Source of the DNA: a plasmid
DNA length: 64,000 nt
Direction: 5' to 3' (one strand)
Sequence record: NZ_CP094333.1
In this document: positions 1 through 64,000 of the stretch, one piece after another
Numbering within the stretch: position 1 is the first letter of the stretch
Layout of the letters: each line of letters begins with the position of its first letter
Position numbers and translations under genes: made by a program
The notes under the pieces: model-generated
Seen by the model: the letters and a program-made list of their open reading frames with translations, nothing else
The model's database searches: none
What the model was told of the DNA's origin: nothing

Positions 1-100
1 ATTGATAGAACAATCTCCCGGGGCTTTCACAAACGCTTTCAGCTTACAGCCTCAAGCTCCCCACCGCGATTTTGACGACTTTCGTATTTTGCAACAATAT
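1..100. repeat. Diverged partial copy (R0) of the ~165-bp direct repeat that flanks the exclusion module
   Basis: Aligns to 971-1085 and 2387-2500 with mismatches (ctcccggggctttc...cagcctcaagc...cgactttcgtat). Confidence 0.5.
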
Positions 101-414
101 CAGGTGGTCAGCCTTTCCCGTAAACTTATGGCATGTTGCATTAATCAGGTAGAACAAATTATCATTTTTAGCGTCAGTTATAGACAGCTCTTTTCTGGTC
201 AGAGTCATCAACTTTGTAGCGTAACAGTAAAAAAGCCGGCCTCACCAGTCGGTTTTTTTACGTCTTTTGTATCTGCAAAATCCGCCCCGCCATGCCCGTC
301 ACACCGGGGAAACTCATGCTCTGAACCTGAACCAGCCATCTCAACTTTGCCGTCTTCTGAAAAAACTGGCACATTCAGTTCGATAACTACCCATAAATAC
401 AGAGAGAAAATCCG

Positions 415-666
415 ATGTCAGAAAAGTGGAGTAAAGAATTCAACTCTTGCTTTCAGGTGGGGAGCATAGAAGAAATTGCCGATGCTCTCGAGAAACGCAG
501 CGGAAGCGAGGAAAACGCGTTAGCCATGCTGGCAATGACAGCCTTCACACTCATGACCCGACGTGGTATCTGCGAAATGCAGAACGTGGCCCCCGATGGC
601 AAAGGCATTCGGCTGGAGCTAATCGGCTTCAGGGGAAATGAAACAATACCGGATACGCTTCATTGA
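415..666 (+). CDS. Hypothetical small protein (83 aa) between repeat R0 and the pnd locus
   Basis: ORF with weak RBS (gagagaaaatccgATG); no recognisable motifs. Confidence 0.3.
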   Translation: MSEKWSKEFNSCFQVGSIEEIADALEKRSGSEENALAMLAMTAFTLMTRRGICEMQNVAPDGKGIRLELIGFRGNETIPDTLH

Positions 667-737
667 AGAAGAAAGGGCGCAATGAGGTCAGCCTTCGCAA
701 CAAAGCGGCGGCAGAAAACCTGCCGCCGTGTTGCCCG

Positions 738-890
738 TTAACGTTTAACTTCGTAGGCTAACGTTGCCACAAGCACTGTGTTTCCCTGCTGGAGCCGGAG
801 TACGCAAAGCGAATCCCTCACCATCCAGACAAAACACAGAATCGTCACACAGATGACGATTAACATCATTAAAAACGTTCGCTGTGGCAT
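738..890 (-). CDS. pndA: PndA, a Hok/Gef-family type I toxin (50 aa)
   Basis: Reverse strand reads (M)MPQRTFLMMLIVICVTILCFVWMVRDSLCVLRLQQGNTVLVATLAYEVKR. This is too short for the ORF track. A bidirectional hairpin at ~700-735 is the likely terminator. Confidence 0.75.
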   Translation of the reverse strand: MPQRTFLMMLIVICVTILCFVWMVRDSLCVLRLQQGNTVLVATLAYEVKR

Positions 891-918
891 CATAGCCCCT
901 CCATTGCCTTACGGCGGT

Positions 919-1085
919 TATCGGGCTACTATAATGTTGTCGAAGCATTACAGTAGAGCCCTTGGTTGATTGATAAAAAAATCTCCAGGGGCTTTCTGCT
1001 GTATACCGTCCACAAAACGCTTTCGGCATACAGCCTCAAGCGCCCGCAGCTATTCTAACGACTTTCGTATCTGTAACAATCCTTT
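919..1085. repeat. Direct repeat R1, about 165 bp and near-identical to R2
   Basis: ggctactataatgttgtcgaagcattacagtagagcccttggttgattgataaaaaaatctccagggg...cgactttcgtatctgtaacaatcc recurs at 2340-2506. It contains an internal inverted repeat gctgtataccg/cggcatacagc. Confidence 0.8.
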
Positions 1086-1204
1086 TATTATTTGAATGAT
1101 TCAGCGTTGTTTTTGACGTTAACAACCAACCCAATACATGGTTCTCTACTTCACAACAACGCATGTTATGCTGATTTTAGTTAATAAAAGAATCCCCTTA
1201 GGAG

Positions 1205-1417
1205 ATGGAAATGTCGCAATTAAAACAACCTATTTTCCTGAAAAAGATAAAAAAAGTCATCAACACAATCCCTGGGCTTGAAGAGCAAATCTTTGCATGC
1301 CGAAATAAAAAACGCAGCGACAATCCATTATTATTTATCGACAGAAAAGATGAAGAACGCATACTAATGAGTCGTCTCCAGAGCCAACAAAAAATGAAGA
1401 ACTGGCTTCTAAACTAG
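1205..1417 (+). CDS. Hypothetical lysine-rich small protein (70 aa)
   Basis: Good RBS (ttaggagATGgaaATG); AT-rich. Confidence 0.3.
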   Translation: MEMSQLKQPIFLKKIKKVINTIPGLEEQIFACRNKKRSDNPLLFIDRKDEERILMSRLQSQQKMKNWLLN

Positions 1418-1461
1418 AATCTTTATTTCATGGAAACGAATTATCGTCACCACACAGTATT

Positions 1462-2121
1462 TTGTGTTTTATATACTGGCGCTATACAAAGAAAATTTAT
1501 CGCCTAAGCGAGGACATCATCAGTGATGTGGCTAACACCTATGTTGATAACATTCCTGCACAGATCCTTAAGGAACTCCCTTCATGGAGTATCTATGTTT
1601 CAGCCGAAAATCTGCATACTATACTTCCTACGTCCTATCCGATACATGGATTTTTCTTTTATCCATTTTTGGACAATAATGGAAATATTATCCGGCTTTT
1701 CATTATTGATGATCTGAAACAAAGCCAAGGAACTACAGGGCTAAAAGAAAAGGATGTTGACGTCGTCAATAATATCATCAGAATAAAGGACTCTCGTGAA
1801 GGACTTCTTGACTCCAGAAAGATGGAGTGTATCGATGGTGAAGTCGTCGTAACAGTTAACGAAAAGCTCAAAGATTTCAGAGACAGGGAGTTTAATCTTC
1901 TTAACGCACAGATATCAATGGTGCTTTATATCTGTTCACAGATCAATGATATAAAGAAAAAAATCAATTTAAACGGTCAGAAAAGCACAAAAAGCATGTT
2001 CACACTCACCATGAACTACCAGCACAAAACATTCGGGAGTGGGACGTTGGTATTCGAATGGGGCAAGCCATACGGCAATATCGCCAAGCAGAACCCACAG
2101 GGAAAGAGCGGACAACAATAG
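1462..2121 (+). CDS. Putative entry-exclusion protein (ExcA-like), assigned by synteny only
   Basis: A 219-aa AT-rich ORF just upstream of trbABC, as excA is in IncI plasmids. No sequence motif confirms it. Confidence 0.4.
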   Translation: MCFIYWRYTKKIYRLSEDIISDVANTYVDNIPAQILKELPSWSIYVSAENLHTILPTSYPIHGFFFYPFLDNNGNIIRLFIIDDLKQSQGTTGLKEKDVDVVNNIIRIKDSREGLLDSRKMECIDGEVVVTVNEKLKDFRDREFNLLNAQISMVLYICSQINDIKKKINLNGQKSTKSMFTLTMNYQHKTFGSGTLVFEWGKPYGNIAKQNPQGKSGQQ

Positions 2122-2339
2122 GTAGCAAACGTCCTCATATACGCCGGGACACTGGCATACATACTGGACAGGAAGTAAGAAACCAGAACTAGCCCATGAG
2201 CGTAAACCTAGATTAATATGGTTACCTCCGGTACCAGTTAATTTAGAAGACGTAAACAAACTACCGGTGGTAATAACGCCCATTGATAAATGACCTGAAA
2301 AGTATCTTTTCCGGTAGGATGTACACATATCTAAATTAT

Positions 2340-2506
2340 CAGGCTACTATAATGTTGTTGAGGCATTACAGTAGAGCCCTTGGTTGATTGATAAAAAAAT
2401 CTCCAGGGGCTTTCTGCTGTATACCGTCCACAAAACGCTTTCGGCATACAGCCTCAAGCGCCCGCAGCTATTCTAACGACTTTCGTATCTGCAACAATCC
2501 TTTTAT
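2340..2506. repeat. Direct repeat R2, about 165 bp, copy of R1
   Basis: Near-identical to 919-1085. Confidence 0.8.
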
Positions 2507-2599
2507 CGCACGGCTAACTCCTCTGGTTAGCTCTTATCACCTGAAAATAAATTTTTAACCTTTCCGTTCGATTTAAATTCCAGAAATGGAGACTTTGTC

Positions 2600-3808
2600 A
2601 TGTCTTACAATCGACAGCCTGTCGCAGAAGATCCTATGCAGATATGGGGCGCTGTTGGTGTCCTTCTTATCCTGCTGCTATTCGTCATATGGTTATTCTT
2701 GCCGGAAGTGGTTTACGCCAGCTGCCTGATTCTTCATACCTTATGGGGACTGGTCGACTGGGGACCATTTCATAACTATGCAGCACCACGATACAACCTG
2801 CTTGCCATGACCGGTAACAACGCCGCCAACATAAGCTATAGCCAGTGGGTTAACGTCATGGAACAGACCATAGGTATTCTGTGGATGTACCTCTTACCTG
2901 TGACACTCTGGTGTTTGTGGGAGTGGTATCAACATCCGGGACAAAGCCGTTTCACCCGCAGACCAGTAGATATTACCCGACTGCCACACATCTTTGCTTC
3001 GTTATCCCCTGCTATCGCCCCTGTACTGGCAGATGGTGATCCGGAAAAACTCTTTCATGGTGGTAAACGACCTGAACGGCGGGTTGCTCTCACCCCGGAA
3101 GCATTTGTCGAACAGCATACTCTCATCACCAATATGCAGCTCGATGTTGCAGCTGCAAGACGATGTTTCATGGCCCAGTTGGGTAAACCTTTAACGTCCT
3201 GGAAAGACATGGCACCACATGAAAAAGCGCTCTTTGCCATATTTGGCCTTCAGTATTTCCTGGATGATCGTAAGGCAGCATTAAAGCTCATGGATACACT
3301 GAACCTCTCATGCAGAATTAAAAGCAAACGGGACAGCGGGAAATTCTGTACCCCTGTTTATTCACTGGCCAAATCAGCTTTCCAGAGAGTGATTAAAAGC
3401 AACGGAGCACAGCAATGGCTGAAACAACATCGCTACGTCCGCAGTGGGCTGGTCTGGCTGTATGCACATGACCTGCGGCTTACGCCACCCAACTGGATTT
3501 GGCTGAAAGGCGTGGACAGGACGCTGTTTTATGCATTACACCGCGCCAATACCACGAAAGGATTTATTGAAGGCGCTGGCGTGGTGGCCGTTGCACGTGC
3601 AGAGGCCGAAGCCATGCGTTTTGGTCTTCCCTGCCCTGAACCCTGTGTTGATGAAGCGGTGGAAGGCTTACGGCGGGATATGCTCAGTCTCGGTCTTATC
3701 TGGGATGAACCACAACCAGATCGCGACCGGAAACGCCGCATCCTGACCAACTGGTCCCTCACCGACGACATCCTGCCCCGCACACCTGCTACAGACAACG
3801 AATTCTGA
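2600..3808 (+). CDS. trbA: TrbA-like IncI transfer protein with an N-terminal transmembrane segment
   Basis: Position and size match the IncI1 trbA-trbB-trbC-nikB-nikA order. RBS gaaatggagact precedes the ATG. Confidence 0.7.
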   Translation: MSYNRQPVAEDPMQIWGAVGVLLILLLFVIWLFLPEVVYASCLILHTLWGLVDWGPFHNYAAPRYNLLAMTGNNAANISYSQWVNVMEQTIGILWMYLLPVTLWCLWEWYQHPGQSRFTRRPVDITRLPHIFASLSPAIAPVLADGDPEKLFHGGKRPERRVALTPEAFVEQHTLITNMQLDVAAARRCFMAQLGKPLTSWKDMAPHEKALFAIFGLQYFLDDRKAALKLMDTLNLSCRIKSKRDSGKFCTPVYSLAKSAFQRVIKSNGAQQWLKQHRYVRSGLVWLYAHDLRLTPPNWIWLKGVDRTLFYALHRANTTKGFIEGAGVVAVARAEAEAMRFGLPCPEPCVDEAVEGLRRDMLSLGLIWDEPQPDRDRKRRILTNWSLTDDILPRTPATDNEF

Positions 3809-3826
3809 TTATCCGGAGAACTGAAA

Positions 3827-4897
3827 ATGACAATCGAGTACTTTGCAACACGCATTGCAAAACATATTTCCGTGCAGGCAATCTGGCCGGATGGCAGGAC
3901 AGAAATTATTGCCGTCCTTCCACGGGATGCCCTGTCAGGGCTGGTAACACGAAATAATCAACTGATTCATATAGCCTTTGACGCCATGGGCACCCGTAAC
4001 AGAGAAACCGTCCTGATTGATAAACAGGAGCATAACGCTGACCAGATACTTACAGCTATTGATTCCTGCCTGCGCCTTGAATATCTGATGGAACGCCGCT
4101 TCAGCAGAACACCTTTGTTCCGTGGCATAATCGCCAGCGTTGTGCTGTTCGTAATGGCAACGATTGGCTTCTCTCTGTTCCGCTATGTTGATCGTGTATT
4201 CTGGGATGATACAACGCCTGAAGCAGTACAGACAGCAGGTGAGCCACGACTGCTACCCCCTCACCTGAATCACACTGTGCCATTAAATGAAGGCATTCAA
4301 CTCCCGGTTCCCCCGAAAAAAGACGTCCAGGTCCCGGAGAAAACAATCACAAGCAAAAATCCGGAAGCCGCAGCTGCGCGACATAATCTGGCTACTGTTC
4401 TGAAGCGGAACGCCGATCGGGGCATGTTTACCATCAACCTGTCATCCGGTCATGAACGAACCCTGTTCGCATTTCTCGATCCTGCCTGTCCTAACTGCAG
4501 ACTTCTGGAGCCGGCCTTAAAACGCCTGGCCAGCGACTTCAATGTCGTTATCTACCCGGTTTCAGTTATTGGTGGAGAGGAATCCACCGACCGTGTGGCA
4601 CCACTGCTGTGTGAAAAAGATGCTCAGAAACGTGCTGCCGGCTGGCACCGACTGTATTCCGCAGATAACGGAATGATGACGCCACCAGAAGAAACAACGC
4701 CTGCAGATGAAACATGCCTGAAAGCGGCCAGAGCTGCAATTGATGTAAACAATGTCGCCTTCCGTAAGTTCGGATTTGCCGGTACCCCATGGGTGCTGTC
4801 CGACACCGGCTGGCATCTGCCTACAGGAATTCTGCAGGAAACTGGCACGCTTAATTTATTCCTGAAAACCACCGACAGCGAGTCTGGCCATGAGTGA
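3827..4897 (+). CDS. trbB: TrbB, a thioredoxin-fold DsbC-like disulfide isomerase of the IncI transfer system
   Basis: CPNC active-site motif (FLDPACPNCRLLEP) and an N-terminal transmembrane helix. Confidence 0.8.
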   Translation: MTIEYFATRIAKHISVQAIWPDGRTEIIAVLPRDALSGLVTRNNQLIHIAFDAMGTRNRETVLIDKQEHNADQILTAIDSCLRLEYLMERRFSRTPLFRGIIASVVLFVMATIGFSLFRYVDRVFWDDTTPEAVQTAGEPRLLPPHLNHTVPLNEGIQLPVPPKKDVQVPEKTITSKNPEAAAARHNLATVLKRNADRGMFTINLSSGHERTLFAFLDPACPNCRLLEPALKRLASDFNVVIYPVSVIGGEESTDRVAPLLCEKDAQKRAAGWHRLYSADNGMMTPPEETTPADETCLKAARAAIDVNNVAFRKFGFAGTPWVLSDTGWHLPTGILQETGTLNLFLKTTDSESGHE

Positions 4898-7181
4898 ACA
4901 TCGCGTTAACCCCGAGCTTTTACACCGTACAGCCTGGGGAAATCCTGTCTGGAATGCACTCCAGAGTCTCAATATCTATGGCTTTTGCCTGGTGGCAAGT
5001 CTTGTGGCCAGTTTTATCTGGCCACTTGCATTACCGGCATGTCTGTTGTTCACACTGATAACAATGCTGGTATTTAGTCTGCAGCGATGGCGCTGCCCTC
5101 TTCGTATGCCCATGACGCTGGAATGTGCTGACCCGTCACAGGACAGAATGATTAAAAGAAGTCTTTTCAGCTTCTGGCCAACCCTGTTCCAGTATGAGGT
5201 CATTCTGGAATCACCGGCCAGCGGCATATTCTATGTTGGTTATCAACGCGTCAGGGATATTGGCAGGGAGTTATGGCTGAGTATGGACGATCTGACCCGC
5301 CATATAATGTTTTTCGCCACCACCGGTGGCGGTAAAACGGAAACCATCTTTGCCTGGGCGATTAACCCACTTTGCTGGGCAAGAGGATTCACCCTTGTCG
5401 ATGGCAAGGCACAGAATGATACGGCAAGAACGATCTGGTATCTGGCCAGACGCTTTGGACGTGAAGACGATGTGGAAGTCATTAACTTCATGAACGGAGG
5501 AAAATCCCGCAGTGAAATCATTCTGAGTGGTGAAAAAACGCGTCCTCAGTCAAATACCTGGAATCCCTTCTGTTACAGCACTGAGGCATTCACAGCGGAG
5601 ACAATGCAGTCAATGCTGCCCCAGAACGTCCAGGGGGGCGAGTGGCAGTCCCGGGCCATTGCCATGAATAAGGCACTGGTATTTGGTACTAAATTCTGGT
5701 GTGTGCGCGAAGGCAAAACAATGTCGCTGCAGATGCTCCGTGAACATATGACTCTCGAAGGGATGGCCAAACTTTACTGTCGTGGCCTCGATGATCAGTG
5801 GCCGGAAGAAGCTATCGCACCGTTACGTAACTACCTTCAGGACGTTCCCGGTTTCGACCTGTCGCTGGTCAGGACACCATCAGCCTGGACGGAAGAACCC
5901 AGAAAACAACATGCTTATCTCTCCGGGCAGTTTTCTGAAACTTTCAGCACATTCACGGAAGCATTCGGGGATATTTTTGCTGAAGATTCCGGTGATATCG
6001 ATATCCGTGACAGCATTCACAGCGACAGGATTCTGATGGTAATGATCCCCGCTCTGGATACATCAGCGCATACAACGTCTGCTCTTGGACGAATGTTTAT
6101 CACCCAGAAAAGTATGATTCTCGCCCGTGATTTGGGCTACCGCCTCGAAGGAACTGATTCCGATGCACTGGAAGTCAAAAAATATAAGGGGCGTTTCCCT
6201 TATCTGTGTTTCCTTGATGAAGTGGGGGCATACTATACGGACCGTATTGCTGTGGAAGCCACTCAGGTGCGTTCACTGGATTTTGCTCTGATTTTGATGG
6301 CACAGGACCAGGAACGTATAGAAGGACAGACAACAGCCACGAATACTGCAACACTGATGCAGAACACGGGGACAAAATTTGCCGGCAGGATTGTCAGCGA
6401 GGGCAGTACGGCCAGAACGCTGAAAAGCGCCGCCGGTGAAGAAGCCAGGGCGAGAATGAACAACCTGCAGCGTCAGGACGGCATATTTGGTGAATCATGG
6501 ATTGACAGCCCACAAATCAGCATCCTGATGGAAAGCAAGATAAATGTTCAGGAGTTGATTGAACTTCATCCTGGCGAATTCTTTTCTATTTTCCGGGGAG
6601 AAACCGTACCATCAGCATCATTCTTCATCCCTGACGATGAGAAAAGCTGCAGCAGCGATCCCGTTGTTATAAACAGGTATATCAGCGTGGATGCGCCACG
6701 CCTGGACCGTCTCCGCCGTCTTGTTCCCCGTACCACTCAACGTCGAATACCGTCACCGGAAAATGTCAGTGCCATCATTGGCGTCCTGACTGCAAAACCC
6801 TCCAGAAAAAGACGAAAAATTCGCACAGAGCCGCACACGATCGTGGATACATTCCAGCAACGCATTGCAGGACGTCAGGCGGCTATGGCAATGCTGGAAG
6901 AGTACGACACAGATATCAACGCACGTGAAAGTGCCTTGTGGGAAACAGCGGTGAATACGCTTAAAACGACCACACGGGAAGAGCGACGAATTCGCTATAT
7001 CACGCTGAACAGACCAGAACTACCTGAAACAAAAGAGGAAAATCAGATATCAGTGAGAGCAGAAAGAGCAGGTATAAACCTGTTAACGCTTCCACAGGAC
7101 AATAACCACCCGACAGGGCGTCCTGTAAACGGGTTTCATCATAAAAAAACCAACCGTCCGGACTGGGACGGAATGTACTGA
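4890..7181 (+). CDS. trbC: TrbC, a type IVB coupling ATPase (DotL/IcmO-like)
   Basis: 763 aa with Walker A (FFATTGGGKTET). N-terminal transmembrane segments. The start overlaps the trbB stop. Confidence 0.8.
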   Translation: MSEHRVNPELLHRTAWGNPVWNALQSLNIYGFCLVASLVASFIWPLALPACLLFTLITMLVFSLQRWRCPLRMPMTLECADPSQDRMIKRSLFSFWPTLFQYEVILESPASGIFYVGYQRVRDIGRELWLSMDDLTRHIMFFATTGGGKTETIFAWAINPLCWARGFTLVDGKAQNDTARTIWYLARRFGREDDVEVINFMNGGKSRSEIILSGEKTRPQSNTWNPFCYSTEAFTAETMQSMLPQNVQGGEWQSRAIAMNKALVFGTKFWCVREGKTMSLQMLREHMTLEGMAKLYCRGLDDQWPEEAIAPLRNYLQDVPGFDLSLVRTPSAWTEEPRKQHAYLSGQFSETFSTFTEAFGDIFAEDSGDIDIRDSIHSDRILMVMIPALDTSAHTTSALGRMFITQKSMILARDLGYRLEGTDSDALEVKKYKGRFPYLCFLDEVGAYYTDRIAVEATQVRSLDFALILMAQDQERIEGQTTATNTATLMQNTGTKFAGRIVSEGSTARTLKSAAGEEARARMNNLQRQDGIFGESWIDSPQISILMESKINVQELIELHPGEFFSIFRGETVPSASFFIPDDEKSCSSDPVVINRYISVDAPRLDRLRRLVPRTTQRRIPSPENVSAIIGVLTAKPSRKRRKIRTEPHTIVDTFQQRIAGRQAAMAMLEEYDTDINARESALWETAVNTLKTTTREERRIRYITLNRPELPETKEENQISVRAERAGINLLTLPQDNNHPTGRPVNGFHHKKTNRPDWDGMY

Positions 7182-7186
7182 ACAGT

Positions 7187-7219
7187 GGCCGCGCCGGATT
7201 CTGGCGCGGCCTTTTTTTT
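7187..7219. terminator. Bidirectional rho-independent terminator between convergent trbC and nikB
   Basis: ggccgcgccggattctggcgcggcc hairpin followed by T8. Confidence 0.6.
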
Positions 7220-9917
7220 AACCTGGAGAAGGCGGTTCCCAGCGTTTATCCTGCTCCGGCGGAGGCAGTGATGCGTCATCGTTGCTGTTCGCCGCGATAT
7301 AATCGCGGTAGTAGCGTTCACTTCCTTCACGGTGATGATCCACGTCCGGTCGCGTAATCCTGTAGTCTTCGTGACCGGTACGGCCTGTCACATTATGCCA
7401 GGCAACCATTTCAGCAAAGACCTGGTTAAATTGTTTGTCGTTTCCTTCTGGTTCAAAACCCATGCGTGGATCACGCCCGAATAATACCGGTGCAATCAAA
7501 TCCAGTTTATCTGCCAGCGCATTGCGGTCATGGTGATTACGGAAAACAACCCTGTCACCATAATCCGTACAGACAAACTCTCCCGTCCGACGGTCACGGA
7601 AACGAACACTCCCGTTCTTCTGCAGACGGGCCTCGAGATCACCGGTATTACCGTATACCGGCGTTCCGCCCGGTTCACAAAGCACGACACAGCGGTCTGT
7701 CGTCGTTGTGCGTGACCTGTCTTTACGGCGATCGCGATAATCCCAGCCTCTCAGCTGCGATACAGCAGCCCTGTCTCCCTGAGCAGCCTGAATTTCGACC
7801 CACTGACGGTAAGAGGGTGGATACCATTTCCCATCAGCAATAAGTTTCTGTCGCTCATCCCTGATGTCTTCTTTCAGCCTGATCAATGCCTGCATTCGCT
7901 GAACTTCTGCAATGTGATAATGCAGCTTACGTAATGCCGGATCATCGTACTGCGCACGAATGTGTGACTTCCGCAGACGGCATGCCTGATGAATTTCCCG
8001 ACAACGTTCCCCATAACGCAGATCTGGTTTACGCCATTGTTCACGCCATGCCAGATAGCGGGCACGCAGGTCAGCACGGGCCTCAGCTCTGGCTTCACGT
8101 CGCTGCCGGCGCAGCATTGGGTCACGTTTACTGCTGACCCCGTACCTGTCACTGACAGCCAGCTCCGGGTTATAGCGACTTTCAGGTTGCACCCTGTCAA
8201 ACAAATCTGCTGGGGCACTCACAAAAGGTCCGGCCTGTGGCTCTGCACGCCCCAGTGTCAGATCAGGATGAATGCTGCTGGCCTTCACCGGCGTTTGCTC
8301 ATGATTAAAGGCATCAACGACAACAAGCCCGTGATGTTGTTTCTGTAGCATCAGTCCCTGTTGTGCAAACAGCTCATGACAACGCTGCCAGGTAAACTCA
8401 CCCTGTGTGATCATTTCTTCAATCTGAGGGCTACAATGGCTGATGCTGTATCCCCACAGACTTTCTTTGTCAGAAAACAGTTCGCGTTTGATAGCCCCCT
8501 GCGGCCCCGTGCCTGTACGCATACGGTGCCATTCTTTATCGGTCGCAGGACAGCTCTCCATACGACGACCACGGAAGCGTTCTGTTGGCGTAACCTGGCG
8601 GAAAATATCTGTTGGTACAGGCTGCCAGCCACCATCGAGTTGATTCACATTGTCGAGCGTCAGCAGCGACCATACGCTGTCAGCACGAACGGGAGTCTGG
8701 TTATGATCATAACCGTCACAGATAACCAGGTGACCATGCTGAACACGCATCCATAATCCCGCTTCAGCCAGTGTGCGGTGAATAGCCTGGCAGTTTTCCA
8801 GCCGTCCTTCCCGTGCCATTTCCGGCAGACGTTCTCCAAGATGACGACAGGCATACTGCTGCAGACTTTCTGTTTCAGCGATTTTTTCCGGGCGAACATC
8901 AGCGGCAATGAAGTCCGGATTATAGCGTCCTGGTGCTTCCACCTGGCTGAAAATGTCTTTTGGTACTGGCGTGTAGTCACCCATTTTTTTCATGAGTTTT
9001 TCTGCACACCAGGAGGGACCAAACGAGTCAAGCTGTACACCTTCCCTGTTGCGATCCCAGCCATCCATCACCAGAAATTTTCCGTCCATCTGAGACAGGT
9101 ACAGACCATCTTCCGCAAGACGACGATGCAGGGATAACCAATCATTTACAGGTTCACTGCGTAAACCAGCGACCGCTGTCTGCGCGACATACTCGCGAAA
9201 AGTTTGTTTTTTTCCGCGTGTCCAAGCGTTCTGGCGATCACGTTCAACGGCAGTTTTGCGAACGATACGATTTCCCGGCGCATGGACCCAGCAACCGTTA
9301 TCCGGAGCAAAACCATGCTTCAGTTCAAGCTCACGGCAGGCACGGCTGAGTTTTTCCTGACTCCATGAAAGGCAATTGAGATAACCTGTAACCGGATGTA
9401 CCCGGTTGACCGCAACGTGAACATGCAGGTTATCAGTATCGGTATGTACGGCAGAAACATACTGATGTTCACCCAGCCCGAGGGATTTCAGGGTATGGCG
9501 TACACTGTCATAAATCTGTTCCGGACGCGGGCTTTCATGGGCCTGCCAGGAAAGAATGTAGTGAAAAACAGGATCAGTATTATCTTTCGCATAGTGTGCC
9601 TGCTGTGCAATGTACTCCATATCTGCAGCGGCAGTTTCAAGAGATGTACAGTTGTGAAAACAGGTCACACCATAAAAGTTAACCCATTCGCAGCCGTCCT
9701 TCATGACATCAACCAGCGCCACGAATGACTCATTTCGAAGACGTGTCGCATAATCAACAAGGCGACTGAAACGGCTTCGGTGCGGTTGTTCAGCCTGCGA
9801 AGAAGAAGATAAATCCAGTTCCTCATCGGTCATGTCATCCCGGACAGAGACGTAGGATACCAGGTCTTCGAACGAAGACTTGCCGTCCCTTCTCTTTTTC
9901 GGAATGACTGCATTCAC
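7218..9917 (-). CDS. nikB: NikB relaxase (MOBP type)
   Basis: 899 aa, the same length and N-terminus as R64 NikB. Lies next to nikA and oriT. Confidence 0.9.
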   Translation of the reverse strand: MNAVIPKKRRDGKSSFEDLVSYVSVRDDMTDEELDLSSSSQAEQPHRSRFSRLVDYATRLRNESFVALVDVMKDGCEWVNFYGVTCFHNCTSLETAAADMEYIAQQAHYAKDNTDPVFHYILSWQAHESPRPEQIYDSVRHTLKSLGLGEHQYVSAVHTDTDNLHVHVAVNRVHPVTGYLNCLSWSQEKLSRACRELELKHGFAPDNGCWVHAPGNRIVRKTAVERDRQNAWTRGKKQTFREYVAQTAVAGLRSEPVNDWLSLHRRLAEDGLYLSQMDGKFLVMDGWDRNREGVQLDSFGPSWCAEKLMKKMGDYTPVPKDIFSQVEAPGRYNPDFIAADVRPEKIAETESLQQYACRHLGERLPEMAREGRLENCQAIHRTLAEAGLWMRVQHGHLVICDGYDHNQTPVRADSVWSLLTLDNVNQLDGGWQPVPTDIFRQVTPTERFRGRRMESCPATDKEWHRMRTGTGPQGAIKRELFSDKESLWGYSISHCSPQIEEMITQGEFTWQRCHELFAQQGLMLQKQHHGLVVVDAFNHEQTPVKASSIHPDLTLGRAEPQAGPFVSAPADLFDRVQPESRYNPELAVSDRYGVSSKRDPMLRRQRREARAEARADLRARYLAWREQWRKPDLRYGERCREIHQACRLRKSHIRAQYDDPALRKLHYHIAEVQRMQALIRLKEDIRDERQKLIADGKWYPPSYRQWVEIQAAQGDRAAVSQLRGWDYRDRRKDRSRTTTTDRCVVLCEPGGTPVYGNTGDLEARLQKNGSVRFRDRRTGEFVCTDYGDRVVFRNHHDRNALADKLDLIAPVLFGRDPRMGFEPEGNDKQFNQVFAEMVAWHNVTGRTGHEDYRITRPDVDHHREGSERYYRDYIAANSNDDASLPPPEQDKRWEPPSPG

Positions 9918-9927
9918 CGGAGAATCC

Positions 9928-10260
9928 TCAACCTTCCATTAACTGTTTACGCAATGTATTTGTAAGTTCGGTTATGGCAACAAGTACTTCTGCGTATTCC
10001 TTGTCACCGGTTCTTTTTCCCTGAACAAACAGATGCTTCTGCATCCTTCCCAGTCTCATTAACTCCTTCAGAAAAGCATCATCTGTACGGGAGTTAATTC
10101 GCTTATTCAGTGCTGCATTTCGGATGTAAGCAGATACAGTAAGTCCGGAATCTTCAGCTTTTTTCCTGATGGTTTCATCCTCAACAGGAGAGAATCTGAG
10201 TGTCCTGACAACTGTCTTTTGCCGTACCTCACTTTTCTTTCTTACCGCACTATCACTCAC
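9928..10260 (-). CDS. nikA: NikA, a ribbon-helix-helix oriT-binding relaxosome accessory protein
   Basis: 110 aa, located between nikB and the oriT inverted repeat. Confidence 0.85.
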   Translation of the reverse strand: MSDSAVRKKSEVRQKTVVRTLRFSPVEDETIRKKAEDSGLTVSAYIRNAALNKRINSRTDDAFLKELMRLGRMQKHLFVQGKRTGDKEYAEVLVAITELTNTLRKQLMEG

Positions 10261-10264
10261 TTCA

Positions 10265-10350
10265 GGCTCCTTACGGGGTGTCGGGGCGAAGCCCTGACCA
10301 GATGGTAATTGTAATAGCGTCGCGTGTGACGGTATTACAATTACACATCC
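10265..10350. other. Origin of transfer (oriT) of IncI type
   Basis: Inverted repeat taattgtaatagcgtcgcgtgtgacggtattacaatta at 10307-10343, preceded by the G-rich nick region ggtgtcggggcgaagccctgaccagatgg, immediately upstream of nikA. Confidence 0.6.
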
Positions 10351-10487
10351 TGTCCCGTTTTTCAGGCCATTATAGCCTGTTATTTTTGTGCATCATAGTC
10401 TTATGCAGACGGCAGAGGCAGGGCGCAGCCCTGCCAGGAGTCAGTTTTTGATGATAAAATCAGACTTCAACATGAAACGGAGAGAAA

Positions 10488-10817
10488 GTGCCAATGGCTT
10501 CTAAAAAATTTTACTCAGATGATGACATCCAGCTGGCAAAAGCTGCTTTATCGGAATTGCCAGATCTCACCGCTCAACGGAAAACATTGCGTGATTTTCT
10601 TGATGCCATTCGTGATGACATTATTGTTCTGGTAAGGACAAAGGGTTATACACTGGCAGATGTTCGTGACACGCTCAAAAATGCAGGGTATGAAGTAGGA
10701 GAGAAGGCACTTCGTGACATTATTCGGGAAGCAGAATCGAAAAAGCCATCCCGCCGTCTTCCTCTAAAACAGCATCTAAAAAGACAGATTCAGCCAGGAA
10801 AGATGGCATCGATATGA
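10488..10817 (+). CDS. Hypothetical leading-region protein (109 aa)
   Basis: ORF with RBS (gagagaaagtgccaATG) next to oriT. Confidence 0.45.
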   Translation: MPMASKKFYSDDDIQLAKAALSELPDLTAQRKTLRDFLDAIRDDIIVLVRTKGYTLADVRDTLKNAGYEVGEKALRDIIREAESKKPSRRLPLKQHLKRQIQPGKMASI

Positions 10818-10913
10818 ACAACAATTGATGTGACAATGTCACATCATGTTCTGATATTATGATGATTACAGAAAAAAAAGCCCCGGCATAAATACCAGGG
10901 CTTTTCTGTTTAA

Positions 10914-11765
10914 TCAGACTCGTGGCGGCAATGCACCTGGATAATGCCGTGCAATAATATCATTCAGTTTTTCAACAAGGTCAGAACGCTTAAAGACAAT
11001 GTGTACGGTCCCTTTCTGGTAGCCACGCACCGTAAAATATTCCCCTTCTAACAGCTTACCGACATTGTCGCCGTTCCCGAGAAATTCACCATACTGCGCC
11101 CCGATACTGTTCCTGAAGTCAGGAACGTTGCGCCCCTCCAGCAGATAAAACGGACGTACCAGGTCATCCAGTGCCTCCCGTCCGCTGCAGTCCAGCGTCA
11201 CACGCCCGTTACTCCAGCGGTACAGCAGGTTTTCAATAATGATTTTCTTACCCAGACGGCAGGGATTATTGGTTCTGTAATCCCATGACAATTTCCGGTA
11301 GACATCAATCAGTCCCTGTTCAAATGTCTGCATCTTGCAGGCATTCAGATGGCGGAATGTTGCCAGTACATTGTCCAGGGTGATTTCAGGACAGGTGTCG
11401 CTCATCAGCTGGCTGTTCCACTCATCACGCTGGCATGAACTCATGAAGGTGTACATGCCCGTATCTGTCATCAGGCGGTCCCAGATTTTCCGGTCGGCAA
11501 GACGGGTGATATTCCTTTTCGCTTCTTCCGGTTTATCTATGCGACGAACGGAATCAGTCACGCAGTCTTCAAACCCGTAAAGAAAAATATCACCTGACGC
11601 ATCGAGCAGAATCTTGCGCGCTGTCGCCAGGCATTCCATCGCCTGCATGAACAGTGCAATACCTTCGTTACGCTGCGCGATGATGCGGTCGATAGCCACA
11701 GACGGAATAACATCTGTCGTGCCGGCAGTATTCAGGTCAGCAGTGGGTAAAGTCTGATTCATCAC
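10914..11765 (-). CDS. Hypothetical leading-region protein (283 aa)
   Basis: Long ORF directly downstream of Frpo-like repeat copy 1. Confidence 0.5.
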   Translation of the reverse strand: MMNQTLPTADLNTAGTTDVIPSVAIDRIIAQRNEGIALFMQAMECLATARKILLDASGDIFLYGFEDCVTDSVRRIDKPEEAKRNITRLADRKIWDRLMTDTGMYTFMSSCQRDEWNSQLMSDTCPEITLDNVLATFRHLNACKMQTFEQGLIDVYRKLSWDYRTNNPCRLGKKIIIENLLYRWSNGRVTLDCSGREALDDLVRPFYLLEGRNVPDFRNSIGAQYGEFLGNGDNVGKLLEGEYFTVRGYQKGTVHIVFKRSDLVEKLNDIIARHYPGALPPRV

Positions 11766-11799
11766 ATTGTCTCCTCATCGTCACGACTGCCGGGACAGC

Positions 11800-12200
11800 C
11801 AGGTCATTTCCCGGAGGAGCGAAGCTCCTTCTGCCGTCCGGGTCTTCGGGGATTTCCCCGCAGTGGACCTTTCCGACGGGGGACGCTCACCACGTCACGG
11901 GGCAGTTGTCCGGGGGCAGACGCAAAAGTTTTTGACGCCTGCGGCAAAAAGTTTTGTGGCTGGTACATCTCTCCCCTGGACGACTGAAACGGGATGTGGT
12001 CATGTATGTACCCCCGGAAAGTCCGTCTGCGGAGAACAGGCCGCAGTGCGGCGGCAGACAGGCAGAGACAGCTGCGCCATCAGGCGCAGTGGCCTTACAC
12101 ACCGTAAGGTGTGCAGGGAGCGCCGCATACGGCGCGACTGAAGAAAAACGACGGCACAACAATGGCATGTGGTGGTCACTGGCACACCACTCCCGCACAG
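11800..12200. promoter_or_regulatory. Frpo/ssi-like single-strand promoter repeat, copy 1
   Basis: GC-rich structured block (ggagcgaagctccttctgccgtcc...cgcagtggacctttccga...ctgcgccatcaggcgcagtggccttacacaccgt). It recurs at 14665-15345 and 26385-26893. Confidence 0.55.
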
Positions 12201-12341
12201 GTGAAAACAGAGAAAACCGCACGACATTTACAAGCAAAAAAAGTGAAATTTCTTCACTTTTTTACACTTATTTATCGCGCTGATTTGGCAATTGTGATGA
12301 TAAAATAAAGTGAAGTTTTTTCACTTTTTCAAAGGTGTTTT

Positions 12342-12593
12342 ATGACCGGCTGGGAACTGCGAATCTGGCGAAAAAGCATGCTCTGGTCACGCGAAAAAGC
12401 GGCCAGAGAATTTGGCGTGACGCAGAGAACATGGCACGCCTGGGAAAATGCGGAACAGGTGGACGTCACCGTCTGGAGGACCACCCAGGCACTTTCAGTC
12501 CGTGACCTGCTGCCTCACATGCAGGGGATGCGTAAGGCAGATATCATCAGGCGACTGGAAAATGAACTGGGGGAAACGGCAGAGGATGTGTGA
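12342..12593 (+). CDS. Small HTH DNA-binding protein (83 aa)
   Basis: Two palindromes in the promoter: aagtgaaatttcttcactt at ~12238-12262 and aagtgaagttttttcactt at ~12308-12330. Confidence 0.45.
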   Translation: MTGWELRIWRKSMLWSREKAAREFGVTQRTWHAWENAEQVDVTVWRTTQALSVRDLLPHMQGMRKADIIRRLENELGETAEDV

Positions 12594-12623
12594 GCGTGAT
12601 TCACAGCCTGGCTGAATGCCAGG

Positions 12624-12779
12624 CTACTGCTCATCAGGAAACAGCTTTTTCAGTTCTTCACCGGAAAGTCCGGTTGCCTCCTGAATCCGTTCCGGCGTCC
12701 AGCCCATATCCCGCAGCCGGCAGGCTATTTCCCGCGCCACTTCAAGTGCGCCTTTTTGAATAAGACGTTCTGCAATCGT
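12624..12779 (-). CDS. Stand-alone paralogue of the Rpn C-terminal tail (52 aa counted from MTIAERL)
   Basis: MTIAERLIQKGALEVAREIACRLRDMGWTPERIQEATGLSGEELKK matches the C-terminus of the adjacent Rpn (MTIAERLEQKG...ALEKALAIACQLQKMGMTPEQIKQATGLSDDELKK). Confidence 0.35.
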   Translation of the reverse strand, partial: TIAERLIQKGALEVAREIACRLRDMGWTPERIQEATGLSGEELKKLFPDEQ

Positions 12780-12804
12780 CATGCTGTTTGCTCTGCTCCT
12801 GCTG

Positions 12805-12831
12805 ACAAAAAAGCCCGGCATTTTGCCGGGC
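12805..12831 (-). terminator. Rho-independent terminator downstream of rpn
   Basis: gcccggcaaaatgccgggc hairpin followed by T6 on the minus strand. Confidence 0.55.
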
Positions 12832-12843
12832 TGTGATGTTTAC

Positions 12844-13827
12844 TCAGTGAGTGATTTTCTTCAGTTCGTCATCGGAAAGTCCGGTAGCCTGCTTAATCTG
12901 CTCCGGCGTCATCCCCATTTTCTGAAGCTGGCACGCAATAGCCAGGGCTTTTTCAAGCGCTCCTTCCATGCGTCCTTCCATGCGTCCTTCCATCCTGCCT
13001 TCCTGGCGACCTTTTTGCTCAAGACGTTCTGCGATAGTCATCAGTTTATCCTCATGCTGCGGCAGACGCTCAGCCAGCGCCCGCATAAATTCCGGTGATA
13101 CAGAGTCCCCTGCGTTAACGATGTAATGAATCAGAACACGCACCTGCTCGTCTGAAATTTCCACCATGACCTGCGGGAGTTTGTCCAGCAGCTCCATCAT
13201 GTCACGATGGCGGATATGCTTCATCAGCAGCGTCAGTGCGGCCATCCGGCGATGGTTCATGATTTCATTGTCATCAACGACAGTGATATCAACCAGCGGA
13301 AACGGCTTTGTGTATATTTTAGCCGCAAGCGCCGGATTCTCAAAACAGTCCAGCCAGTTCATGCTGTACGGGTACGGGCTGCGCTCACCGTGATAGAACA
13401 GCACCGGAATGACCAGTGGCAACGTTTTGTGCTGCTCCAGATGTCTCTGCATCGCCGCCACACTGTAACGTAACATGCGGAAAGGCATGTACAGATTTTC
13501 GGTGCTCTGGTGCTCGATGAGCGTATAAACATAGCCATCTTCACCCCCGGTGGTTTTCACACTCCAGAGGATATCGCTGGCGTACTGATGCAGGTCCGGC
13601 TCAACAAAGGTGGCGGGTTCCAGCTTCAGCGTGGACAGGTCGCACAACTGCCGGTACTCCGCCGGAAGATGCAGTTCCAGAAAATCTCTGGCGACGTCGG
13701 GATTCGCCAGGAACGACCGGAACGCGGCATCATGCGGCGTGGGCGTCGTGGTGGTTTTCTTCTTACTCACGGTTCCTCCTGGTGAGATGTCTGAACGTAT
13801 CCTGCCGCCTGCACAGGCAGACGGCAA
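12844..13827 (-). CDS. rpn: Rpn-family (YhgA-like) recombination-promoting PD-(D/E)XK nuclease
   Basis: 327 aa with the YhgA-like architecture. Its C-terminal tail carries an (EGRM)n repeat. Confidence 0.8.
   Translation of the reverse strand: MPSACAGGRIRSDISPGGTVSKKKTTTTPTPHDAAFRSFLANPDVARDFLELHLPAEYRQLCDLSTLKLEPATFVEPDLHQYASDILWSVKTTGGEDGYVYTLIEHQSTENLYMPFRMLRYSVAAMQRHLEQHKTLPLVIPVLFYHGERSPYPYSMNWLDCFENPALAAKIYTKPFPLVDITVVDDNEIMNHRRMAALTLLMKHIRHRDMMELLDKLPQVMVEISDEQVRVLIHYIVNAGDSVSPEFMRALAERLPQHEDKLMTIAERLEQKGRQEGRMEGRMEGRMEGALEKALAIACQLQKMGMTPEQIKQATGLSDDELKKITH
12960..13003. repeat. Tandem 12-bp repeat inside rpn encoding EGRMEGRMEGRMEG
   Basis: cgtccttccatg repeated three times plus a partial fourth. 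Confidence 0.8.
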
Positions 13828-13834
13828 GGGTTAA

Positions 13835-14101
13835 TCAGTGGCAGACCCGCTCAATTTCAAGCGCGCGGAGCAGGTGGCCCCATTCGCTGACTTTCATAGC
13901 GGGGATACGCACCCGCTTCTGCTCACTGCAGCGTCTGGCGATATGGCCGCTCATCGCCAGGACGTCCGGGTTAATCTCATCCTGTGCCAGCTCCTGACGT
14001 CTGAAGCGGGTATGGCGGTGCAGGGGTTTATTCTCCCGCAGGCACTCTTCACGCAGACGCTTTACATACTCGGCGGTTGCGAAGATAATTGATGGTCTCA
14101 T
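13835..14101 (-). CDS. Hypothetical leading-region protein (88 aa)
   Basis: ORF only. Confidence 0.35.
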   Translation of the reverse strand: MRPSIIFATAEYVKRLREECLRENKPLHRHTRFRRQELAQDEINPDVLAMSGHIARRCSEQKRVRIPAMKVSEWGHLLRALEIERVCH

Positions 14102-14194
14102 GGCATAATCTCCATAGATAGTGATTGAGATGCCGGACTTCCTGGCGGGGAAGCGCCGGCGGAGAGAGGCAGGGTTTATCGCCCTGCCTTTTTT

Positions 14195-14629
14195 TCATTT
14201 CGGACAGCGACGCAGTGCCAGCGCGAGCGCTTTCATCTTCCAGCCTTCCGGCGTGCGGTACATCACCTTCCAGTAGCCGTCGATGAACACATAATGGAAG
14301 CGCACCTCTTCAGTGCTTTCAGTGGCAATAGCCTCCCTGAAAGAACGGTACTCACGCGCCTCACTGTCCATCCGGAAACCACTGTCACGTCCGTAATAAG
14401 CCGTCACACCGTCCACCGGGTTCTGAAGCGTATGCCCGGCGGGTTTGTCGCAACGGGGACCGAGGCAACGGATATCACCGTGTTCAACCAGGGCTTCGGC
14501 CTGCTGACCGGTGGCATAGTGGGTATGCAGGATGCGACCGTTCCAGGTCGGCTCCCCGTGCAGGTGGCAGTAAACGGTACGGAACACCCCGTCGCGGCAA
14601 AAAACGGAAATCGTGCTGCTGACTGTCAT
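14195..14629 (-). CDS. Hypothetical leading-region protein (144 aa)
   Basis: ORF directly downstream of Frpo-like copy 2. Confidence 0.5.
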   Translation of the reverse strand: MTVSSTISVFCRDGVFRTVYCHLHGEPTWNGRILHTHYATGQQAEALVEHGDIRCLGPRCDKPAGHTLQNPVDGVTAYYGRDSGFRMDSEAREYRSFREAIATESTEEVRFHYVFIDGYWKVMYRTPEGWKMKALALALRRCPK

Positions 14630-14664
14630 GAAAACGTCTCCTTCTGCTGAATCAGGTCGCCGGG

Positions 14665-15345
14665 CCGACCGGTTGCTCCCCGGAGGGGCGAAAGCCCCTT
14701 CTGCCGTCCACTTCTTCGGGGTTTCTCCCCGCAGTGGACCTTTCCGATGGGGCGTCCGTCACCACGTCACGGGGCAGCTGTCCGGGGGCGGACGCAAAAT
14801 TTTTTGCCGGGTTTATGGCTAAAAATTTTGTGGACGGTATATCTTCCCCTGGACTGCTGAAACGGGATGTGGTTACTCCAGCCCCCGGAAAGTCCACAGC
14901 GGGAAACAGGCCGCAGGGGTGGCGGCGGAAGGGTTGACTGCGCCATCAGGCGCAGTGGCCTTACACACCGTCAGGTGTGCAGGGAGCGCCGTTTCCGGCG
15001 CGACAGGGGCGGCGCGACCGGAACGGTCGCTGCAAGCCTGGTTTTTCAGACATCGGACCGTAGCGGCAGCCCGAAACCGCGCCAGCGGGTTCGGCGGAGA
15101 CTGGCGGGTGCGCCAGCAGCTGCCTGTCGGAGTCGGGCCTGACGACCGGATGCCGCCAGGCAGCCGGGAGCCGAAGGTGTCCCCGCCTCCGGAAATCAGA
15201 ACAACAGAAACGACATAACAGAAAAATGCCTCACACCATGACGGGCAGGAAGGGCAGCGCCGCAGGCGCGGCCCTCCTGCATTTCAGGCAGGCGTAAGCC
15301 TGCCAGGGTTTTCCGGCGGCCTGGCAGGCCATACCCCCGCCGGAG
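14665..15345. promoter_or_regulatory. Frpo/ssi-like single-strand promoter repeat, copy 2
   Basis: Shares long identical blocks with copies 1 and 3. Confidence 0.55.
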
Positions 15346-15357
15346 CGGGGGAGTAAA

Positions 15358-15858
15358 TCACCGACGGAACACATGACCGTCAATAAAGGTGAAGGAGTCC
15401 AGGAATAAATCCCGCGCATACGCCTCATAGTCAAAATAGAGCGCCACCGTCTCCGGCACGTCAGCCAGCAGGCCGGTATCACTGGCGAACTCAACCGCAA
15501 AAGCCTCCTCACTGTCAGCCTCGCCCCACCAGGCATCGCGGAAGGTGTCAAAATCCGTCTCACCGGTATCCTCCACCCAGAGACGATAAGCCTCTTCGCA
15601 GCCTTCATCCCGTGCCAGGCGGAAGCCTTCAACCCAGGCCCAGTTGATATGGCATTCAGAGGCCATATTCCCCGGGAATCCCTCATAATCCTGAAACATC
15701 AGTTCAGGATCGGCTTCATCCTGGTGAAGAGCACGGCAGGCGGCGAAAAAGTCGCGCTCATCATCAAACGTGGTCAGGTCAAACCAGCGTCCGGCGATGC
15801 TTCCACAGTTGTATTTGTGCCAGGTTCCAACGTATACAGCAGGTGCAACAACAGACAT
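15358..15858 (-). CDS. ardA: ArdA anti-restriction protein (DNA mimic, inhibits type I R-M)
   Basis: [38 protein letters not shown]... matches ArdA. The in-frame MEDSGM start at 15873 is an alternative. Confidence 0.9.
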
Positions 15859-15879
15859 TCCCGAATCCTCCATAGTCAC

Positions 15880-16225
15880 ATGTTCTGCGACACCGGGCGG
15901 TGCCGTGCCTCCATAAAAGCCGGGCGATAAGGCGGGGATGCAGGGGCGCAAGGGAAGCCGCAGCCTGACGCACACGGCTGACGGGAGTTGCAGGGTGAGG
16001 CCGCGAAACCTGAGCGGACGAACGACCGGAAAATCACGGCAGACGGGAAGGAGGGACCGGGTGACCGCAGCGGCGAAGCGTACCCTTGCATCCCTGCCAG
16101 CCCGGCTAAGATGGAGGCACGGCACAGCCCGCACACGACGCTGAGGCCACAGAGCTGAAACCCCACAAGGCCATGCCCCGCATGGCCGGGTAAAAGCGGA
16201 GCCGCCGGCGACTTCCTTATTCCGG
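15880..16225. repeat. About 345-bp upstream region of ardA, duplicated upstream of klcA
   Basis: About 95% identical to 30538-30880 (gacaccgggcggtgccgtgcctccataaaagccgggcga...). Confidence 0.8.
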
Positions 16226-16457
16226 CGAGTGCAGAGGACACGCCGCATGACCTCCAGACCACCCCTGATATGAAACGATCATGATCGGCGTGTCCCTGCG
16301 TAAAATATACATGCCTGGTTCACCGGAGAATATCTGTGATATCCACAAGTTTTCTGTCGCGCAGCCAGTCCTGCGCTTCACGCACCACACAACTGTCCGG
16401 TTTCACCGCTTTCAGCGATGATGCCAGTCGCTTGATCAACATCACCAGTTCCCGTGT

Positions 16458-16916
16458 CTATATGTCCGGCATTGTCTCCGGCGGAGCAGGGGGACTCTCA
16501 TTTCCGACGCTCATCCCATGCGCTTCCAGTGTGGCACGGACAAACCAGGCGGCATCGACCAGTTGCTGTCCAATCCAGGCCAGATCGGCATTTCTGTCAC
16601 GGGCTGCCATTCGCTCGCCCGACAGCGCCTTGCTGATATGGCTGCGCACCAGATTATCCAGGAGTGCCTGCGCTTCTTCCGGTGAAAAGCCACCTGGTAT
16701 CTCTGTGCGCAACAGCCCTTTCCTGTACAGAAGCTGCAGCAGATCAACCTGCGACCGCACAGCAACTATCAGTACATAACGGACAACATTCGCACTGGCA
16801 GTGGTTTCTGTATCATTCAGCAGTTCTTCCGGATCGTTCCCCCCGGTGTTGCAGAGCAACGGCAACAGAGGTCGCATCCACGCGGGAACCTGGTATTTTT
16901 CGTCTGATTTCATCAT
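16458..16916 (-). CDS. Hypothetical leading-region protein (start at MMKSDEK)
   Basis: ATGATGA overlap with the psiA stop suggests translational coupling. Confidence 0.5.
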   Translation of the reverse strand: MMKSDEKYQVPAWMRPLLPLLCNTGGNDPEELLNDTETTASANVVRYVLIVAVRSQVDLLQLLYRKGLLRTEIPGGFSPEEAQALLDNLVRSHISKALSGERMAARDRNADLAWIGQQLVDAAWFVRATLEAHGMSVGNESPPAPPETMPDI

Positions 16917-17632
16917 ATTACGTTCTCCAGCTTGTTCGGGATCATCCACTGCTCAAGTGCACGTACCTGTACCGGTGCACCACGACCGGCCTCACCGGCT
17001 TCAAAAATCAGCCGCCAGAGTGGTTCCTCCTGCCAGAAAAACCGGTCAAATGATGACAGTGATGGAAAACGCCCGCACCACCCCCAGAAAATCGTTTCCA
17101 GATCATGCTCCTCAACAACACCAGACCAGCGGGACAACCAGCTTCCGACCGTGGCGGGAGTATGAAACGCAAGGTCAATCTGCGCCTGAGCAAAACATGT
17201 CTGGTATTCCAGTTCCCGTCGTTCTGCCTCACGTTCCCGCTGGCGGCTGTATTTCTGCTCTGTCAGCGTGGTTTTCTGACGACGACGCTCACCTTCACGA
17301 AAAGGCACGGACGGGAACAGACGGTGCCCCGCATCGGATGGCAGGGGAAGAACACAGACTTCCCCAAAACTTTCAATCAGTTTATCCACGGCAGCCAGCC
17401 ACAGGAGACGGTTGCCATGAAATTCCTCCTTCGTCAGCGCAGGGGCAAAAAAGCGGAGATCGGTCAGCGAAATCCGGCGACTGCCATTCAGGCAGCGAAA
17501 GAAAGCGGTGGCATAAGGCCATGCTGAAAGTGTGCGTCCCTGACGACGACGTTGTTCTGTGACAGCCACCGCCTGCATGGCGGCCTGTTGTTCTGCGCTG
17601 AGGGGGATCAGTGCCCGTGAACGTGCGCTCAT
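16913..17632 (-). CDS. psiA: PsiA plasmid SOS-inhibition protein
   Basis: 239 aa, overlaps psiB by 4 bp, conserved leading-region position. Confidence 0.85.
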
Positions 17633-18066
17633 GCCTGACCTCCTTCTGCCATCAGGATATGGATGATGTCGTTAACACTGTATCCCTGCGCATCCAGTGT
17701 CGCGGCAAGCGCCAGCGTGTGACTGATCGCGGCAGGCGTGAAGATATGTTGCACCTGAACGACGGCGAAAGGCTGTCCACCACCATTCACCAGAACCAGC
17801 ATCCAGAGCTGAGAGACGTCTCCCGGCGAACATAATGCCAGGTGGAAACGTTCGTGGGCTGGCGTGAAACGAACCTGGACGGGGAAAAAGCCCCCGAACT
17901 CGCTGCCATACTCTCCGTTCATCATCCAGTTAGCCGGTGCGTCCACTTTACGCATCACCTCGTGAGTGAGATTACGGCGCATATCGCTTCCCGCAGCACG
18001 GATTTCTTCATATTCCTGGGCATTCATGGACTGCAGGGCATTCAGTGTCAGTTCGGTATTCATCAT
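17629..18066 (-). CDS. psiB: PsiB plasmid SOS inhibitor (binds RecA)
   Basis: [27 protein letters not shown]...[14 protein letters not shown] closely matches F PsiB. Confidence 0.9.
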
Positions 18067-18117
18067 CGTATTTCTCCCTCTGCCGCCCCGTCTCCGGCGG
18101 GGCGGTGTGGTTGTTCA

Positions 18118-20082
18118 TCAGGCGGCATCAGCCAGGTTATCGGCGCGTTCAGTGGCATCCGTCTGTGGACGTGGTGAACACATCCAGCCAGGCACCCAGC
18201 GGTTGTCTTTCATATGGAACTCTGCATGTTCAGCGGCATCGCCTTTCTTCATCTTCTCTGCGTCCCGTGCGGCACCGGACAGTCCGGCATCATTCAGGGC
18301 TGCGATAATCTGCGGCTTTTTCAGGTGTCCGAAGAAGTTTGCTTTCGTCGGCTGCCACCAGTCGCGCATGTGAAAACCGATGGCGCTCTCCAGTGAGTCA
18401 AGCGGACTGCGTGACGTGCGACCACACTCGCGGGTCTGGACACCGTTAAGGCTGCATGCGGTGCAGAAACTGAGCAGGGATAACAGCACCTCCTGACTGA
18501 GTGACAGGAACGTCGTCATGTCCCGTGACCATCCCTCCGGTAACAGGGCCGCAAGACGGGCTTTTTCTGCCATCAGCGCCAGGAATGCGGCACCTTCCTT
18601 CCCTGACGGCGCATCGCTGGTCAGCGAATAATGTTTACATTCCAGGCTGATTTGTGCTGGTTTACTGTACGCTCCGCTGTCAAACACATTCAGGCAGAGC
18701 GTCCATGCCAGCAGTGCCAGAGATTTGTCCGGTTGCTGCATCAGTGCTGCCTGGACTGCCAGCGTGCGTTCGGAAGACATTTTCGTCAGCAACGGCAGAC
18801 TGATTTCCTCCACTGACGCTTTCTCCTGCACCTGTTCCGTGCGGTCAGCGTCATCAGTCGCGTCATCTTCACTGCGCAACTGCACACCACGCTGGACACA
18901 CACATTACCGTAACGCCAGGACACCACCACGCCACTTCCGGCACGCATCTCCGGCGTCCACGCCCTGACCTTCGCCATGCAGCGCATCAGCTTCATTTCT
19001 GCTTCCAGCAGGTCGGATTCCTCACACTGGTTTTCCAGCGCGTCGTAACGCGTCATCAGTTCGTTCAGGCGTTCTTCTTCTGCCTCCGTCAGCACCGCTT
19101 CCGGCTCCGGCAGACAGCGGTATGTTCCGGCATCCTCACGGCACTCACCGACAGGCTCCATGCGTCCGGCGCACCATTCCCAGCCTTCGGCTTCCCGAAG
19201 GTGTTCAGCGACAGCCTGGAGTTTTTCCAGCAGGGCAGCATCGAGCGCCACGCGGTCGACATAACCGTCCCCGTCATCGCTGAACAAATCAGTACGCAGT
19301 TCGTCAGGTGAGAAAGCATCAGCCCCCACGAAGCGGAATTTACTGTTACCTGCCACCGCCACTTCACTTTCGGTCACCAGACGACGAATGGTCTGTACTT
19401 CCGGTTTACCGCCCCATCCCGACTGGCAGGCGGCTTCAAACACCTGCACCTGACGCGCGGTGTCGTTCTCCAGCGCCAGCGCCTGACAGTGCTCTGTGGT
19501 GATGCGGTCTTCTGCCAGCGCATCGAGGATGACAGGCGCAAGGTCTGCCAGTTTCAGCATTCGCTGAACGTGGCGGGGCGAATAGCCCAGCAAATCACCG
19601 ATTTGTGCAGGCGTTTTGCCTTCCTGCGCCATCGCACGGAATCCGGCAATCTGTTCGGCAGGGTGCATATCCCGACGATGACCGTTTTCAGTCATTGATG
19701 CAGCCGTCGCCAGCTCCTGCGGAATAACCTTCACGCGTACAGGCCAGTCAGCCGGAATGATGCCACGCTCTGCCAGCATGTTGAGTGCAGCCAGTCGGCG
19801 ACCACCTGCGGCGACACCGTAACGGTCACCAGGCAGGGTATGCACGACCAGATTCTGCAGCAGTCCGACGCCCTTAATGGACTCCGCCAGTTCGCTGACG
19901 GACTCCGCAGAATACGGCACCGTGCGCACATTCAGCGGTGATTTAATCAGCGAGGCCAGCGGCACGCTCACTTCCTCCGTCTGCGCCAGCAGGGCAGACA
20001 GGACAGTTTCCTGCGTTTTTACAGATTTACGGCTTGCTTTGCGGGTGGTTTCTGGTTCACACTTCGTTACAGGCATAATCAT
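18118..20082 (-). CDS. ParB/Srx-like nuclease-domain protein (654 aa) of leading regions
   Basis: N-terminal ParB-like domain (GxxRxxA context). Conserved position between ssb and psiB. Confidence 0.75.
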   Translation of the reverse strand: MIMPVTKCEPETTRKASRKSVKTQETVLSALLAQTEEVSVPLASLIKSPLNVRTVPYSAESVSELAESIKGVGLLQNLVVHTLPGDRYGVAAGGRRLAALNMLAERGIIPADWPVRVKVIPQELATAASMTENGHRRDMHPAEQIAGFRAMAQEGKTPAQIGDLLGYSPRHVQRMLKLADLAPVILDALAEDRITTEHCQALALENDTARQVQVFEAACQSGWGGKPEVQTIRRLVTESEVAVAGNSKFRFVGADAFSPDELRTDLFSDDGDGYVDRVALDAALLEKLQAVAEHLREAEGWEWCAGRMEPVGECREDAGTYRCLPEPEAVLTEAEEERLNELMTRYDALENQCEESDLLEAEMKLMRCMAKVRAWTPEMRAGSGVVVSWRYGNVCVQRGVQLRSEDDATDDADRTEQVQEKASVEEISLPLLTKMSSERTLAVQAALMQQPDKSLALLAWTLCLNVFDSGAYSKPAQISLECKHYSLTSDAPSGKEGAAFLALMAEKARLAALLPEGWSRDMTTFLSLSQEVLLSLLSFCTACSLNGVQTRECGRTSRSPLDSLESAIGFHMRDWWQPTKANFFGHLKKPQIIAALNDAGLSGAARDAEKMKKGDAAEHAEFHMKDNRWVPGWMCSPRPQTDATERADNLADAA

Positions 20083-20134
20083 CCCCTTATAATTGCTTAT
20101 GTCCTGCCGGACGTTCGCGCGTCCGGCACCTCTC

Positions 20135-20395
20135 TTACTTAAGAATCCCGAAATCCCTGATGTACTGGTTCATCCAGTACCCGGCACAGTCCTCAAAATT
20201 CCAGGAGCGCCAGATCAACGTGCCATCCTGACGGACAACCAGGCGAAAATGCGTTCCCTGATCATCCTCGATAAAGACGTTCCGGTACTGTGCGGCAACG
20301 GCTTCCGCCTGTTCGCGGGTAAAGGAGCCGTCCGGCAGTCCCTGAAGTATTCTGAAATATTCGCTCATCCTCATATCTCCGGTGATGCCCCGCAC
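20135..20395 (-). CDS. Hypothetical small leading-region protein (86 aa)
   Basis: ORF between ssb and the ParB-like gene. Confidence 0.45.
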
Positions 20396-20425
20396 AGGGC
20401 GGGGCGGTTGTCACAGTCAGCCCGA

Positions 20426-20914
20426 TCAGAACGGGATGTCGTCTGAAAACCCGTAATCCTCCCCCTCCGGCGGTTGCGGCTGAGGCTCTGGCTGCGCGGC
20501 CTTACGTCCACGGCCTTTCGTTTTCGCGCCACCTTTTTTCGTCGCGTCAGCACTCTGTGGCTGCCCATTCTGCTGAGGCTTCGGTTGCGCCTGAGCGTTC
20601 TGCTGTGGTGCACGTCCCAGCATCTGCACGGTGCCCGTGGTCTTAACAAGAATTTCAGTGACGTAACGGGTGATACCGTTATCTTCCCAGCTACGGGTGC
20701 GAAGCTGACCTTCGATGTAGACCTGCGCACCCTTGCACAGATATTCACCTGCCACTTCCGCGAGCTTGCCGAACAGCACCACGCGGTGCCATTCCGTCTG
20801 CTCCCGCATCTCCCCCGTCTGTTTGTCACGCCAGCTTTCTGATGTGGCCACCTGCAGGTTTGCCACTGCGCCCCCGTTGGGGATGTAACGGACTTCCGGA
20901 TCATTGCCCAGACG
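20426..20914 (-). CDS. ssb: Plasmid SSB, exon 2 (codons 14-175)
   Basis: [36 protein letters not shown]...DDIPF. Near-identical to F-plasmid SSB from residue 14 onwards. Confidence 0.85.
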
Positions 20915-21060
20915 GTAGGGTAGGGTACGTGTGGTCTTTCAAGATAAATGGCGAATATGTCCTGCTTATCTTGAGTTAGATCACCGTTACCCCCCCTCCG
21001 AACCGTACGTGCACCTTTCAATGCATACGGCTCTCCATTGCTAGCTTATTGGGGATAAAC

Positions 21061-22962
21061 TCATTTAGCAGAATCCCCACTTGAGACAGGTGGTTGCAGG
21101 AGTATTCTTCCCTTTTCCTGTCTCAGATCGGGTAGTTTTCCGCTATGTAACTTGTCGTGGCAACTTGCGCACAAAATCATCGTTTTCCGGCGGCGTGCGA
21201 TCATCATTAGTTGCCACAGGCTGGGTTTATATCCGGCCTTACGACCTTTCTTCAGGTCTTTTAGCTTTCTGACATGATGTACTTCGCAGCGCCCAGTCTT
21301 CGCACAATACTCGCAGATCCTTGCCCCTAATCGACGCATGATCTCTGTTGTGCGGGTTGTGATATGTGCGGTTCTCGGTTCCGTATCGACAATCGTTGTT
21401 CGGTTGCGATTGACATGTTTGAGTTTGAAAACCTCAATCTTTCGGGATCCATTTTTGGCCTGAACGGTAATAGCCAGATCTCCATTATTTTGCCGTAGCG
21501 ATTTGGCGACTTTATTCACTGAACTACGTCGTTTATTCGCTAGGGTCTTAAAAAGGCTTATTTGCCATATGAAATATAATTTTGATAATTTATATTTCAT
21601 GTCCAGCGCCAGACTGTAGTAGTTCGCCAATCCGCGCATTTCCGCGTTGAAAGTCAGAACAATTTCAGCTTCACTGAGATTTTGTAGACTTGAACGATGT
21701 ACAGCCTTCACATTCTCATAACAGCCATATTTCTTTTGGTGACAAAATTTAGCGGCTATATTGTCAGGAACGAAGAGCTGCACAATTCCTGTGGTGGATC
21801 TCCGGAGAGCGTGCCGCCCTTGCATTTTCTGCTTCAGCAATTTCTTTGCATCTGCCTGTCTGATTTCATAGCCTAAAAAATTAACTCCTTCTGAGATATG
21901 GCGGATCCTGGTCTTTGCTTCATTAACTTCCAATCCCAGTGAAGTAGTAATAAAGTTTCTGACCTGTCTTGATATATGTTCAGCATCTTTCTTCGAGCCG
22001 ATGACACCAATTACGAAGTCATCAGCATATCGAACATAGTACATACGCCTGAAGTTTGGATCGTTCATGACCTGAGATGGTATAGAACGTTTTTCTTCAA
22101 GCAGTCGTTCAATTTCTTTCTTTATGGCTTCTTTTTCTGATTCAGAATCAGTTGCCATACCGTCTACTTTCTTTCGTAGTTTATGAATCTTATGGGCCAG
22201 CCTGTTCATATCTGGATTCGCTCTTCGTTTTGTACCGCTTGTATATGCAGGAATTAAGTTCTGTTCTACAAAACGGTCCAGTTTGTCGAGGTATATATTT
22301 GCCAGTAAGGGAGAAATTATCCCACCTTGTGGCGTGCCAGAATATGAGCGATGGTATTTCCAATTGTCCACATATCCTGCCTTCAGCCACTGTTCGATTA
22401 ATTTCAGGAAATTCTTATCCTTAATTTTCTCTGCCAGTGTATTCAGCAATAGTTTGTGGGGGATATTGTCAAAGAAACCTTTGATATCAACATCCACGAT
22501 CCATTTAACTCCGTTCCAGACTGGACGAATAGATCTGAGCGCAGTTTCACACGAACGTTTTGGTCTGAATCCATGAGAGTGTTCAGAGAATACTGGTTCA
22601 TAAACCCTTTCCAGAATAATTCTTGCTACTTCTTGCGCCAGTTTATCGTCTCCACCTGGAATCCCCAGCGGTCTGGTTTTTCCGTCCTTTTTTGGGATCT
22701 GAACTCTGCGTACAGGTTTCGCTACGTATTCTCTACTCCGCAATGTTTTTGCCAGCTTCTCTGCTCTTTCGATAGAGAAGCCATCAATGGTATCTGTTGA
22801 TACACCTTGAGTCAGTGCACCTGCATTGGCCCGTATATTCACGTAGGCTTGCAGCCACAGTCCGGGCTCACACGCAATTTTGTATAGATTACGTACTGGA
22901 TACCCTTTTTTTGAAGCATCCTCAATTCCATCTAATCTTTTCTCAAGTTCATCAGGCAGCAT
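21061..22962 (-). CDS. ltrA: Group II intron reverse transcriptase/maturase with C-terminal HNH endonuclease (LtrA-like)
   Basis: 633 aa. RT motifs (RPLGIP; YVRYADDFVIGV) and HNH (CEYC...HHV...CASCH). Confidence 0.9.
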   Translation of the reverse strand: MLPDELEKRLDGIEDASKKGYPVRNLYKIACEPGLWLQAYVNIRANAGALTQGVSTDTIDGFSIERAEKLAKTLRSREYVAKPVRRVQIPKKDGKTRPLGIPGGDDKLAQEVARIILERVYEPVFSEHSHGFRPKRSCETALRSIRPVWNGVKWIVDVDIKGFFDNIPHKLLLNTLAEKIKDKNFLKLIEQWLKAGYVDNWKYHRSYSGTPQGGIISPLLANIYLDKLDRFVEQNLIPAYTSGTKRRANPDMNRLAHKIHKLRKKVDGMATDSESEKEAIKKEIERLLEEKRSIPSQVMNDPNFRRMYYVRYADDFVIGVIGSKKDAEHISRQVRNFITTSLGLEVNEAKTRIRHISEGVNFLGYEIRQADAKKLLKQKMQGRHALRRSTTGIVQLFVPDNIAAKFCHQKKYGCYENVKAVHRSSLQNLSEAEIVLTFNAEMRGLANYYSLALDMKYKLSKLYFIWQISLFKTLANKRRSSVNKVAKSLRQNNGDLAITVQAKNGSRKIEVFKLKHVNRNRTTIVDTEPRTAHITTRTTEIMRRLGARICEYCAKTGRCEVHHVRKLKDLKKGRKAGYKPSLWQLMMIARRRKTMILCASCHDKLHSGKLPDLRQEKGRILLQPPVSSGDSAK

Positions 22963-23455
22963 TGGCTAACCCTCCTCTTAGAGATTGATGTATCTAACAA
23001 CTGTCTCCCTTCCCCGCAGCACTGTGAGGCTTTCATCTCCCTTCCGGTTGATTTATACCTTTGCTGCTTCCGTATAATGCGGACTGCCGTAGCCCATTAC
23101 AGGCCGACCTTGAGTACTATGGAGACTCCGCTACCATGCTGGGTATAAATCCAGTTTAGGTAGTCCCGTAGTTTCACGGTGTGGAGATGCGATGTACTTA
23201 GGATGTCTTTCGATCGTTTAACTATTTCATCAATAGCTGGCCCGTTAGAGTGGTCACAATCAACGTAGGGCGGATTTCTTGTGCTATTACGGGAATAACG
23301 CTTCAATCGTTCTGCGTTATTGGTTTCCTGTTTCCCACATAGATCTCGACTTCAACAAACCCAGTTTATCCATATACATCTTGCATTGAGTGGTGATACT
23401 TAGTAACCGGCTCATTTAAACCGTCTGGTCTGTTTCCTCCGGCTCTACAAAAATA

Positions 23456-24133
23456 ATGTCCATCATTTTTAATGGACACTATCGTATGAAACACCGGACC
23501 TGGATCACTGAAGCTTTACGTCTTCACTTTGAAGAACATTTACCCCGGGTTGTGGCCGGGCGTCGCCTGGGTGTACCAAAATCAACAGTTTGTAGTATGT
23601 TCGTGCGCTTTCGGAGAGCTGGCCTTTCGTGGCCTTTGCCCGCAGGCATGTCGGAGCAGGAACTTGATGCCTGCCTTTACGGACAATTTTCCACGGTACC
23701 AGTCGTACGTCCTGAAAGCACCGTTATATCCGAAGCCCCCATGGTAAAAAAACGTCCCCGGCGGCCCAACTTCCCTTATGAGTTTAAAATCGCCTTAGTG
23801 GAGCAGTCACTGCAGCCCGGAGCCTGTGTGGCGCAGATCGCCCGGGAAAACGGAATCAACGATAACCTGCTCTTCAACTGGCGCCATCAATACCGGAAAG
23901 GTGGCCTGCTGCCTTCCGGAAAAAATATGCCGGCACTGCTTCCCGTGACGTTAACGCCGGAGCCGGATAATAAAATCCCGGCCCCCGCACAGGAACCAGA
24001 GCAGATAAATACACCGTCCGACAGTCTGTGTTGTGAGCTGGTTCTGCCGGCCGGAACTCTCAGGCTTAAAGGTAAACTGACGCCGGCGTTATTACAGACA
24101 CTTATCCGCGAAATAAAAGGGAGCAGCCACTGA
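23456..24133 (+). CDS. tnpA: IS66-family accessory protein TnpA (Orf1)
   Basis: First ORF of the IS66 layout. Confidence 0.8.
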   Translation: MSIIFNGHYRMKHRTWITEALRLHFEEHLPRVVAGRRLGVPKSTVCSMFVRFRRAGLSWPLPAGMSEQELDACLYGQFSTVPVVRPESTVISEAPMVKKRPRRPNFPYEFKIALVEQSLQPGACVAQIARENGINDNLLFNWRHQYRKGGLLPSGKNMPALLPVTLTPEPDNKIPAPAQEPEQINTPSDSLCCELVLPAGTLRLKGKLTPALLQTLIREIKGSSH

Positions 24134-24480
24134 TGATATCTCTCCCTGCAGGTTCGCGTATCTGGCTGGTTGCAGGTATCACCGATATGCGAAATGGCTT
24201 TAACGGCCTGGCATCAAAAGTTCAGAACGTCCTGAAGGATGACCCGTTCTCCGGACACCTGTTCATCTTCCGCGGACGCCGGGGTGACCAGATAAAAGTG
24301 TTGTGGGCTGACAGTGACGGACTGTGCCTCTTCACCAAACGCCTGGAGCGGGGCCGCTTCGTCTGGCCAGTCACCCGTGACGGCAAGGTGCACCTTACTC
24401 CGGCTCAGTTATCCATGCTTCTTGAAGGTATCAACTGGAAGCACCCGAAACGAACGGAACGCGCTGGAATCCGCATATAA
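24133..24480 (+). CDS. tnpB: IS66-family TnpB (Orf2)
   Basis: 115 aa, start overlaps tnpA stop (ATGA), conserved IS66 Orf2. Confidence 0.85.
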   Translation: MISLPAGSRIWLVAGITDMRNGFNGLASKVQNVLKDDPFSGHLFIFRGRRGDQIKVLWADSDGLCLFTKRLERGRFVWPVTRDGKVHLTPAQLSMLLEGINWKHPKRTERAGIRI

Positions 24481-24499
24481 CCCGTTGTAAAGTGAGGAT

Positions 24500-26071
24500 A
24501 TGGACACCTCACTTGCTCATGAGAACGCCCGCCTGCGGGCACTGTTGCAGACGCAACAGGACACCATCCGCCAGATGGCTGAATACAACCGCCTGCTCTC
24601 ACAGCGGGTGGCGGCTTATGCTTCCGAAATCAACCGGCTGAAGGCGCTGGTTGCGAAACTGCAACGTATGCAGTTCGGTAAAAGCTCAGAAAAACTTCGT
24701 GCAAAAACCGAACGGCAGATACAGGAAGCACAGGAGCGAATCAGCGCACTTCAGGAAGAAATGGCGGAAACGCTGGGTGAGCAATATGACCCGGTACTGC
24801 CATCCGCCCTGCGCCAGTCTTCAGCCCGTAAACCGTTACCGGCCTCACTTCCCCGTGAAACCCGGGTTATCCGGCCGGAAGAGGAATGCTGTCCTGCCTG
24901 TGGTGGTGAACTCAGTTCTCTGGGATGTGATGTGTCAGAGCAACTGGAGCTTATCAGCAGCGCCTTTAAGGTTATCGAAACACAACGTCCGAAACAGGCC
25001 TGTTGCCGGTGCGACCATATCGTGCAGGCACCAGTACCTTCAAAACCCATTGCACGCAGTTATGCCGGAGCGGGGCTTCTGGCCCATGTTGTCACCGGGA
25101 AATATGCAGACCATCTGCCGTTATACCGCCAGTCAGAAATATACCGTCGTCAGGGAGTGGAGCTGAGCCGTGCCACACTGGGGCGCTGGACAGGTGCTGT
25201 TGCTGAACTGCTGGAGCCGCTGTATGACGTCCTGCGCCAGTATGTGCTGATGCCCGGTAAAGTCCATGCTGATGATATCCCCGTCCCGGTCCAGGAGCCG
25301 GGCAGCGGTAAAACCCGGACAGCCCGGCTGTGGGTCTACGTCCGTGATGACCGTAACGCCGGTTCACAGATGCCCCCGGCGGTCTGGTTCGCGTACAGTC
25401 CGGACCGGAAAGGTATCCATCCACAAAATCACCTGGCCGGTTACAGCGGTGTGCTTCAGGCCGATGCTTACGGTGGTTACCGGGCGTTATACGAATCCGG
25501 CAGAATAACGGAAGCCGCGTGTATGGCTCATGCCCGGAGAAAAATCCACGATGTGCATGCAAGAGCGCCCACCTACATCACCACGGAAGCCCTGCAGCGT
25601 ATCGGTGAACTGTATGCCATCGAGGCAGAGGTCCGGGGCTGTTCAGCAGAACAGCGTCTGGCGGCAAGAAAAGCCAGAGCCGCGCCACTGATGCAGTCAC
25701 TGTATGACTGGATACAGCAACAGATGAAAACACTGTCGCGTCACTCAGATACGGCAAAAGCGTTCGCATACCTGCTGAAACAGTGGGATGCACTGAACGT
25801 GTACTGCAGTAATGGCTGGGTGGAAATCGACAACAACATCGCAGAGAACGCCTTACGGGGAGTGGCCGTAGGCCGGAAAAACTGGATGTTCGCGGGTTCC
25901 GACAGCGGTGGTGAACATGCGGCGGTGTTGTACTCGCTGATCGGCACATGCCGTCTGAACAATGTGGAGCCAGAAAAGTGGCTGCGTTACGTCATTGAAC
26001 ATATCCAGGACTGGCCGGCAAACCGGGTACGCGATCTGTTGCCCTGGAAAGTTGATCTGAGCTCTCAGTAA
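24500..26071 (+). CDS. tnpC: IS66-family DDE transposase TnpC
   Basis: 523 aa with N-terminal leucine-zipper-like coiled coil and a CxxC zinc-finger region. Confidence 0.9.
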
Positions 26072-26282
26072 ATATCAATACGGTTCTGACGAGTCGCTTA
26101 CGATACTTATAACGATTTCCGTATTCACCACCCTTTTCTGTGGATGCTATGTTCACCTCTCCTTTTCAGGATCTCCGAGCCTGTTACCAAGCGAGGCTAA
26201 CCACAGTATGCAATGGCTATACCACTAAGCCATGTTGCTTTTCATGCAACACTCCATAAAACACCGCGCTTCAACGGCGCAC

Positions 26283-26321
26283 CCCGACGAGGATGACCTT
26301 GTTGATACCACGTGCACTCAT
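26283..26321 (-). CDS. ssb: Plasmid SSB, exon 1 (MSARGINKVILVG)
   Basis: RBS ggagg 6 nt upstream, then ATG AGT GCA CGT GGT ATC AAC AAG GTC ATC CTC GTC GGG, followed by intron GTGCG. Confidence 0.75.
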
Positions 26322-26384
26322 AAGAACCTCCTGACTGAAAGATGTGAGATAAACCGGATACCGGCGACGGGACGTTCATGTGCC

Positions 26385-26893
26385 CCTTCAGAGGAGCGAA
26401 AGCTCCTCCTGCCGTCCACTTCACAGGGGTTTCTCCCCGCAGTGGACCTTTCCGATGGGGGCCCGTTTACCGCCTCACGGGACAGCTGCCCGGGGGCGGA
26501 CGCAAAATTTTTAGCCGGGTTCATGGCTAAAAATTTTGTGGCCGGTGCATCTCACCCTGGACAGATGGAACGGGAGGGGGTTACGTCTGCCCCCCGGAAA
26601 GTCCACAGCGGGAAACAGGCCGCAGGGGTGGCGGCAGGAGGGAAGACTGCTGCGCCATCAGGCGCAGTTTCCTCACACACCGTCAGGTGTGCAGGGAGCG
26701 CAGGTCACGGCGCGACAGGGGCGGCGCGACCGGAACGGTCGCTGCAAGCCGGGTTTTCACGCATCGGACCGTAGCGGCAGCCCGAAACCGCGCCAGCGGG
26801 TTCGGCGGAGACTGGCGGGTGCGCCAGCAGCTGCCTGTCGGAGTCGGGCCTGACGACCGGATGCCGCCAGGCAGCCGGGAGCCGAAGTGGGCG
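26385..26893. promoter_or_regulatory. Frpo/ssi-like repeat, copy 3, upstream of ssb. Its tail resumes at ~29239-29430 after intron 2
   Basis: Shares long identical blocks with copies 1 and 2. The homology breaks at 26893 and resumes after the intron. Confidence 0.55.
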
Positions 26894-29237
26894 GTGCGAC
26901 AGGAAGTCGCTTAACGTATTGTTTTACATTGATAAAACCAGCTATCCCATTAGCTGTAGCCTACCGGGACAGGCGCTGCCGGCAACGGCGGGGTCTGAAG
27001 CTCCCGGGACAACGAGAGCCGGGCGTCAGCCCGGGTAAAGCCCCGTGAGGGGCTTTACCTTGCTGCAAGCATCATGTGGCAGGAGAGCAAGGCTGGTCAG
27101 AAGGGTTAACACATGTGAACTGTTGATAAACACCGTTATCGGCAACAGGCCAAAGATGCTGACAGGCCTGAACCAAAAGGTACGGGGTCCGGTTGCTACC
27201 TCGCGCACAGGGAGCACATGGGCGCAGAGACCCCCGGTGAAGAGACAGAACCCGCCCTGACCCTCTGTATGTTAAGCGGAACCTGGTAAACCCGTATCGC
27301 TGCCTTACAGGCAGGTGAACCGTAAGGAACACTGTAGGCGGTGCGGGCAGAGGAGGACGGAAAAAGCAAATGCCCGGTTGTAATGACCGGGATACGGGGC
27401 AGGTTCCCCGACGCGAAAGCGGGCAGACTTCCGTCTGGTCTTTAATTGCATGAAAAGCTGTAAAGCAGTCAAAAGGATATCAGCGAGATGAATACACACA
27501 TCAGTGTGTCCACGATACCCCACCCGACAGGCTGGCACACCATAGACTGGAAAGCATGCCATGCCCGGGTGCGAAAGCTACAGTTACGGATTGCAAAGGC
27601 AACCCGACAGCAACAATGGCGGCAGGTCAGAGAACTACAGCGCATCCTCACCCGCTCATTCTCCGGCAAAGCCGTGGCTGTCAGGCGTGTAACTGAAAAT
27701 ACCGGTAAAAGGACACCCGGTATTGACGGAAAAATATGGCACACACCGAAGGAGAAATGGGAAGGAATATGCAGCCTGAATCTGTGTGGTTACAGGCCAC
27801 AGCCACTACGGCGAATACATATCCCAAAATCAAACGGCAAAACGCGACCGCTGGGCATACCCACAATGAGGGACCGGGCCATGCAGGCACTGTGGCTGCT
27901 GGCTCTGGAACCCGTATCCGAGACCACTGCTGACCATAACAGCTATGGTTTCAGACCAATGCGCAGCACGCATGACGCCATTGAGTCCATTTTTCTGCGG
28001 ATGAGCCAGAAAGTATCGCCCAAATGGATACTGGAGGGCGATATTAAAGGGTGTTTCGATAACATCAGCCATGACTGGCTGCTTTCCCATATTCCGATGG
28101 ACAGGAGACTGCTTAAAAAATGGTTGAAAGCAGGTTACATGGAAAGAGGCGTGTTTAACCATACGAACAGCGGGACACCGCAGGGAGGCATCATATCCCC
28201 TGTTCTCGCCAACATGGCTCTGGACGGACTGGAGAAGGAACTGATGCAAACGTTCAGGAAAAGTGGTTATCACAGTGCAAAGCACCAGGTGAATTATGTG
28301 AGATATGCTGATGATTTCATCTGTTCAGGCAGCTCCCGTGAATTGCTGGAAAATGAGGTCAGACCACTGATTGCAGCTTTCATGCGCGAACGAGGGCTGG
28401 AACTGTCGGAAGAAAAAACCGCGATTACACATATAGATAAAGGCTTCGACTTTTTAGGGCAGAACGTCAGGAAGTACAACGGTAAAATGCTGATTAAACC
28501 GTCGAAGAAAAACCTGAAGAACTTCCTCTGTAAAGTCAGAGAAATAATTAAACGCAATCCGACGCTCCCGGCATGGAAACTGATAGGCCAGCTAAACCCG
28601 GTAATCCGGGGATGGGCTACCTATCACCGACACGTCGTGGCGAAAGAAACATTTAATTATGTCGACACCCAAATCTGGCGAGCTATATGGCGATGGTGTG
28701 TAAGAAGGCACCCCCGAAAAGGATTGCGGTGGATCGCCGGACGATACTTCTCCTTTGAAGGCAGGCGCTGGATCTTTAAAGCCATAACCCCGGAAGGGAA
28801 AATTCTGACTCTCTTCCGGGCAATGGAAACACCGATAAAGCGCCATATAAAAATCAAAGGCGAAGCAACACCATACACCCCCGGAATGGAAATCTACTTT
28901 GAACGTCGTCTGGATCTAATCTGGAAAGGCAAATCAAAGAAGATGAAGACAGTAGTTCAACTCTGGAAGAGGCAGGGGAAACACTGTCCGCAGTGCGGAC
29001 AACCCATAACCAACCAGACCGGATGGAATATACATCACCGGATCAGGAAAGTTATGGGCGGCAGTGACGAACTGACCAATCTCGAGTTGTTACATCCGAA
29101 CTGCCACCGACAGTTACACAGCAGGGAAGCCGGTGCTCACCGAAAGCACTTATAAAGGCTTGAGCGGAGTGCGGGGAAACTCGCACGCTCCGTTCTTAGG
29201 GGGCGGCGGCGCAGCAATGTGCCGCTGCTACCCGACC
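26894..29237 (+). mobile_element. Second group II intron (different lineage) inserted within Frpo-like copy 3
   Basis: 5' GTGCGAC at 26894. RT ORF 27488-29155. Domain V GAGCGGAGTGCGGGGAAACTCGCACGCTCCGTTC at 29162-29195. Domain VI hairpin with a bulged A at 29230. The 3' end is approximate. Confidence 0.7.
27488..29155 (+). CDS. Group II intron reverse transcriptase/maturase/HNH endonuclease (555 aa)
   Basis: RT motifs (RPLGIPTMRDR; YVRYADDF) and C-terminal HNH (CPQCG...HH...HPNCH). Confidence 0.9.
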   Translation: MNTHISVSTIPHPTGWHTIDWKACHARVRKLQLRIAKATRQQQWRQVRELQRILTRSFSGKAVAVRRVTENTGKRTPGIDGKIWHTPKEKWEGICSLNLCGYRPQPLRRIHIPKSNGKTRPLGIPTMRDRAMQALWLLALEPVSETTADHNSYGFRPMRSTHDAIESIFLRMSQKVSPKWILEGDIKGCFDNISHDWLLSHIPMDRRLLKKWLKAGYMERGVFNHTNSGTPQGGIISPVLANMALDGLEKELMQTFRKSGYHSAKHQVNYVRYADDFICSGSSRELLENEVRPLIAAFMRERGLELSEEKTAITHIDKGFDFLGQNVRKYNGKMLIKPSKKNLKNFLCKVREIIKRNPTLPAWKLIGQLNPVIRGWATYHRHVVAKETFNYVDTQIWRAIWRWCVRRHPRKGLRWIAGRYFSFEGRRWIFKAITPEGKILTLFRAMETPIKRHIKIKGEATPYTPGMEIYFERRLDLIWKGKSKKMKTVVQLWKRQGKHCPQCGQPITNQTGWNIHHRIRKVMGGSDELTNLELLHPNCHRQLHSREAGAHRKHL

Positions 29238-29432
29238 AATAAAAGACAGCCAGAAACGGTGACAGTGTCACGGAATATCACACCTGTTCCCTGCATACAG
29301 CCATACACTACCTTCTGACCGGAAAGCCGGGCCGGCAGCGCCGCAGGCGCTGCACCCCGCATTTCCGGCAGGCGTCAGCCTGCCAGGGGTTTTCGCGCGG
29401 GCTGACAGGCGGCCTCCACCGCCTGCCCTGTA

Positions 29433-29624
29433 TCACCTGTTTCTGCTGCCCTGAAGGATATAGTGACCACCGAGGAAAACCGCCTGCTGATTCGCCACAA
29501 AATCGCAGATTTCATCAACAATCTGCGCAGTGGTGAGCGGTTTCTGCCCCATTTCACGACGCCGCGCATTAATCACGGCTTTGTAATTGCGCAGAATTTC
29601 GCGGGTTTCTGTGCTGATATTCAT
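29433..29624 (-). CDS. Hypothetical small protein (63 aa), translationally coupled to the upstream gene
   Basis: ATGA start/stop overlap with the 29621-30043 gene. RBS ggag. Confidence 0.4.
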   Translation of the reverse strand: MNISTETREILRNYKAVINARRREMGQKPLTTAQIVDEICDFVANQQAVFLGGHYILQGSRNR

Positions 29625-30043
29625 GACATGTGCTCCCCGTCCAGCGCCTGTAACACAACGTCCATTGCTTCGCGTTCTTCCCTGACGAACGCATCACCGT
29701 CGCCCCCGTTCTCACTCCCGACGGCATACAGGCGCTTCATTTCACTGCCTGCCAGCGCCAACACTTTTTCCAGCATCACCGCCGGGACTGTCACCTGACG
29801 GCTGGCGCGCTTTTCTTCCATCAGTTCACGAACAACGTCGTGAACAACGCTGACATCCGCACCATGCTCAAAGGCATCGTCCAGCCGCTGCATGACAGTT
29901 TCCAGCTCATCGTCTGTCAGACTCCAGTCCTGGGCTATGTGACGCACATCCCCACGGGTCAGCACCACGGCAAAAACGCATTCACTGTCCGGCACGTCTG
30001 TATCCAGCACTTCGCGGATAATTTCTTTAACAGTACAGTACAT
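29621..30043 (-). CDS. Acidic leading-region protein (DUF1380-like), paralogue of 31749-32183
   Basis: 140 aa, same architecture as the 144-aa paralogue. Confidence 0.5.
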   Translation of the reverse strand: MYCTVKEIIREVLDTDVPDSECVFAVVLTRGDVRHIAQDWSLTDDELETVMQRLDDAFEHGADVSVVHDVVRELMEEKRASRQVTVPAVMLEKVLALAGSEMKRLYAVGSENGGDGDAFVREEREAMDVVLQALDGEHMS

Positions 30044-30089
30044 GTTCTCGTCTCCTTTACAGGGGCGGCATTGCCGCCCCGTCCGTTAA

Positions 30090-30515
30090 TCAGTCCAGAG
30101 CCGCGTAAATCGCGTTGCATTCAGGGTGAAATTCGATGTGACGCCACAACTGCGCATCGCGCATCCGGTAAAGCTGGGTCAGTCCTGCATCCCCGCTGTC
30201 GTGGTACAGCCACAACTGGCGGTTAATCACAAGGGAGGTAAGGATGATGCCTGAGGCATCAGCACTCACGGTACGGTCAAACCAGTTTGCACCGTTCACC
30301 ATGTGGAAACGGTCACCGTCCGGCATCATGTAACCGCCACCGTCCGGCAGGCGGATGAAGTGCCAGAAGCCGCCCTGATATTCCGGCATCATTTTTTGCG
30401 CCAGCGCGTACACATACGCCTCGGCATACAGAAAATCGTTGCCAAACAGATACGGCAGAAAGGAGAGACGGTCGCACTCTTCAACGTTCAGAGTGACAGG
30501 TTTCGCATATTGCAT
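30090..30515 (-). CDS. klcA: KlcA/ArdB-family anti-restriction protein
   Basis: 141 aa, typical KlcA/ArdB size and leading-region position. Has the same upstream block as ardA. Confidence 0.65.
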
Positions 30516-30537
30516 GATGTTTTCCTCCGTTGTTCAC

Positions 30538-30880
30538 ATATTCCGCGACACCGGGCGGTGCCGTGCCTCCATAAAAGCCGGGCGAACAGGCGGGGATGCA
30601 GGGGCGCAAGGGAAGCCGCAGCCTGACGCACACGGCTGGCGGGAGTTGCAGGGTGAGGCCGCGAAACCTGAGCGGGCGAACGACCGGAAAATCACGGCAG
30701 ACGGGAAGGAGGGACCGGGTGACCGCAGCGGCGAAGCGTACCCTTGCATCAACGCCAGCCCGGCTAAGATGGAGGCACGGCACAGCCCGCACACGGCGCT
30801 GAGGCCACATAACTGAAAACCCATAAGGCCATGCCCGCATGGCCGGGTAAAGCGGAGCCGGCGGCGACGTCCTTTGTGCT
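30538..30880. repeat. Second copy of the ardA-type upstream region, here preceding klcA
   Basis: About 95% identical to 15880-16225. Confidence 0.8.
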
Positions 30881-30926
30881 CTGTCCGGGACCGGCAGGAA
30901 AAAGGCGGGGATTTTCCCCGCCATCA

Positions 30927-31703
30927 TCAGCCCCTGATTTTTGCCGGGGCATCCGCCATGCTGCGGATTTCGGCCCGGGCTTCCCGGACCACCTCCCGCA
31001 GAACACCACGGTCAAACCACCGGCGGGGCGGTTCATCCGGTATACGCAGCACATCGCAGGCCAGCCCACTGGACAGGATATGCTCCACACACTCACTGAC
31101 CAGATACATTTCCACCGCCGAAAAACGTGCTCCCCGGTTCAGGATGGCATCGAGCACCACGGGCAGGTTTTCGTCGTCTTCATCGAGCCAGCAGGGGTGA
31201 TCGCTTTCCTTCACAACCAGGCGAAAGCGGCGCGTCTGGCGGGTCAGCAACGTCTGACCGGTTGTGGTCAGCGCCGCCCTGATACGCTGCGCATCTTCTG
31301 CCACCCGGCAACTGACACTGCGTACCGCATCGCGCACTGCATCAAGAACTGCCCTGATTTCGTCTTCGGTCAGCCATTCTCCGGCATACGGGAAAAACAC
31401 CTGTGTTCCGTCTGCCGGAAGTACCGGCAGCGACTGCCACTGACTGCCAGACAGTACCAGTTCCGCCCCGGTTCCGGTCAGTTTCTGAATGGCGGAGGCC
31501 AGGAGCGGCGGCAGTACGCCGCCGTGACGGTTGATGAGTAACATCGCCAGCCGGGGCGCATCCAGCAGAACATAAATGCTGATCCAGCCCGGATACTTCG
31601 GGTTCCGCTGGTCAACATCCGTCTCTTCCGGCCAGCCCTGCGCCAGCAGCAGGTTGCGGGCGTGACGACAAATCAGTGCGTTCAGTGTTGTGTTTTCGTT
31701 CAT
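30927..31703 (-). CDS. Hypothetical leading-region protein (258 aa)
   Basis: ORF only. Confidence 0.45.
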
Positions 31704-31748
31704 GATTAATCGTTCTCCCTGAATCGCCGCCCGGAGGCGGCGATAACA

Positions 31749-32183
31749 TCAGTCGTTTTCGTGTCTATTGTTTTTCAGCAGGGTGCGGGCCTGATTAATC
31801 ACCGCCTGACGGCGGGTGACGCATTCCGGGACGGCGAGGCCATGATCCCGGGCGGCCCATTCACGTTTCCACAATGCCTGTTCAGCGGTCTGAATCAGGG
31901 ACGCCAGCAGTTCAGCAGGGACGGTCACCTGGCGGTTTTCGCTCACGTTATTGATGATCTCCATCGCCACGCCGGAAGAAATACCGGATTCAGTCCGCTG
32001 GTCTTCCGGGATGTCCTCCAGGCGCGCCAGGACGGTTCTGATTTCATGATCGGACAGGGAAATATCCATTCCGTCAGCGAGGGCCTGAATCTCTTCCGGG
32101 GACCAGATAACCAGCATCAGCGGCATGTCTCCCGGATACTTTACTGCCAGCTCCCGGCATAGCGTTTCGCATGTTCCGTACAT
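31749..32183 (-). CDS. Acidic leading-region protein (DUF1380-like), paralogue of 29621-30043
   Basis: 144 aa. Confidence 0.5.
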   Translation of the reverse strand: MYGTCETLCRELAVKYPGDMPLMLVIWSPEEIQALADGMDISLSDHEIRTVLARLEDIPEDQRTESGISSGVAMEIINNVSENRQVTVPAELLASLIQTAEQALWKREWAARDHGLAVPECVTRRQAVINQARTLLKNNRHEND

Positions 32184-32196
32184 TCTCGTCTCCTTC

Positions 32197-32418
32197 TCAA
32201 TCTTTAAAGCACGCTTCCAGTTCCAGAATTTCGGTATATGCCTCCATCAGGAGGCGGTTTGCGCGAAACAGCGTCTGACGCACCAGACGTTCCGGCAGGG
32301 TGTCGGCATTAAAGCTGTACCGCTGCTCCATCTCATTCATGGTTGTACGCAGGTCGCACATGGCATTGGCCACCTCCGCCACTTCGGCGCGCAGTTTTTC
32401 GTGTCCTGCATAGTTCAT
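32197..32418 (-). CDS. Hypothetical small protein (73 aa) coupled to the methyltransferase gene
   Basis: taaATG junction with the upstream gene. Confidence 0.4.
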   Translation of the reverse strand: MNYAGHEKLRAEVAEVANAMCDLRTTMNEMEQRYSFNADTLPERLVRQTLFRANRLLMEAYTEILELEACFKD

Positions 32419-33102
32419 TTACGCAGCCTCCGGCATAAACCAGTCATCATTCGCGGCCCCCTGCTGCATGGCCCGTTGCACGGCGGCAAGGCGTTGCTGC
32501 CCGGCACGGTGATACTGCTCAAGCAGCTCGATACCGATATACCGGCGTCCGGACTGGAGGGCGGCGACGCAGGTTGAGCCGCTGCCTGCAAACGGGTCCA
32601 GCACAATTGCGTTCGGGTGTGTGAAGTTCTCAATCAGCGGTTGCAGGCTGGTAACGGGCTTTTCCGTCGGGTGATGGCGATTGCCCGAATATTTCCAGCC
32701 CAGCACGTCCGGCAGCGGGTTTTGTGGCAGACGTGGACGGCCTTTTGCCAGGATGTAGGCGCATTCGTGGCGATAGCCCACATATGCGGCCTTCGATGTG
32801 TAGTTTTTGGTGAAGACCAGGTGACCAACAACGCTGAATCCCGCATTTTTCCAGGCGGCCATAAAGCGATCGACGCGGTTCCAGCCGTAGAAGCTCACCA
32901 TTAACGCGTCTTTTTTCAGCACGCGGAACATTTCATTACAGGCCGGTTGCAGCCATTCATCGGTTTTATCGCCGGCGATGGTGCGCCCGGAACGGTCACG
33001 GAAACCGACGAGATATGGCGGGTCGGTGAGGATGAAATCAATGGCGTTATCAGGGATACGGGCCATAACATCGATGCAGTTACCGAGGACAAAACGGGAC
33101 AT
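32419..33102 (-). CDS. Orphan DNA methyltransferase (N6-adenine/N4-cytosine, beta class)
   Basis: DPPY catalytic motif followed by the FAGSGST SAM-binding motif. No adjacent restriction gene. Confidence 0.8.
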   Translation of the reverse strand: MSRFVLGNCIDVMARIPDNAIDFILTDPPYLVGFRDRSGRTIAGDKTDEWLQPACNEMFRVLKKDALMVSFYGWNRVDRFMAAWKNAGFSVVGHLVFTKNYTSKAAYVGYRHECAYILAKGRPRLPQNPLPDVLGWKYSGNRHHPTEKPVTSLQPLIENFTHPNAIVLDPFAGSGSTCVAALQSGRRYIGIELLEQYHRAGQQRLAAVQRAMQQGAANDDWFMPEAA

Positions 33103-33486
33103 AACAACACTCCTTTTTTCACAGAGGGCACCGGGAGGGCCCCCCTGTGGTGCCCGTTCCCCGCTGCCTGTGGGCTGTTCACCGCGTCCGGTAACGGGTC
33201 AGGCCGACCGTGGAATATCGCAGCCGTCGTCTTTTTGACGGCGAGAATATGCCGCGAAAGCGGCTTGAAGGGCGTTCATCAGAAAAGGGCGACGGGCTGG
33301 CGTACACTGTCACCGGTGCCAGCCGGGAGCGGTAAAAGCGCCCGTCCCGTGCCCGCCGGACGCGGGACACTGACCACAGGCAGCGTTTATGCCGCGCCGC
33401 GTCAGCCGGCGCAGTAAAAAGAGGAGCACGGCGACATCCTTTGTCGGAAAAGAAACGGGCGGTTGCCCGCCCGTCTCCGTCATACT

Positions 33487-34413
33487 TCATCCCCCGTAAT
33501 GCGCCACCTTGTCGACTATCCACGCAGGTCCTGTGACTTCCGGCAGCTCATCGTCATCTGTCGGGGAAGACCATTCCAGTTCCCCCCACAGCACATCAAC
33601 GAGCTCTCCGCGCTCATACAACTGCCAGCCACAGAAATTGCAGCCCTGTTCGGCGTACCAGTGCTCCAGCGTGCAGCCGAAACGGCGGCTTAATGCTGCA
33701 ACAACGTCGCTTTCCGGCTGACACCACGGCGTGTCGAAATCAACCTGAATGAAGTTGTCTCCCTGACTACTGATATTCAGGTCATACCCACAAGGCCACT
33801 TCACGCCATACCGTTCTGTATACCAGTGATATGCAGAAGGAACACCGTTCAGAACACCACCATTAAAGCCATTCACTTCAACATCCAGGCGGGTCGGCAG
33901 AACCGTCAGCAGGTCAAACGGCATGGTTTTTTCCGGCAGTACGTTGTCACACAGACGGTTCCACCACACCGATACATCCTCGTTACCCCAGATGTCACAC
34001 CAGTCACCTCTTTTTGCGGTGAAATGCACAGTGATAGTTTCCCTGACATCATCCGGTAACTCTTCCCAGCGACGCTGTCCAGTACCGCTCTGCAGCCAGA
34101 GTTCATGCAGCATCAGGCAGTTTTGCTCATCCAGCAGTACACCGTTCTGCAGGTGTGTCAGCCAGCGGGTGAACGCGATATTTTCCGGTGATACAGCACC
34201 ACGTCCGGCAACCGTCACTCCGGGGCACTGCTCAGAGCGGATATTTTCAGTGATCTGCAGAAGTCCGGCACTTCCGGCCAGAAACAGCTGAATACCTTCA
34301 TTTGTGGCGCGGCGATAAAGCGGTGTGACTGCACCGCTGGCCAGTCGTTTAATCTCAGCGATCTGTGCTGGTTCACCAGAAAAATACATACGATTCGAGC
34401 ACCAGTTTGGCAT
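33487..34413 (-). CDS. Hypothetical leading-region protein (308 aa from MPNWC)
   Basis: RBS gagaggag before the ATG. The upstream extension of the ORF is probably not translated. Confidence 0.45.
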   Translation of the reverse strand: MPNWCSNRMYFSGEPAQIAEIKRLASGAVTPLYRRATNEGIQLFLAGSAGLLQITENIRSEQCPGVTVAGRGAVSPENIAFTRWLTHLQNGVLLDEQNCLMLHELWLQSGTGQRRWEELPDDVRETITVHFTAKRGDWCDIWGNEDVSVWWNRLCDNVLPEKTMPFDLLTVLPTRLDVEVNGFNGGVLNGVPSAYHWYTERYGVKWPCGYDLNISSQGDNFIQVDFDTPWCQPESDVVAALSRRFGCTLEHWYAEQGCNFCGWQLYERGELVDVLWGELEWSSPTDDDELPEVTGPAWIVDKVAHYGG

Positions 34414-34767
34414 GGGAATTCTCCTCTCACATGCGGCCTCCATCAGGCCGTGCCGCACCTGTAACCGGGCGACCGCATACGAATGCAGGTGCGGCCCCGA
34501 AGCCGCAGCGCGTGGAGGAGGAACGACGAAACGTGACCGGGTGAGGAGGCCGGCGACAGCGACACACTTGCATCGGATGCAGCCCGGTTAACGTGCCGGC
34601 ACGGCCTGGGTAACCAGGTATTTTGTCCACAGAACCGTGCGCAAAATGCTGTGGATAAGCTGGACACAGCAGTCCACAGCAGGCATACAGCCACACGCTC
34701 AGAGAATTGAGCGTTTTTTAGTCACAATAATGACATTTGACTGTGTGTGGATTCAGTTATTAGAATA

Positions 34768-34783
34768 CTGTATATGCATACAG
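34768..34783. promoter_or_regulatory. LexA (SOS) box upstream of impC
   Basis: CTGTATATGCATACAG fits the CTGT-N8-ACAG consensus, 24 bp before the impC RBS. Confidence 0.75.
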
Positions 34784-34806
34784 CAATAGAAAAGGGAGAT
34801 GAGAAC

Positions 34807-35055
34807 ATGATCCGCATTGAAATTCTTTTCGACCGCCAGAGCACAAAAAACCTCAAATCAGGCACACTTCAGGCGCTACAGAATGAAATCGAACAACGTC
34901 TGAAACCACACTACCCGGAAATCTGGCTGCGTATAGACCAGGGCAGCGCCCCGTCTGTATCTGTCACAGGAGCCCGCAACGACAAGGATAAAGAACGTAT
35001 CCTGTCTCTGCTGGAAGAAATCTGGCAGGACGACAGCTGGCTGCCTGCAGCATGA
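34807..35055 (+). CDS. impC: ImpC (DinI-family SOS regulator)
   Basis: MIRIEILFDRQ...WQDDSWL is DinI-like. RBS gggag. First gene of impCAB. Confidence 0.8.
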   Translation: MIRIEILFDRQSTKNLKSGTLQALQNEIEQRLKPHYPEIWLRIDQGSAPSVSVTGARNDKDKERILSLLEEIWQDDSWLPAA

Positions 35056-35489
35056 GTACCGTTTATCACCGTCCGGCTGACCCTTCAGGCGATGACAGTT
35101 ACGTGCGACCGTTGTTTGCCGATCGTTGCCAGGCCGGTTTTCCTTCGCCTGCCACTGATTATGCTGAGCAGGAACTGGATCTGAACAGCTATTGCATCAG
35201 CAGACCTGCAGCCACCTTCTTTCTGCGCGCCAGCGGTGAATCGATGAACCAGGCTGGCGTGCAGAATGGTGATCTGCTGGTAGTGGACAGGGCCGAGAAA
35301 CCACAACACGGGGACATCGTTATCGCTGAGATCGACGGTGAGTTCACCGTCAAACGACTGCTGTTGCGCCCACGCCCGGCACTGGAGCCGGTTTCAGACA
35401 GCCCGGAATTCCGCACACTGTATCCGGAAAACATCTGTATTTTTGGTGTTGTCACTCACGTGATACACAGGACGCGGGAGTTACGCTGA
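35052..35489 (+). CDS. impA: ImpA (UmuD'-like S24 peptidase; Pol V accessory subunit)
   Basis: LexA-like S24 domain (FFLRASGESM...GDIVIAEIDGEFTVKRL). Overlaps impC by 4 bp. Confidence 0.85.
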   Translation: MSTVYHRPADPSGDDSYVRPLFADRCQAGFPSPATDYAEQELDLNSYCISRPAATFFLRASGESMNQAGVQNGDLLVVDRAEKPQHGDIVIAEIDGEFTVKRLLLRPRPALEPVSDSPEFRTLYPENICIFGVVTHVIHRTRELR

Positions 35490-36760
35490 TGTTTGCACTG
35501 GCTGATATCAACAGTTTCTACGCCTCATGTGAAAAAGTTTTCCGCCCGGACCTTCGCAACGAACCGGTCATCGTACTCAGCAATAACGATGGCTGTGTGA
35601 TCGCGCGCAGCCCGGAGGCAAAAGCCCTTGGCATCAGAATGGGGCAGCCCTGGTTTCAGGTGAGACAGATGCGCCTGGAGAAGAAAATACATGTATTTTC
35701 CAGCAATTATGCGCTGTACCACAGCATGAGCCAACGGGTCATGGCTGTTCTGGAGTCGCTTTCTCCCGCAGTTGAGCCCTACTCAATTGATGAAATGTTC
35801 ATTGATTTGCGGGGGATAAATCATTGCATCTCTCCGGAGGTTTTTGGTCATCAGCTCAGGGAACAGGTAAAGAGCTGGACAGGACTCACCATGGGGGTGG
35901 GCATTGCGCCTACAAAAACGCTGGCTAAAAGTGCACAGTGGGCAACAAAGCAATGGCCACAGTTTTCCGGAGTGGTCGCGCTGACGGCAGAAAACCGTAA
36001 TCGGACCTTGAAGCTACTGGGGCTGCAGCCAGTTGGTGAGGTCTGGGGAGTAGGACGCAGACTGACGGAAAAGCTGAATGCGCTGGGTATTAACACAGCA
36101 CTGCAGCTGGCGCAGGCTAACACGGCATTCATCCGGAAAAACTTCAGCGTCATTCTTGAGCGTACGGTACGCGAACTCAACGGCGAGTCCTGCATATCCC
36201 TGGAAGAAGCACCACCGGCAAAACAGCAGATTGTCTGTAGTCGCAGTTTTGGTGAACGAATCACAGACAAAGATGCCATGCACCAGGCTGTTGTTCAGTA
36301 TGCAGAGCGGGCCGCAGAGAAACTACGTGGGGAGCGTCAGTATTGCCGGCAGGTGACGACATTTGTACGGACATCCCCCTTTGCAGTAAAAGAACCCTGT
36401 TACAGCAATGCCGCTGTGGAAAAGCTTCCATTACCCACACAGGACAGCCGGGACATTATTGCCGCAGCATGCAGAGCGTTAAACCATGTCTGGCGTGAAG
36501 GGTACCGCTATATGAAGGCAGGAGTCATGCTGGCTGATTTCACACCATCGGGTATAGCGCAGCCGGGATTATTTGATGAGATCCAGCCCCGTAAAAACAG
36601 CGAAAAGTTAATGAAAACACTCGATGAACTGAACCAGTCTGGAAAAGGGAAAGTGTGGTTTGCGGGGCGAGGAACCGCCCCTGAATGGCAAATGAAACGG
36701 GAAATGCTCTCGCCTTCGTATACAACACAATGGACTGAGATCCCCATTGCTTCATTCTGA
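35489..36760 (+). CDS. impB: ImpB (UmuC-like Y-family error-prone DNA polymerase)
   Basis: MFALADINSFYASCEKVFRP... is the Y-family polymerase N-terminus. Confidence 0.85.
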   Translation: MFALADINSFYASCEKVFRPDLRNEPVIVLSNNDGCVIARSPEAKALGIRMGQPWFQVRQMRLEKKIHVFSSNYALYHSMSQRVMAVLESLSPAVEPYSIDEMFIDLRGINHCISPEVFGHQLREQVKSWTGLTMGVGIAPTKTLAKSAQWATKQWPQFSGVVALTAENRNRTLKLLGLQPVGEVWGVGRRLTEKLNALGINTALQLAQANTAFIRKNFSVILERTVRELNGESCISLEEAPPAKQQIVCSRSFGERITDKDAMHQAVVQYAERAAEKLRGERQYCRQVTTFVRTSPFAVKEPCYSNAAVEKLPLPTQDSRDIIAAACRALNHVWREGYRYMKAGVMLADFTPSGIAQPGLFDEIQPRKNSEKLMKTLDELNQSGKGKVWFAGRGTAPEWQMKREMLSPSYTTQWTEIPIASF

Positions 36761-36764
36761 TATA

Positions 36765-37193
36765 TCAGAATAATTTTTGCATTTTAAGGCGCACATCATT
36801 CATTGCCTCCTGCACCGAATCAGTAGCAGAAGGAGGCATTTTTTCAGCAGATTGCAAAGCACCGAGTTCAGTCAACACAGCTCTGATATCGGCCTGAGAA
36901 GGCTTCCATCCTGTCGTCTGACTGAGTAAGGTTACAACCTGATCTGCTGAAAACTCCTCGCTCAAAATGGCAGTCAGCAATACAGGCAGGCGAGGATCAA
37001 GTTGGTGTAACGCCATTCCAGAAATAAATGCATTCCGGAACAGCTCACCACGCTCAGAACGCGGAACGGACTCTATCGCTTCCAAAGTTTGAAAGTCTGC
37101 AGCTTTTTCCGGATGCAGATAAAGTGTGAATTTTTTCCTTTTCCGTTCATCGTCCACAATATTACTCCTCTTTGAAAGCCGCGATAGCTTCAA
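36765..37193 (-). CDS. stbB: Putative ParR/StbB-like partition adaptor
   Basis: 142-aa ORF immediately downstream of the parM/stbA homologue and overlapping it. Confidence 0.45.
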   Translation of the reverse strand: MKLSRLSKRSNIVDDERKRKKFTLYLHPEKAADFQTLEAIESVPRSERGELFRNAFISGMALHQLDPRLPVLLTAILSEEFSADQVVTLLSQTTGWKPSQADIRAVLTELGALQSAEKMPPSATDSVQEAMNDVRLKMQKLF

Positions 37194-38132
37194 CCAGTGC
37201 TGTCTGTGGCGACTCCATCATCACTACTTTTTGCCCAAGATGGTGCCATGCCGTTTTTATCGAATCATAGATCAACGGGGCCCCACCACCGACAACATAA
37301 ACACGATTCACATGATGAAAATCACCGAGCTCATTGACTACTTGCTCCCCCAGACTGGCAATAGCCCCCTCAATGGTATTAAGGACCAGATCAGTTTTTG
37401 TTTCGTCATTTATAACCTGCCGAACAAAGTCCGGGTCATTACGACGTTTAATCAATTCATCTGCAACGAGGAAACTGGTATCACTGGATGCCATGCGCAA
37501 TGCACTCATTGCAGCTTTCGTAACTGAAGACACACCAATGCCAGAATTACCATGAATGGCACTTACAGAGTCAAATTGACCAACGATAACACCAACATCA
37601 AGCGTAGTGCCGCCAATATCAACTACCAGCGATTTTTCGAACTGACCAACTTTATCCATGACCAGACGAGAAAACACAGCTGGCAATGATTCAGGCATCA
37701 CATCAACGTGTTCAATGGTGAAAACATCGCCTTTATTAAGACGAATCGGCCTCATTAAATTCTCAATTTTACGCTGAATGTTGAGTTCATTTTTTGACAC
37801 TCTTTCGTGTAGAACTCACTGATAGGCAAAGTCACAGTCAATGATACAGGCTGAGGCGCTAATCCACTATTCAGTAAAGCGTGATGCACAGCTAACAGGT
37901 TAACATCCGTATATTGATACTCAATATGAGTCGTAAGAATAGATTGGTTGCTAACTTCATCATACGTGTATTTTTTACCATCCAGTTCATAGTTAAATGT
38001 CTGGCGAATCCCTAACCCGTCAACCTTCCATCCATGACGAAATGAGTTTTGCGACAACGACTTACAGATTTTCCCATTGTCATTCCATGCCAACTTGATT
38101 GTTGTTGAACCATCATCGCAGTATACGTTCAT
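37162..38132 (-). pseudogene. stbA: ParM/StbA actin-like partition ATPase, split by a frameshift at a T6/A6 tract (37790-37795)
   Basis: N-terminal ORF 37755-38132 (MNVYCDDGSTTIKLAW...) and C-terminal ORF 37162-37800 (...VVDIGGTTLDVG...VYVVGGGA) both align to ParM in adjacent frames. Confidence 0.6.
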
Positions 38133-38360
38133 CTATAGCCCCTTAAATACTCAATCTGAGTAAATCACTGTTTCTGGTTGCAAGGTAATACTCAATTTGA
38201 GCACTATCATAGTTATGAAATCACAAAACACAAGTAATATTTATTACATCATATGACATACTTCATATTTCATACTTCACAAATATGAATGCATGTTGAC
38301 ACATCAGGTTACCGTGTCAAAATATCATCATACTTCACACATCACATTTATGAGGTTGCA
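38133..38360. promoter_or_regulatory. Iteron-containing intergenic region (candidate parC centromere and promoters) between divergent stbA and the parA-like gene
   Basis: Repeats atactcaatctgagtaaatcac / atactcaatttgagcactatc and catacttcatatttcatacttcaca / catacttcacacatcaca. Confidence 0.5.
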
Positions 38361-39005
38361 ATGATTACTGTAGTTGGTGGGAACAAAGGTGGTTCAGGGA
38401 AAACTACCATTGCATCAAACCTGGCTATTGCTCTCGCAAATAAAGGAAGGGAAGTCTGCCTGTTAAACGGAGATCTACAACGAACAGCCGCAAAACATCA
38501 TGCGGAACGAGAAGCTGCAGGACTGTTACCAGCAATAACCCTTGTTGAGAAATTTGATAACCTGACACAAACACTACAGGCTCTGAATGAAAAGTTCGAT
38601 GATGTAATAGTGGATGTCGCAGGAAGAAACTCAAAGGAATTCATAACGAGTGGAGTTGTCGCACATCAAATAATTGCGCCACTACAGTGTTCTCAACCAG
38701 ATCTGGATACTCTTACAGAACTAGAACAACAGATAGACGCAATGCGTAACCTTAACCCGGAACTTAAGGTTTATTGTTTACAAAGTATGGCAACAACCAA
38801 TCCGGTTTTGAGGGGAAATGAGAGAAAAGAATTCCTTGAATATCTTGAAGAATTCCCAACAATTCAAGTCCTGGATTCAGTTATTTGTTTCAGAAAAGTC
38901 TATCGCGATTGCATGAGCAACGGCACCGGTGTAGTAGAAACGAACAATACAGCAGCCAGAGCAGAAATTGAACATTTAATGAATGAGGTATTTGGCCCAT
39001 GGTGA
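38361..39005 (+). CDS. parA: Small ParA-family partition ATPase (type Ib, ParF-like)
   Basis: Deviant Walker A GGNKGGSGKTT. Start MITVVGG with RBS gaggttgca. 214 aa. Confidence 0.75.
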   Translation: MITVVGGNKGGSGKTTIASNLAIALANKGREVCLLNGDLQRTAAKHHAEREAAGLLPAITLVEKFDNLTQTLQALNEKFDDVIVDVAGRNSKEFITSGVVAHQIIAPLQCSQPDLDTLTELEQQIDAMRNLNPELKVYCLQSMATTNPVLRGNERKEFLEYLEEFPTIQVLDSVICFRKVYRDCMSNGTGVVETNNTAARAEIEHLMNEVFGPW

Positions 39006-39274
39006 AGAAACCCAGCCAGCAAGCATTAAACAGAGCTGCAGTTACGGTAGAACAAGCAGAGGCTCTGGCTCAGCGCCTTGCGGATAAACCATACGGCGCG
39101 CCGGAAAAACCCGAACCAGAAAAACAATGTCGGACGACAATCTCTCTTGGTGAAAGCATGCTTGTCACAATAGAAGATCTGGCATTGAGGAATAAACGCA
39201 ATGGTAAAGATCCAAAAAATGTAAGTGCCATCGTCAGAGTAGCCCTTGAGCAATACTTAAAAACACTAACGTAA
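38999..39274 (+). CDS. Putative ribbon-helix-helix partition partner (ParG-like)
   Basis: 91 aa, overlaps the parA stop, RHH-like C-terminus (VSAIVRVALEQYLK). Confidence 0.45.
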   Translation: MVKKPSQQALNRAAVTVEQAEALAQRLADKPYGAPEKPEPEKQCRTTISLGESMLVTIEDLALRNKRNGKDPKNVSAIVRVALEQYLKTLT

Positions 39275-39411
39275 TAATCAAGAAGTTATTACTTATGAAA
39301 TCACACTTGTGAATTCACACTGTTTAAGCACCCTTGCATACAAGAGATCACATATTGCAGTGGTCTCTTCTTTTATAGAATAAATCACAATTCATAATTA
39401 TGATTTGTGAC

Positions 39412-40194
39412 TTATGCGTGTCTGTTTTTCAGCATTGTGACAGCATCGGACTCAGGCATCGAAAACTGCACCCTGTGCCTTGCTGCCACATCGAGCGCAA
39501 ACACCTTCGTGTACACCTCTGTCGAACTAATCGACTTGTGCCCCATCAGGCTCTGCAGCACCTTCAGCGGAATACCAGCATACAGCATATGCATCGCGTA
39601 GGAATGGCGGAAAGTATGTGGGGTAACCGGCACAGAGAATGACACCCCGTCAGCGGCCGCATTCTCCACTGCTTCATTCAGCCAGGTCCGTACCGTCCGG
39701 TCAGTGACCTCCCAGATACGCGCCTTTTCGGTTCTGCCGGTACGCTTATTACGTCGCTCGAGCGGAATCTTCAGCGTGGCCACCATCATTTCCAACTGGT
39801 TCACGTACTGGCTGTCTGATAGCGGAACCAGACGATGGGCCTGACTGCCGGCGGGCAGACGTCCTGCTGTTCTGGCAGCCTTCTCGGCACGTTGCTTCAG
39901 CGTGGCCAGCTGTACGAACGGATATGGCGGTGCCAGCGAAAAATCCCCTCGAGTAAGCGCCAGCGCCTCGTTAATGCGGGCGCCCGTATTCCAGAGGGTG
40001 GCCAGCAGCATCTTACGGTGCAGATCGGGCACATAGTGGAGCAGGGCGCTCACTTCCGGCGCCAGCAGGTATTTCGGTAGTTCGTCCTGAACGAGCGCCA
40101 TCTGCCGCAAGGCCAGTGCTGCGGGATAGTCGATGGTCACTGGCAGGGCGGCCATTGGGCCCTGAGAAGTAGCTGAAGGTATGAGGCCAGTCAT
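39412..40194 (-). CDS. resD: Tyrosine site-specific recombinase (ResD-like multimer resolvase)
   Basis: C-terminal catalytic motif HTFRHSYAMHML...GHKSISSTEVYT with Tyr. Confidence 0.8.
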   Translation of the reverse strand: MTGLIPSATSQGPMAALPVTIDYPAALALRQMALVQDELPKYLLAPEVSALLHYVPDLHRKMLLATLWNTGARINEALALTRGDFSLAPPYPFVQLATLKQRAEKAARTAGRLPAGSQAHRLVPLSDSQYVNQLEMMVATLKIPLERRNKRTGRTEKARIWEVTDRTVRTWLNEAVENAAADGVSFSVPVTPHTFRHSYAMHMLYAGIPLKVLQSLMGHKSISSTEVYTKVFALDVAARHRVQFSMPESDAVTMLKNRHA

Positions 40195-40261
40195 GATCGG
40201 TATCTCAGTATCATTAGTTGTTCAGGTAAGTCTGATGGATTTTTCGCGCCGTTTCTGGCTG

Positions 40262-40870
40262 TCAGAAGCTGTCCAGAATTTGATTCCATTCGGCTTTACA
40301 GTCCAGCAGGTACCGGAGGCCATTGTCGACCCCGTCAAGTAAATCGGAAGCCTCTCCCATTTTTTCCCCAAAGCGGCGGGTGTTGACGTAATGAATTCCT
40401 TCAAGGCTCCGGGTGCCGTCATTTCTCCTGGCATATCGGAAATCTGTCGCCCGTTCATCCGCTTGGTGAAGAGCTTTAACCACCTCTTTGACGATTTTAA
40501 AATCGGAAGGCCGGTAGCTGTCATCAACTTCCAGGATCAGCTTTTGTGCCAGCGGCCATAGATTATTCAGGTTATGGTCATCTTTTTTGTACTGGTGTTT
40601 ATTCGGGTCTTCTGCCAGTGCAAGGGCCAGTCCGATAATTTGTTTGATAAGGAGCTCCAAGTGATGTCGGTAGAGAAACAACACCGGATAAACCAGAAAA
40701 TCCTGGTCCCGCCCGGATTCATCAATGTGGTTAATCAGAATATCAGCAGCTCGCCTGTAACCTTCGGTGTAAGCTGTACCATGATCCGGCATGTAATTCA
40801 GGCAGGCATTATTGTGCCAGTCGCTGTCGCTGGCCAGCAGCCCCGGTTCTAACGTTTTTCCCTTTTTCAT
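40262..40870 (-). CDS. Hypothetical alpha-helical protein (202 aa) with a C-terminal Rx5H motif (possible HEPN-like)
   Basis: RSLEGIH near the C-terminus. Second gene of a two-gene minus-strand operon. Confidence 0.4.
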   Translation of the reverse strand: MKKGKTLEPGLLASDSDWHNNACLNYMPDHGTAYTEGYRRAADILINHIDESGRDQDFLVYPVLFLYRHHLELLIKQIIGLALALAEDPNKHQYKKDDHNLNNLWPLAQKLILEVDDSYRPSDFKIVKEVVKALHQADERATDFRYARRNDGTRSLEGIHYVNTRRFGEKMGEASDLLDGVDNGLRYLLDCKAEWNQILDSF

Positions 40871-40939
40871 TTCAACTCCAGAATCTTTTAACAGCCCCGG
40901 TTCGGTACCTTATCCGGAAATCCCGCCTACTGTATGTAT

Positions 40940-41290
40940 TCAGCGGTCAGCCGCCAGTTCTTCAGCCAGCTTCACAAACCCTTTGTGCTCAGTCTGCAGG
41001 TACTGACTGTAAATCCGGGCGTCACGTTCTGTCAGTCCGGATGGATTGCCAGTGAAGTAACGTTGCAGCACCGCAATACAGTGATTGTAGGTATCGAGAT
41101 CGTATTCCCAGTTTCCCAGCTCACCGGCCACATCCAGCTCCCGGCGAAACTGCTCGTATTTACGGAGCAGAATGCCAAGACCTAATTCTGTGGCAGCATA
41201 AACATTATTTTCTCCTGGCGCGGAAATCGCATTGCGAATTTTTTCAAAAGCATAACTGAAATCATTTCTCTCATTGAATGCAGTAAACAT
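40940..41290 (-). CDS. Hypothetical protein (116 aa), first gene of the operon with 40262-40870
   Basis: ORF with 70-bp spacing to the downstream gene. Confidence 0.4.
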   Translation of the reverse strand: MFTAFNERNDFSYAFEKIRNAISAPGENNVYAATELGLGILLRKYEQFRRELDVAGELGNWEYDLDTYNHCIAVLQRYFTGNPSGLTERDARIYSQYLQTEHKGFVKLAEELAADR

Positions 41291-41859
41291 GTCATTTCCT
41301 CAGTTGAATAGTTAGCCGTGCAATTTTACCACACCTCAATCATCGCCAGATGAGTGCTACTCTGTTGAGAAAGTGACTTTCACAAAAATGGATTTCACAT
41401 ATTGAAATAATAATCAGGCATATAACCACTCCATTAAATTATCGAACAGTGGTTTTCAGATGATCCGATTTACTGCGTATTTACAACTTTCCGGAAGTGA
41501 ATCAGGATCAGTGAATAAGCGAAGCGATCTTTTCTGCCGCTGATGACTGGCTCGGGAACACGGGAAGAAACACAACATACAGTGTCATGTCAGCGGAGCG
41601 GGACACCACATCCTGTGAAAGCGGACCAGCGGGCGGCAGCGAAGGATCCGCGGATCCGTAACTTGGGGTTTTCGGATCTCCGTGCTGAAGATGAGGAGTT
41701 CTCCTCACGCCTGGTTAAACTTTATCTTGCTTAGCACCACTTTTATCATTATGAATTCACATATTGAAATCGGGAAGCAAAATAAATATCTTAACAACAA
41801 ACATCTTATTTCAATGCAAGTGGTGGATGTTGAGAGTGTCACGTCCTTCGGAGAAAGAA

Positions 41860-42441
41860 ATGACTGAACAGAATGAAAATGCCGAAAAAGGATCCACACG
41901 CACGCTGACCGTGCGAAACATGCCTTTTGATGTGGATAACGAAATCACGGAACAGGCGAGGGCGGCAGGAAAGTCAAAAAGTGATTTTGTCAAAGAATTC
42001 CTCTCAGCCTCCTTCGGGGATCTGATCGGTAACTTTATGCGCGGAAATGGCCTCGTGGCGCTGATGGATAAAGACGTGGCCACAATGATGAAGGCAGCCC
42101 TCGCCGATTACTGGTATGACAGCGCCCAGACGCTCGCTGAAAACCGGGCCTGGTGCCGTTTACTGGGCATTTATAAAGAAGAAGATCTGCAGCATATTAT
42201 GCGTAACGGCGTTCCCCTGCTTGAACTGCGCGCCGCACAGCTACCTGGCATCACCCATATCCCGCATGGCACGTCACTGGCGTTTGCCCTCTTCATTGAG
42301 GCTGCTCGCCGCGATTTACCGACGCTAATCAGAGTGCATAAAGAACTGTTCTTCCTGCAGAAAGAAGGGGATTTTCTGGACATGGTCGACCAGATACGGC
42401 AAGCACTGCGCCTGCCGCCCACAGAACGGTCTGTTTTCTGA
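41860..42441 (+). CDS. Ribbon-helix-helix (CopG/Arc-like) N-terminal domain protein with an approximately 150-aa C-terminal domain
   Basis: Start MTEQNENAEKG with RBS ggagaaagaa. RHH signature TLTVRNMPFDVDNEITEQARAAGKSKSDFVKEFL. Confidence 0.45.
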   Translation: MTEQNENAEKGSTRTLTVRNMPFDVDNEITEQARAAGKSKSDFVKEFLSASFGDLIGNFMRGNGLVALMDKDVATMMKAALADYWYDSAQTLAENRAWCRLLGIYKEEDLQHIMRNGVPLLELRAAQLPGITHIPHGTSLAFALFIEAARRDLPTLIRVHKELFFLQKEGDFLDMVDQIRQALRLPPTERSVF

Positions 42442-42620
42442 CGTTCTGAAACGAGAAAAGCCATCCTGAGGAATGGCTTTTCCTATACGAACTCCGCTGA
42501 AATCGTAAACAATATTATTGTCCGAATATTTCTATGAGGTATACTGACGTAAGCGTCAACCACTTGCGCGTCAAGGGTTTCCGCCATCTTACTGAATACT
42601 TTGAATTTGCGGAGGTGCCA

Positions 42621-42956
42621 ATGATCACTCATTCACCATTCACTATTGCTGATAACTATGCTCTTTTGGGTAGTTTTTGCATACCTGGCGTTCAGGGTAA
42701 ATTCGAAGTACGTTCAAATAATACCCGCGAGAAGCGTCCGATGCTGATCGTGGTGCATGAAAACTGGCAGCAAGCAACCCGTCGCGACCGTGTTGTGCCG
42801 CTGGTTGTTGTTCAGTTTGAAGAAGATGGCCGTAAGAAATGCATAGAACAGAAAGAAACCGAGCTATCAAAATCGGTGAATCTGGCTGATTTCAGCCGCC
42901 GCGCGATAGAATTTTTTCAATGGAATGAGCACGGTAATCTGGCATGTCACCACTGA
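42621..42956 (+). CDS. Hypothetical protein (111 aa from MITHSPF), first gene of an overlapping two-gene operon
   Basis: Strong RBS gcggaggtgccaATG. Its stop overlaps the next gene's start. Confidence 0.45.
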   Translation: MITHSPFTIADNYALLGSFCIPGVQGKFEVRSNNTREKRPMLIVVHENWQQATRRDRVVPLVVVQFEEDGRKKCIEQKETELSKSVNLADFSRRAIEFFQWNEHGNLACHH

Positions 42957-43591
42957 TAATACGCGAACACGATAAAAAATTAATCTGGCCTGAAGATCTC
43001 AATGAAGCGGGCCAGTCCTACCAAAAATTAGAAAACATCACTGACGACGCAGGCTTTAAGCACGAGGTCATTCTTGAAGACATCGGCGAACAAGCACGTC
43101 TTTACTTGCGTCATATCGAGTCAAATGAAGTTTCCGCAAACTATATGCTTGAGTTTGCTCTGGAAGCTCCAGAGGGTTTTCCTGATCGTATTCCGCAGGT
43201 TATCAGTGCATTTGTCGGCGATGAATATAGGGCAGTAAAACTGTCCCAGCACGTATACCGGCTAATCATGGCACATTATGGTGTCGTTGTAAGCGATACG
43301 CAGCAGACCGCTGGCGGCATATATATCTGGCTCTATATGGCTCTGGGGAATGACGTGCTGATTAACGTCATGAAAATTCATGGGGAAAAACTGGAGTATC
43401 AGCTAAATGCCGCTGGTAAGCCTGAAGCTTATTGTGGCAAACTCGACCTACTGGAACAGGCTGGCGATACTATCTGGGGTGGCCCAGATGAAGTGGTTGC
43501 TGAAATAAACCTAGAGCGTCTGGGCTTTAAGCCGACGCACCAGGATATGCAGCATATTGTTTTGGCCGCTCGCCTCAATACTAATTCGTAG
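42944..43591 (+). CDS. Hypothetical protein (215 aa), translationally coupled to 42621-42956
   Basis: 13-nt start/stop overlap with the upstream gene. Confidence 0.45.
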   Translation: MSPLIIREHDKKLIWPEDLNEAGQSYQKLENITDDAGFKHEVILEDIGEQARLYLRHIESNEVSANYMLEFALEAPEGFPDRIPQVISAFVGDEYRAVKLSQHVYRLIMAHYGVVVSDTQQTAGGIYIWLYMALGNDVLINVMKIHGEKLEYQLNAAGKPEAYCGKLDLLEQAGDTIWGGPDEVVAEINLERLGFKPTHQDMQHIVLAARLNTNS

Positions 43592-43635
43592 TAAAGAATT
43601 CCGGCGTCAGCGACTCAGGGCTCCGTTTGGGAAAC

Positions 43636-43856
43636 GGAGCCTTATAAAGGCTGGACCTTGTTCTGGAAGAACTATGATCGACTCCCCCATATCTACCGTT
43701 CGCAATGGCGATATCAGCGACGCTTCATTCTCAAAAGAATCTGGAAACGCATCAGAACCGGCTAAGCCGGTTCTTCCAGCAGCATCCCCAACCCGGCCAG
43801 CCAGCACAGACAGCACCAGGTGGTGAACACCATTCTGGTCTCGCCGGATTTCCACT
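43636..43856. repeat. Direct repeat A (about 220 bp) covering the 3' end of the XRE gene. It is duplicated at 45598-45831
   Basis: ataaaggctggaccttgttctggaagaactatgatcgactccccc... is about 93% identical to copy B. Confidence 0.8.
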
Positions 43857-44046
43857 TACGGATGGTGCGCTCGTCCACATCTAGCCGGTTGGCCAGCTGG
43901 ATATCTGTGAGCGGGATCAGCGCCCGGACCACGCTGACTTCACTGGCTGAAGGTGCCATCCAGCTCTCGCCCGAGCACAGTGTTTCAGGGTTAAATTTCT
44001 CTAGTTCTATCAGCCCCTGAACCTGACGGGCATTTTCTGCCTTCAT
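43762..44046 (-). CDS. XRE-family HTH protein (94 aa) downstream of the DUF3800-like gene
   Basis: HTH segment LTDIQLANRLDVDERTIRKWKSGE. Lies 20 bp after the stop of 44066-45199. Confidence 0.5.
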   Translation of the reverse strand: MKAENARQVQGLIELEKFNPETLCSGESWMAPSASEVSVVRALIPLTDIQLANRLDVDERTIRKWKSGETRMVFTTWCCLCWLAGLGMLLEEPA

Positions 44047-44065
44047 ATGCGGTTAACCTTTCTGA

Positions 44066-45199
44066 TCAGGATTGCGACACACTTTGTACACGATGGGCAA
44101 GACGGCGCGTTTCTTCCACGGCCCTGAGTTCATTTGCTTTTTCTATCATTTCTGCGGTTGGTTCAGAAAGTTTTTCAAAAAACTCCTTAAACCTCTTTGC
44201 AACTGACTGCAGAGAAACACTGTCAGTTCTCGCTGTTTTAAGATTGGTGTAGACGAGGCGGGAGAGGGGTTTGGTCAGTTCCTTCCGTTCCATGTATCGT
44301 TTGAAGATCCAGAGATAAATATCAACCAGTTCCAGCCCGGCACTCATCGTTCCCGACTGGAAGACAAGCGGTTTTGCTGGCATGTTCTTCATATCCATGA
44401 CAGGCAAACCCGGCCCCAGTGCCCACGGCTGTTCGCGGATCTGGTAGTAAAACTCGTTCAACTCCCGCTGGGTGGTGTTGAACTGTGACTGCTGGTCAAC
44501 AATGATATCTGCTTTCCGGTTCGGTGCCCCCAGACGAGAACAGATCCCGTGCAAAACGGACTGAAAACCAATCATATTGGGCATGATCTGCAACTTTTCC
44601 TTATTGGTTTTGCAGTTGTACCCCAGCTCATCAAAGTTGACCATCGCCCAAGATAGGGCATCGGTAATGAGTTCAACTGAACGGGCATCACCCAGAGAGT
44701 GAACGCGCTGAAGCAGCACTCCACAAACCTCACTGAATAATGAGCAAGAACGTTCATCATGAGCCTCAAGACGGGCACGCCACGCTTTTTCAGCCAGCTC
44801 ATCATCAAACAGATTAGACAGATTCAGCAGCAGGGGATAGCGCAGAGGGGTCCAGTAGGCACTCCAGGGCACAACCGGATTCAGTCCCTGATCAAACACC
44901 TGGTCGAAGAACGAAATAATGGCGTGATCGCGCTTAACCACCTGCCAGATATCAAACCGTATCCGGTGATTTTTCTGCAGGACCAGCAGCGTATCCACAA
45001 CTTCTGAAAGGCGGTGCACGCCCAGTTCCGCAGCGTGCAGGCGCTCCACGCCCAGAGTTTTGCGTAATGCGGCAAGATCCGCTTCAGCAACCTTATCTAG
45101 GTCAGCCTCTGAGGACAGAACTCCGTAGGAGAGGATTGGCTGGGTTTTGTCAAAAAGGTTTCGGCCAGTCTGGCCTGTTTCATCCACATAAAAGTGCAT
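44066..45199 (-). CDS. DUF3800-like protein (377 aa) of unknown function
   Basis: N-terminus MHFYVDETGQTG resembles the (Y/I)xDESG start of DUF3800 proteins. This is a motif-level call only. Confidence 0.45.
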   Translation of the reverse strand: MHFYVDETGQTGRNLFDKTQPILSYGVLSSEADLDKVAEADLAALRKTLGVERLHAAELGVHRLSEVVDTLLVLQKNHRIRFDIWQVVKRDHAIISFFDQVFDQGLNPVVPWSAYWTPLRYPLLLNLSNLFDDELAEKAWRARLEAHDERSCSLFSEVCGVLLQRVHSLGDARSVELITDALSWAMVNFDELGYNCKTNKEKLQIMPNMIGFQSVLHGICSRLGAPNRKADIIVDQQSQFNTTQRELNEFYYQIREQPWALGPGLPVMDMKNMPAKPLVFQSGTMSAGLELVDIYLWIFKRYMERKELTKPLSRLVYTNLKTARTDSVSLQSVAKRFKEFFEKLSEPTAEMIEKANELRAVEETRRLAHRVQSVSQS

Positions 45200-45597
45200 T
45201 CAGATATCCTTTTCAAGGCAGGAGGAAAAGAAACGGCATAATTCAAATCAATGTAAAACCTTCCTGTTGCCGGCTGCAAGTGATCCTCTTAAATAAGTTT
45301 TCGGATCTCAGGAAGGGAAAAAAACAGATTTTTGCAGGATAAGCACTAAAAACGGTGAATTGTTGTGATGAGTGGATTATTGCCTGAGAGGCAAAATTCA
45401 CGAAAGAGCTAGCCTGAAATGGCAACAAATAGGCCAGAGAAACTTTTTTCAGTTCATTTTCATCAACCGGCCTTAAAGGCCGCTTCGGATTTCCTAAATA
45501 CAGTTTTACATAAGGAACATCGTATGACTGTATTTCTCATGGCCGTTTTCTTTGGCCTCTTAAAAACTGGCTCTCTCATTGCCCTACTTGTTGATGC

Positions 45598-45831
45598 CTA
45601 TAAAGGCTGGACCTTGTTTTGGAAGAACTATGATCGACTCCCCCATATCTACCGTTCACAATGGCGATATCAGCGACGCTTCATACTCAAAAGAATCTGG
45701 AAACGCATCAGAACCGGCTAAGCCGGTTCTTCCAGCAGCATTCCCAGCCCGGCCAGCCAGCACAGGCAGCACCAGGTGGTGAATACCATACTGGTCTCGC
45801 CGGATTTCCCCTTGCGGATGGTGCGTTCGCC
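45598..45831. repeat. Direct repeat B (copy of 43636-43856), truncated by IS26
   Basis: Homology ends 13 bp into the XRE-gene tail at the IS26 inverted repeat. Confidence 0.8.
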
Positions 45832-46651
45832 GGCACTGTTGCAAAGTTAGCGATGAGGCAGCCTTTTGTCTTATTCAAAGGCCTTACATTTCAAAAACTC
45901 TGCTTACCAGGCGCATTTCGCCCAGGGGATCACCATAATAAAATGCTGAGGCCTGGCCTTTGCGTAGTGCACGCATCACCTCAATACCTTTGATGGTGGC
46001 GTAAGCCGTCTTCATGGATTTAAATCCCAGCGTGGCGTTGATTATCCGTTTCAGTTTGCCATGATCGCATTCAATCACGTTGTTCCGGTACTTAATCTGT
46101 CGGTGTTCAACGTCAGACGGGCACCGGCCTTCGCGTTTGAGCAGAGCAAGCGCGCGACCATAGGCGGGCGCTTTATCCGTGTTGATGAATCGTGGGATCT
46201 GCCACTTCTTCACGTTGTTGAGGATTTTACCCAGAAACCGGTATGCAGCTTTGCTGTTACGACGGGAGGAGAGATAAAAATCGACAGTGCGGCCCCGGCT
46301 GTCGACGGCCCGGTACAGATACGCCCAGCGGCCATTGACCTTCACGTAGGTTTCATCCATGTGCCACGGGCAAAGATCGGAAGGGTTACGCCAGTACCAG
46401 CGCAGCCGTTTTTCCATTTCAGGCGCATAACGCTGAACCCAGCGGTAAATCGTGGAGTGATCGACATTCACTCCGCGTTCAGCCAGCATCTCCTGCAGCT
46501 CACGGTAACTGATGCCGTATTTGCAGTACCAGCGTACGGCCCACAGAATGATGTCACGCTGAAAATGCCGGCCTTTGAATGGGTTCATGTGCAGCTCCAT
46601 CAGCAAAAGGGGATGATAAGTTTATCACCACCGACTATTTGCAACAGTGCC
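45832..46651 (-). mobile_element. IS26 (820 bp), copy 1
   Basis: 14-bp inverted repeats GGCACTGTTGCAAA at both ends. tnpA on the minus strand. Confidence 0.95.
45884..46606 (-). CDS. tnpA: IS26 transposase Tnp26
   Basis: 240 aa, [34 protein letters not shown]... Confidence 0.95.
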   Translation of the reverse strand: MLMELHMNPFKGRHFQRDIILWAVRWYCKYGISYRELQEMLAERGVNVDHSTIYRWVQRYAPEMEKRLRWYWRNPSDLCPWHMDETYVKVNGRWAYLYRAVDSRGRTVDFYLSSRRNSKAAYRFLGKILNNVKKWQIPRFINTDKAPAYGRALALLKREGRCPSDVEHRQIKYRNNVIECDHGKLKRIINATLGFKSMKTAYATIKGIEVMRALRKGQASAFYYGDPLGEMRLVSRVFEM

Positions 46652-46986
46652 CAGATACGCCCAGCGGCCATTGACCTTCACGTAGGTTTCATCCATGTGC
46701 CACGGGCAAAGATCGGAAGGGTTACGCCAGTACCAGCGCAGCCGTTTTTCCATTTCAGGCGCATAACGCTGAACCCAGCGGTAAATCGTGGAGTGATCGA
46801 CATTCACTCCGCGTTCAGCCAGCATCTCCTGCAGCTCACGGTAACTGATGCCGTATTTGCAGTACCAGCGTACGGCCCACAGAATGATGTCACGCTGAAA
46901 ATGCCGGCCTTTGAATGGGTTCATGTGCAGCTCCATCAGCAAAAGGGGATGATAAGTTTATCACCACCGACTATTTGCAACAGTGC
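46652..46986 (-). mobile_element. Truncated IS26 (3'-terminal 335 bp) abutting copy 1
   Basis: Starts at an internal IS26 position (cagatacgcccagcggccattgacc) and runs to the inverted repeat ...TTTGCAACAGTGCC. Confidence 0.85.
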
Positions 46987-47094
46987 CGTTTACTCATACC
47001 TAGATTCTACGTCAGTACTTCAAAAAGCATAATCAAAGCCTTGATAAATATGCATTCCTTCGAAATTCAGCTTTCACCCATTGGGTGAAAGAAA

Positions 47095-47395
47095 AGTGCT
47101 CAACATAAAATACTCGAAGAAGATTTAGGCATAGATGTATATTTCTGTGACCCACATTCACCCTGGCAAAAAGGCACATGCGAAAATATGAATGGTTTAA
47201 TTAGGCAATATTTACCTAAAGGGATTGATTTAAATCAGGCAGATCAGCATTATTTAAATCAAGTTGCCATGTCACTGAATACTCGTCCTAGAAAGGCGTT
47301 AGATTGGCTTACACCATTAGAGAAATTTGCTCAGCTTGTTGATTATCATATGGCTTTTGAAACTGTCGCACCTCATGTTTGAATTCGCCCCATAT
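47095..47395 (+). mobile_element. Truncated ISAba125 (3' end of an IS30-family transposase gene). It supplies the blaNDM promoter
   Basis: In-frame fragment ...FCDPHSPWQKGTCENMNGLIRQYLPKG...HMAFETVAPHV directly upstream of blaNDM, the canonical context. Confidence 0.7.
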
Positions 47396-47479
47396 TTTTG
47401 CTACAGTGAACCAAATTAAGATCATCTATTTACTAGGCCTCGCATTTGCGGGGTTTTTAATGCTGAATAAAAGGAAAAC

Positions 47480-48295
47480 TTGATGGAATTGCCCAATATT
47501 ATGCACCCGGTCGCGAAGCTGAGCACCGCATTAGCCGCTGCATTGATGCTGAGCGGGTGCATGCCCGGTGAAATCCGCCCGACGATTGGCCAGCAAATGG
47601 AAACTGGCGACCAACGGTTTGGCGATCTGGTTTTCCGCCAGCTCGCACCGAATGTCTGGCAGCACACTTCCTATCTCGACATGCCGGGTTTCGGGGCAGT
47701 CGCTTCCAACGGTTTGATCGTCAGGGATGGCGGCCGCGTGCTGTTGGTCGATACCGCCTGGACCGATGACCAGACCGCCCAGATCCTCAACTGGATCAAG
47801 CAGGAGATCAACCTGCCGGTCGCGCTGGCGGTGGTGACTCACGCGCATCAGGACAAGATGGGCGGTATGGACGCGCTGCATGCGGCGGGGATTGCGACTT
47901 ATGCCAATGCGTTGTCGAACCAGCTTGCCCCGCAAGAGGGGCTGGTTGCGGCGCAACACAGCCTGACTTTCGCCGCCAATGGCTGGGTCGAACCAGCAAC
48001 CGCGCCCAACTTTGGCCCGCTCAAGGTATTTTACCCCGGCCCCGGCCACACCAGTGACAATATCACCGTTGGGATCGACGGCACCGACATCGCTTTTGGT
48101 GGCTGCCTGATCAAGGACAGCAAGGCCAAGTCGCTCGGCAATCTCGGTGATGCCGACACTGAGCACTACGCCGCGTCAGCGCGCGCGTTTGGTGCAGCGT
48201 TCCCCAAGGCCAGCATGATCGTGATGAGCCATTCCGCCCCCGATAGCCGCGCCGCAATCACTCATACGGCCCGCATGGCCGACAAGCTGCGCTGA
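47480..48295 (+). CDS. blaNDM-5: NDM-5 metallo-beta-lactamase (carbapenemase)
   Basis: NDM sequence with Leu at position 88 (RVLLVDTAW) and Leu at 154 ([10 protein letters not shown]). The V88L plus M154L pair defines NDM-5. Confidence 0.9.
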
Positions 48296-48298
48296 GCC

Positions 48299-48664
48299 AT
48301 GGCTGACCACGTCACCCCCAATCTGCCATCGCGCGATTTCGATGTGACAGAGGCGTTTTATGCGAAGCTGGGCTTTGCGACGAGTTGGAAGGATCGCGGC
48401 TGGATGATCCTGCAGCGCGGCGGTTTGCAGCTCGAATTCTTCCCCTATCCTGACCTCGACCCAGCTACGAGCTCGTTCGGCTGTTGCCTGCGGTTGGATG
48501 ATCTCGATGCCATGGTGGCATTGGTGAACGCGGCGGGAGCCGAGGAAAAAAGCACCGGCTGGCCGCGCTTCAAAGCTCCGCAACTGGAGGCGAGCGGCCT
48601 GAGGATCGGCTACCTGATCGATCCCGACTGCACGCTGGTGCGGCTGATCCAGAACCCCGACTGA
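48299..48664 (+). CDS. bleMBL: Bleomycin-resistance protein BleMBL
   Basis: 121 aa directly after blaNDM, the canonical position. Confidence 0.9.
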   Translation: MADHVTPNLPSRDFDVTEAFYAKLGFATSWKDRGWMILQRGGLQLEFFPYPDLDPATSSFGCCLRLDDLDAMVALVNAAGAEEKSTGWPRFKAPQLEASGLRIGYLIDPDCTLVRLIQNPD

Positions 48665-48668
48665 CCGC

Positions 48669-49307
48669 ATGCCCGCGAAAATCAAGATTTGCGGGATCAG
48701 CACACCCGAGGCGCTCGATGCGACCATCGCGGCGCGGGCGGACTATGCCGGGTTGGTGTTCTATCCAGCGTCGCCCCGTGCGGTTACGTCGAATGTCGCG
48801 GGCGCTTTGACATCGCGCGCAGCTGGCCAGATCGCCATGGTCGGTTTGTTCGTCGATGCGGATGATGCTGTCATCGCCGACGCACTGGTGGCAGCCAAGC
48901 TGAACGCGCTGCAGCTGCACGGTTCGGAATCGCCCGAACGCGTGGCCCAGTTGCGCGCGCGGTTTGGCAAGCCGGTGTGGAAGGCGCTGCCCGTCGCCAG
49001 CGCCAGCGATGTCGCACGCGCCGCAGCCTATGCCGGGGCGGCGGACTTGATCTTGTTCGACGCCAAGACCCCCAAAGGCGCGCTGCCCGGCGGCATGGGG
49101 TTGGCGTTCGACTGGTCGCTGCTGGCCGGATATCGCGGTGCCTTGCCGTGGGGGCTGGCAGGCGGGCTAAATCCGACGAATGTTGCCGAGGCGATTGCGC
49201 GCACCGGAGCGCCGCTGGTCGATACCTCCAGCGGCGTCGAAAGCGCGCCGGGCGTCAAGGATACCGACAAGATTACCAATTTCGCCTTTGCGGTGCGCTT
49301 GGCCTAA
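48669..49307 (+). CDS. trpF: Phosphoribosylanthranilate isomerase
   Basis: MPAKIKICGISTPEALDA..., canonical NDM neighbourhood gene. Confidence 0.85.
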   Translation: MPAKIKICGISTPEALDATIAARADYAGLVFYPASPRAVTSNVAGALTSRAAGQIAMVGLFVDADDAVIADALVAAKLNALQLHGSESPERVAQLRARFGKPVWKALPVASASDVARAAAYAGAADLILFDAKTPKGALPGGMGLAFDWSLLAGYRGALPWGLAGGLNPTNVAEAIARTGAPLVDTSSGVESAPGVKDTDKITNFAFAVRLA

Positions 49308-49317
49308 ATCGCGTCGA

Positions 49318-50349
49318 TCAATAGGCGTCGTTCAGCGCAAAGATCGGCTTGCGGGTGCGCCACTGCCCTCGGGTGAAGTCGGGAAAATCTAACGTGCGAT
49401 TGCCCTCAGCAATCGATTGTTCCGACAGAGGCGTGATCGCGCTCCAGGCCAGCGCGTCGTAAATGTCGATTGGCATCGGGGCCTTGGCCTTCAGCGCCTC
49501 GACAAAAGCGTGGATCACGAACCAGTCCATCCCGCCATGCCCGGCCCCTGCCGCCAGATCGGCGTAGCGTTTCCATAGCGGGTGATCGTATTTCGCAAAC
49601 CAGCCCTCGGCAGGCTCCCAGCGGTGCGGCTGTGGGCTCTTGCCCTCCAGATAGATCGACTTGTTGACGTCCATCCACAGCCCCTCGGTGCCTTGCACCC
49701 GAAAGCCGAGAGAATAGGGGCGCGGCAGCGAGGTGTCGTGGCACAGCATGATCGTTTCACCATTAGTGCAGCCGATCATGGTGTTGACCACATCACCCAG
49801 TGCGAATTTCACCTCGGCGTTGGGATGATCGGCAGAGCCGTTCTTGACGACATAATCATGCAGCCCGCGCGCCTTACAGCCGAAGCCGCCAGCGCCCGCT
49901 TCGCCCGGCAACGCGACCTTCAGGGTGCGGGTCTGCGGCGGGTAGCACACGCCGGCATCGGCGCAGCCCTGGTACTTCACGGTCAGGGTGGTCGCGCTCG
50001 CGCCGGCCGCGGGCGTGCCGGTGAGGGTGCCGAGCAATTCCTTGCGGTAGGTTTCGACGTCGCCGAAGAATTCGTCGCGGTAGGCCTTGCCCTTCGGCAG
50101 CGCCATGGTCGCGCCGGTGAAGGCGGCATCGGCCTTGACCGAGGTGCGGTGCCGGTACAGGTAATAGCCGTCGGCGATCCGCCAGCGCACCTCGATGCGG
50201 TCCGGCGCGGTGGCCTGCGCGGACAGGACGAAGACCTCGTCGACCGGCGGCAGTTCGAAGTCCTGGGCGACGGCCGAGGTCGCGGGCAGCGCAAGCAGCA
50301 GGGCGAGCCCGGCCAGCCAGCGGCGCAGGCGGATCGTGGATGCGGTCAT
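49318..50349 (-). CDS. dsbD: tat/dsbD-like gene of the NDM region (Tat-signal DsbD-alpha-like N-terminal domain plus an oxidoreductase-like C-terminal domain)
   Basis: N-terminus IRLRRWLAG...YQGCADAGVCYPPQ. The reading frame is uncertain because the region is GC-rich. Confidence 0.55.
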   Translation of the reverse strand: MTASTIRLRRWLAGLALLLALPATSAVAQDFELPPVDEVFVLSAQATAPDRIEVRWRIADGYYLYRHRTSVKADAAFTGATMALPKGKAYRDEFFGDVETYRKELLGTLTGTPAAGASATTLTVKYQGCADAGVCYPPQTRTLKVALPGEAGAGGFGCKARGLHDYVVKNGSADHPNAEVKFALGDVVNTMIGCTNGETIMLCHDTSLPRPYSLGFRVQGTEGLWMDVNKSIYLEGKSPQPHRWEPAEGWFAKYDHPLWKRYADLAAGAGHGGMDWFVIHAFVEALKAKAPMPIDIYDALAWSAITPLSEQSIAEGNRTLDFPDFTRGQWRTRKPIFALNDAY

Positions 50350-50439
50350 TGGCTCAGTTTACCGGTCGGCTCTCGGCGGCCAGCCATTGCAGGTATTCGG
50401 GCAGGCCGGACGCGGCTTCGACCGCGAGCGGGTATAGGA

Positions 50440-52600
50440 AGTATAAACCACCTTTTTGCTCCTCATCCGAAGTATCTTACCTGAAATTCCCTCACTCGTT
50501 TACCGCTCAAGCCCCAATTTTAACTGCCGGTCCAGCCTAAACCGCTCTAATAAGGTTCGATTTGGCGGTAAAATCTCTAGCCTGATAGCTCGAGAGATAC
50601 AAACTGCCCCACCGCCCCGTTTAAAAGTTGGCAGTGTTGAGCAGTGTTGGATTTGGGGTCGTCAGTCAAAGAGACGACTCTGTGATGGATCGAACAGGCT
50701 GGGAGTCAGTGGCGGCGCTCGTTCTGGTGGCAGCTCACGCTGCTTGGCGGCATTCGCCTTGGCTGTTTTCTGTTTCAGATGCTTGAGAATCTGCTCAATG
50801 ACCTTCGGATCTTCGATGCTGGCAATCACTTTGACGTGACCGCCGCAGTGTTCGCAGACTTCAATATCAATATTGAAGACTCGCTTGAGGCGTTGCATCC
50901 AGGTCATGGCGCGGTGGCGCTCTGCAGGACTCTTGTCACGCCAGTTAGTATCGAGACCTTCCGATTTGTCGGGCTTCTTGCCCCGCTTGGCGGGTGTTAC
51001 TTGAACTCGGTGTTTGCTGTTCGGTGCAAAGACGCCGTGGAAGCGTGTGAGGTTGACTCGCGGCTTAGGTACCAACGCAGCGAGTTTGGCGATGAAGTCC
51101 AGCGGCTCGAAGATCACATGGGTGGTGCCATTGCGGTACGGAGTTTTGAGCTCGTAACGCACCTGCCCATTGGCGGTTAATGCCAGACGTTTTTCTGAAA
51201 CCGCTGGCCGACTAATGTAGCGACACAAGCGCTCAAGCTTATCCCGCTGATGCGCTTCGGCCATCACACCGGCGTGTAGCGAGAAACCAGCATGGTTGGC
51301 TACTCGACTGCTTGAGTCGGCTTTATCCTCACGCCCTGGCAAGGTTTGCAGGGTGAAGACTTTGCGCCCTTGCTGGGGGCCGACGGCAATGCGATACGTA
51401 ACCGAAGCACCATGTAATTGAGTCAGCGTATCGTCTTCGCCCTCTTCCAGTGTCAACCACGTATTCTCGGCATCACGCTCCAAAATCCCACGCTTTTCCA
51501 TGCAGCGAGCGATGCGATGGCTGAGGGTGTGAGCGAGCGTATTCAGCTCATCGTAAGTGGGTGCCTTGACACGATGGAAGCGTTGCTTGCCATAGTCATC
51601 TTCGGCATAGACACCATCGAGAAACAGCATGTGGTAGTGGACATTGAGATTTAGCGCGGAGCCAAAGCGTTGGATAAGAGTCACTGAGCCAGTTTGTGCA
51701 GAGGCTTTGGTGTAACCGGCTTTTTTGATCAGATGAGTTGAGAGTGTACGATAGACGATACTCAAGACCTGGCCCATCAGCTGGGGATGGCGAGCCAGCA
51801 AAAAGCGTAGCTGGAAAGGAAAGCTGAGCACCCACTGGCGAATGGGCTCCTTGGGGAAGACTTCGTCTATCAGCAGCGCCGCACTCTCGGCCATCCGGCG
51901 GGCACCGCAGCTAGGGCAAAAGCCGCGTCGTTTACAGCTGAAGGCGACCAGACGCTCGTGATGACAATCCTCGCAGCGAACCCGCATGAAACCATACTCC
52001 AGACGGCCACATTGGAGGAGGTCGTTGAATTCTTGTTGGATGTAGCGAGGCAGGTGTTGACCTTGGGCTTCGAGTGAGGCTTTGAAGGCTGGGTAGTGCT
52101 GCTCAACCAGCTGGTAGAGCAGCGTCTGGTCGGGTTGGTGGCGTTCGTAACCGTTTGTTTGAGTGGGCGATTGACTCGCCGTGGCGTTCCTTGCCAGCGA
52201 CATGGGTATCCTCCGCTGATACTGTGGTTATGTACAGTATCAGCGGCTTGCGTTCAGACGTCCAGTCTGGCCCTAGACATCGCTAAATGCTTAACCCGCA
52301 ATAGCCCTCACGAGTTGTTATCAGCCACTACCGGTTGAGCGAGAAGGTTTTGGGTTCAGGGTGCTATTGCTCCACCAATCACAATACTGAAGCCCCAACT
52401 GTTATCAGTTGGGGCTTTTTCTTGTCTGTTTGCGGCGGTTGCGTTTTATCGGTAGTCGTCGAGCTCTGCACCATCCCACATAAGAGCTTAACGGTGCGAT
52501 CTTCAACGCCATCACACAAAACTTTCTTTTTCACGCACAGTCAACTTATTGGATGTTTTATTAACAACCCAAAAGGAGATATTTAGCGGGCGGCCGGAAG
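50440..52600 (-). mobile_element. ISCR1 (IS91-like rolling-circle element); boundaries approximate
   Basis: Orf513 transposase plus the expected oriIS side facing the blaNDM module and the sul1 side at the other end. Confidence 0.6.
50662..52203 (-). CDS. orf513: ISCR1 rolling-circle transposase (Orf513)
   Basis: Exactly 513 aa, MSLARNATASQSPTQTNGYERHQPDQ..., HxH/Y2 family. Confidence 0.9.
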   Translation of the reverse strand: MSLARNATASQSPTQTNGYERHQPDQTLLYQLVEQHYPAFKASLEAQGQHLPRYIQQEFNDLLQCGRLEYGFMRVRCEDCHHERLVAFSCKRRGFCPSCGARRMAESAALLIDEVFPKEPIRQWVLSFPFQLRFLLARHPQLMGQVLSIVYRTLSTHLIKKAGYTKASAQTGSVTLIQRFGSALNLNVHYHMLFLDGVYAEDDYGKQRFHRVKAPTYDELNTLAHTLSHRIARCMEKRGILERDAENTWLTLEEGEDDTLTQLHGASVTYRIAVGPQQGRKVFTLQTLPGREDKADSSSRVANHAGFSLHAGVMAEAHQRDKLERLCRYISRPAVSEKRLALTANGQVRYELKTPYRNGTTHVIFEPLDFIAKLAALVPKPRVNLTRFHGVFAPNSKHRVQVTPAKRGKKPDKSEGLDTNWRDKSPAERHRAMTWMQRLKRVFNIDIEVCEHCGGHVKVIASIEDPKVIEQILKHLKQKTAKANAAKQRELPPERAPPLTPSLFDPSQSRLFD

Positions 52601-52607
52601 GTGAATG

Positions 52608-53447
52608 CTAGGCATGATCTAACCCTCGGTCTCTGGCGTCGCGACTGCGAAATTTCGCGAGGGTTTCCGAGAAGGTGATTGCGCTTCGCAGATCTCCAGG
52701 CGCGTGGGTGCGGACGTAGTCAGCGCCATTGCCGATCGCGTGAAGTTCCGCCGCAAGGCTCGCTGGACCCAGATCCTTTACAGGAAGGCCAACGGTGGCG
52801 CCCAAGAAGGATTTCCGCGACACCGAGACCAATAGCGGAAGCCCCAACGCCGACTTCAGCTTTTGAAGGTTCGACAGCACGTGCAGCGATGTTTCCGGTG
52901 CGGGGCTCAAGAAAAATCCCATCCCCGGATCGAGGATGAGCCGGTCGGCAGCGACCCCGCTCCGTCGCAAGGCGGAAACCCGCGCCTCGAAGAACCGCAC
53001 AATCTCGTCGAGCGCGTCTTCGGGTCGAAGGTGACCGGTGCGGGTGGCGATGCCATCCCGCTGCGCTGAGTGCATAACCACCAGCCTGCAGTCCGCCTCA
53101 GCAATATCGGGATAGAGCGCAGGGTCAGGAAATCCTTGGATATCGTTCAGGTAGCCCACGCCGCGCTTGAGCGCATAGCGCTGGGTTTCCGGTTGGAAGC
53201 TGTCGATTGAAACACGGTGCATCTGATCGGACAGGGCGTCTAAGAGCGGCGCAATACGTCTGATCTCATCGGCCGGCGATACAGGCCTCGCGTCCGGATG
53301 GCTGGCGGCCGGTCCGACATCCACGACGTCTGATCCGACTCGCAGCATTTCGATCGCCGCGGTGACAGCGCCGGCGGGGTCTAGCCGCCGGCTCTCATCG
53401 AAGAAGGAGTCCTCGGTGAGATTCAGAATGCCGAACACCGTCACCAT
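52608..53447 (-). CDS. sul1: Sul1 sulfonamide-resistant dihydropteroate synthase
   Basis: [26 protein letters not shown]..., 279 aa, part of the 3'-conserved segment. Confidence 0.9.
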
Positions 53448-53788
53448 GGCGTCGGCCTCCGCAGCGACTTCCACGATGGGGATCGGGCGAGCAAAAAGGC
53501 AGCAATTATGAGCCCCATACCTACAAAGCCCCACGCATCAAGCTTTTGCCCATGAAGCAACCAGGCAATGGCTGTAATTATGACGACGCCGAGTCCCGAC
53601 CAGACTGCATAAGCAACACCGACAGGGATGGATTTCAGAACCAGAGAAAGAAAATAAAATGCGATGCCATAACCGATTATGACAACGGCGGAAGGGGCAA
53701 GCTTAGTAAAGCCCTCGCTAGATTTTAATGCGGATGTTGCGATTACTTCGCCAACTATTGCGATAACAAGAAAAAGCCAGCCTTTCAT
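53441..53788 (-). CDS. qacEdelta1: QacEdelta1 truncated SMR efflux protein
   Basis: [27 protein letters not shown]..., 115 aa. Confidence 0.9.
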
Positions 53789-53951
53789 GATATATCTCCC
53801 AATTTGTGTAGGGCTTATTATGCACGCTTAAAAATAATAAAAGCAGACTTGACCTGATAGTTTGGCTGTGAGCAATTATGTGCTTAGTGCATCTAACGCC
53901 GGAGTTAAGCCGCCGCGCGTAGCGCGGTCGGCTTGAACGAATTGTTAGACA

Positions 53952-54743
53952 TCATTTACCAACTGACTTGATGATCTCGCCTTTCACAAAGCGAATAAAT
54001 TCTTCCAAGTGATCTGCGCGTGAGGCCAAGTGATCTTCTTTTTGTCCCAGATAAGCTTGCTTAGCTTCAAGTAAGACGGGCTGATACTGGGCAGGTAGGC
54101 GTTTTATTGCCCAGTCGGCAGCGACATCCTTCGGCGCGATTTTACCGGTTATTGCGCTGTACCAAATGCGGGACAACGTAAGCACTACATTTCGCTCATC
54201 GCCGGCCCAGTCGGGCTGCGAGTTCCATAGCTTCAAGGTTTCCCTCAGCGCCTCGAATAGATCCTGTTCAGGAACCGGGTCAAAGAATTCCTCCGCTGCC
54301 GGACCTACCAAGGCAACGCTATGTTCTCTTGCTTTTGTAAGCAGGATAGCTAGATCAATGTCGATCATGGCTGGCTCGAAGATACCCGCAAGAATGTCAT
54401 TGCGCTGCCATTCTCCAAATTGCAGCTCGCGCTTAGCCGGATAACGCCACGGGATGATGTCGTCATGCACGACAAGGGTGACTTCTATAGCGCGGAGCGT
54501 CTCGCTCTCGCCAGGGAAAGCCGAAGCCTCCATAAGATCATTGAGCAATGCTCGCCGCGTCGTTTCATCAAGCTTTACGGCCACAGTAACCAACAAATCA
54601 ATATCGCTGTATGGCTTCAGGCCGCCATCCACTGCGGAGCCGTACAAATGCACGGCCAGCAACGTTGATTCCAGATGGCGCTCAATGACGCTTAGCACCT
54701 CTGATAGTTGGTTCGAAATTTCGATGGTCACCGCTTCCCTCAT
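53952..54743 (-). CDS. aadA2: AadA2 aminoglycoside (3'')(9) adenylyltransferase cassette
   Basis: MREAVTIEISNQLSEVLSVIERHLESTLLAVHLYGSAVDGGLKPYSDIDLL... Confidence 0.9.
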   Translation of the reverse strand: MREAVTIEISNQLSEVLSVIERHLESTLLAVHLYGSAVDGGLKPYSDIDLLVTVAVKLDETTRRALLNDLMEASAFPGESETLRAIEVTLVVHDDIIPWRYPAKRELQFGEWQRNDILAGIFEPAMIDIDLAILLTKAREHSVALVGPAAEEFFDPVPEQDLFEALRETLKLWNSQPDWAGDERNVVLTLSRIWYSAITGKIAPKDVAADWAIKRLPAQYQPVLLEAKQAYLGQKEDHLASRADHLEEFIRFVKGEIIKSVGK

Positions 54744-54748
54744 GATGT

Positions 54749-55039
54749 CTAACGGGCGAGGTAAGCCGACCGCAGAATGCGGGTCGGCTTGACCGAAATG
54801 TTAGAACCAGAAGCCAAAACGGATAACTTGAATTTGGCGACGGGCGCTAACCGTGAAAAAACGCTGCGCCACCGAGGCGGCACAGCACTGCAAAAACGAT
54901 AGCTGCTTGCGCTTGCTACGCAAGGGCTAGAGGCCAAAAAGACTGAAAACCTGCGCAGCCCATGCAGGCGAAGCCCGGAAAAAAGGCAAAACAGGCACTG
55001 AATAACGCCTGAAAAGCTAAATGCCGTTTGAATAAACAT
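54749..55039 (-). CDS. gcuF: gcuF (orfF) cassette of unknown function between dfrA12 and aadA2
   Basis: Canonical dfrA12-gcuF-aadA2 array position. Confidence 0.4.
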   Translation of the reverse strand: MFIQTAFSFSGVIQCLFCLFSGLRLHGLRRFSVFLASSPCVASASSYRFCSAVPPRWRSVFSRLAPVAKFKLSVLASGSNISVKPTRILRSAYLAR

Positions 55040-55150
55040 GAGCTAAATAAAGCTGGGTTTAAGTGGTGCTAACGTTGGACGTAACGAGAGCCGGAGCGCA
55101 GCGGAGGGAACCAAAATGCGCAGCATTTTGGCGTCCCGTTGACGGAATGG

Positions 55151-55648
55151 TTAGCCGTTTCGACGCGCATAAACGGAGTGGGTGTACGGAATTACAGCTT
55201 GAATGGTTTCGGTTGAGACAAGCTCGAATTCTGTTTCGTTGAGCATTGGGAAGAAGGCGTCACCCTCGAAGGTTTGATGTACCTCAGATAGAAACACGCC
55301 GTGGGCGTGAGGTAGTGCCAGAGTGTATATCTCAGCTCCGCCCGCGACGTAGAGTTCATTGCCGAGTTCGGATGCCAAAGCGATAGCGTGCGACAGCGTT
55401 GAAACAACTACGCAGCCAGTGGCGCGGTAGTTAGCTTGGCGTGAGATTACCAATGTGTGACGGTTCGGTAGAGGCTTGCCGATAGACTCAAAGGTCTTTC
55501 GCCCCATGACAACGACTTTTCCCTCAGTGAGTCTGCGAAAAATCTTCTGCTCACCCGGAATTTTCCAGGGGATATTAGGACCATTGCCAATAACCCGATT
55601 GGCTCCCATCGCAGCAACGAGATAAATGCGTACTGATTCCGAGTTCAT
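55151..55648 (-). CDS. dfrA12: DfrA12 trimethoprim-resistant dihydrofolate reductase cassette
   Basis: MNSESVRIYLVAAMGANRVIGNGPNIPWKIPGEQKIFRRLTEGK..., 165 aa. Confidence 0.9.
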   Translation of the reverse strand: MNSESVRIYLVAAMGANRVIGNGPNIPWKIPGEQKIFRRLTEGKVVVMGRKTFESIGKPLPNRHTLVISRQANYRATGCVVVSTLSHAIALASELGNELYVAGGAEIYTLALPHAHGVFLSEVHQTFEGDAFFPMLNETEFELVSTETIQAVIPYTHSVYARRNG

Positions 55649-55792
55649 ATGGCTAACTTTGTTTTAGGGCGACTGCCCTGCTGCGTAACATCGTTGCTGC
55701 TCCATAACATCAAACATCGACCCACGGCGTAACGCGCTTGCTGCTTGGATGCCCGAGGCATAGACTGTACAAAAAAACAGTCATAACAAGCC
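55649..55792. other. attI1 recombination site and Pc/P2 promoter region of a class 1 integron
   Basis: GTTAGCC core after dfrA12 and the region up to the intI1 ATG. Confidence 0.7.
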
Positions 55793-56156
55793 ATGAAAAC
55801 CGCCACTGCGCCGTTACCACCGCTGCGTTCGGTCAAGGTTCTGGACCAGTTGCGTGAGCGCATACGCTACTTGCATTACAGCTTACCAACCGAACAGGCT
55901 TATGTCCACTGGGTTCGTGCCTTCATCCGTTTCCACGGTGTGCGTCACCCGGCAACCTTGGGCAGCAGCGAAGTCGAGGCATTTCTGTCCTGGCTGGCGA
56001 ACGAGCGCAAGGTTTCGGTCTCCACGCATCGTCAGGCATTGGCGGCCTTGCTGTTCTTCTACGGCAAGGTGCTGTGCACGGATCTGCCCTGGCTTCAGGA
56101 GATCGGAAGACCTCGGCCGTCGCGGCGCTTGCCGGTGGTGCTGACCCCGGATGAAG
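55793..56156 (+). pseudogene. intI1: intI1 truncated by IS26 (first 121 codons)
   Basis: [30 protein letters not shown]... breaks at the IS26 inverted repeat after ...VVLTPDE. Confidence 0.9.
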
Positions 56157-56976
56157 GGCACTGTTGCAAAGTTAGCGATGAGGCAGCCTTTTGTCTTATT
56201 CAAAGGCCTTACATTTCAAAAACTCTGCTTACCAGGCGCATTTCGCCCAGGGGATCACCATAATAAAATGCTGAGGCCTGGCCTTTGCGTAGTGCACGCA
56301 TCACCTCAATACCTTTGATGGTGGCGTAAGCCGTCTTCATGGATTTAAATCCCAGCGTGGCGCCGATTATCCGTTTCAGTTTGCCATGATCGCATTCAAT
56401 CACGTTGTTCCGGTACTTAATCTGTCGGTGTTCAACGTCAGACGGGCACCGGCCTTCGCGTTTGAGCAGAGCAAGCGCGCGACCATAGGCGGGCGCTTTA
56501 TCCGTGTTGATGAATCGCGGGATCTGCCACTTCTTCACGTTGTTGAGGATTTTACCCAGAAACCGGTATGCAGCTTTGCTGTTACGACGGGAGGAGAGAT
56601 AAAAATCGACAGTGCGGCCCCGGCTGTCGACGGCCCGGTACAGATACGCCCAGCGGCCATTGACCTTCACGTAGGTTTCATCCATGTGCCACGGGCAAAG
56701 ATCGGAAGGGTTACGCCAGTACCAGCGCAGCCGTTTTTCCATTTCAGGCGCATAACGCTGAACCCAGCGGTAAATCGTGGAGTGATCGACATTCACTCCG
56801 CGTTCAGCCAGCATCTCCTGCAGCTCACGGTAACTGATGCCGTATTTGCAGTACCAGCGTACGGCCCACAGAATGATGTCACGCTGAAAATGCCGGCCTT
56901 TGAATGGGTTCATGTGCAGCTCCATCAGCAAAAGGGGATGATAAGTTTATCACCACCGACTATTTGCAACAGTGCC
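56157..56976 (-). mobile_element. IS26, copy 2
   Basis: Inverted repeats GGCACTGTTGCAAA ... TTTGCAACAGTGCC. Confidence 0.95.
56209..56931 (-). CDS. tnpA: IS26 transposase
   Basis: 240 aa. One residue differs from copy 1 (G rather than N in KRIIGATLG). Confidence 0.95.
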
Positions 56977-58493
56977 ACTTCGACGACTACCTGCTGCCGG
57001 CCGAGAAGTTCGCCGCACTCAAGCGCGAGCAGGCCCTGCCCCTGGCGATCAACCCGAACAGCGACCAGTACCTGGAAGAGCGTTTGCAGCTGCTGGACGA
57101 GCAGTTGGCCACCGTCACCCGCCTGGCCAAGGACAACGAGCTGCCCGATGCCATCCTCACCGAGTCAGGGCTGAAAATCACCCCGCTGGATGCGGCGGTG
57201 CCGGATCGGGCGCAGGCGCTGATCGACCAAACCAGCCAGTTACTGCCGCGCATCAAGATCACCGAACTGCTGATGGACGTGGACGACTGGACGGGCTTCA
57301 GCCGCCACTTCACCCACTTGAAGGACGGGGCCGAGGCCAAAGACAGGACGTTGCTGCTGTCCGCAATCCTCGGTGATGCGATCAACCTCGGGCTGACCAA
57401 GATGGCCGAGTCGAGCCCCGGCCTGACCTACGCCAAGCTGTCCTGGCTGCAAGCCTGGCACATCCGCGACGAAACCTATTCGGCGGCCTTGGCCGAGCTG
57501 GTCAACCACCAGTATCGCCACGCCTTTGCCGCCCACTGGGGCGACGGCACGACCTCATCCTCCGATGGCCAGCGCTTCCGCGCGGGTGGCCGGGGCGAGA
57601 GCACCGGGCACGTCAACCCGAAGTACGGTAGCGAGCCGGGACGGCTGTTCTATACCCATATCTCCGACCAGTACGCGCCGTTCAGCACCCGCGTGGTGAA
57701 TGTCGGCGTCCGCGATTCCACCTATGTGCTCGACGGCCTGCTGTACCACGAGTCCGACCTGCGGATCGAGGAGCACTACACCGACACGGCCGGCTTCACC
57801 GATCACGTCTTTGCCCTGATGCACCTGCTAGGCTTCCGCTTCGCGCCGCGCATCCGCGACCTCGGCGAAACCAAGCTGTACGTGCCGCAGGGCGTGCAAG
57901 CCTACCCGACGTTGCGCCCGCTGATCGGCGGCACCCTGAACATCAAGCACGTGCGTGCCCACTGGGACGACATCCTGCGCCTGGCCAGCTCGATCAAGCA
58001 GGGCACCGTCACCGCCTCGCTGATGCTGCGCAAGCTCGGCAGCTACCCGCGCCAGAACGGACTGGCCGTGGCCCTGCGCGAGCTGGGCCGGATCGAGCGC
58101 ACGCTGTTCATCCTGGACTGGCTGCAAAGTGTTGAACTGCGCCGCCGCGTGCATGCCGGCCTGAACAAAGGTGAGGCGCGCAACTCGCTGGCCAGGGCGG
58201 TGTTCTTCAACCGCCTTGGGGAAATCAGGGATCGGAGCTTCGAGCAGCAGCGCTACCGGGCCAGCGGCCTCAACCTGGTGACGGCGGCTATCGTGCTGTG
58301 GAACACGGTGTACCTGGAACGCGCCACCCAGGGGTTGGTCGAGGCCGGCAAGCCGGTGGACGGCGAGCTGCTGCAATTCCTGTCGCCGCTGGGCTGGGAG
58401 CACATCAACCTAACCGGCGATTACGTCTGGCGGCAGAGCCGCAGACTGGAAGACGGGAAGTTTCGGCCCTTACGGATGCCCGGAAAACCTTAG
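56977..58493 (+). pseudogene. tnpA: 3' part of a Tn3-family tnpA (Tn1721-type), truncated by IS26
   Basis: Tn3-family transposase C-terminus ending 5 bp into the 38-bp inverted repeat. Confidence 0.8.
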
Positions 58494-58526
58494 CGTACGA
58501 TTTTTTCCGAATTCTGCGGGCTCCCC
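58489..58526. repeat. 38-bp terminal inverted repeat of Tn1721/Tn21-subgroup transposons
   Basis: Reverse complement reads GGGGAGCCCGCAGAATTCGGAAAAAATCGTACGCTAAG. Confidence 0.8.
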
Positions 58527-58793
58527 TAAGAACACGCCTGTGCACGGTTTACACATCATCCCATGGTGGCAGCCGGTTAACTTTCCTGCGCCACCAGTGG
58601 ATAGGAGATATGATCAGTCATAACATTAAGTCTAAAATTACAGACATCTCAAAAAGTCTGTAGCATAAAAGAGGCCTGATGTAGAATACTGTGCAAAATA
58701 GAATATTAAAAGGATTTGATATATCCCCTGTTCACAGTTATATGTTTCTGAATTACATGGTGAATTCCCCCAACATAATGCTAGGATTTAAAA

Positions 58794-60349
58794 ATGGCAG
58801 AAAAAAAGAAAAAAACTATTACTGGTCAAGTCTTGAACTCCATTAAAATTAACAAACTAAAATGTATAAATGGATTAAACGAGATTATTTTTAAACCTCA
58901 TGCGTTAACCGCAATTTTAGGTCCAAATGGAAGCGGAAAATCAACAATACTCCATGCCATAGCAAGCATATACATGCCTGAAAAAGGTTTCCCCGGTGAA
59001 GACCATCGGTTAATGCATTTTTTTCCACGCAGTCCACATGCTGAATGGAACGGCAGTGACTTCATTGTAAATTTAACTTATCGTAAAGATGGTGTAATGA
59101 TTGAAAATGAATTAAAAAATTATGGAAAAGCTGATGTTCGAGGCTCACGATGGATTCAGATTTATGCTCGTCGTCCTTTAAGAGAAGTTTACTATCTTGG
59201 CATTGATAAATGTGTTCCTATAATAGAATCAGAAAAAAAGATAATATTCAGTATGAAACCAGCAGTGTCAGTAATGATTTAATAACAAACATTCTTCATT
59301 ACGCCTCCTATATACTTAATAAACCATATACAAGTTTCAATCAACATCAACAACCCAATGGAAAAATATTGATTGGAGTTGAGTCAGAGGGACTGGCCTA
59401 CTCATCATTAAGTATGAGCGCAGGAGAGCAAAAGATATTTTTAATTCTGGAAACAATATTAAAAGCGGACAAGAACGCCTTAATATTAATCGATGAATTA
59501 GATTTGCTGTTGCATGACGAAGCATTGAAAAAGTTAATAGACGTCATATCAACTCATGCCGAAGATAAAAATAAACAAATCATCTTCACTACCCATAGAG
59601 AAATGGTAACCACTTTATCAGACAAGATAAATATAAGACACGTCGTAAACATTCAAGGCCGTAGTTATTCATTTGAAGAAACAAAACCTGATGCTATAAA
59701 CAGATTAACAGGTAAATCAACAACTCCCATTGAAATATATGTGGAAGATGATCTTGCTGTTGCAATAATAAATAAAATATGTTCTTCACTTAAGGCCAGC
59801 AGATATGTGAAAATATTTAAATTTGGCGCAGCTTCAAACGCATTCACTCTACTTGCCAGTACACTTATTCGTGGAGATAATCTATCTGATAAACTTTATA
59901 TTCTTGATGGCGATAAATACTCCACAGAAAATGAAAAGAAAGCTGCTCTTGATAAAGTTTTCACCGGCACAGAATCACGAACTTATGAGTTAAAAGCGGC
60001 AGCGGAAGGAAAAATAAAACAATTTAATCTCCCAAATGGAGTTAAGCCTGAACAATACATTCATTATCTTATTACAAATGTCCCACTGGACGGATTGGGT
60101 GGAGAATATTTAGAAATAATAGAAGCAGCAAGGGATATCAGAGTTGAACTTGATGCTCATAATTATATCTCGAACATTTTAACTAAATTGGGCATTGATC
60201 GTCCGTCCGGGTTAACACGAGTGATGGATCTGGCCTCCAGGCATCCCGAATGGCATCAGTATGTAAGTGAAGTCACTGACTGGTTACAGCCCGTAGTTTC
60301 TGATTTAATGGAACGATTACCTGAGAATGATACAGTAGATATAACTTAA
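58794..60349 (+). pseudogene. ABC-type ATPase with a C-terminal Toprim-like region (OLD/Gabija GajA-like, about 517 aa), frameshifted at an A7 tract (59233-59239)
   Basis: Walker A GPNGSGKST. After a frame change: ABC signature LSMSAGEQK, Walker B ILIDELDLLLH, then YVEDDLAV ... ILDGDKYS (a Glu and a DxD as in Toprim). AT-rich context. Confidence 0.5.
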
Positions 60350-60541
60350 AATATCCAACCATCCCGAATGAGCAAATACAAAAGCTCATTTGGGATAATG
60401 ATTAATATAATTATGCTGGCTCATTTCATGCCTGTCAAAAAAACAACAAATTTTGTTCTGTTATTTTCTTAACGAAGATATTATGTTAATTGTGAAAATA
60501 TGATATATATTATTATATAAGAACACATCGTAGAGGTTTTT

Positions 60542-61158
60542 ATGGGGAAATATCAGGAAGAAAAGAAAACACCCATCATTATGGTGAAAAAACGTCGCAC
60601 TCTTTTACCCCCTTCCTTATCTGAAAAAACAGGTGTTATCGCACGTTCAGAGACGGTAAAGATGGAAGATCCAGTATCTGTGGGAAGCAGTTCTCCTGCC
60701 GTCGATACTCATCCCCCTGAAGCTTCTGCCAGTAAGAAAAAAGAAAAAGACGCCGTTTTCCACGCCAGCCTCATTGGACTCATGAATTTACTCACAATTG
60801 CGTGGAAAAAGTTAAGTCTCTGTTTCCCCATCTTCGCGCAGAAAGCGGGGGATTTCTTCCACTGAAAATTGGCATAACCAATGATTTTGCCGCATTCCTG
60901 ACAGAACACCCTGAGACAGAACTGACACTGGATGAATGGTCCTGTGCAATATCCTGCATCACCACCCGACAGGTATATCTGCTGCGTACTGCTGTCGCAG
61001 GTATCCCTCGTTATGGACTGGATGGACTACCAGCAGGTCAGGTATCAGAATGCGATGCGCAGAATGCCAGACGCTGGCTGGCAGTAAGGGAAAAACAGAA
61101 GCTAAAGATGAAAACCATGCAGGAACAGACCGCGTCAACCGAAAAAATTGAGCGGTAA
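60542..61158 (+). pseudogene. finO: FinO/ProQ-domain RNA chaperone gene with an apparent frameshift in an A-tract (60737-60750)
   Basis: Lys-rich N-terminus in one frame. ProQ/FinO core (FLPLKIGITNDFAAFL...YLLRTAVAGIPRYGLDGLPAGQVSE) in another frame from a GTG at 60802. Confidence 0.5.
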
Positions 61159-61216
61159 TTTCATCACGATAACAGCAGGTTACCAACACAATGATATTCA
61201 TTGTGAAGTATTCCTT

Positions 61217-62209
61217 TCAGGCCAGCTTATGTGTTTTTTGCAGGCTGCTGGTAGCCAGCAGCTTCAATTGATCCCCAAAATCAGGGAAACCTGCTGTGGC
61301 AAGTACATCTGCAACAATGTCTGCTTTGGTATGACCACGTTCAAGCCAAACGAGTTTGAGTTTGACTCCTGACTTTATAGTATTGTGCATATTCCGAGGT
61401 AATTCTGAATTACCAAATGGGCATTCAAAGGCAATCATCGCCCTGAAAAAGCAGGCTAACCGTTCATCTGCAGGAATAGCAAACAGGTGCCATTGCTGAC
61501 ATAAAGCTGAAACCATCTGCATGTTTACATGGAAGCGACTCAATCTGCCCGTAAGCGGAACAGAAATTCCCAGACGGCATGCCTGATAACGGGCAGCTGC
61601 AAAATGATGTGAGCCACCTTCATTCAGCCAATACAGCTTACGCTCAGTCCACGGATATTCAGCAAAGCGCATTCGATGGAGCCTTAACTCCCAGTACTGC
61701 ATATTTTCTCTGAGATGTTCTTCATTTACCGGGGTAACCAGCCCAGGGCATCTCAGTAGAGGAAATTCATAAATGTCACCAATATCATACATCTCAGATT
61801 TCGATGCGGAGATACCCTGAATATCGGTGATATCACACGAAAAATGAGGAATATCTTCTTTGCTAATCAGATTCTGAACTTCGGGAACAACCATATGACA
61901 TCGTTCTAAACCACGATAGTAGCCTGGCTTATAGAAATCTATCGTACATTGGCGAGAATCAGATGGTATCCATGATGGGGATATCCAGTCCTGCCAGTAA
62001 ATCACCGATCGCGTCCATAGTGTATCGACAGGAGTTTTTAAAGGACACGGGATTAACTCCCCGGATGCAATCGCTCTTTCAAGTTGCCCTGGTCGCCCCA
62101 GAGAATGTCTTATTTTTTCATAGCCCCATCCAACTATACTGCGCAAAACAGAAAGTTGAGTTTTATCTGACAGCTCGGAAGATATGTATCTCTCTTTTTT
62201 ATCATTCAT
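61217..62209 (-). CDS. Hypothetical protein (330 aa) between the finO-like gene and the replication region
   Basis: ORF only. Confidence 0.45.
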   Translation of the reverse strand: MNDKKERYISSELSDKTQLSVLRSIVGWGYEKIRHSLGRPGQLERAIASGELIPCPLKTPVDTLWTRSVIYWQDWISPSWIPSDSRQCTIDFYKPGYYRGLERCHMVVPEVQNLISKEDIPHFSCDITDIQGISASKSEMYDIGDIYEFPLLRCPGLVTPVNEEHLRENMQYWELRLHRMRFAEYPWTERKLYWLNEGGSHHFAAARYQACRLGISVPLTGRLSRFHVNMQMVSALCQQWHLFAIPADERLACFFRAMIAFECPFGNSELPRNMHNTIKSGVKLKLVWLERGHTKADIVADVLATAGFPDFGDQLKLLATSSLQKTHKLA

Positions 62210-62945
62210 ATATTTTTATTCAGACGATCAATTTTTTCCTGATAATAATGATAAAAGTATTGATTGTTAACAGATGCCGCGCCAGCGGCATGGAAGGCGG
62301 CACTCCATTGTTTCATATGATACCGGAGTAAAACCGCCGAAGCCCGGCGTAAGCCGGTACTGATTGATAGATTTCGCCTATCCCATTCCCACCCTGCTAA
62401 GCCATACCCGCTTTCAGCCATGAGAGAGCTTCTGTGCGCGGTCGGAGTGGTCCCGACGAGGGTTTACCCGAAGTCGGGGCGTATCTCCGCGTTAGCGGGC
62501 CGTGAGGGCCGCTTACGAGCGTGTACTCGATACTTCCAGCCAGAAGACTGACAGCGATGGGAATGCTTAGTTACAACATTCATAATTAAAAGCGATGTTG
62601 TTCCCGCCCTTCGGGCGGGGGCGGCCTCGCTTTTCAGTTATGAGGGGTAGGCACGGTGCTGCGTTTGTGTGGCGTTTTTATTCCTGATGTTTTTTTGCTG
62701 TGGTTTCTGAATGGTGAGGTTCGGGGCCCGCGCGTTAGCGTGGGAGGTGCTTTTAGATTCTGAGCGGCGCGGCCCTGGCCGCTGCAAGCGAAGGCCTCTT
62801 TGTATTTGTTCACAGTGGTTTCAGAGATAAAGACTTTCCCTGCGGCGAAGCAACGCAGGGGATTAAATAATGGGGTTAAGACTATATTGCAGGTTTGCTG
62901 TTTCAGGTTTGCAGCTTCTTAAACTTCTTTGTTTGCGGATTTATG

Positions 62946-62954
62946 TGGATAACT
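62946..62954. promoter_or_regulatory. DnaA box within an oriV-like region downstream of repA
   Basis: TGTGGATAA is the complement of TTATCCACA. It is flanked by GC-rich hairpins (62400-62900). Confidence 0.5.
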
Positions 62955-63118
62955 GAAACAACGTGGCCACGTTCTGATGACTGATGCGTGGTTTTATGAG
63001 CAAATATGCCCCTCTGAGGGGATTTAAGGTGATTACTGCGGATTTTGGGCTGAGCGATACCTGCGCCGAAAGCCCCGGAGGGGCTGGCGATGATTCAGTG
63101 CTGAGGGAATGGTGCTGT

Positions 63119-63898
63119 CTAGTGCGGTGGCGGGGCAGCCAGCGTCAGTTCAAGCTGACGCAACTCCCTGATGGCCAGTCGCTTCAGATGGTCATCGGAA
63201 CAAAAATAGGCTTCATCCGGCGGCAGACGCTTCCTGAGATACTCTGCCATCTCATGAATCTGCTGGTCGGCAGGCAGTTTCTTCAGGCGTCTGGCGCGCT
63301 TACTGGCTGCCGCTTTTGCACGACGGTGTTTCAGTGCATCCTGGCTGCGCTGCAGATACCAGCGTTTTCTGGCCGCATGTACGGAGATATCTTCATCCTC
63401 ACGCAGAACACCTTCCCGAATGAGCTGCTGGCGGATTTCACTTTCACGCAGTCGTTTCTGCTGCTGTTCGTGAAGTTTTACCATGTCGACGCCCAGCATC
63501 TGCCAGCCAGCCGGTGTTATCCAGACGTAACGTGGCAGACGCTGGCGGGTTTCACGGTCCCACAGGGTTTCCTCTGAAACACCCAGCACACCAAAACGTA
63601 CCTGTTCGGCCAGCAAACGGGAAAGGCGGGAGACCGTCACTTCCAGTTCCGGAATAACCTTCCCCTTGCTGTCTTTCGGGCTGATTTCTCTGGCCAGACG
63701 GGAAACACTCATGCCTACGGTATGTGTGCCCGCATCACTGAAGCTGACCAGAACCGGCCAGATGGCATCGAGGAGGCGTTGTTTTTCCGGACGGAAAGCA
63801 TATTTGCGACCGGCATACATTCGTTTCTGCACGTAAAAAGGATGCAGAGACATGTGCATGCGCAGGCTCTGCTCGCCGGTCACCGGGTCCTTTTTCAC
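63119..63898 (-). CDS. repA: IncFII_repA-family replication initiator (RepA1/RepZ-like). The true N-terminus may lie beyond the window
   Basis: 259-aa ORF with a basic C-terminus, followed downstream by a DnaA-box origin region. The antisense ORF 62984-63577 is spurious. Confidence 0.55.
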   Translation of the reverse strand: MKKDPVTGEQSLRMHMSLHPFYVQKRMYAGRKYAFRPEKQRLLDAIWPVLVSFSDAGTHTVGMSVSRLAREISPKDSKGKVIPELEVTVSRLSRLLAEQVRFGVLGVSEETLWDRETRQRLPRYVWITPAGWQMLGVDMVKLHEQQQKRLRESEIRQQLIREGVLREDEDISVHAARKRWYLQRSQDALKHRRAKAAASKRARRLKKLPADQQIHEMAEYLRKRLPPDEAYFCSDDHLKRLAIRELRQLELTLAAPPPH

Positions 63899-64000
63899 CA
63901 GACGGTTGTAGGCGTGCCCGAGCTGCCCGCTCAGCGCCTTATAGCGCTCAGGACGATACCAGGACGGATTTTCGCATTTGGGTTTGGTGGAGTGCTCACC

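Follow-up and report, generated by a model that had tools for sequence, protein, structure and literature searches.

A plasmid ssb gene occupied by the group II intron E.c.I11, with probable loss of splicing after insertion of ISCro1

In the 64,000-nucleotide stretch of plasmid record NZ_CP094333.1 analysed here (hereafter the window), the first 13 codons of an ssb gene are separated from the rest of the reading frame by a group II intron, which is itself interrupted by an IS66-family element. This locus raises the question of how the two elements came to lie in ssb, in which order they arrived, and what they left of the gene and of the intron.

The ssb exons and the intervening intron

An earlier note on this DNA had read on the minus strand a ribosome-binding site, a short first exon, an intron beginning with GTGCGCC and a second exon, and we recovered all of these at the stated positions, with GTGCGCC running from 26282 and exon 2 from 20914 (Table 1). 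The intron lies between ssb codons 13 and 14. In the Shigella plasmid CP151330 (L003), which carries an intact ssb, the window exons 1 and 2 are adjacent with no bases gained or lost (query position 218 to 5587), so that the exon junction has the contiguous homologue that the note had supposed. The 175-aa protein obtained by joining the exons matches the plasmid SSB model NF010292 / PRK13732 over residues 1-175 of 175 (383.1 bits against a curated cutoff of 265), and the match is full-length only when the exons are joined. These results indicate that removal of the intron together with the IS restores an unbroken ssb reading frame. Automatic annotation calls exon 2 as a 161-aa, N-terminally truncated 'SSB' and leaves exon 1 unannotated or as a pseudogene, and thereby hides a splicing-dependent ssb.

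Table 1. Features of the ssb locus and its surroundings (window coordinates).
Feature	Coordinates	Strand	Remarks
Ribosome-binding site AGGAGG of ssb	26327..26332	-	read from sequence; 5 nt 5′ of ATG at 26321
ssb exon 1, 13 codons, MSARGINKVILVG	26283..26321	-	sequence reading; ATG at 26321
IBS1, CGUCGGG		-	final 7 nt of ssb exon 1
Whole group II intron including IS	20915-26282	-	2,661 nt once the IS is removed
Intron nt 1-181	26102..26282	-	5′ GUGCG and start of domain I, severed by the IS; 100% identical to IS-less copies
Intron nt 182-2661	20915..23394	-	remaining domain I, II-III, IV with ORF, V-VI; 100% identical to IS-less copies
Candidate δ (G305) and EBS1 (nt 306-312, CCCUACG)	23264..23271	-	best duplex with exon -7..+3 within D1-D3
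Intron-encoded protein, 633 aa (WP_000936285.1)	21061..22962	-	domain IV ORF; RT, maturase X, DNA-binding, HNH endonuclease
Domains V and VI	20915..21035	-	Rfam RF00029 (Intron_gpII), full model 1-77
Domain V, GAGCCGTATGCATTGAAAGGTGCACGTACGGTTC	21033-21000	-	34 nt, AGC triad; inside the RF00029 match
ssb exon 2	20426..20914	-	162 codons and stop (20426-20428)
ISCro1 (IS66 family), 2,699 bp	23403..26101	+	imperfect terminal inverted repeats beginning GTAA; Pfam also zf-IS66, LZ and C-terminal domains
tnpA	23456-24133	+	Pfam HTH_Tnp_1
tnpB	24133-24480	+	Pfam TnpB_IS66
tnpC	24500-26071	+	Pfam DDE_Tnp_IS66
8-bp target duplication, TAAGTATC	26102-26109 and 23395-23402	-	gatactta on the plus strand; intron nt 174-181
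Strongly structured T-strand DNA 5′ of ssb	26322..26860	+	DNA fold; at the position of an ssi3/Frpo-type single-strand promoter (candidate)
Second leading-region group II intron	26894-29236	+	572 bp upstream of the ssb start codon

The intervening sequence is a group II intron, in agreement with the earlier reading. Its ends are conserved (5′ GUGCG at 26282-26278 and 3′ ...CCCUAC at 20915; rule GUGYG / AY), domains V and VI match RF00029 with 65.4 bits against a gathering score of 40, domain VI has a bulged A 7 nt from the intron 3′ end, and domain IV carries an ORF for a reverse transcriptase with maturase and HNH domains. The 633-aa product matches RVT_1, Intron_maturas2 and an AI2M-like HNH in Pfam, scores 310.7 bits against TIGR04416 (cutoff 300), and has the same accession in six of the plasmids compared (L001, L002, L004, L005, L006 and L009). 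Its top match among solved structures is LtrA (5g2x; E = 5.5e-119, residues 25-604, 401 bits), whereas IIB and IIC proteins score at most 166 bits and over the RT domain only. The LtrA-like, HNH-bearing protein supports assignment of the intron to the group IIA / mitochondrial-like (ML) class, LtrA-type. A consensus fold of D1-D3 (RNAalifold; the window intron and two relatives) has D1 closed by a long-range helix, stems resembling D2 and D3, and 12 pairs kept through compensatory double changes, 3 of the 12 inside the hairpin struck by the IS; drawn from three sequences, it is supportive of a conserved fold rather than definitive. For the intron without its IS, the Rfam group-II-D1D4 families, whose models may not cover the ML class, yielded no match with E ≤ 1, which weakens the IIA/ML assignment without overturning it.

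E.c.I11 in plasmid ssb genes

Once the IS is removed, the window intron matches positions 16018-18678 of pEC958 exactly (2,661/2,661 nt), and there it also lies between ssb codons 13 and 14. pEC958, from E. coli ST131, was described as having a single group II intron, named E.c.I11 (Phan et al. 2015, PMC4398462), in a paper that nowhere mentions ssb. Our use of the name rests on that single-intron statement, and pEC958 was inspected for introns up to 50 kb. The two plasmids share the intron sequence, the ssb site and the protein WP_000936285.1; they differ in that the window copy is broken by ISCro1 after nt 181, in backbone (IncF for pEC958, I-complex for the window plasmid) and in the ssb allele, exon 1 reading ...CTCGTCGGG in the window and ...CTTGTCGGT in pEC958.

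The earlier note had implied that a group II intron inside ssb was novel. The element already has a name, however, and at least 475 PLSDB plasmids share its junction with ssb, as do 380 of the 5,426 complete E. coli genomes (467 records within those 380). The window intron is therefore the known and common E.c.I11, and its arrangement, correctly described, is ordinary. Nested mobile elements are routine in plasmids, and the window case, as another presumably inactivated copy of a common, named intron, matters little. Of broader concern is that in ~7% of complete E. coli genomes plasmid ssb expression would depend on E.c.I11 splicing. Although plasmid SSB and the ssi3/Frpo2 operon attract active research, the open-access literature that we searched did not discuss ssb as a target of E.c.I11, nor did we find there splicing or expression data for any E.c.I11 copy.

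Comparison with plasmids lacking the IS66-family element, as the note had suggested, was informative, since IS-less copies are widespread and 100% identical over 2,661 nt (429 PLSDB records). Identical introns are present in IncI1/B/O, IncI-gamma/K1 and IncF plasmids, across three exon 1 sequences, and all copies inspected have the same intact protein ORF. A Xenorhabdus relative, 79.5% identical, occupies the same codon of an ICE-borne ssb. Identical introns in three exon 1 contexts and a relative at the same ssb codon are best explained if the natural homing site of E.c.I11 is the ssb of conjugative elements, as the sequence comparisons suggest.

The pairing between intron and exon was consistent with this target. 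In the window intron, EBS1 forms 6 of 7 pairs with IBS1 (exon positions -7 to -1), a duplex whose energy was equalled by 102 of 300 shuffled targets and which is not significant alone. The EBS1 assignment is supported by a 99.3% identical variant (L009), in which the changes C306U and U309G restore 7/7 pairing with IBS1; 2 of its 18 substitutions fall inside the 7-nt EBS1 window (P ~0.001 for a window fixed beforehand). G305, directly 5′ of EBS1, pairs with the +1 C in all five exon contexts, as a candidate for the δ-δ′ pair that would distinguish group IIA from IIB with its EBS3-IBS3, and neither position varies, giving no covariation. One EBS2 candidate (nt 149-154) falls within a covariation-supported stem, and a loop candidate, GAAAU, suits the exon in Xenorhabdus but fails to fit that in E. 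coli. Target recognition could readily be tested with the Xenorhabdus relative and the naturally occurring EBS1 variants. At one position the main intron variant fails to pair with its own IBS1, so that even without the IS it may splice inefficiently.

E.c.I11 can be compared with Ll.LtrB, the Lactococcus lactis group IIA intron that lies inside the relaxase gene ltrB of a conjugative element. Both have an LtrA-like protein with RT, maturase and HNH domains, both have a δ position (a candidate one in E.c.I11) directly 5′ of EBS1, and both have settled in conjugation-related genes of conjugative elements. E.c.I11 differs in its target (ssb, not the relaxase), in its host phylum, in a clearly diverged protein, and in that its splicing and mobility are predictions from sequence.

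ISCro1 in domain I and its probable consequences

The complete IS66-family element that the note had seen about 180 nt into domain I, flanked by the duplication gatactta, is ISCro1. Over its 2,699 bp it matches the annotated ISCro1 of CP151330 at 100% identity, is the only copy in the window, has the tnpA-tnpB-tnpC order, 8-bp target duplication and GTAA termini of its family, and differs by insertion site alone. Because identical IS-less introns are common and the target duplication consists of intron sequence, the intron entered first and the IS second, which is also the order that had been deduced from the nesting. The exact IS-intron junction at nt 181 was absent from other PLSDB records and from the complete E. 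coli genomes. Other copies carry other insertions: ISCro1 after nt 250, inverted relative to the window (CP107157, L001); ISCro1 after nt 364, oriented as in the window (PV023021, L005); and, after nt 2332, an IS3-family element itself bearing another group II intron, a three-level nest (CP085077, L011). Independent ISCro1 insertions occur at three places in E.c.I11 and at one just downstream of ssb, in a sample biased by queries centred on the ssb-intron region. IS-disrupted copies account for ~11 of 440 PLSDB records, and D1-D3 is unbroken in ~97% of PLSDB copies.

The consensus fold places the IS within the distal portion of a domain I hairpin (nt 150-188). The insert is larger than the 2,661-nt intron, breaks a covariation-supported stem and cuts EBS1 and the catalytic domains off from the intron 5′ end, and from the sequence it is plausible that it abolishes splicing and leaves ssb inactive. 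We therefore favour, with a probability of roughly 0.87, the reading that ssb was occupied by E.c.I11 and was later broken by ISCro1, likely leaving a null ssb and a dead intron. An intron free of the IS should be excised from ssb mRNA by splicing and should propagate by retrohoming, with EBS1/δ-guided reverse splicing into the sense strand, HNH cleavage of the bottom strand and reverse transcription. ISCro1 would then have transposed into the domain I hairpin, creating the 8-bp duplication, and its 2.7 kb of antisense transposase genes would now part the 5′ 181 nt from the remaining ribozyme, EBS1 included. The most likely outcome would be that both splicing and retrohoming are lost. Transfer does not require plasmid ssb, and such a null allele would therefore be tolerated: deletion of the F ssb had no significant effect on conjugation efficiency and only delayed plasmid duplication (PMC9849209). 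We infer that loss of ssb carries no fitness cost.

The competing account that keeps the most weight, although we consider it doubtful, is that ssb was already weak or silent upon entry of E.c.I11 through inefficient splicing in vivo, the IS being a neutral hit. The widespread variant makes merely 5/7 to 6/7 pairs with IBS1 across the three exon contexts examined, low ligated-exon yields have been stated for bacterial group II introns (PMC3522654), and a dispensable plasmid ssb would place weak selection on efficient splicing. However, the protein ORF and D1-D3 are preserved as described above, and recent entry into several ssb alleles would require an active ribonucleoprotein, hence a ribozyme able to excise. 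Alternatively, the insertion may have been selected, if lowered expression of the ssi3 operon (ssb, a DUF905 gene, a parB-like gene, psiB and psiA) is advantageous in some hosts. This would fit the repeated accumulation of ssi3-operon mutations in an IncI1 ESBL plasmid evolution experiment, the host-specific rise in transfer of engineered ssi3-operon mutants (PMC10104558) and the independent ISCro1 insertions at three intron sites and once just downstream of ssb. We regard it as unlikely, since disrupted copies are rare, the window junction recurs in no other record and so gives no sign of clonal success, and the insertion sample is biased.

Residual splicing was also weighed against loss of function. 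Some loops of group II introns can accommodate long inserts, and there are natural trans-splicing introns whose break lies in domain I. With the IS in the distal part of the hairpin and not at a core junction, the split intron might still fold across the 2.7-kb insert and splice, keeping ssb functional; an insert exceeding the intron in length, the interrupted stem and the distance now placed between the 5′ end and both EBS1 and the catalytic domains make this very improbable.

Strand of entry and the leading region

The host is best explained as a conjugative plasmid of the I-complex (MOBP, NikB-type) with ssb in its leading region; in the window the relaxase gene lies at 7218-9917 on the minus strand, as do all leading genes. 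The T-strand is the template (antisense) strand of ssb (PMC9849209, PMC11541004), in agreement with the gene order of the window. The IBS1/δ′ target sequence accordingly lies on the non-transferred strand. The earlier note went further and took the nesting to document retrohoming into DNA that is single-stranded during conjugative transfer, which we could not uphold: nesting says nothing on strandedness, group II introns reverse-splice into the sense strand whereas the transferred strand is the template, and the HNH endonuclease is a signature of target-primed retrohoming into double-stranded DNA. Even though the leading region is single-stranded upon recipient entry, the retained strand may be transiently so in donors, and single-stranded DNA at replication forks serves some group II introns as a target, entry by reverse splicing into a plasmid strand exposed by transfer is extremely improbable, and for the T-strand it is contradicted by orientation.

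The DNA 5′ of ssb folds to -156 kcal/mol (z = -8.6), and none of 100 shuffles was equally stable; in IncI1 plasmids ssi3 is located upstream of ssb (PMC10104558 Dataset S3). We tentatively raise the possibility, although we would bet against it, that E.c.I11 and its relatives specialise on the ssb of conjugative elements and that the single-strand promoter (ssi3/Frpo2) drives conjugation-coupled homing. The intron would then be the first transcribed sequence behind ssi3/Frpo2, yielding a burst of RNA and protein at each plasmid entry, and this burst would coincide with intron-free ssb alleles of resident plasmids open to invasion. If true, such coupling would explain why copies in IncI, IncK and IncF backbones are 100% identical and why genomes with two or more occupied ssb genes seem over-represented (467 records in 380 genomes), and the window copy would be one dead end of an active system.

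The second intron, which disrupts yffB, is likewise a mobile group II intron of the leading region. It differs from E.c.I11 in class (RVT_N, GIIM and HNH domains; Rfam D1D4-7) and has the opposite orientation. Unlike E.c.I11 in ssb, it is inserted antisense to its host ORF, and consequently is not removable from that mRNA. In an evolution experiment, this second type of leading-region intron was seen to form new junctions (Benz & Hall 2023, PMC10104558).

The interrupted ssb gene and its intron

When the minus strand was read again, every coordinate of the earlier note proved correct, and features of the locus are collected in the table below. An uninterrupted ssb was found in the Shigella flexneri plasmid CP151330 (IncK2/Z), in which, by alignment, the window sequence up to 26283 directly abuts that from 20914 (query 1-218 aligning to 3001-3218 and query 5587-6139 to 3219-3771, with >99% identity). 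The SSB obtained by joining the exons (175 aa) matched the plasmid SSB model NF010292 over its full length (1-175/175; 383 bits, cutoff 265), and together with the CP151330 gene this confirms the claim that exon 1 and exon 2 are contiguous in an intact homologue.

Without the IS and one copy of the repeat, the intron measures 2,661 nt, and it is AT-richer (44% GC) than ssb exon 2 (60% GC). Its intron-encoded protein (IEP) scored above the cutoff of the NCBIfam equivalog for group II reverse transcriptases/maturases and, among solved structures, matched Lactococcus LtrA (residues 25-604; 401 bits, E = 5.5e-119); with proteins of other intron classes the match was confined to the RT domain (at most 166 bits). 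The proposed class, IIA, is supported on the protein side, which is LtrA-type, and could not be assigned from RNA models: none of the Rfam D1-D4 class models matched the intron, IS-less form included, and domain I was therefore studied by comparison. A one-genome-per-species scan for relatives of the IEP returned only 2 loci, too few for a covariation model. The consensus fold was computed from three sequences, namely the window's intron, a relative from Xenorhabdus budapestensis (79.5% identity) and a variant from an IncI-gamma/K1 plasmid (99.3% identity). It showed a long-range closing helix (approximately nt 6-21 with 395-410) and D2- and D3-like stems, with 12 pairs maintained by changes on both sides. 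The Rfam match of domains V-VI, the IEP domains, the LtrA match and the comparative fold all bear out the claimed group II intron in ssb, which, judged from sequence, is of the LtrA type.

Features of the interrupted ssb region and of related records
Feature	Position	Strand	Evidence or remark
ssb RBS AGGAGG	26332-26327	-	direct sequence reading
ssb start codon	26321	-	direct sequence reading
ssb exon 1, 13 codons MSARGINKVILVG	26321-26283	-	direct sequence reading
Group II 5' end GTGCGCC	from 26282	-	direct sequence reading
8-bp direct repeat TAAGTATC	26109-26102 and 23402-23395	-	flanks the IS
IS element, 2,699 bp	23403-26101		termini begin GTAA
tnpA	23456-24133	+	HTH_Tnp_1
tnpB	24133-24480	+	TnpB_IS66
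tnpC	24500-26071	+	DDE_Tnp_IS66 with zinc-finger, leucine-zipper and C-terminal companion domains
IEP ORF, 633 aa	21061-22962	-	RVT_1, Intron_maturas2, AI2M-like HNH
Domains V-VI	20915-21035	-	Rfam Intron_gpII, full-length, 65.4 bits (gathering score 40)
Intron 3' end ...CCCTAC	20915	-	direct sequence reading; 5,368 nt on from 5' end
ssb exon 2	20914-20426	-	direct sequence reading; frame resumes at 20914, stop 20428-20426
Second, unrelated group II intron, 2,343 nt	26894-29236	+	GTGCGAC...CCCGAC
Domains I-IV of second intron	26938-27087		Rfam group-II-D1D4-7, 119.7 bits
IEP of second intron	27488-29155		RVT_N, RVT_1, GIIM, HNH
D5-D6 of second intron	29160-29236		Rfam
Mis-annotated ssb in other records	L001 (CP107157) 9590-10075; L002 (public record with the intron) 6883-7368; L006 (likewise) 15940-16017 + 18682-19167		record annotation

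ISCro1 within the intron

The IS is 100% identical to the annotated ISCro1 of CP151330, and the 8 bp that it duplicated are intron nt 174-181. An assembly artefact was rejected in view of the two clean junctions with a target duplication. A composite arrival of intron and IS was likewise rejected, as IS-less identical copies are usual and the duplication flanks the IS alone. The prevalence of such copies and a duplication that consists of intron nucleotides give good support to the order read from the nesting in the earlier note, first the intron and then the IS.

The insertion site falls in the distal part of the hairpin at nt 150-188, whose stem is backed by 3 covarying pairs, and 2.7 kb of IS now stand between intron nt 1-181 on one side and EBS1 and all catalytic domains on the other. 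Most likely, the IS would abolish splicing and retrohoming and leave ssb null. A null plasmid ssb should be tolerated, by analogy with the F plasmid, since deletion of its ssb or of the Frpo2 promoter did not significantly change conjugation efficiency and did no more than delay the first plasmid duplications (PMC9849209).

Neither PLSDB nor the complete E. coli genomes contained the intron/IS junction of the window in its exact form. Equivalent insertions were seen elsewhere: CP107157 has an inverted ISCro1 after intron nt 250 (4461-4468), and PV023021 has one after nt 364 (7296-7303). Domains I-III are interrupted or truncated in about 11 of 440 PLSDB copies, so nesting within this intron is uncommon yet unremarkable. 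Record NZ_CP085077.1 (519-6762) carries a 3.58-kb insert after intron nt 2332, within the IEP gene; this IS3-family insert has a frameshift pseudoknot of the IS3 type (Rfam ALIL, 120 bits) and is itself host to another complete group II intron (ltrA 4317-5825, D5-D6 5829-5915), making it a three-level nest of an intron in an IS in an intron in ssb.

The three ISCro1 insertions are independent, occur in both orientations inside a 190-nt stretch of domain I, and have target duplications TAAGTATC, AAACAGGA and AAACGATC. They could reflect a local hotspot in the AT-richer intron, in a sample biased by query design. A fourth ISCro1 lies just downstream of the intact ssb of CP151330 (3772-6470).

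Distribution and exon recognition of E.c.I11

The implied novelty of an intron in ssb did not survive comparison with public records, where the element is named and common. In its IS-less form the intron has copies with 100% identity (2,661/2,661) in pJIE174 (IncI1/B/O), pECAZ146_1 (IncFIA/FIB), CP107157 and PV023021, and likewise in pEC958 (16018-18678), whose single group II intron has been named E.c.I11 (Phan et al. 2015, PMC4398462); one ltrA gene, that of the ssb intron, was found in the first 50 kb of pEC958. PLSDB has at least 475 plasmids (from Escherichia, Klebsiella, Salmonella and Shigella) with the intron/exon 2 junction, which also occurs in 467 records from 380 of the 5,426 complete E. 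coli genomes. Domains I-III were found in 440 PLSDB records, and therefore nearly all copies of the intron lie in ssb. A plasmid search with these domains in distant mode returned no copies below about 98% identity. E.c.I11 and ISCro1, which make up the window's element, are both known, and its sole unrecorded feature is the insertion site. In the open-access literature we found no paper stating that E.c.I11 interrupts plasmid ssb or testing its splicing; the introns of F33 plasmids ('downstream of ycjA') and of Benz & Hall 2023 (yffB) are different element(s).

At least three exon 1 contexts surround the same intron sequence (...CTCGTCGGG, ...CTCGTGGGA and ...CTTGTCGGT), which points to repeated homing rather than one inherited event. 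The X. budapestensis relative (NZ_NIBS01000026.1, 880-3552) interrupts an ssb that adjoins an STY4534-family ICE replication gene, with a transposase-like ORF downstream. Because it occupies the same ssb codon (MSSRGVNKVILVG/HLGQDPE..., intron at the slash), the ssb of conjugative elements appears to be the conserved target of an intron lineage dedicated to this gene.

Occupied records outnumber the E. coli genomes that hold them (467 versus 380), many genomes having two or more occupied ssb copies, and the intron is present in roughly 10% of the records that bear ssb. The co-occurrence of occupied copies appears to go beyond independence, which is what homing between co-resident plasmids would be expected to give. 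Two deletion derivatives were also seen: in the IncI-gamma/K1 derivative NZ_CP023900.1 (3001-3405) the intron starts at nt 209, abutting umuD, and in NZ_CP015838.1 the intron and 38 nt of exon 2 are joined to a parB-like gene. Automatic annotation renders intron-occupied ssb as a 'single-stranded DNA-binding protein' of 161 aa, with the start placed at codon 15 (CTG) of exon 2 and exon 1 unannotated or an incomplete pseudogene, and hundreds of records show such genes as seemingly intact short SSBs.

For exon recognition, the strongest duplex of exon positions -7 to +3 with domains I-III (RNAduplex) involved intron nt 303-312, at an energy equalled by 102 of 300 shuffled targets and not significant alone. 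An exhaustive search of perfect 6-7-mer complements for EBS1 and EBS2 yielded no perfect EBS1. The IncI-gamma/K1 variant differs from the window's intron at 18 of 2,661 positions, and two of these changes, C306U and U309G, fall within the 7-nt EBS1 segment (P about 0.001, for an interval fixed beforehand); both bases are also present in the Xenorhabdus relative. The window's CCCUACG pairs with IBS1 CGUCGGG at 6/7 positions and the variant's UCCGACG at 7/7, an improvement that makes the assignment of EBS1 to nt 306-312 credible. IBS1 has three natural variants: CGUCGGG, CGUGGGA and UGUCGGU. The base immediately 5' of the EBS1 segment, G305, pairs with the +1 C of exon 2; as neither base varies, this is only consistent with the delta-delta' arrangement of IIA introns. 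No segment was assigned as EBS2; the candidate at nt 149-154 falls inside a real stem of the consensus fold. The Xenorhabdus relative has an EBS1 that pairs with its own exon at only 4/7 positions, against 7/7 for the IncI ssb exon of E. coli.

Strandedness and a second intron

Reverse splicing of a group II intron goes into the IBS-bearing strand, which is the sense strand. In this I-complex plasmid (NikB-like MOBP relaxase at 7218-9917, minus strand), the leading-region genes ardA, psiA, ssb, the DUF905 gene and the parB-like gene are all minus-strand genes whose transcription runs towards the relaxase side. For ssb and its neighbours the T-strand serves as template, an orientation that SSB genes share throughout conjugative elements (PMC9849209, PMC11541004). 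Because the sense strand is the non-transferred one, the transferred single strand cannot be the target of reverse splicing. The nesting is itself uninformative on strandedness, and the claim that it documents retrohoming into the DNA single-stranded during transfer was not upheld. The HNH domain of the IEP is also in keeping with the ordinary double-stranded route.

Between ssb and the second intron (26322-26860, plus strand), the T-strand DNA is predicted to fold at -156 kcal/mol, well below the energies of shuffled controls (z = -8.6), and such a structure agrees with the ssi3/Frpo-type single-strand promoter expected at this position. The least ordinary aspect of the locus is an ssb-dedicated intron lineage, as it appears, directly behind a putative promoter that would fire upon entry into a new host.

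The second intron is an antisense insertion in a small yffB-like ORF (WP_001434357.1), at a distance of 572 bp upstream from the start codon of ssb; the ORF is intact in CP107157, PV023021 and L002. The sense strand of this intron is the T-strand, and the structured stretch ends only some 30 nt before its 5' end. During the experimental evolution of an IncI1 plasmid, new junctions were made by a 'putative group II intron' that disrupts yffB (Benz & Hall 2023, PMC10104558), and the window's second intron appears to be this yffB intron.

Follow-up and report, generated by a model that had tools for sequence, protein, structure and literature searches.

Intron boundaries, RNA and encoded protein

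The window (the whole 64,000-nucleotide stretch of plasmid DNA analysed here, from NZ_CP094333.1) encodes NikB and NikA at 7218-10260 on the minus strand, which places oriT at approximately 10.3 kb, with the leading region running rightward. The ssb gene and other leading genes are also on the minus strand, while a 2,343-bp group II intron lies on the plus strand; its polarity is that of the transferred strand, antisense to the leading-region genes. The features of the locus are listed in Table 1.

Table 1. Intron, exon and Frpo/ssi features of the window (a slash marks an intron insertion point).
Feature	Position	Strand	Basis
Complete group II intron, IIB1 RNA with CL1-type protein (by best matches)	26894..29236	+	Empty sites L002/L003, Rfam RF02012 and RF00029
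Domain I core, Rfam group-II-D1D4-7 (RF02012)	26938..27087	+	119.7 bits, E=1e-24, full model 1-151
EBS2a (U, 27136) and EBS2 (AUCGGC, 27138-27143)	27136..27143	+	Aligns to EcI5 EBS2 column
EBS1 hairpin loop UCGCGCACA; EBS1 = GCGCAC at 27203-27208	27201..27209	+	Homologous loop in relatives
Intron-encoded protein, 555 aa: RVT_N, RVT_1 (RT), GIIM (maturase), HNH	27488..29155	+	Pfam, all above cut-offs
Domain V (29162-29195) and domain VI	29162..29236	+	Rfam RF00029 alignment
5' exon target: IBS2a A 26880, IBS2 GCCGAA 26881-26886, IBS1 TGGGCG 26888-26893	26880..26893	+	Empty sites, pairing
3' exon, variable tail of preceding leading-region operon; IBS3 = C at 29237	29237..29430	+	Empty sites
Frpo3/ssi3 single-strand promoter element, directly upstream of ssb exon 1	26388..26718	+	ColIb-P9 Frpo3 match
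Conserved flank module with the intron's 5'-exon recognition sequence	26719..26887	+	Copy-2 flank comparison
Frpo2 (14681-15006) and flank; paralogous site without intron, ...GCCGAAGGTGTCC/CCGCC	14681..15176	+	Alignment
Frpo1, without flank module; homology to copy 3 stops with the Frpo core	11812..12140	+	Alignment
LtrA-like intron, mitochondrial-like lineage, within ssb codons 13/14, sense to ssb	20915..26282	-	Intact ssb of L002

The ends of the 2,343-bp intron were placed using three IncI plasmids that lack it (L002, L003 and L004). In these empty sites the match to the window ends at 26893 and restarts at 29237, so that the intron must be the 2,343 bp between them. The 703-nt site of L002 and L003 is accounted for in full by its two matches to the window (509 + 194 nt), without ambiguity or target duplication, and the 3' exon is joined directly to 26893. 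The original prediction, made from the sequence alone, had put a group II intron at almost exactly this place; the predicted homology break at 26893 is correct, but homology resumes at 29237 rather than at approximately 29239.

The intron begins with GTGCGAC and ends with CTACCCGAC (final bases CCCGAC). These ends fit the GUGYG and AY termini of mobile group II introns, as does the precise insertion without duplication. Rfam model RF00029 (domains V/VI) aligns over its full length at 29160-29236 (60.1 bits, compared to a gathering score of 40) and ends on the 3' boundary. Domain V contains the AGC triad, and the bulged branch-point A of domain VI is at 29230, the seventh base from the 3' end. 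The 5' end, domain V and the bulged A are as originally predicted, as is the 555-aa RT/maturase/HNH protein. On the plus strand upstream of the intron, a promoter scan found no sigma-70-like promoter; the Frpo palindrome was considered as a mirror-image promoter in duplex DNA, but this was not supported, as the hexamers match poorly.

The 555-aa protein, encoded in domain IV, combines a reverse transcriptase (YADD codons at 28304-28315), a maturase (X) domain and a DNA-binding/endonuclease region, and matches NCBIfam TIGR04416 with a score of 384.9 bits. Its best PDB match is the T.el4h protein (6ME0_C, E=1e-178, residues 12-553 aligned to 19-555), with weaker matches to LtrA (6e-46) and the GsI-IIC RT (7e-41), and it is 56% identical to the EcI5 protein. 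Judged by these best matches, rather than by a phylogeny, the intron is assigned to the chloroplast-like-1 (CL1)/IIB1 lineage. T.el4h (Th.e.I3) of Thermosynechococcus is the best match with a solved structure (PDB 6ME0 and 6MEC, a IIB1/CL1 intron RNP captured during reverse-splicing into DNA) and serves as a structural model for EBS2a/IBS2a and DNA recognition, although it is a cyanobacterial, thermophilic intron with unrelated target sites.

EcI5 of E. coli pO157 (IIB1, CL1 RT) shares the domain architecture of the 2,343-bp intron and also sits in a plasmid leading region. It differs in its target sequence and site (between sopB and a DUF1281 gene) and in its polarity, which is the sense of the leading genes. 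With only approximately 70% identity in domain I, 56% in the protein and a different target, we rejected the possibility that the 2,343-bp intron is EcI5 itself; it is a distinct intron and not a variant. A name for it in the Zimmerly database was not found in the searchable literature. EcI5 is a model retrohoming system that inserts efficiently into double-stranded plasmid targets (PMC8643678).

The neighbouring ssb gene is interrupted by a second group II intron. In L002, ssb is intact and contiguous across the positions corresponding to 20914 and 26283. The ssb intron is itself split by an IS66-family element (IS66 transposase) at 23404-26101, flanked by an 8-bp duplication (GATACTTA). The proposal that the two introns are of different lineages and on opposite strands holds: the ssb-intron protein matches LtrA (5G2X_C, E=5e-119), compared to 6ME0_C for the 555-aa protein, and the two are only 34% identical, with similarity confined to the RT core.

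Position of the insertion relative to the Frpo elements

The three Frpo copies in the window correspond to Frpo1, Frpo2 and Frpo3 (ssi1-3) of ColIb-P9 with 99% identity; Frpo (ssiD) of the F plasmid is a further close known system. Copy 3 is 99.1% identical to ColIb-P9 Frpo3 (AJ238399:11381-11711) over 331 nt, and as single-stranded DNA is predicted to form a long hairpin (-96.9 kcal/mol, z = -8.8). The intron starts 176 nt beyond the end of this element and therefore lies outside it, in an extended flank common to copies 2 and 3; it is neither part of nor within any annotated Frpo/ssi element (326-331 nt). The original prediction had it inside the Frpo/ssi-like repeat upstream of ssb, which is accurate for the larger repeat unit but not for the element itself.

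The flanks of copies 2 and 3 are more highly conserved than the elements that they accompany: the copy-3 flank is identical to that of copy 2 (15007-15176) at 166 of 170 positions, including an exact run of 126 nt at 26762-26887, compared to 286 of 331 positions for the Frpo cores. The same flank module precedes the intron in IncF plasmids. Copies 2 and 3 part 6 nt before the junction (GAAGGTGTCC compared to GAAGTGGGCG), and similarity beyond it is weak until approximately 29300. As copy-2 homology is not restored directly across the intron, contrary to what had been expected of the repeat, clean proof of the boundaries comes from the orthologous empty sites and not from copy 2.

When 18-36 kb was searched for repeats of at least 40 nt, no repeat family was detected; the Frpo copies were missed due to indels, and BLAST and MAFFT were needed. 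An Rfam search of 26050-29700 with a permissive E-value identified no known RNA in the flank module. Open reading frames that cross the insertion site ("yffB" and the "77-aa ORF") are found on both strands, are rich in Arg, Pro and Ala, and are probably spurious.

Exon recognition and mobility

The EBS2 of the 2,343-bp intron occupies the same alignment column as that of EcI5 (ACCAG at intron positions 253-257, followed by A258), the position of which agrees with that published (PMC8643678), and, across four related introns, changes in this column are matched by changes in the 5' exon (IBS2). EBS2 and IBS2 form five Watson-Crick pairs with an A.A mismatch at -8, and the EBS2a U pairs with the IBS2a A at -14. 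EcI5 has the same pattern of five pairs with an A mismatch, as well as an EBS2a(U)-IBS2a(A) pair at -14.

The EBS1 loop was identified through two relatives (L006 and L007) and the IncF sites. The loop and its register are the same as in these relatives, in which EBS1 pairs at 6/6 positions, and in IncF plasmids EBS1 is the perfect complement of IBS1 (GTGCGC, 6/6 pairs). The window carries a diverged target, the IncI (ColIb-P9-like) version, where pairing occurs at only one of six positions in the canonical register. EBS1 pairs here in a 1-nt-shifted register alone: extended to CGCGCAC, it forms six of seven pairs with GTGGGCG (from 26887), with one G.G mismatch. The anticipated complementarity between the intron and the window exon was thus found for EBS2 and EBS2a, and for EBS1 only after this shift. 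Because EBS1 pairing is noncanonical at the IncI site, a purely pairing-driven model is not a full explanation of site use. An earlier EBS1 candidate (CGCCC at intron positions 360-364, with five Watson-Crick pairs to GGGCG) was rejected because the corresponding segment in relatives is conserved but is not an EBS.

Three ectopic chromosomal copies are inserted in ordinary genes (rfbK, a zinc metallopeptidase gene and gntU). All three sites keep A(-14), GCCG(A/G)N, a GTGCGY-like IBS1 and C(+1), constituting a shared IBS2a-IBS2-IBS1-IBS3 motif, and EBS1 pairing at them is near-perfect. At each of the seven sites read, the 3' exon begins with C (+1).

Based on these sequence comparisons, the 2,343-bp intron is probably an active, site-specific mobile IIB1/CL1 intron related to EcI5 and T.el4h that homes by base pairing. 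The homing site would be A-GCCGAA-G-GTGCGC/C, at the outer edge of the conserved module of approximately 170 nt that accompanies Frpo/ssi promoters in IncF and IncI leading regions. By analogy with the intron family, the excised lariat and its RT/maturase/HNH protein would recognize this target through EBS2a, EBS2, EBS1 and EBS3 pairing and through protein contacts further 5'; the lariat would reverse-splice into the IBS-bearing strand, the HNH domain would nick the other strand, and the RT would copy the intron by target-primed reverse transcription. Its proximity to Frpo elements would follow from the target module, which occurs repeatedly and is strongly conserved in a large population of plasmids. 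An intron inserted there has the opposite sense to the leading-region genes and lies upstream of an autonomous promoter, and would be expected to do no harm, which would allow it to accumulate (up to three copies per plasmid) and to move between co-resident plasmids. Sequence-specific retrohoming into a repeated, presumably harmless non-coding site accounts for the pattern.

The original prediction had instead suggested a preference for single-stranded or stem-loop targets, which is unsupported: EBS/IBS pairing explains the targets, and the ectopic sites share a sequence motif. There is a known precedent for hairpin or single-stranded DNA targeting in class C (IIC) and attC-associated group II introns, which recognize DNA stem-loops (terminators and attC); IIC introns have neither EBS2 nor an endonuclease domain and insert just after a hairpin. 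The 2,343-bp intron, by contrast, has EBS2, EBS2a and HNH, and its insertion site is defined by sequence. A small predicted hairpin lies 10 nt 5' of the insertion site, but the ectopic sites in coding genes share sequence and not structure with this site.

A specific form of this proposal is preferential reverse-splicing into the single-stranded or hairpin DNA of the leading region, in which the incoming transferred strand would be the target and cDNA would be primed by complementary-strand synthesis. This would explain the location of the intron beside single-strand promoters, and the flank is predicted to be strongly structured as a single strand. A de novo insertion has also been reported in a strain with several conjugative plasmids (PMC10104558), and all three copies in one IncF plasmid have the same orientation as the F ssiD strand. 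In our overall assessment, the favourable evidence comes down to the polarity of the intron, which is that of the transferred strand. However, this orientation is set by that of the repeated module, so that all copies amount to one observation with an even prior chance, and relatives in pO157 (EcI5, L005) and L007 have the opposite polarity, in the same sense as leading genes. The transferred strand cannot explain both introns, as the one in ssb has the opposite strand as its target. The insertion sites are 176-231 nt outside the Frpo hairpin, the HNH endonuclease used by the double-stranded pathway has been kept, and the ectopic chromosomal sites share the motif rather than a structure. In the predicted single-strand fold, IBS2 positions -12 to -10 are mostly paired (unpaired probability 0.07-0.21), as are three IBS1 positions (-4 to -2), so that overall exposure of the site is not evident. 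Taken together, these observations make preferential targeting of the transferred strand improbable.

It is similarly unlikely that this intron lineage is specialized for the conjugative leading region, such that RNPs produced by a recipient or co-resident cell invade the incoming single strand before duplex conversion. The recognition sequence would then lie on the transferred strand beside every Frpo/ssi promoter, with complementary-strand synthesis supplying the primer, and, with no duplex to melt, relaxed and shifted pairing of EBS1 at the IncI site would be tolerable. If true, conjugation itself would be the route for intron jumps between plasmid families.

Distribution and significance

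The 2,343-bp intron is already known, being annotated as ltrA in about a thousand enterobacterial plasmids. We identified it in 1,067 PLSDB plasmid records (1,015 at ≥99% identity) and in 324 of 5,426 complete E. coli genomes, where it occupies 525 places on plasmids and 49 on chromosomes. With a junction query (30-nt exon plus 200-nt intron), 999 of the 1,017 matching plasmid records were covered over at least 80% of its length, and the exon was included in nearly every match sampled. Matches with 100% identical intron DNA share the RefSeq protein accession WP_012372796.1, annotated "ltrA". In one IncF plasmid the intron is present in three copies, each starting 231 nt past an ssiD-like element and oriented as the deposited F ssiD strand.

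The intron of pHN7A8 and other FII-33 (F33:A-:B-) plasmids is the same element, with the same length and 5' exon module; its exon ends are ...GAAGGTGCGC/CCGGC with a perfect IBS1, compared to ...GAAGTGGGCG/CAATA for the IncI-type exon of the window. The intron and the uninterrupted site have been described in 58 FII-33 plasmids (PMC8765060). Published accounts place it "in a 77-aa hypothetical ORF" or "downstream of ycjA" and treat it as a marker of lineage, without relating it to Frpo/ssi (PMC8765060, PMC6052338, PMC10654068). For the IncI plasmid p15ESBL, a new junction involving this intron has been reported in two replicate lines, at the same position as in p1ESBL (PMC10104558). Dataset S3 of that study lists, in order, yffB (disrupted), an LtrA homologue (6ME0_C-like; reference CP026941.2), ssi3 and ssb, and CP026941.2 is also among our matches to the intron. 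These new junctions, and the near-identity of copies at several different sites, chromosomes included, are indirect evidence for splicing and retrohoming.

Many IncI plasmids carry the entire 3,046-bp region with 100% identity, which fits clonal spread of an occupied site. Together with the poor EBS1 pairing, this might indicate that the window copy is a passive and perhaps immobile passenger that arrived with the ssi3 region by descent or by homologous recombination among IncI plasmids. We consider this very unlikely. The intron is intact, comparison with IncF and chromosomal copies showed no difference in the EBS1 and EBS2 regions, 100% identical copies of it are found in many other plasmids among the records listed, and fresh insertion at this IncI position has been reported in two replicate lines (PMC10104558). 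Furthermore, the filled IncI site is exactly the empty IncI site plus the intron, and the IncF exon ends differ; the first IncI insertion was therefore mediated by the intron and not imported from IncF by recombination.

The intron is very common in successful resistance plasmids and is located among anti-defence genes (ArdA, a KlcA-like antirestriction protein and a methylase), as might be expected if it or its RT had been recruited to serve the plasmid in the leading region, for instance in operon insulation, establishment or anti-defence. We regard this as extremely unlikely: many close plasmid relatives without the intron still transfer (PMC8765060), none of its features departs from those of a standard mobile intron, it runs antisense to the genes expressed early, and we found no evidence for any such role.

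The intron itself adds nothing new, being a routine ltrA annotation and a lineage marker for FII-33 resistance plasmids. The added context, absent from the papers that we found, is that it homes to the outer edge of a conserved cassette accompanying Frpo/ssi promoters, that it can occupy all three Frpo-flank cassettes of one plasmid, that its polarity is always that of the transferred strand, and that the IncI site is used despite non-canonical EBS1 pairing. These observations would be relevant mainly to those who type plasmids by such introns, and to specialists interested in how far group II introns tolerate changes in the target site.

Anatomy, boundaries and lineage of the CL1 intron

The CL1 intron, a group II intron upstream of ssb, is a real feature that the original prediction noticed correctly. 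The window matches two intron-free IncI plasmids through 26893 and again from 29237, and the matched parts (509 and 194 nt) make up the whole 703-nt empty site; the intron is therefore 2,343 bp in length. Its ends are GTGCGAC...CTACCCGAC, without a target duplication. Judged against the empty sites, Rfam, and the ORF, the predicted coordinates were almost exact and both the domain V sequence and the ORF length were correct. The YADD motif of the encoded protein is intact.

The intron protein matches that of T.el4h/Th.e.I3 (PDB 6ME0_C) over its full length (E=1e-178) and shares 56% identity with the EcI5 protein of pO157. Both of these are IIB1 introns with CL1 reverse transcriptases (PMC8643678), the lineage to which our intron is assigned by best match. 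Identity with EcI5 itself was rejected: domain I is only ~70% identical and the target is different. Two more CL1/IIB1 relatives are found in enterobacterial plasmids, pSTEC299_1 (L006) and pCFSAN029843_1 (L007): one occupies the end of an IS66 tnpB, and the other (L007) adjoins a hok gene in a leading region, where it has the orientation of psiB/psiA. EcI5 domain I carries an insertion (intron ~30-55, reading GGAGTTCGATTCCGTC) that the other three relatives lack; this insertion resembles a tRNA T-arm and, in addition, complements the IBS1 of EcI5 itself (TCGAAT).

The window's other intron, in ssb, is LtrA-like: its protein matches 5G2X_C (E=5e-119) and has Intron_maturas2 and AI2M-like HNH domains. 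The two intron proteins share 34% identity, confined to the RT core, confirming that introns of different lineages (6ME0_C/EcI5-like and LtrA-like) lie here on opposite strands. The LtrA-like intron is split by an IS66-family element bordered by an 8-bp duplication, GATACTTA. So interrupted, it probably cannot splice, and the ssb gene of the window plasmid is therefore probably inactive.

Features of the window, intron pairing elements, and ectopic insertion sites (a slash marks the insertion point)
Feature	Position	Strand	Remarks
NikB (relaxase)	7218-9917	-
NikA	9928-10260	-
Frpo1 (ssi)	11812-12140		~99% identity to published ColIb-P9 sequence
Frpo2 (ssi)	14681-15006		~99% identity to published ColIb-P9 sequence
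Flank module, copy 2	15007-15176		166/170 identical (98%) to copy 3; 126-nt exact run
LtrA-like intron	20915-26282	-	between ssb codons 13 and 14, sense of ssb
IS66-family element (ISCro1-like)	23404-26101		in LtrA-like intron; tnpA/tnpB/transposase 23456-26071
Frpo3 (ssi)	26388-26718		~99% identity to published ColIb-P9 sequence; directly upstream of ssb
Flank module, copy 3	26719-26887
CL1 intron	26894-29236	+
Group II domain I	26938-27087	+	Rfam match, 119.7 bits
EBS2	intron 245-250		AUCGGC; same column as EcI5 ACCAG at 253-257
EBS1	intron 308-316		9-nt hairpin loop UCGCGCACA
Intron ORF	27488-29155		555 aa; RVT_N, RVT_1, GIIM, HNH
Group II domain V/VI	29160-29236	+	Rfam match, 60.1 bits
Branch A	29230
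Ectopic site, 3' end of rfbK			GAGCCGGTGGTGCGT/C
Ectopic site, inside neutral zinc metallopeptidase gene			GAGCCGAAAGTTCGT/C
Ectopic site, inside gntU, antisense			AAGCCGAGGGTGCCT/C

Plasmid setting and the flank module

The window derives from a ColIb-P9-like IncI1 plasmid. Judging by the positions of NikB and NikA, oriT lies near 10.3 kb and the leading region extends rightward. By sequence identity, the three dispersed Frpo-like repeats of the original prediction correspond to the published ColIb-P9 Frpo1, Frpo2, and Frpo3 (reference sequences in Supplementary file 4 of PMC11541004). In a fold as single-stranded DNA, Frpo3 forms a hairpin that is long but imperfect (-96.9 kcal/mol, z = -8.8). 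Elsewhere in the window, Rfam matches two sok antisense RNAs of hok/sok-type loci (888-1045 and 2306-2463, minus strand) and a class 1 integron attI/aminoglycoside leader motif (55625-55703, minus strand).

The intron had been placed inside Frpo3, but it starts 176 nt past the Frpo3 end, at the outer edge of a ~170-nt module flanking this element. Nor does homology with copy 2 resume at the 3' junction, as had been proposed: copies 2 and 3 are near-identical through 26887 and then diverge (GAAGGTGTCC vs GAAGTGGGCG), with weak similarity from ~29300. The Frpo2 and Frpo3 hairpins (286/331 identical, 86%) are less conserved than their flank module, a pattern that suggests gene conversion or strong constraint. 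The module is also found in IncF plasmids, and stretches resembling it occur among the "Frpo-like" candidates in Supplementary file 4 of PMC11541004.

NZ_CP020519.1, an IncF plasmid of E. coli strain 222, carries the CL1 intron in triplicate within one leading region; the copies are identical and share one orientation, and each begins exactly 231 nt after an ssiD-like Frpo element. Its ssb also holds the same LtrA-like intron as the window, so the two-intron arrangement is recurrent in these leading regions rather than peculiar to the window plasmid. A query spanning the junction (30 exon nt, 200 intron nt) matched 1,017 plasmid records, 999 of them with at least 80% coverage, and nearly all sampled rows included the exon. 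As a description of the homing site, the distal edge of a repeated "Frpo plus flank" cassette fits best.

Pairing with the target

Domain I was aligned among the CL1 intron, EcI5, and the relatives in L006 and L007. EBS2 shares its column with EcI5 EBS2 (ACCAG, 253-257, followed by A258), in agreement with PMC8643678. In all four introns this column complements the exon from -13 to -9 or -8, and a U two nt 5' of EBS2 faces A at -14 (EBS2a-IBS2a). The homologous EBS1 loops of L006 and L007 form 6/6 pairs with their own exons. Most copies of the CL1 intron belong to IncF plasmids; the exon there is ...GAGCCGAAG GTGCGC/CCGGC, with an IBS1 that perfectly complements EBS1 GCGCAC. Three ectopic copies in E. 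coli chromosomes retain the same target motif; the gntU copy (2,342 bp) has a variant EBS1 loop (…CTGGACACG…).

At the window's IncI site (...GAGCCGAAG TGGGCG/CAATA), the expected complementarity to the flank holds for EBS2, but EBS1 in its normal register finds a partner at only 1/6 positions. Using the loop 1 nt further 5' (CGCGCAC with GTGGGCG) would give 6/7 pairs around a central G.G mismatch; the junction is unambiguous, so no boundary artefact is involved. Approximately 130 PLSDB records, the class of at least 99% in the junction query, have the intron at this type of site. Dataset S3 of PMC10104558 lists, in order, yffB(disrupted) - LtrA homologue - ssi3 - ssb; the homologue is modelled on 6ME0 chain C with reference CP026941.2, which is among our full-coverage matches. 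This identifies that element as the CL1 intron, occupying the same site as in the window and apparently observed in the act of moving.

The original prediction also proposed a preference for single-stranded or stem-loop targets, and a special relation of the intron to single-stranded or hairpin leading-region DNA would fit its orientation: we infer from where oriT lies, from how ssb, psiB, and ardA are oriented, and from established IncI/IncF biology that the + strand, the intron's sense strand, is the transferred strand, and the IncF copies likewise have the transferred-strand sense. However, all of these copies amount to a single observation, because one repeated module dictates their orientation, and EcI5 and the L007 relative are leading-region introns in the opposite sense to the CL1 intron. 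The CL1 protein keeps its HNH domain, the complementary strand is the target of the ssb intron, and in the predicted single-strand fold IBS2 (-12 to -10) and IBS1 (-4 to -2) would be mostly paired. Ectopic sites have sequence in common but not structure. Since IncF and ectopic sites share the motif, base pairing accounts for these targets, including those unrelated to conjugation or hairpins. The proposed special relation is not supported, and we consider it improbable.

Distribution and mobility

The CL1 intron is an already known, widely annotated element. The 3,046-bp stretch 26385-29430 recurs at 100% identity in many plasmids, with the ORF annotated as ltrA (WP_012372796.1), and the intron by itself matches 1,067 PLSDB records (at least 99% identity in 1,015). 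Among 5,426 complete E. coli genomes, 324 have it, at 525 plasmid and 49 chromosomal places. "A 2,343-bp group II intron" has been described in pHN7A8, its presence or absence serving as a lineage marker, with the site uninterrupted in 58 plasmids (PMC8765060); the same intron is mentioned in PMC6052338 and PMC10654068. In the searchable literature, we found no paper linking it to Frpo/ssi.

No promoter for the precursor RNA was found. Most likely, the intron moves by standard retrohoming, mediated by its RNP and dependent on the endonuclease, into a non-coding site that is conserved and repeated; the pathway would be TPRT. Because this site is antisense to the early genes and has an autonomous promoter downstream of it, insertion would be cheap for the plasmid and probably near neutral. 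Where IncF and IncI plasmids share a cell, the intron may cross between the two families.
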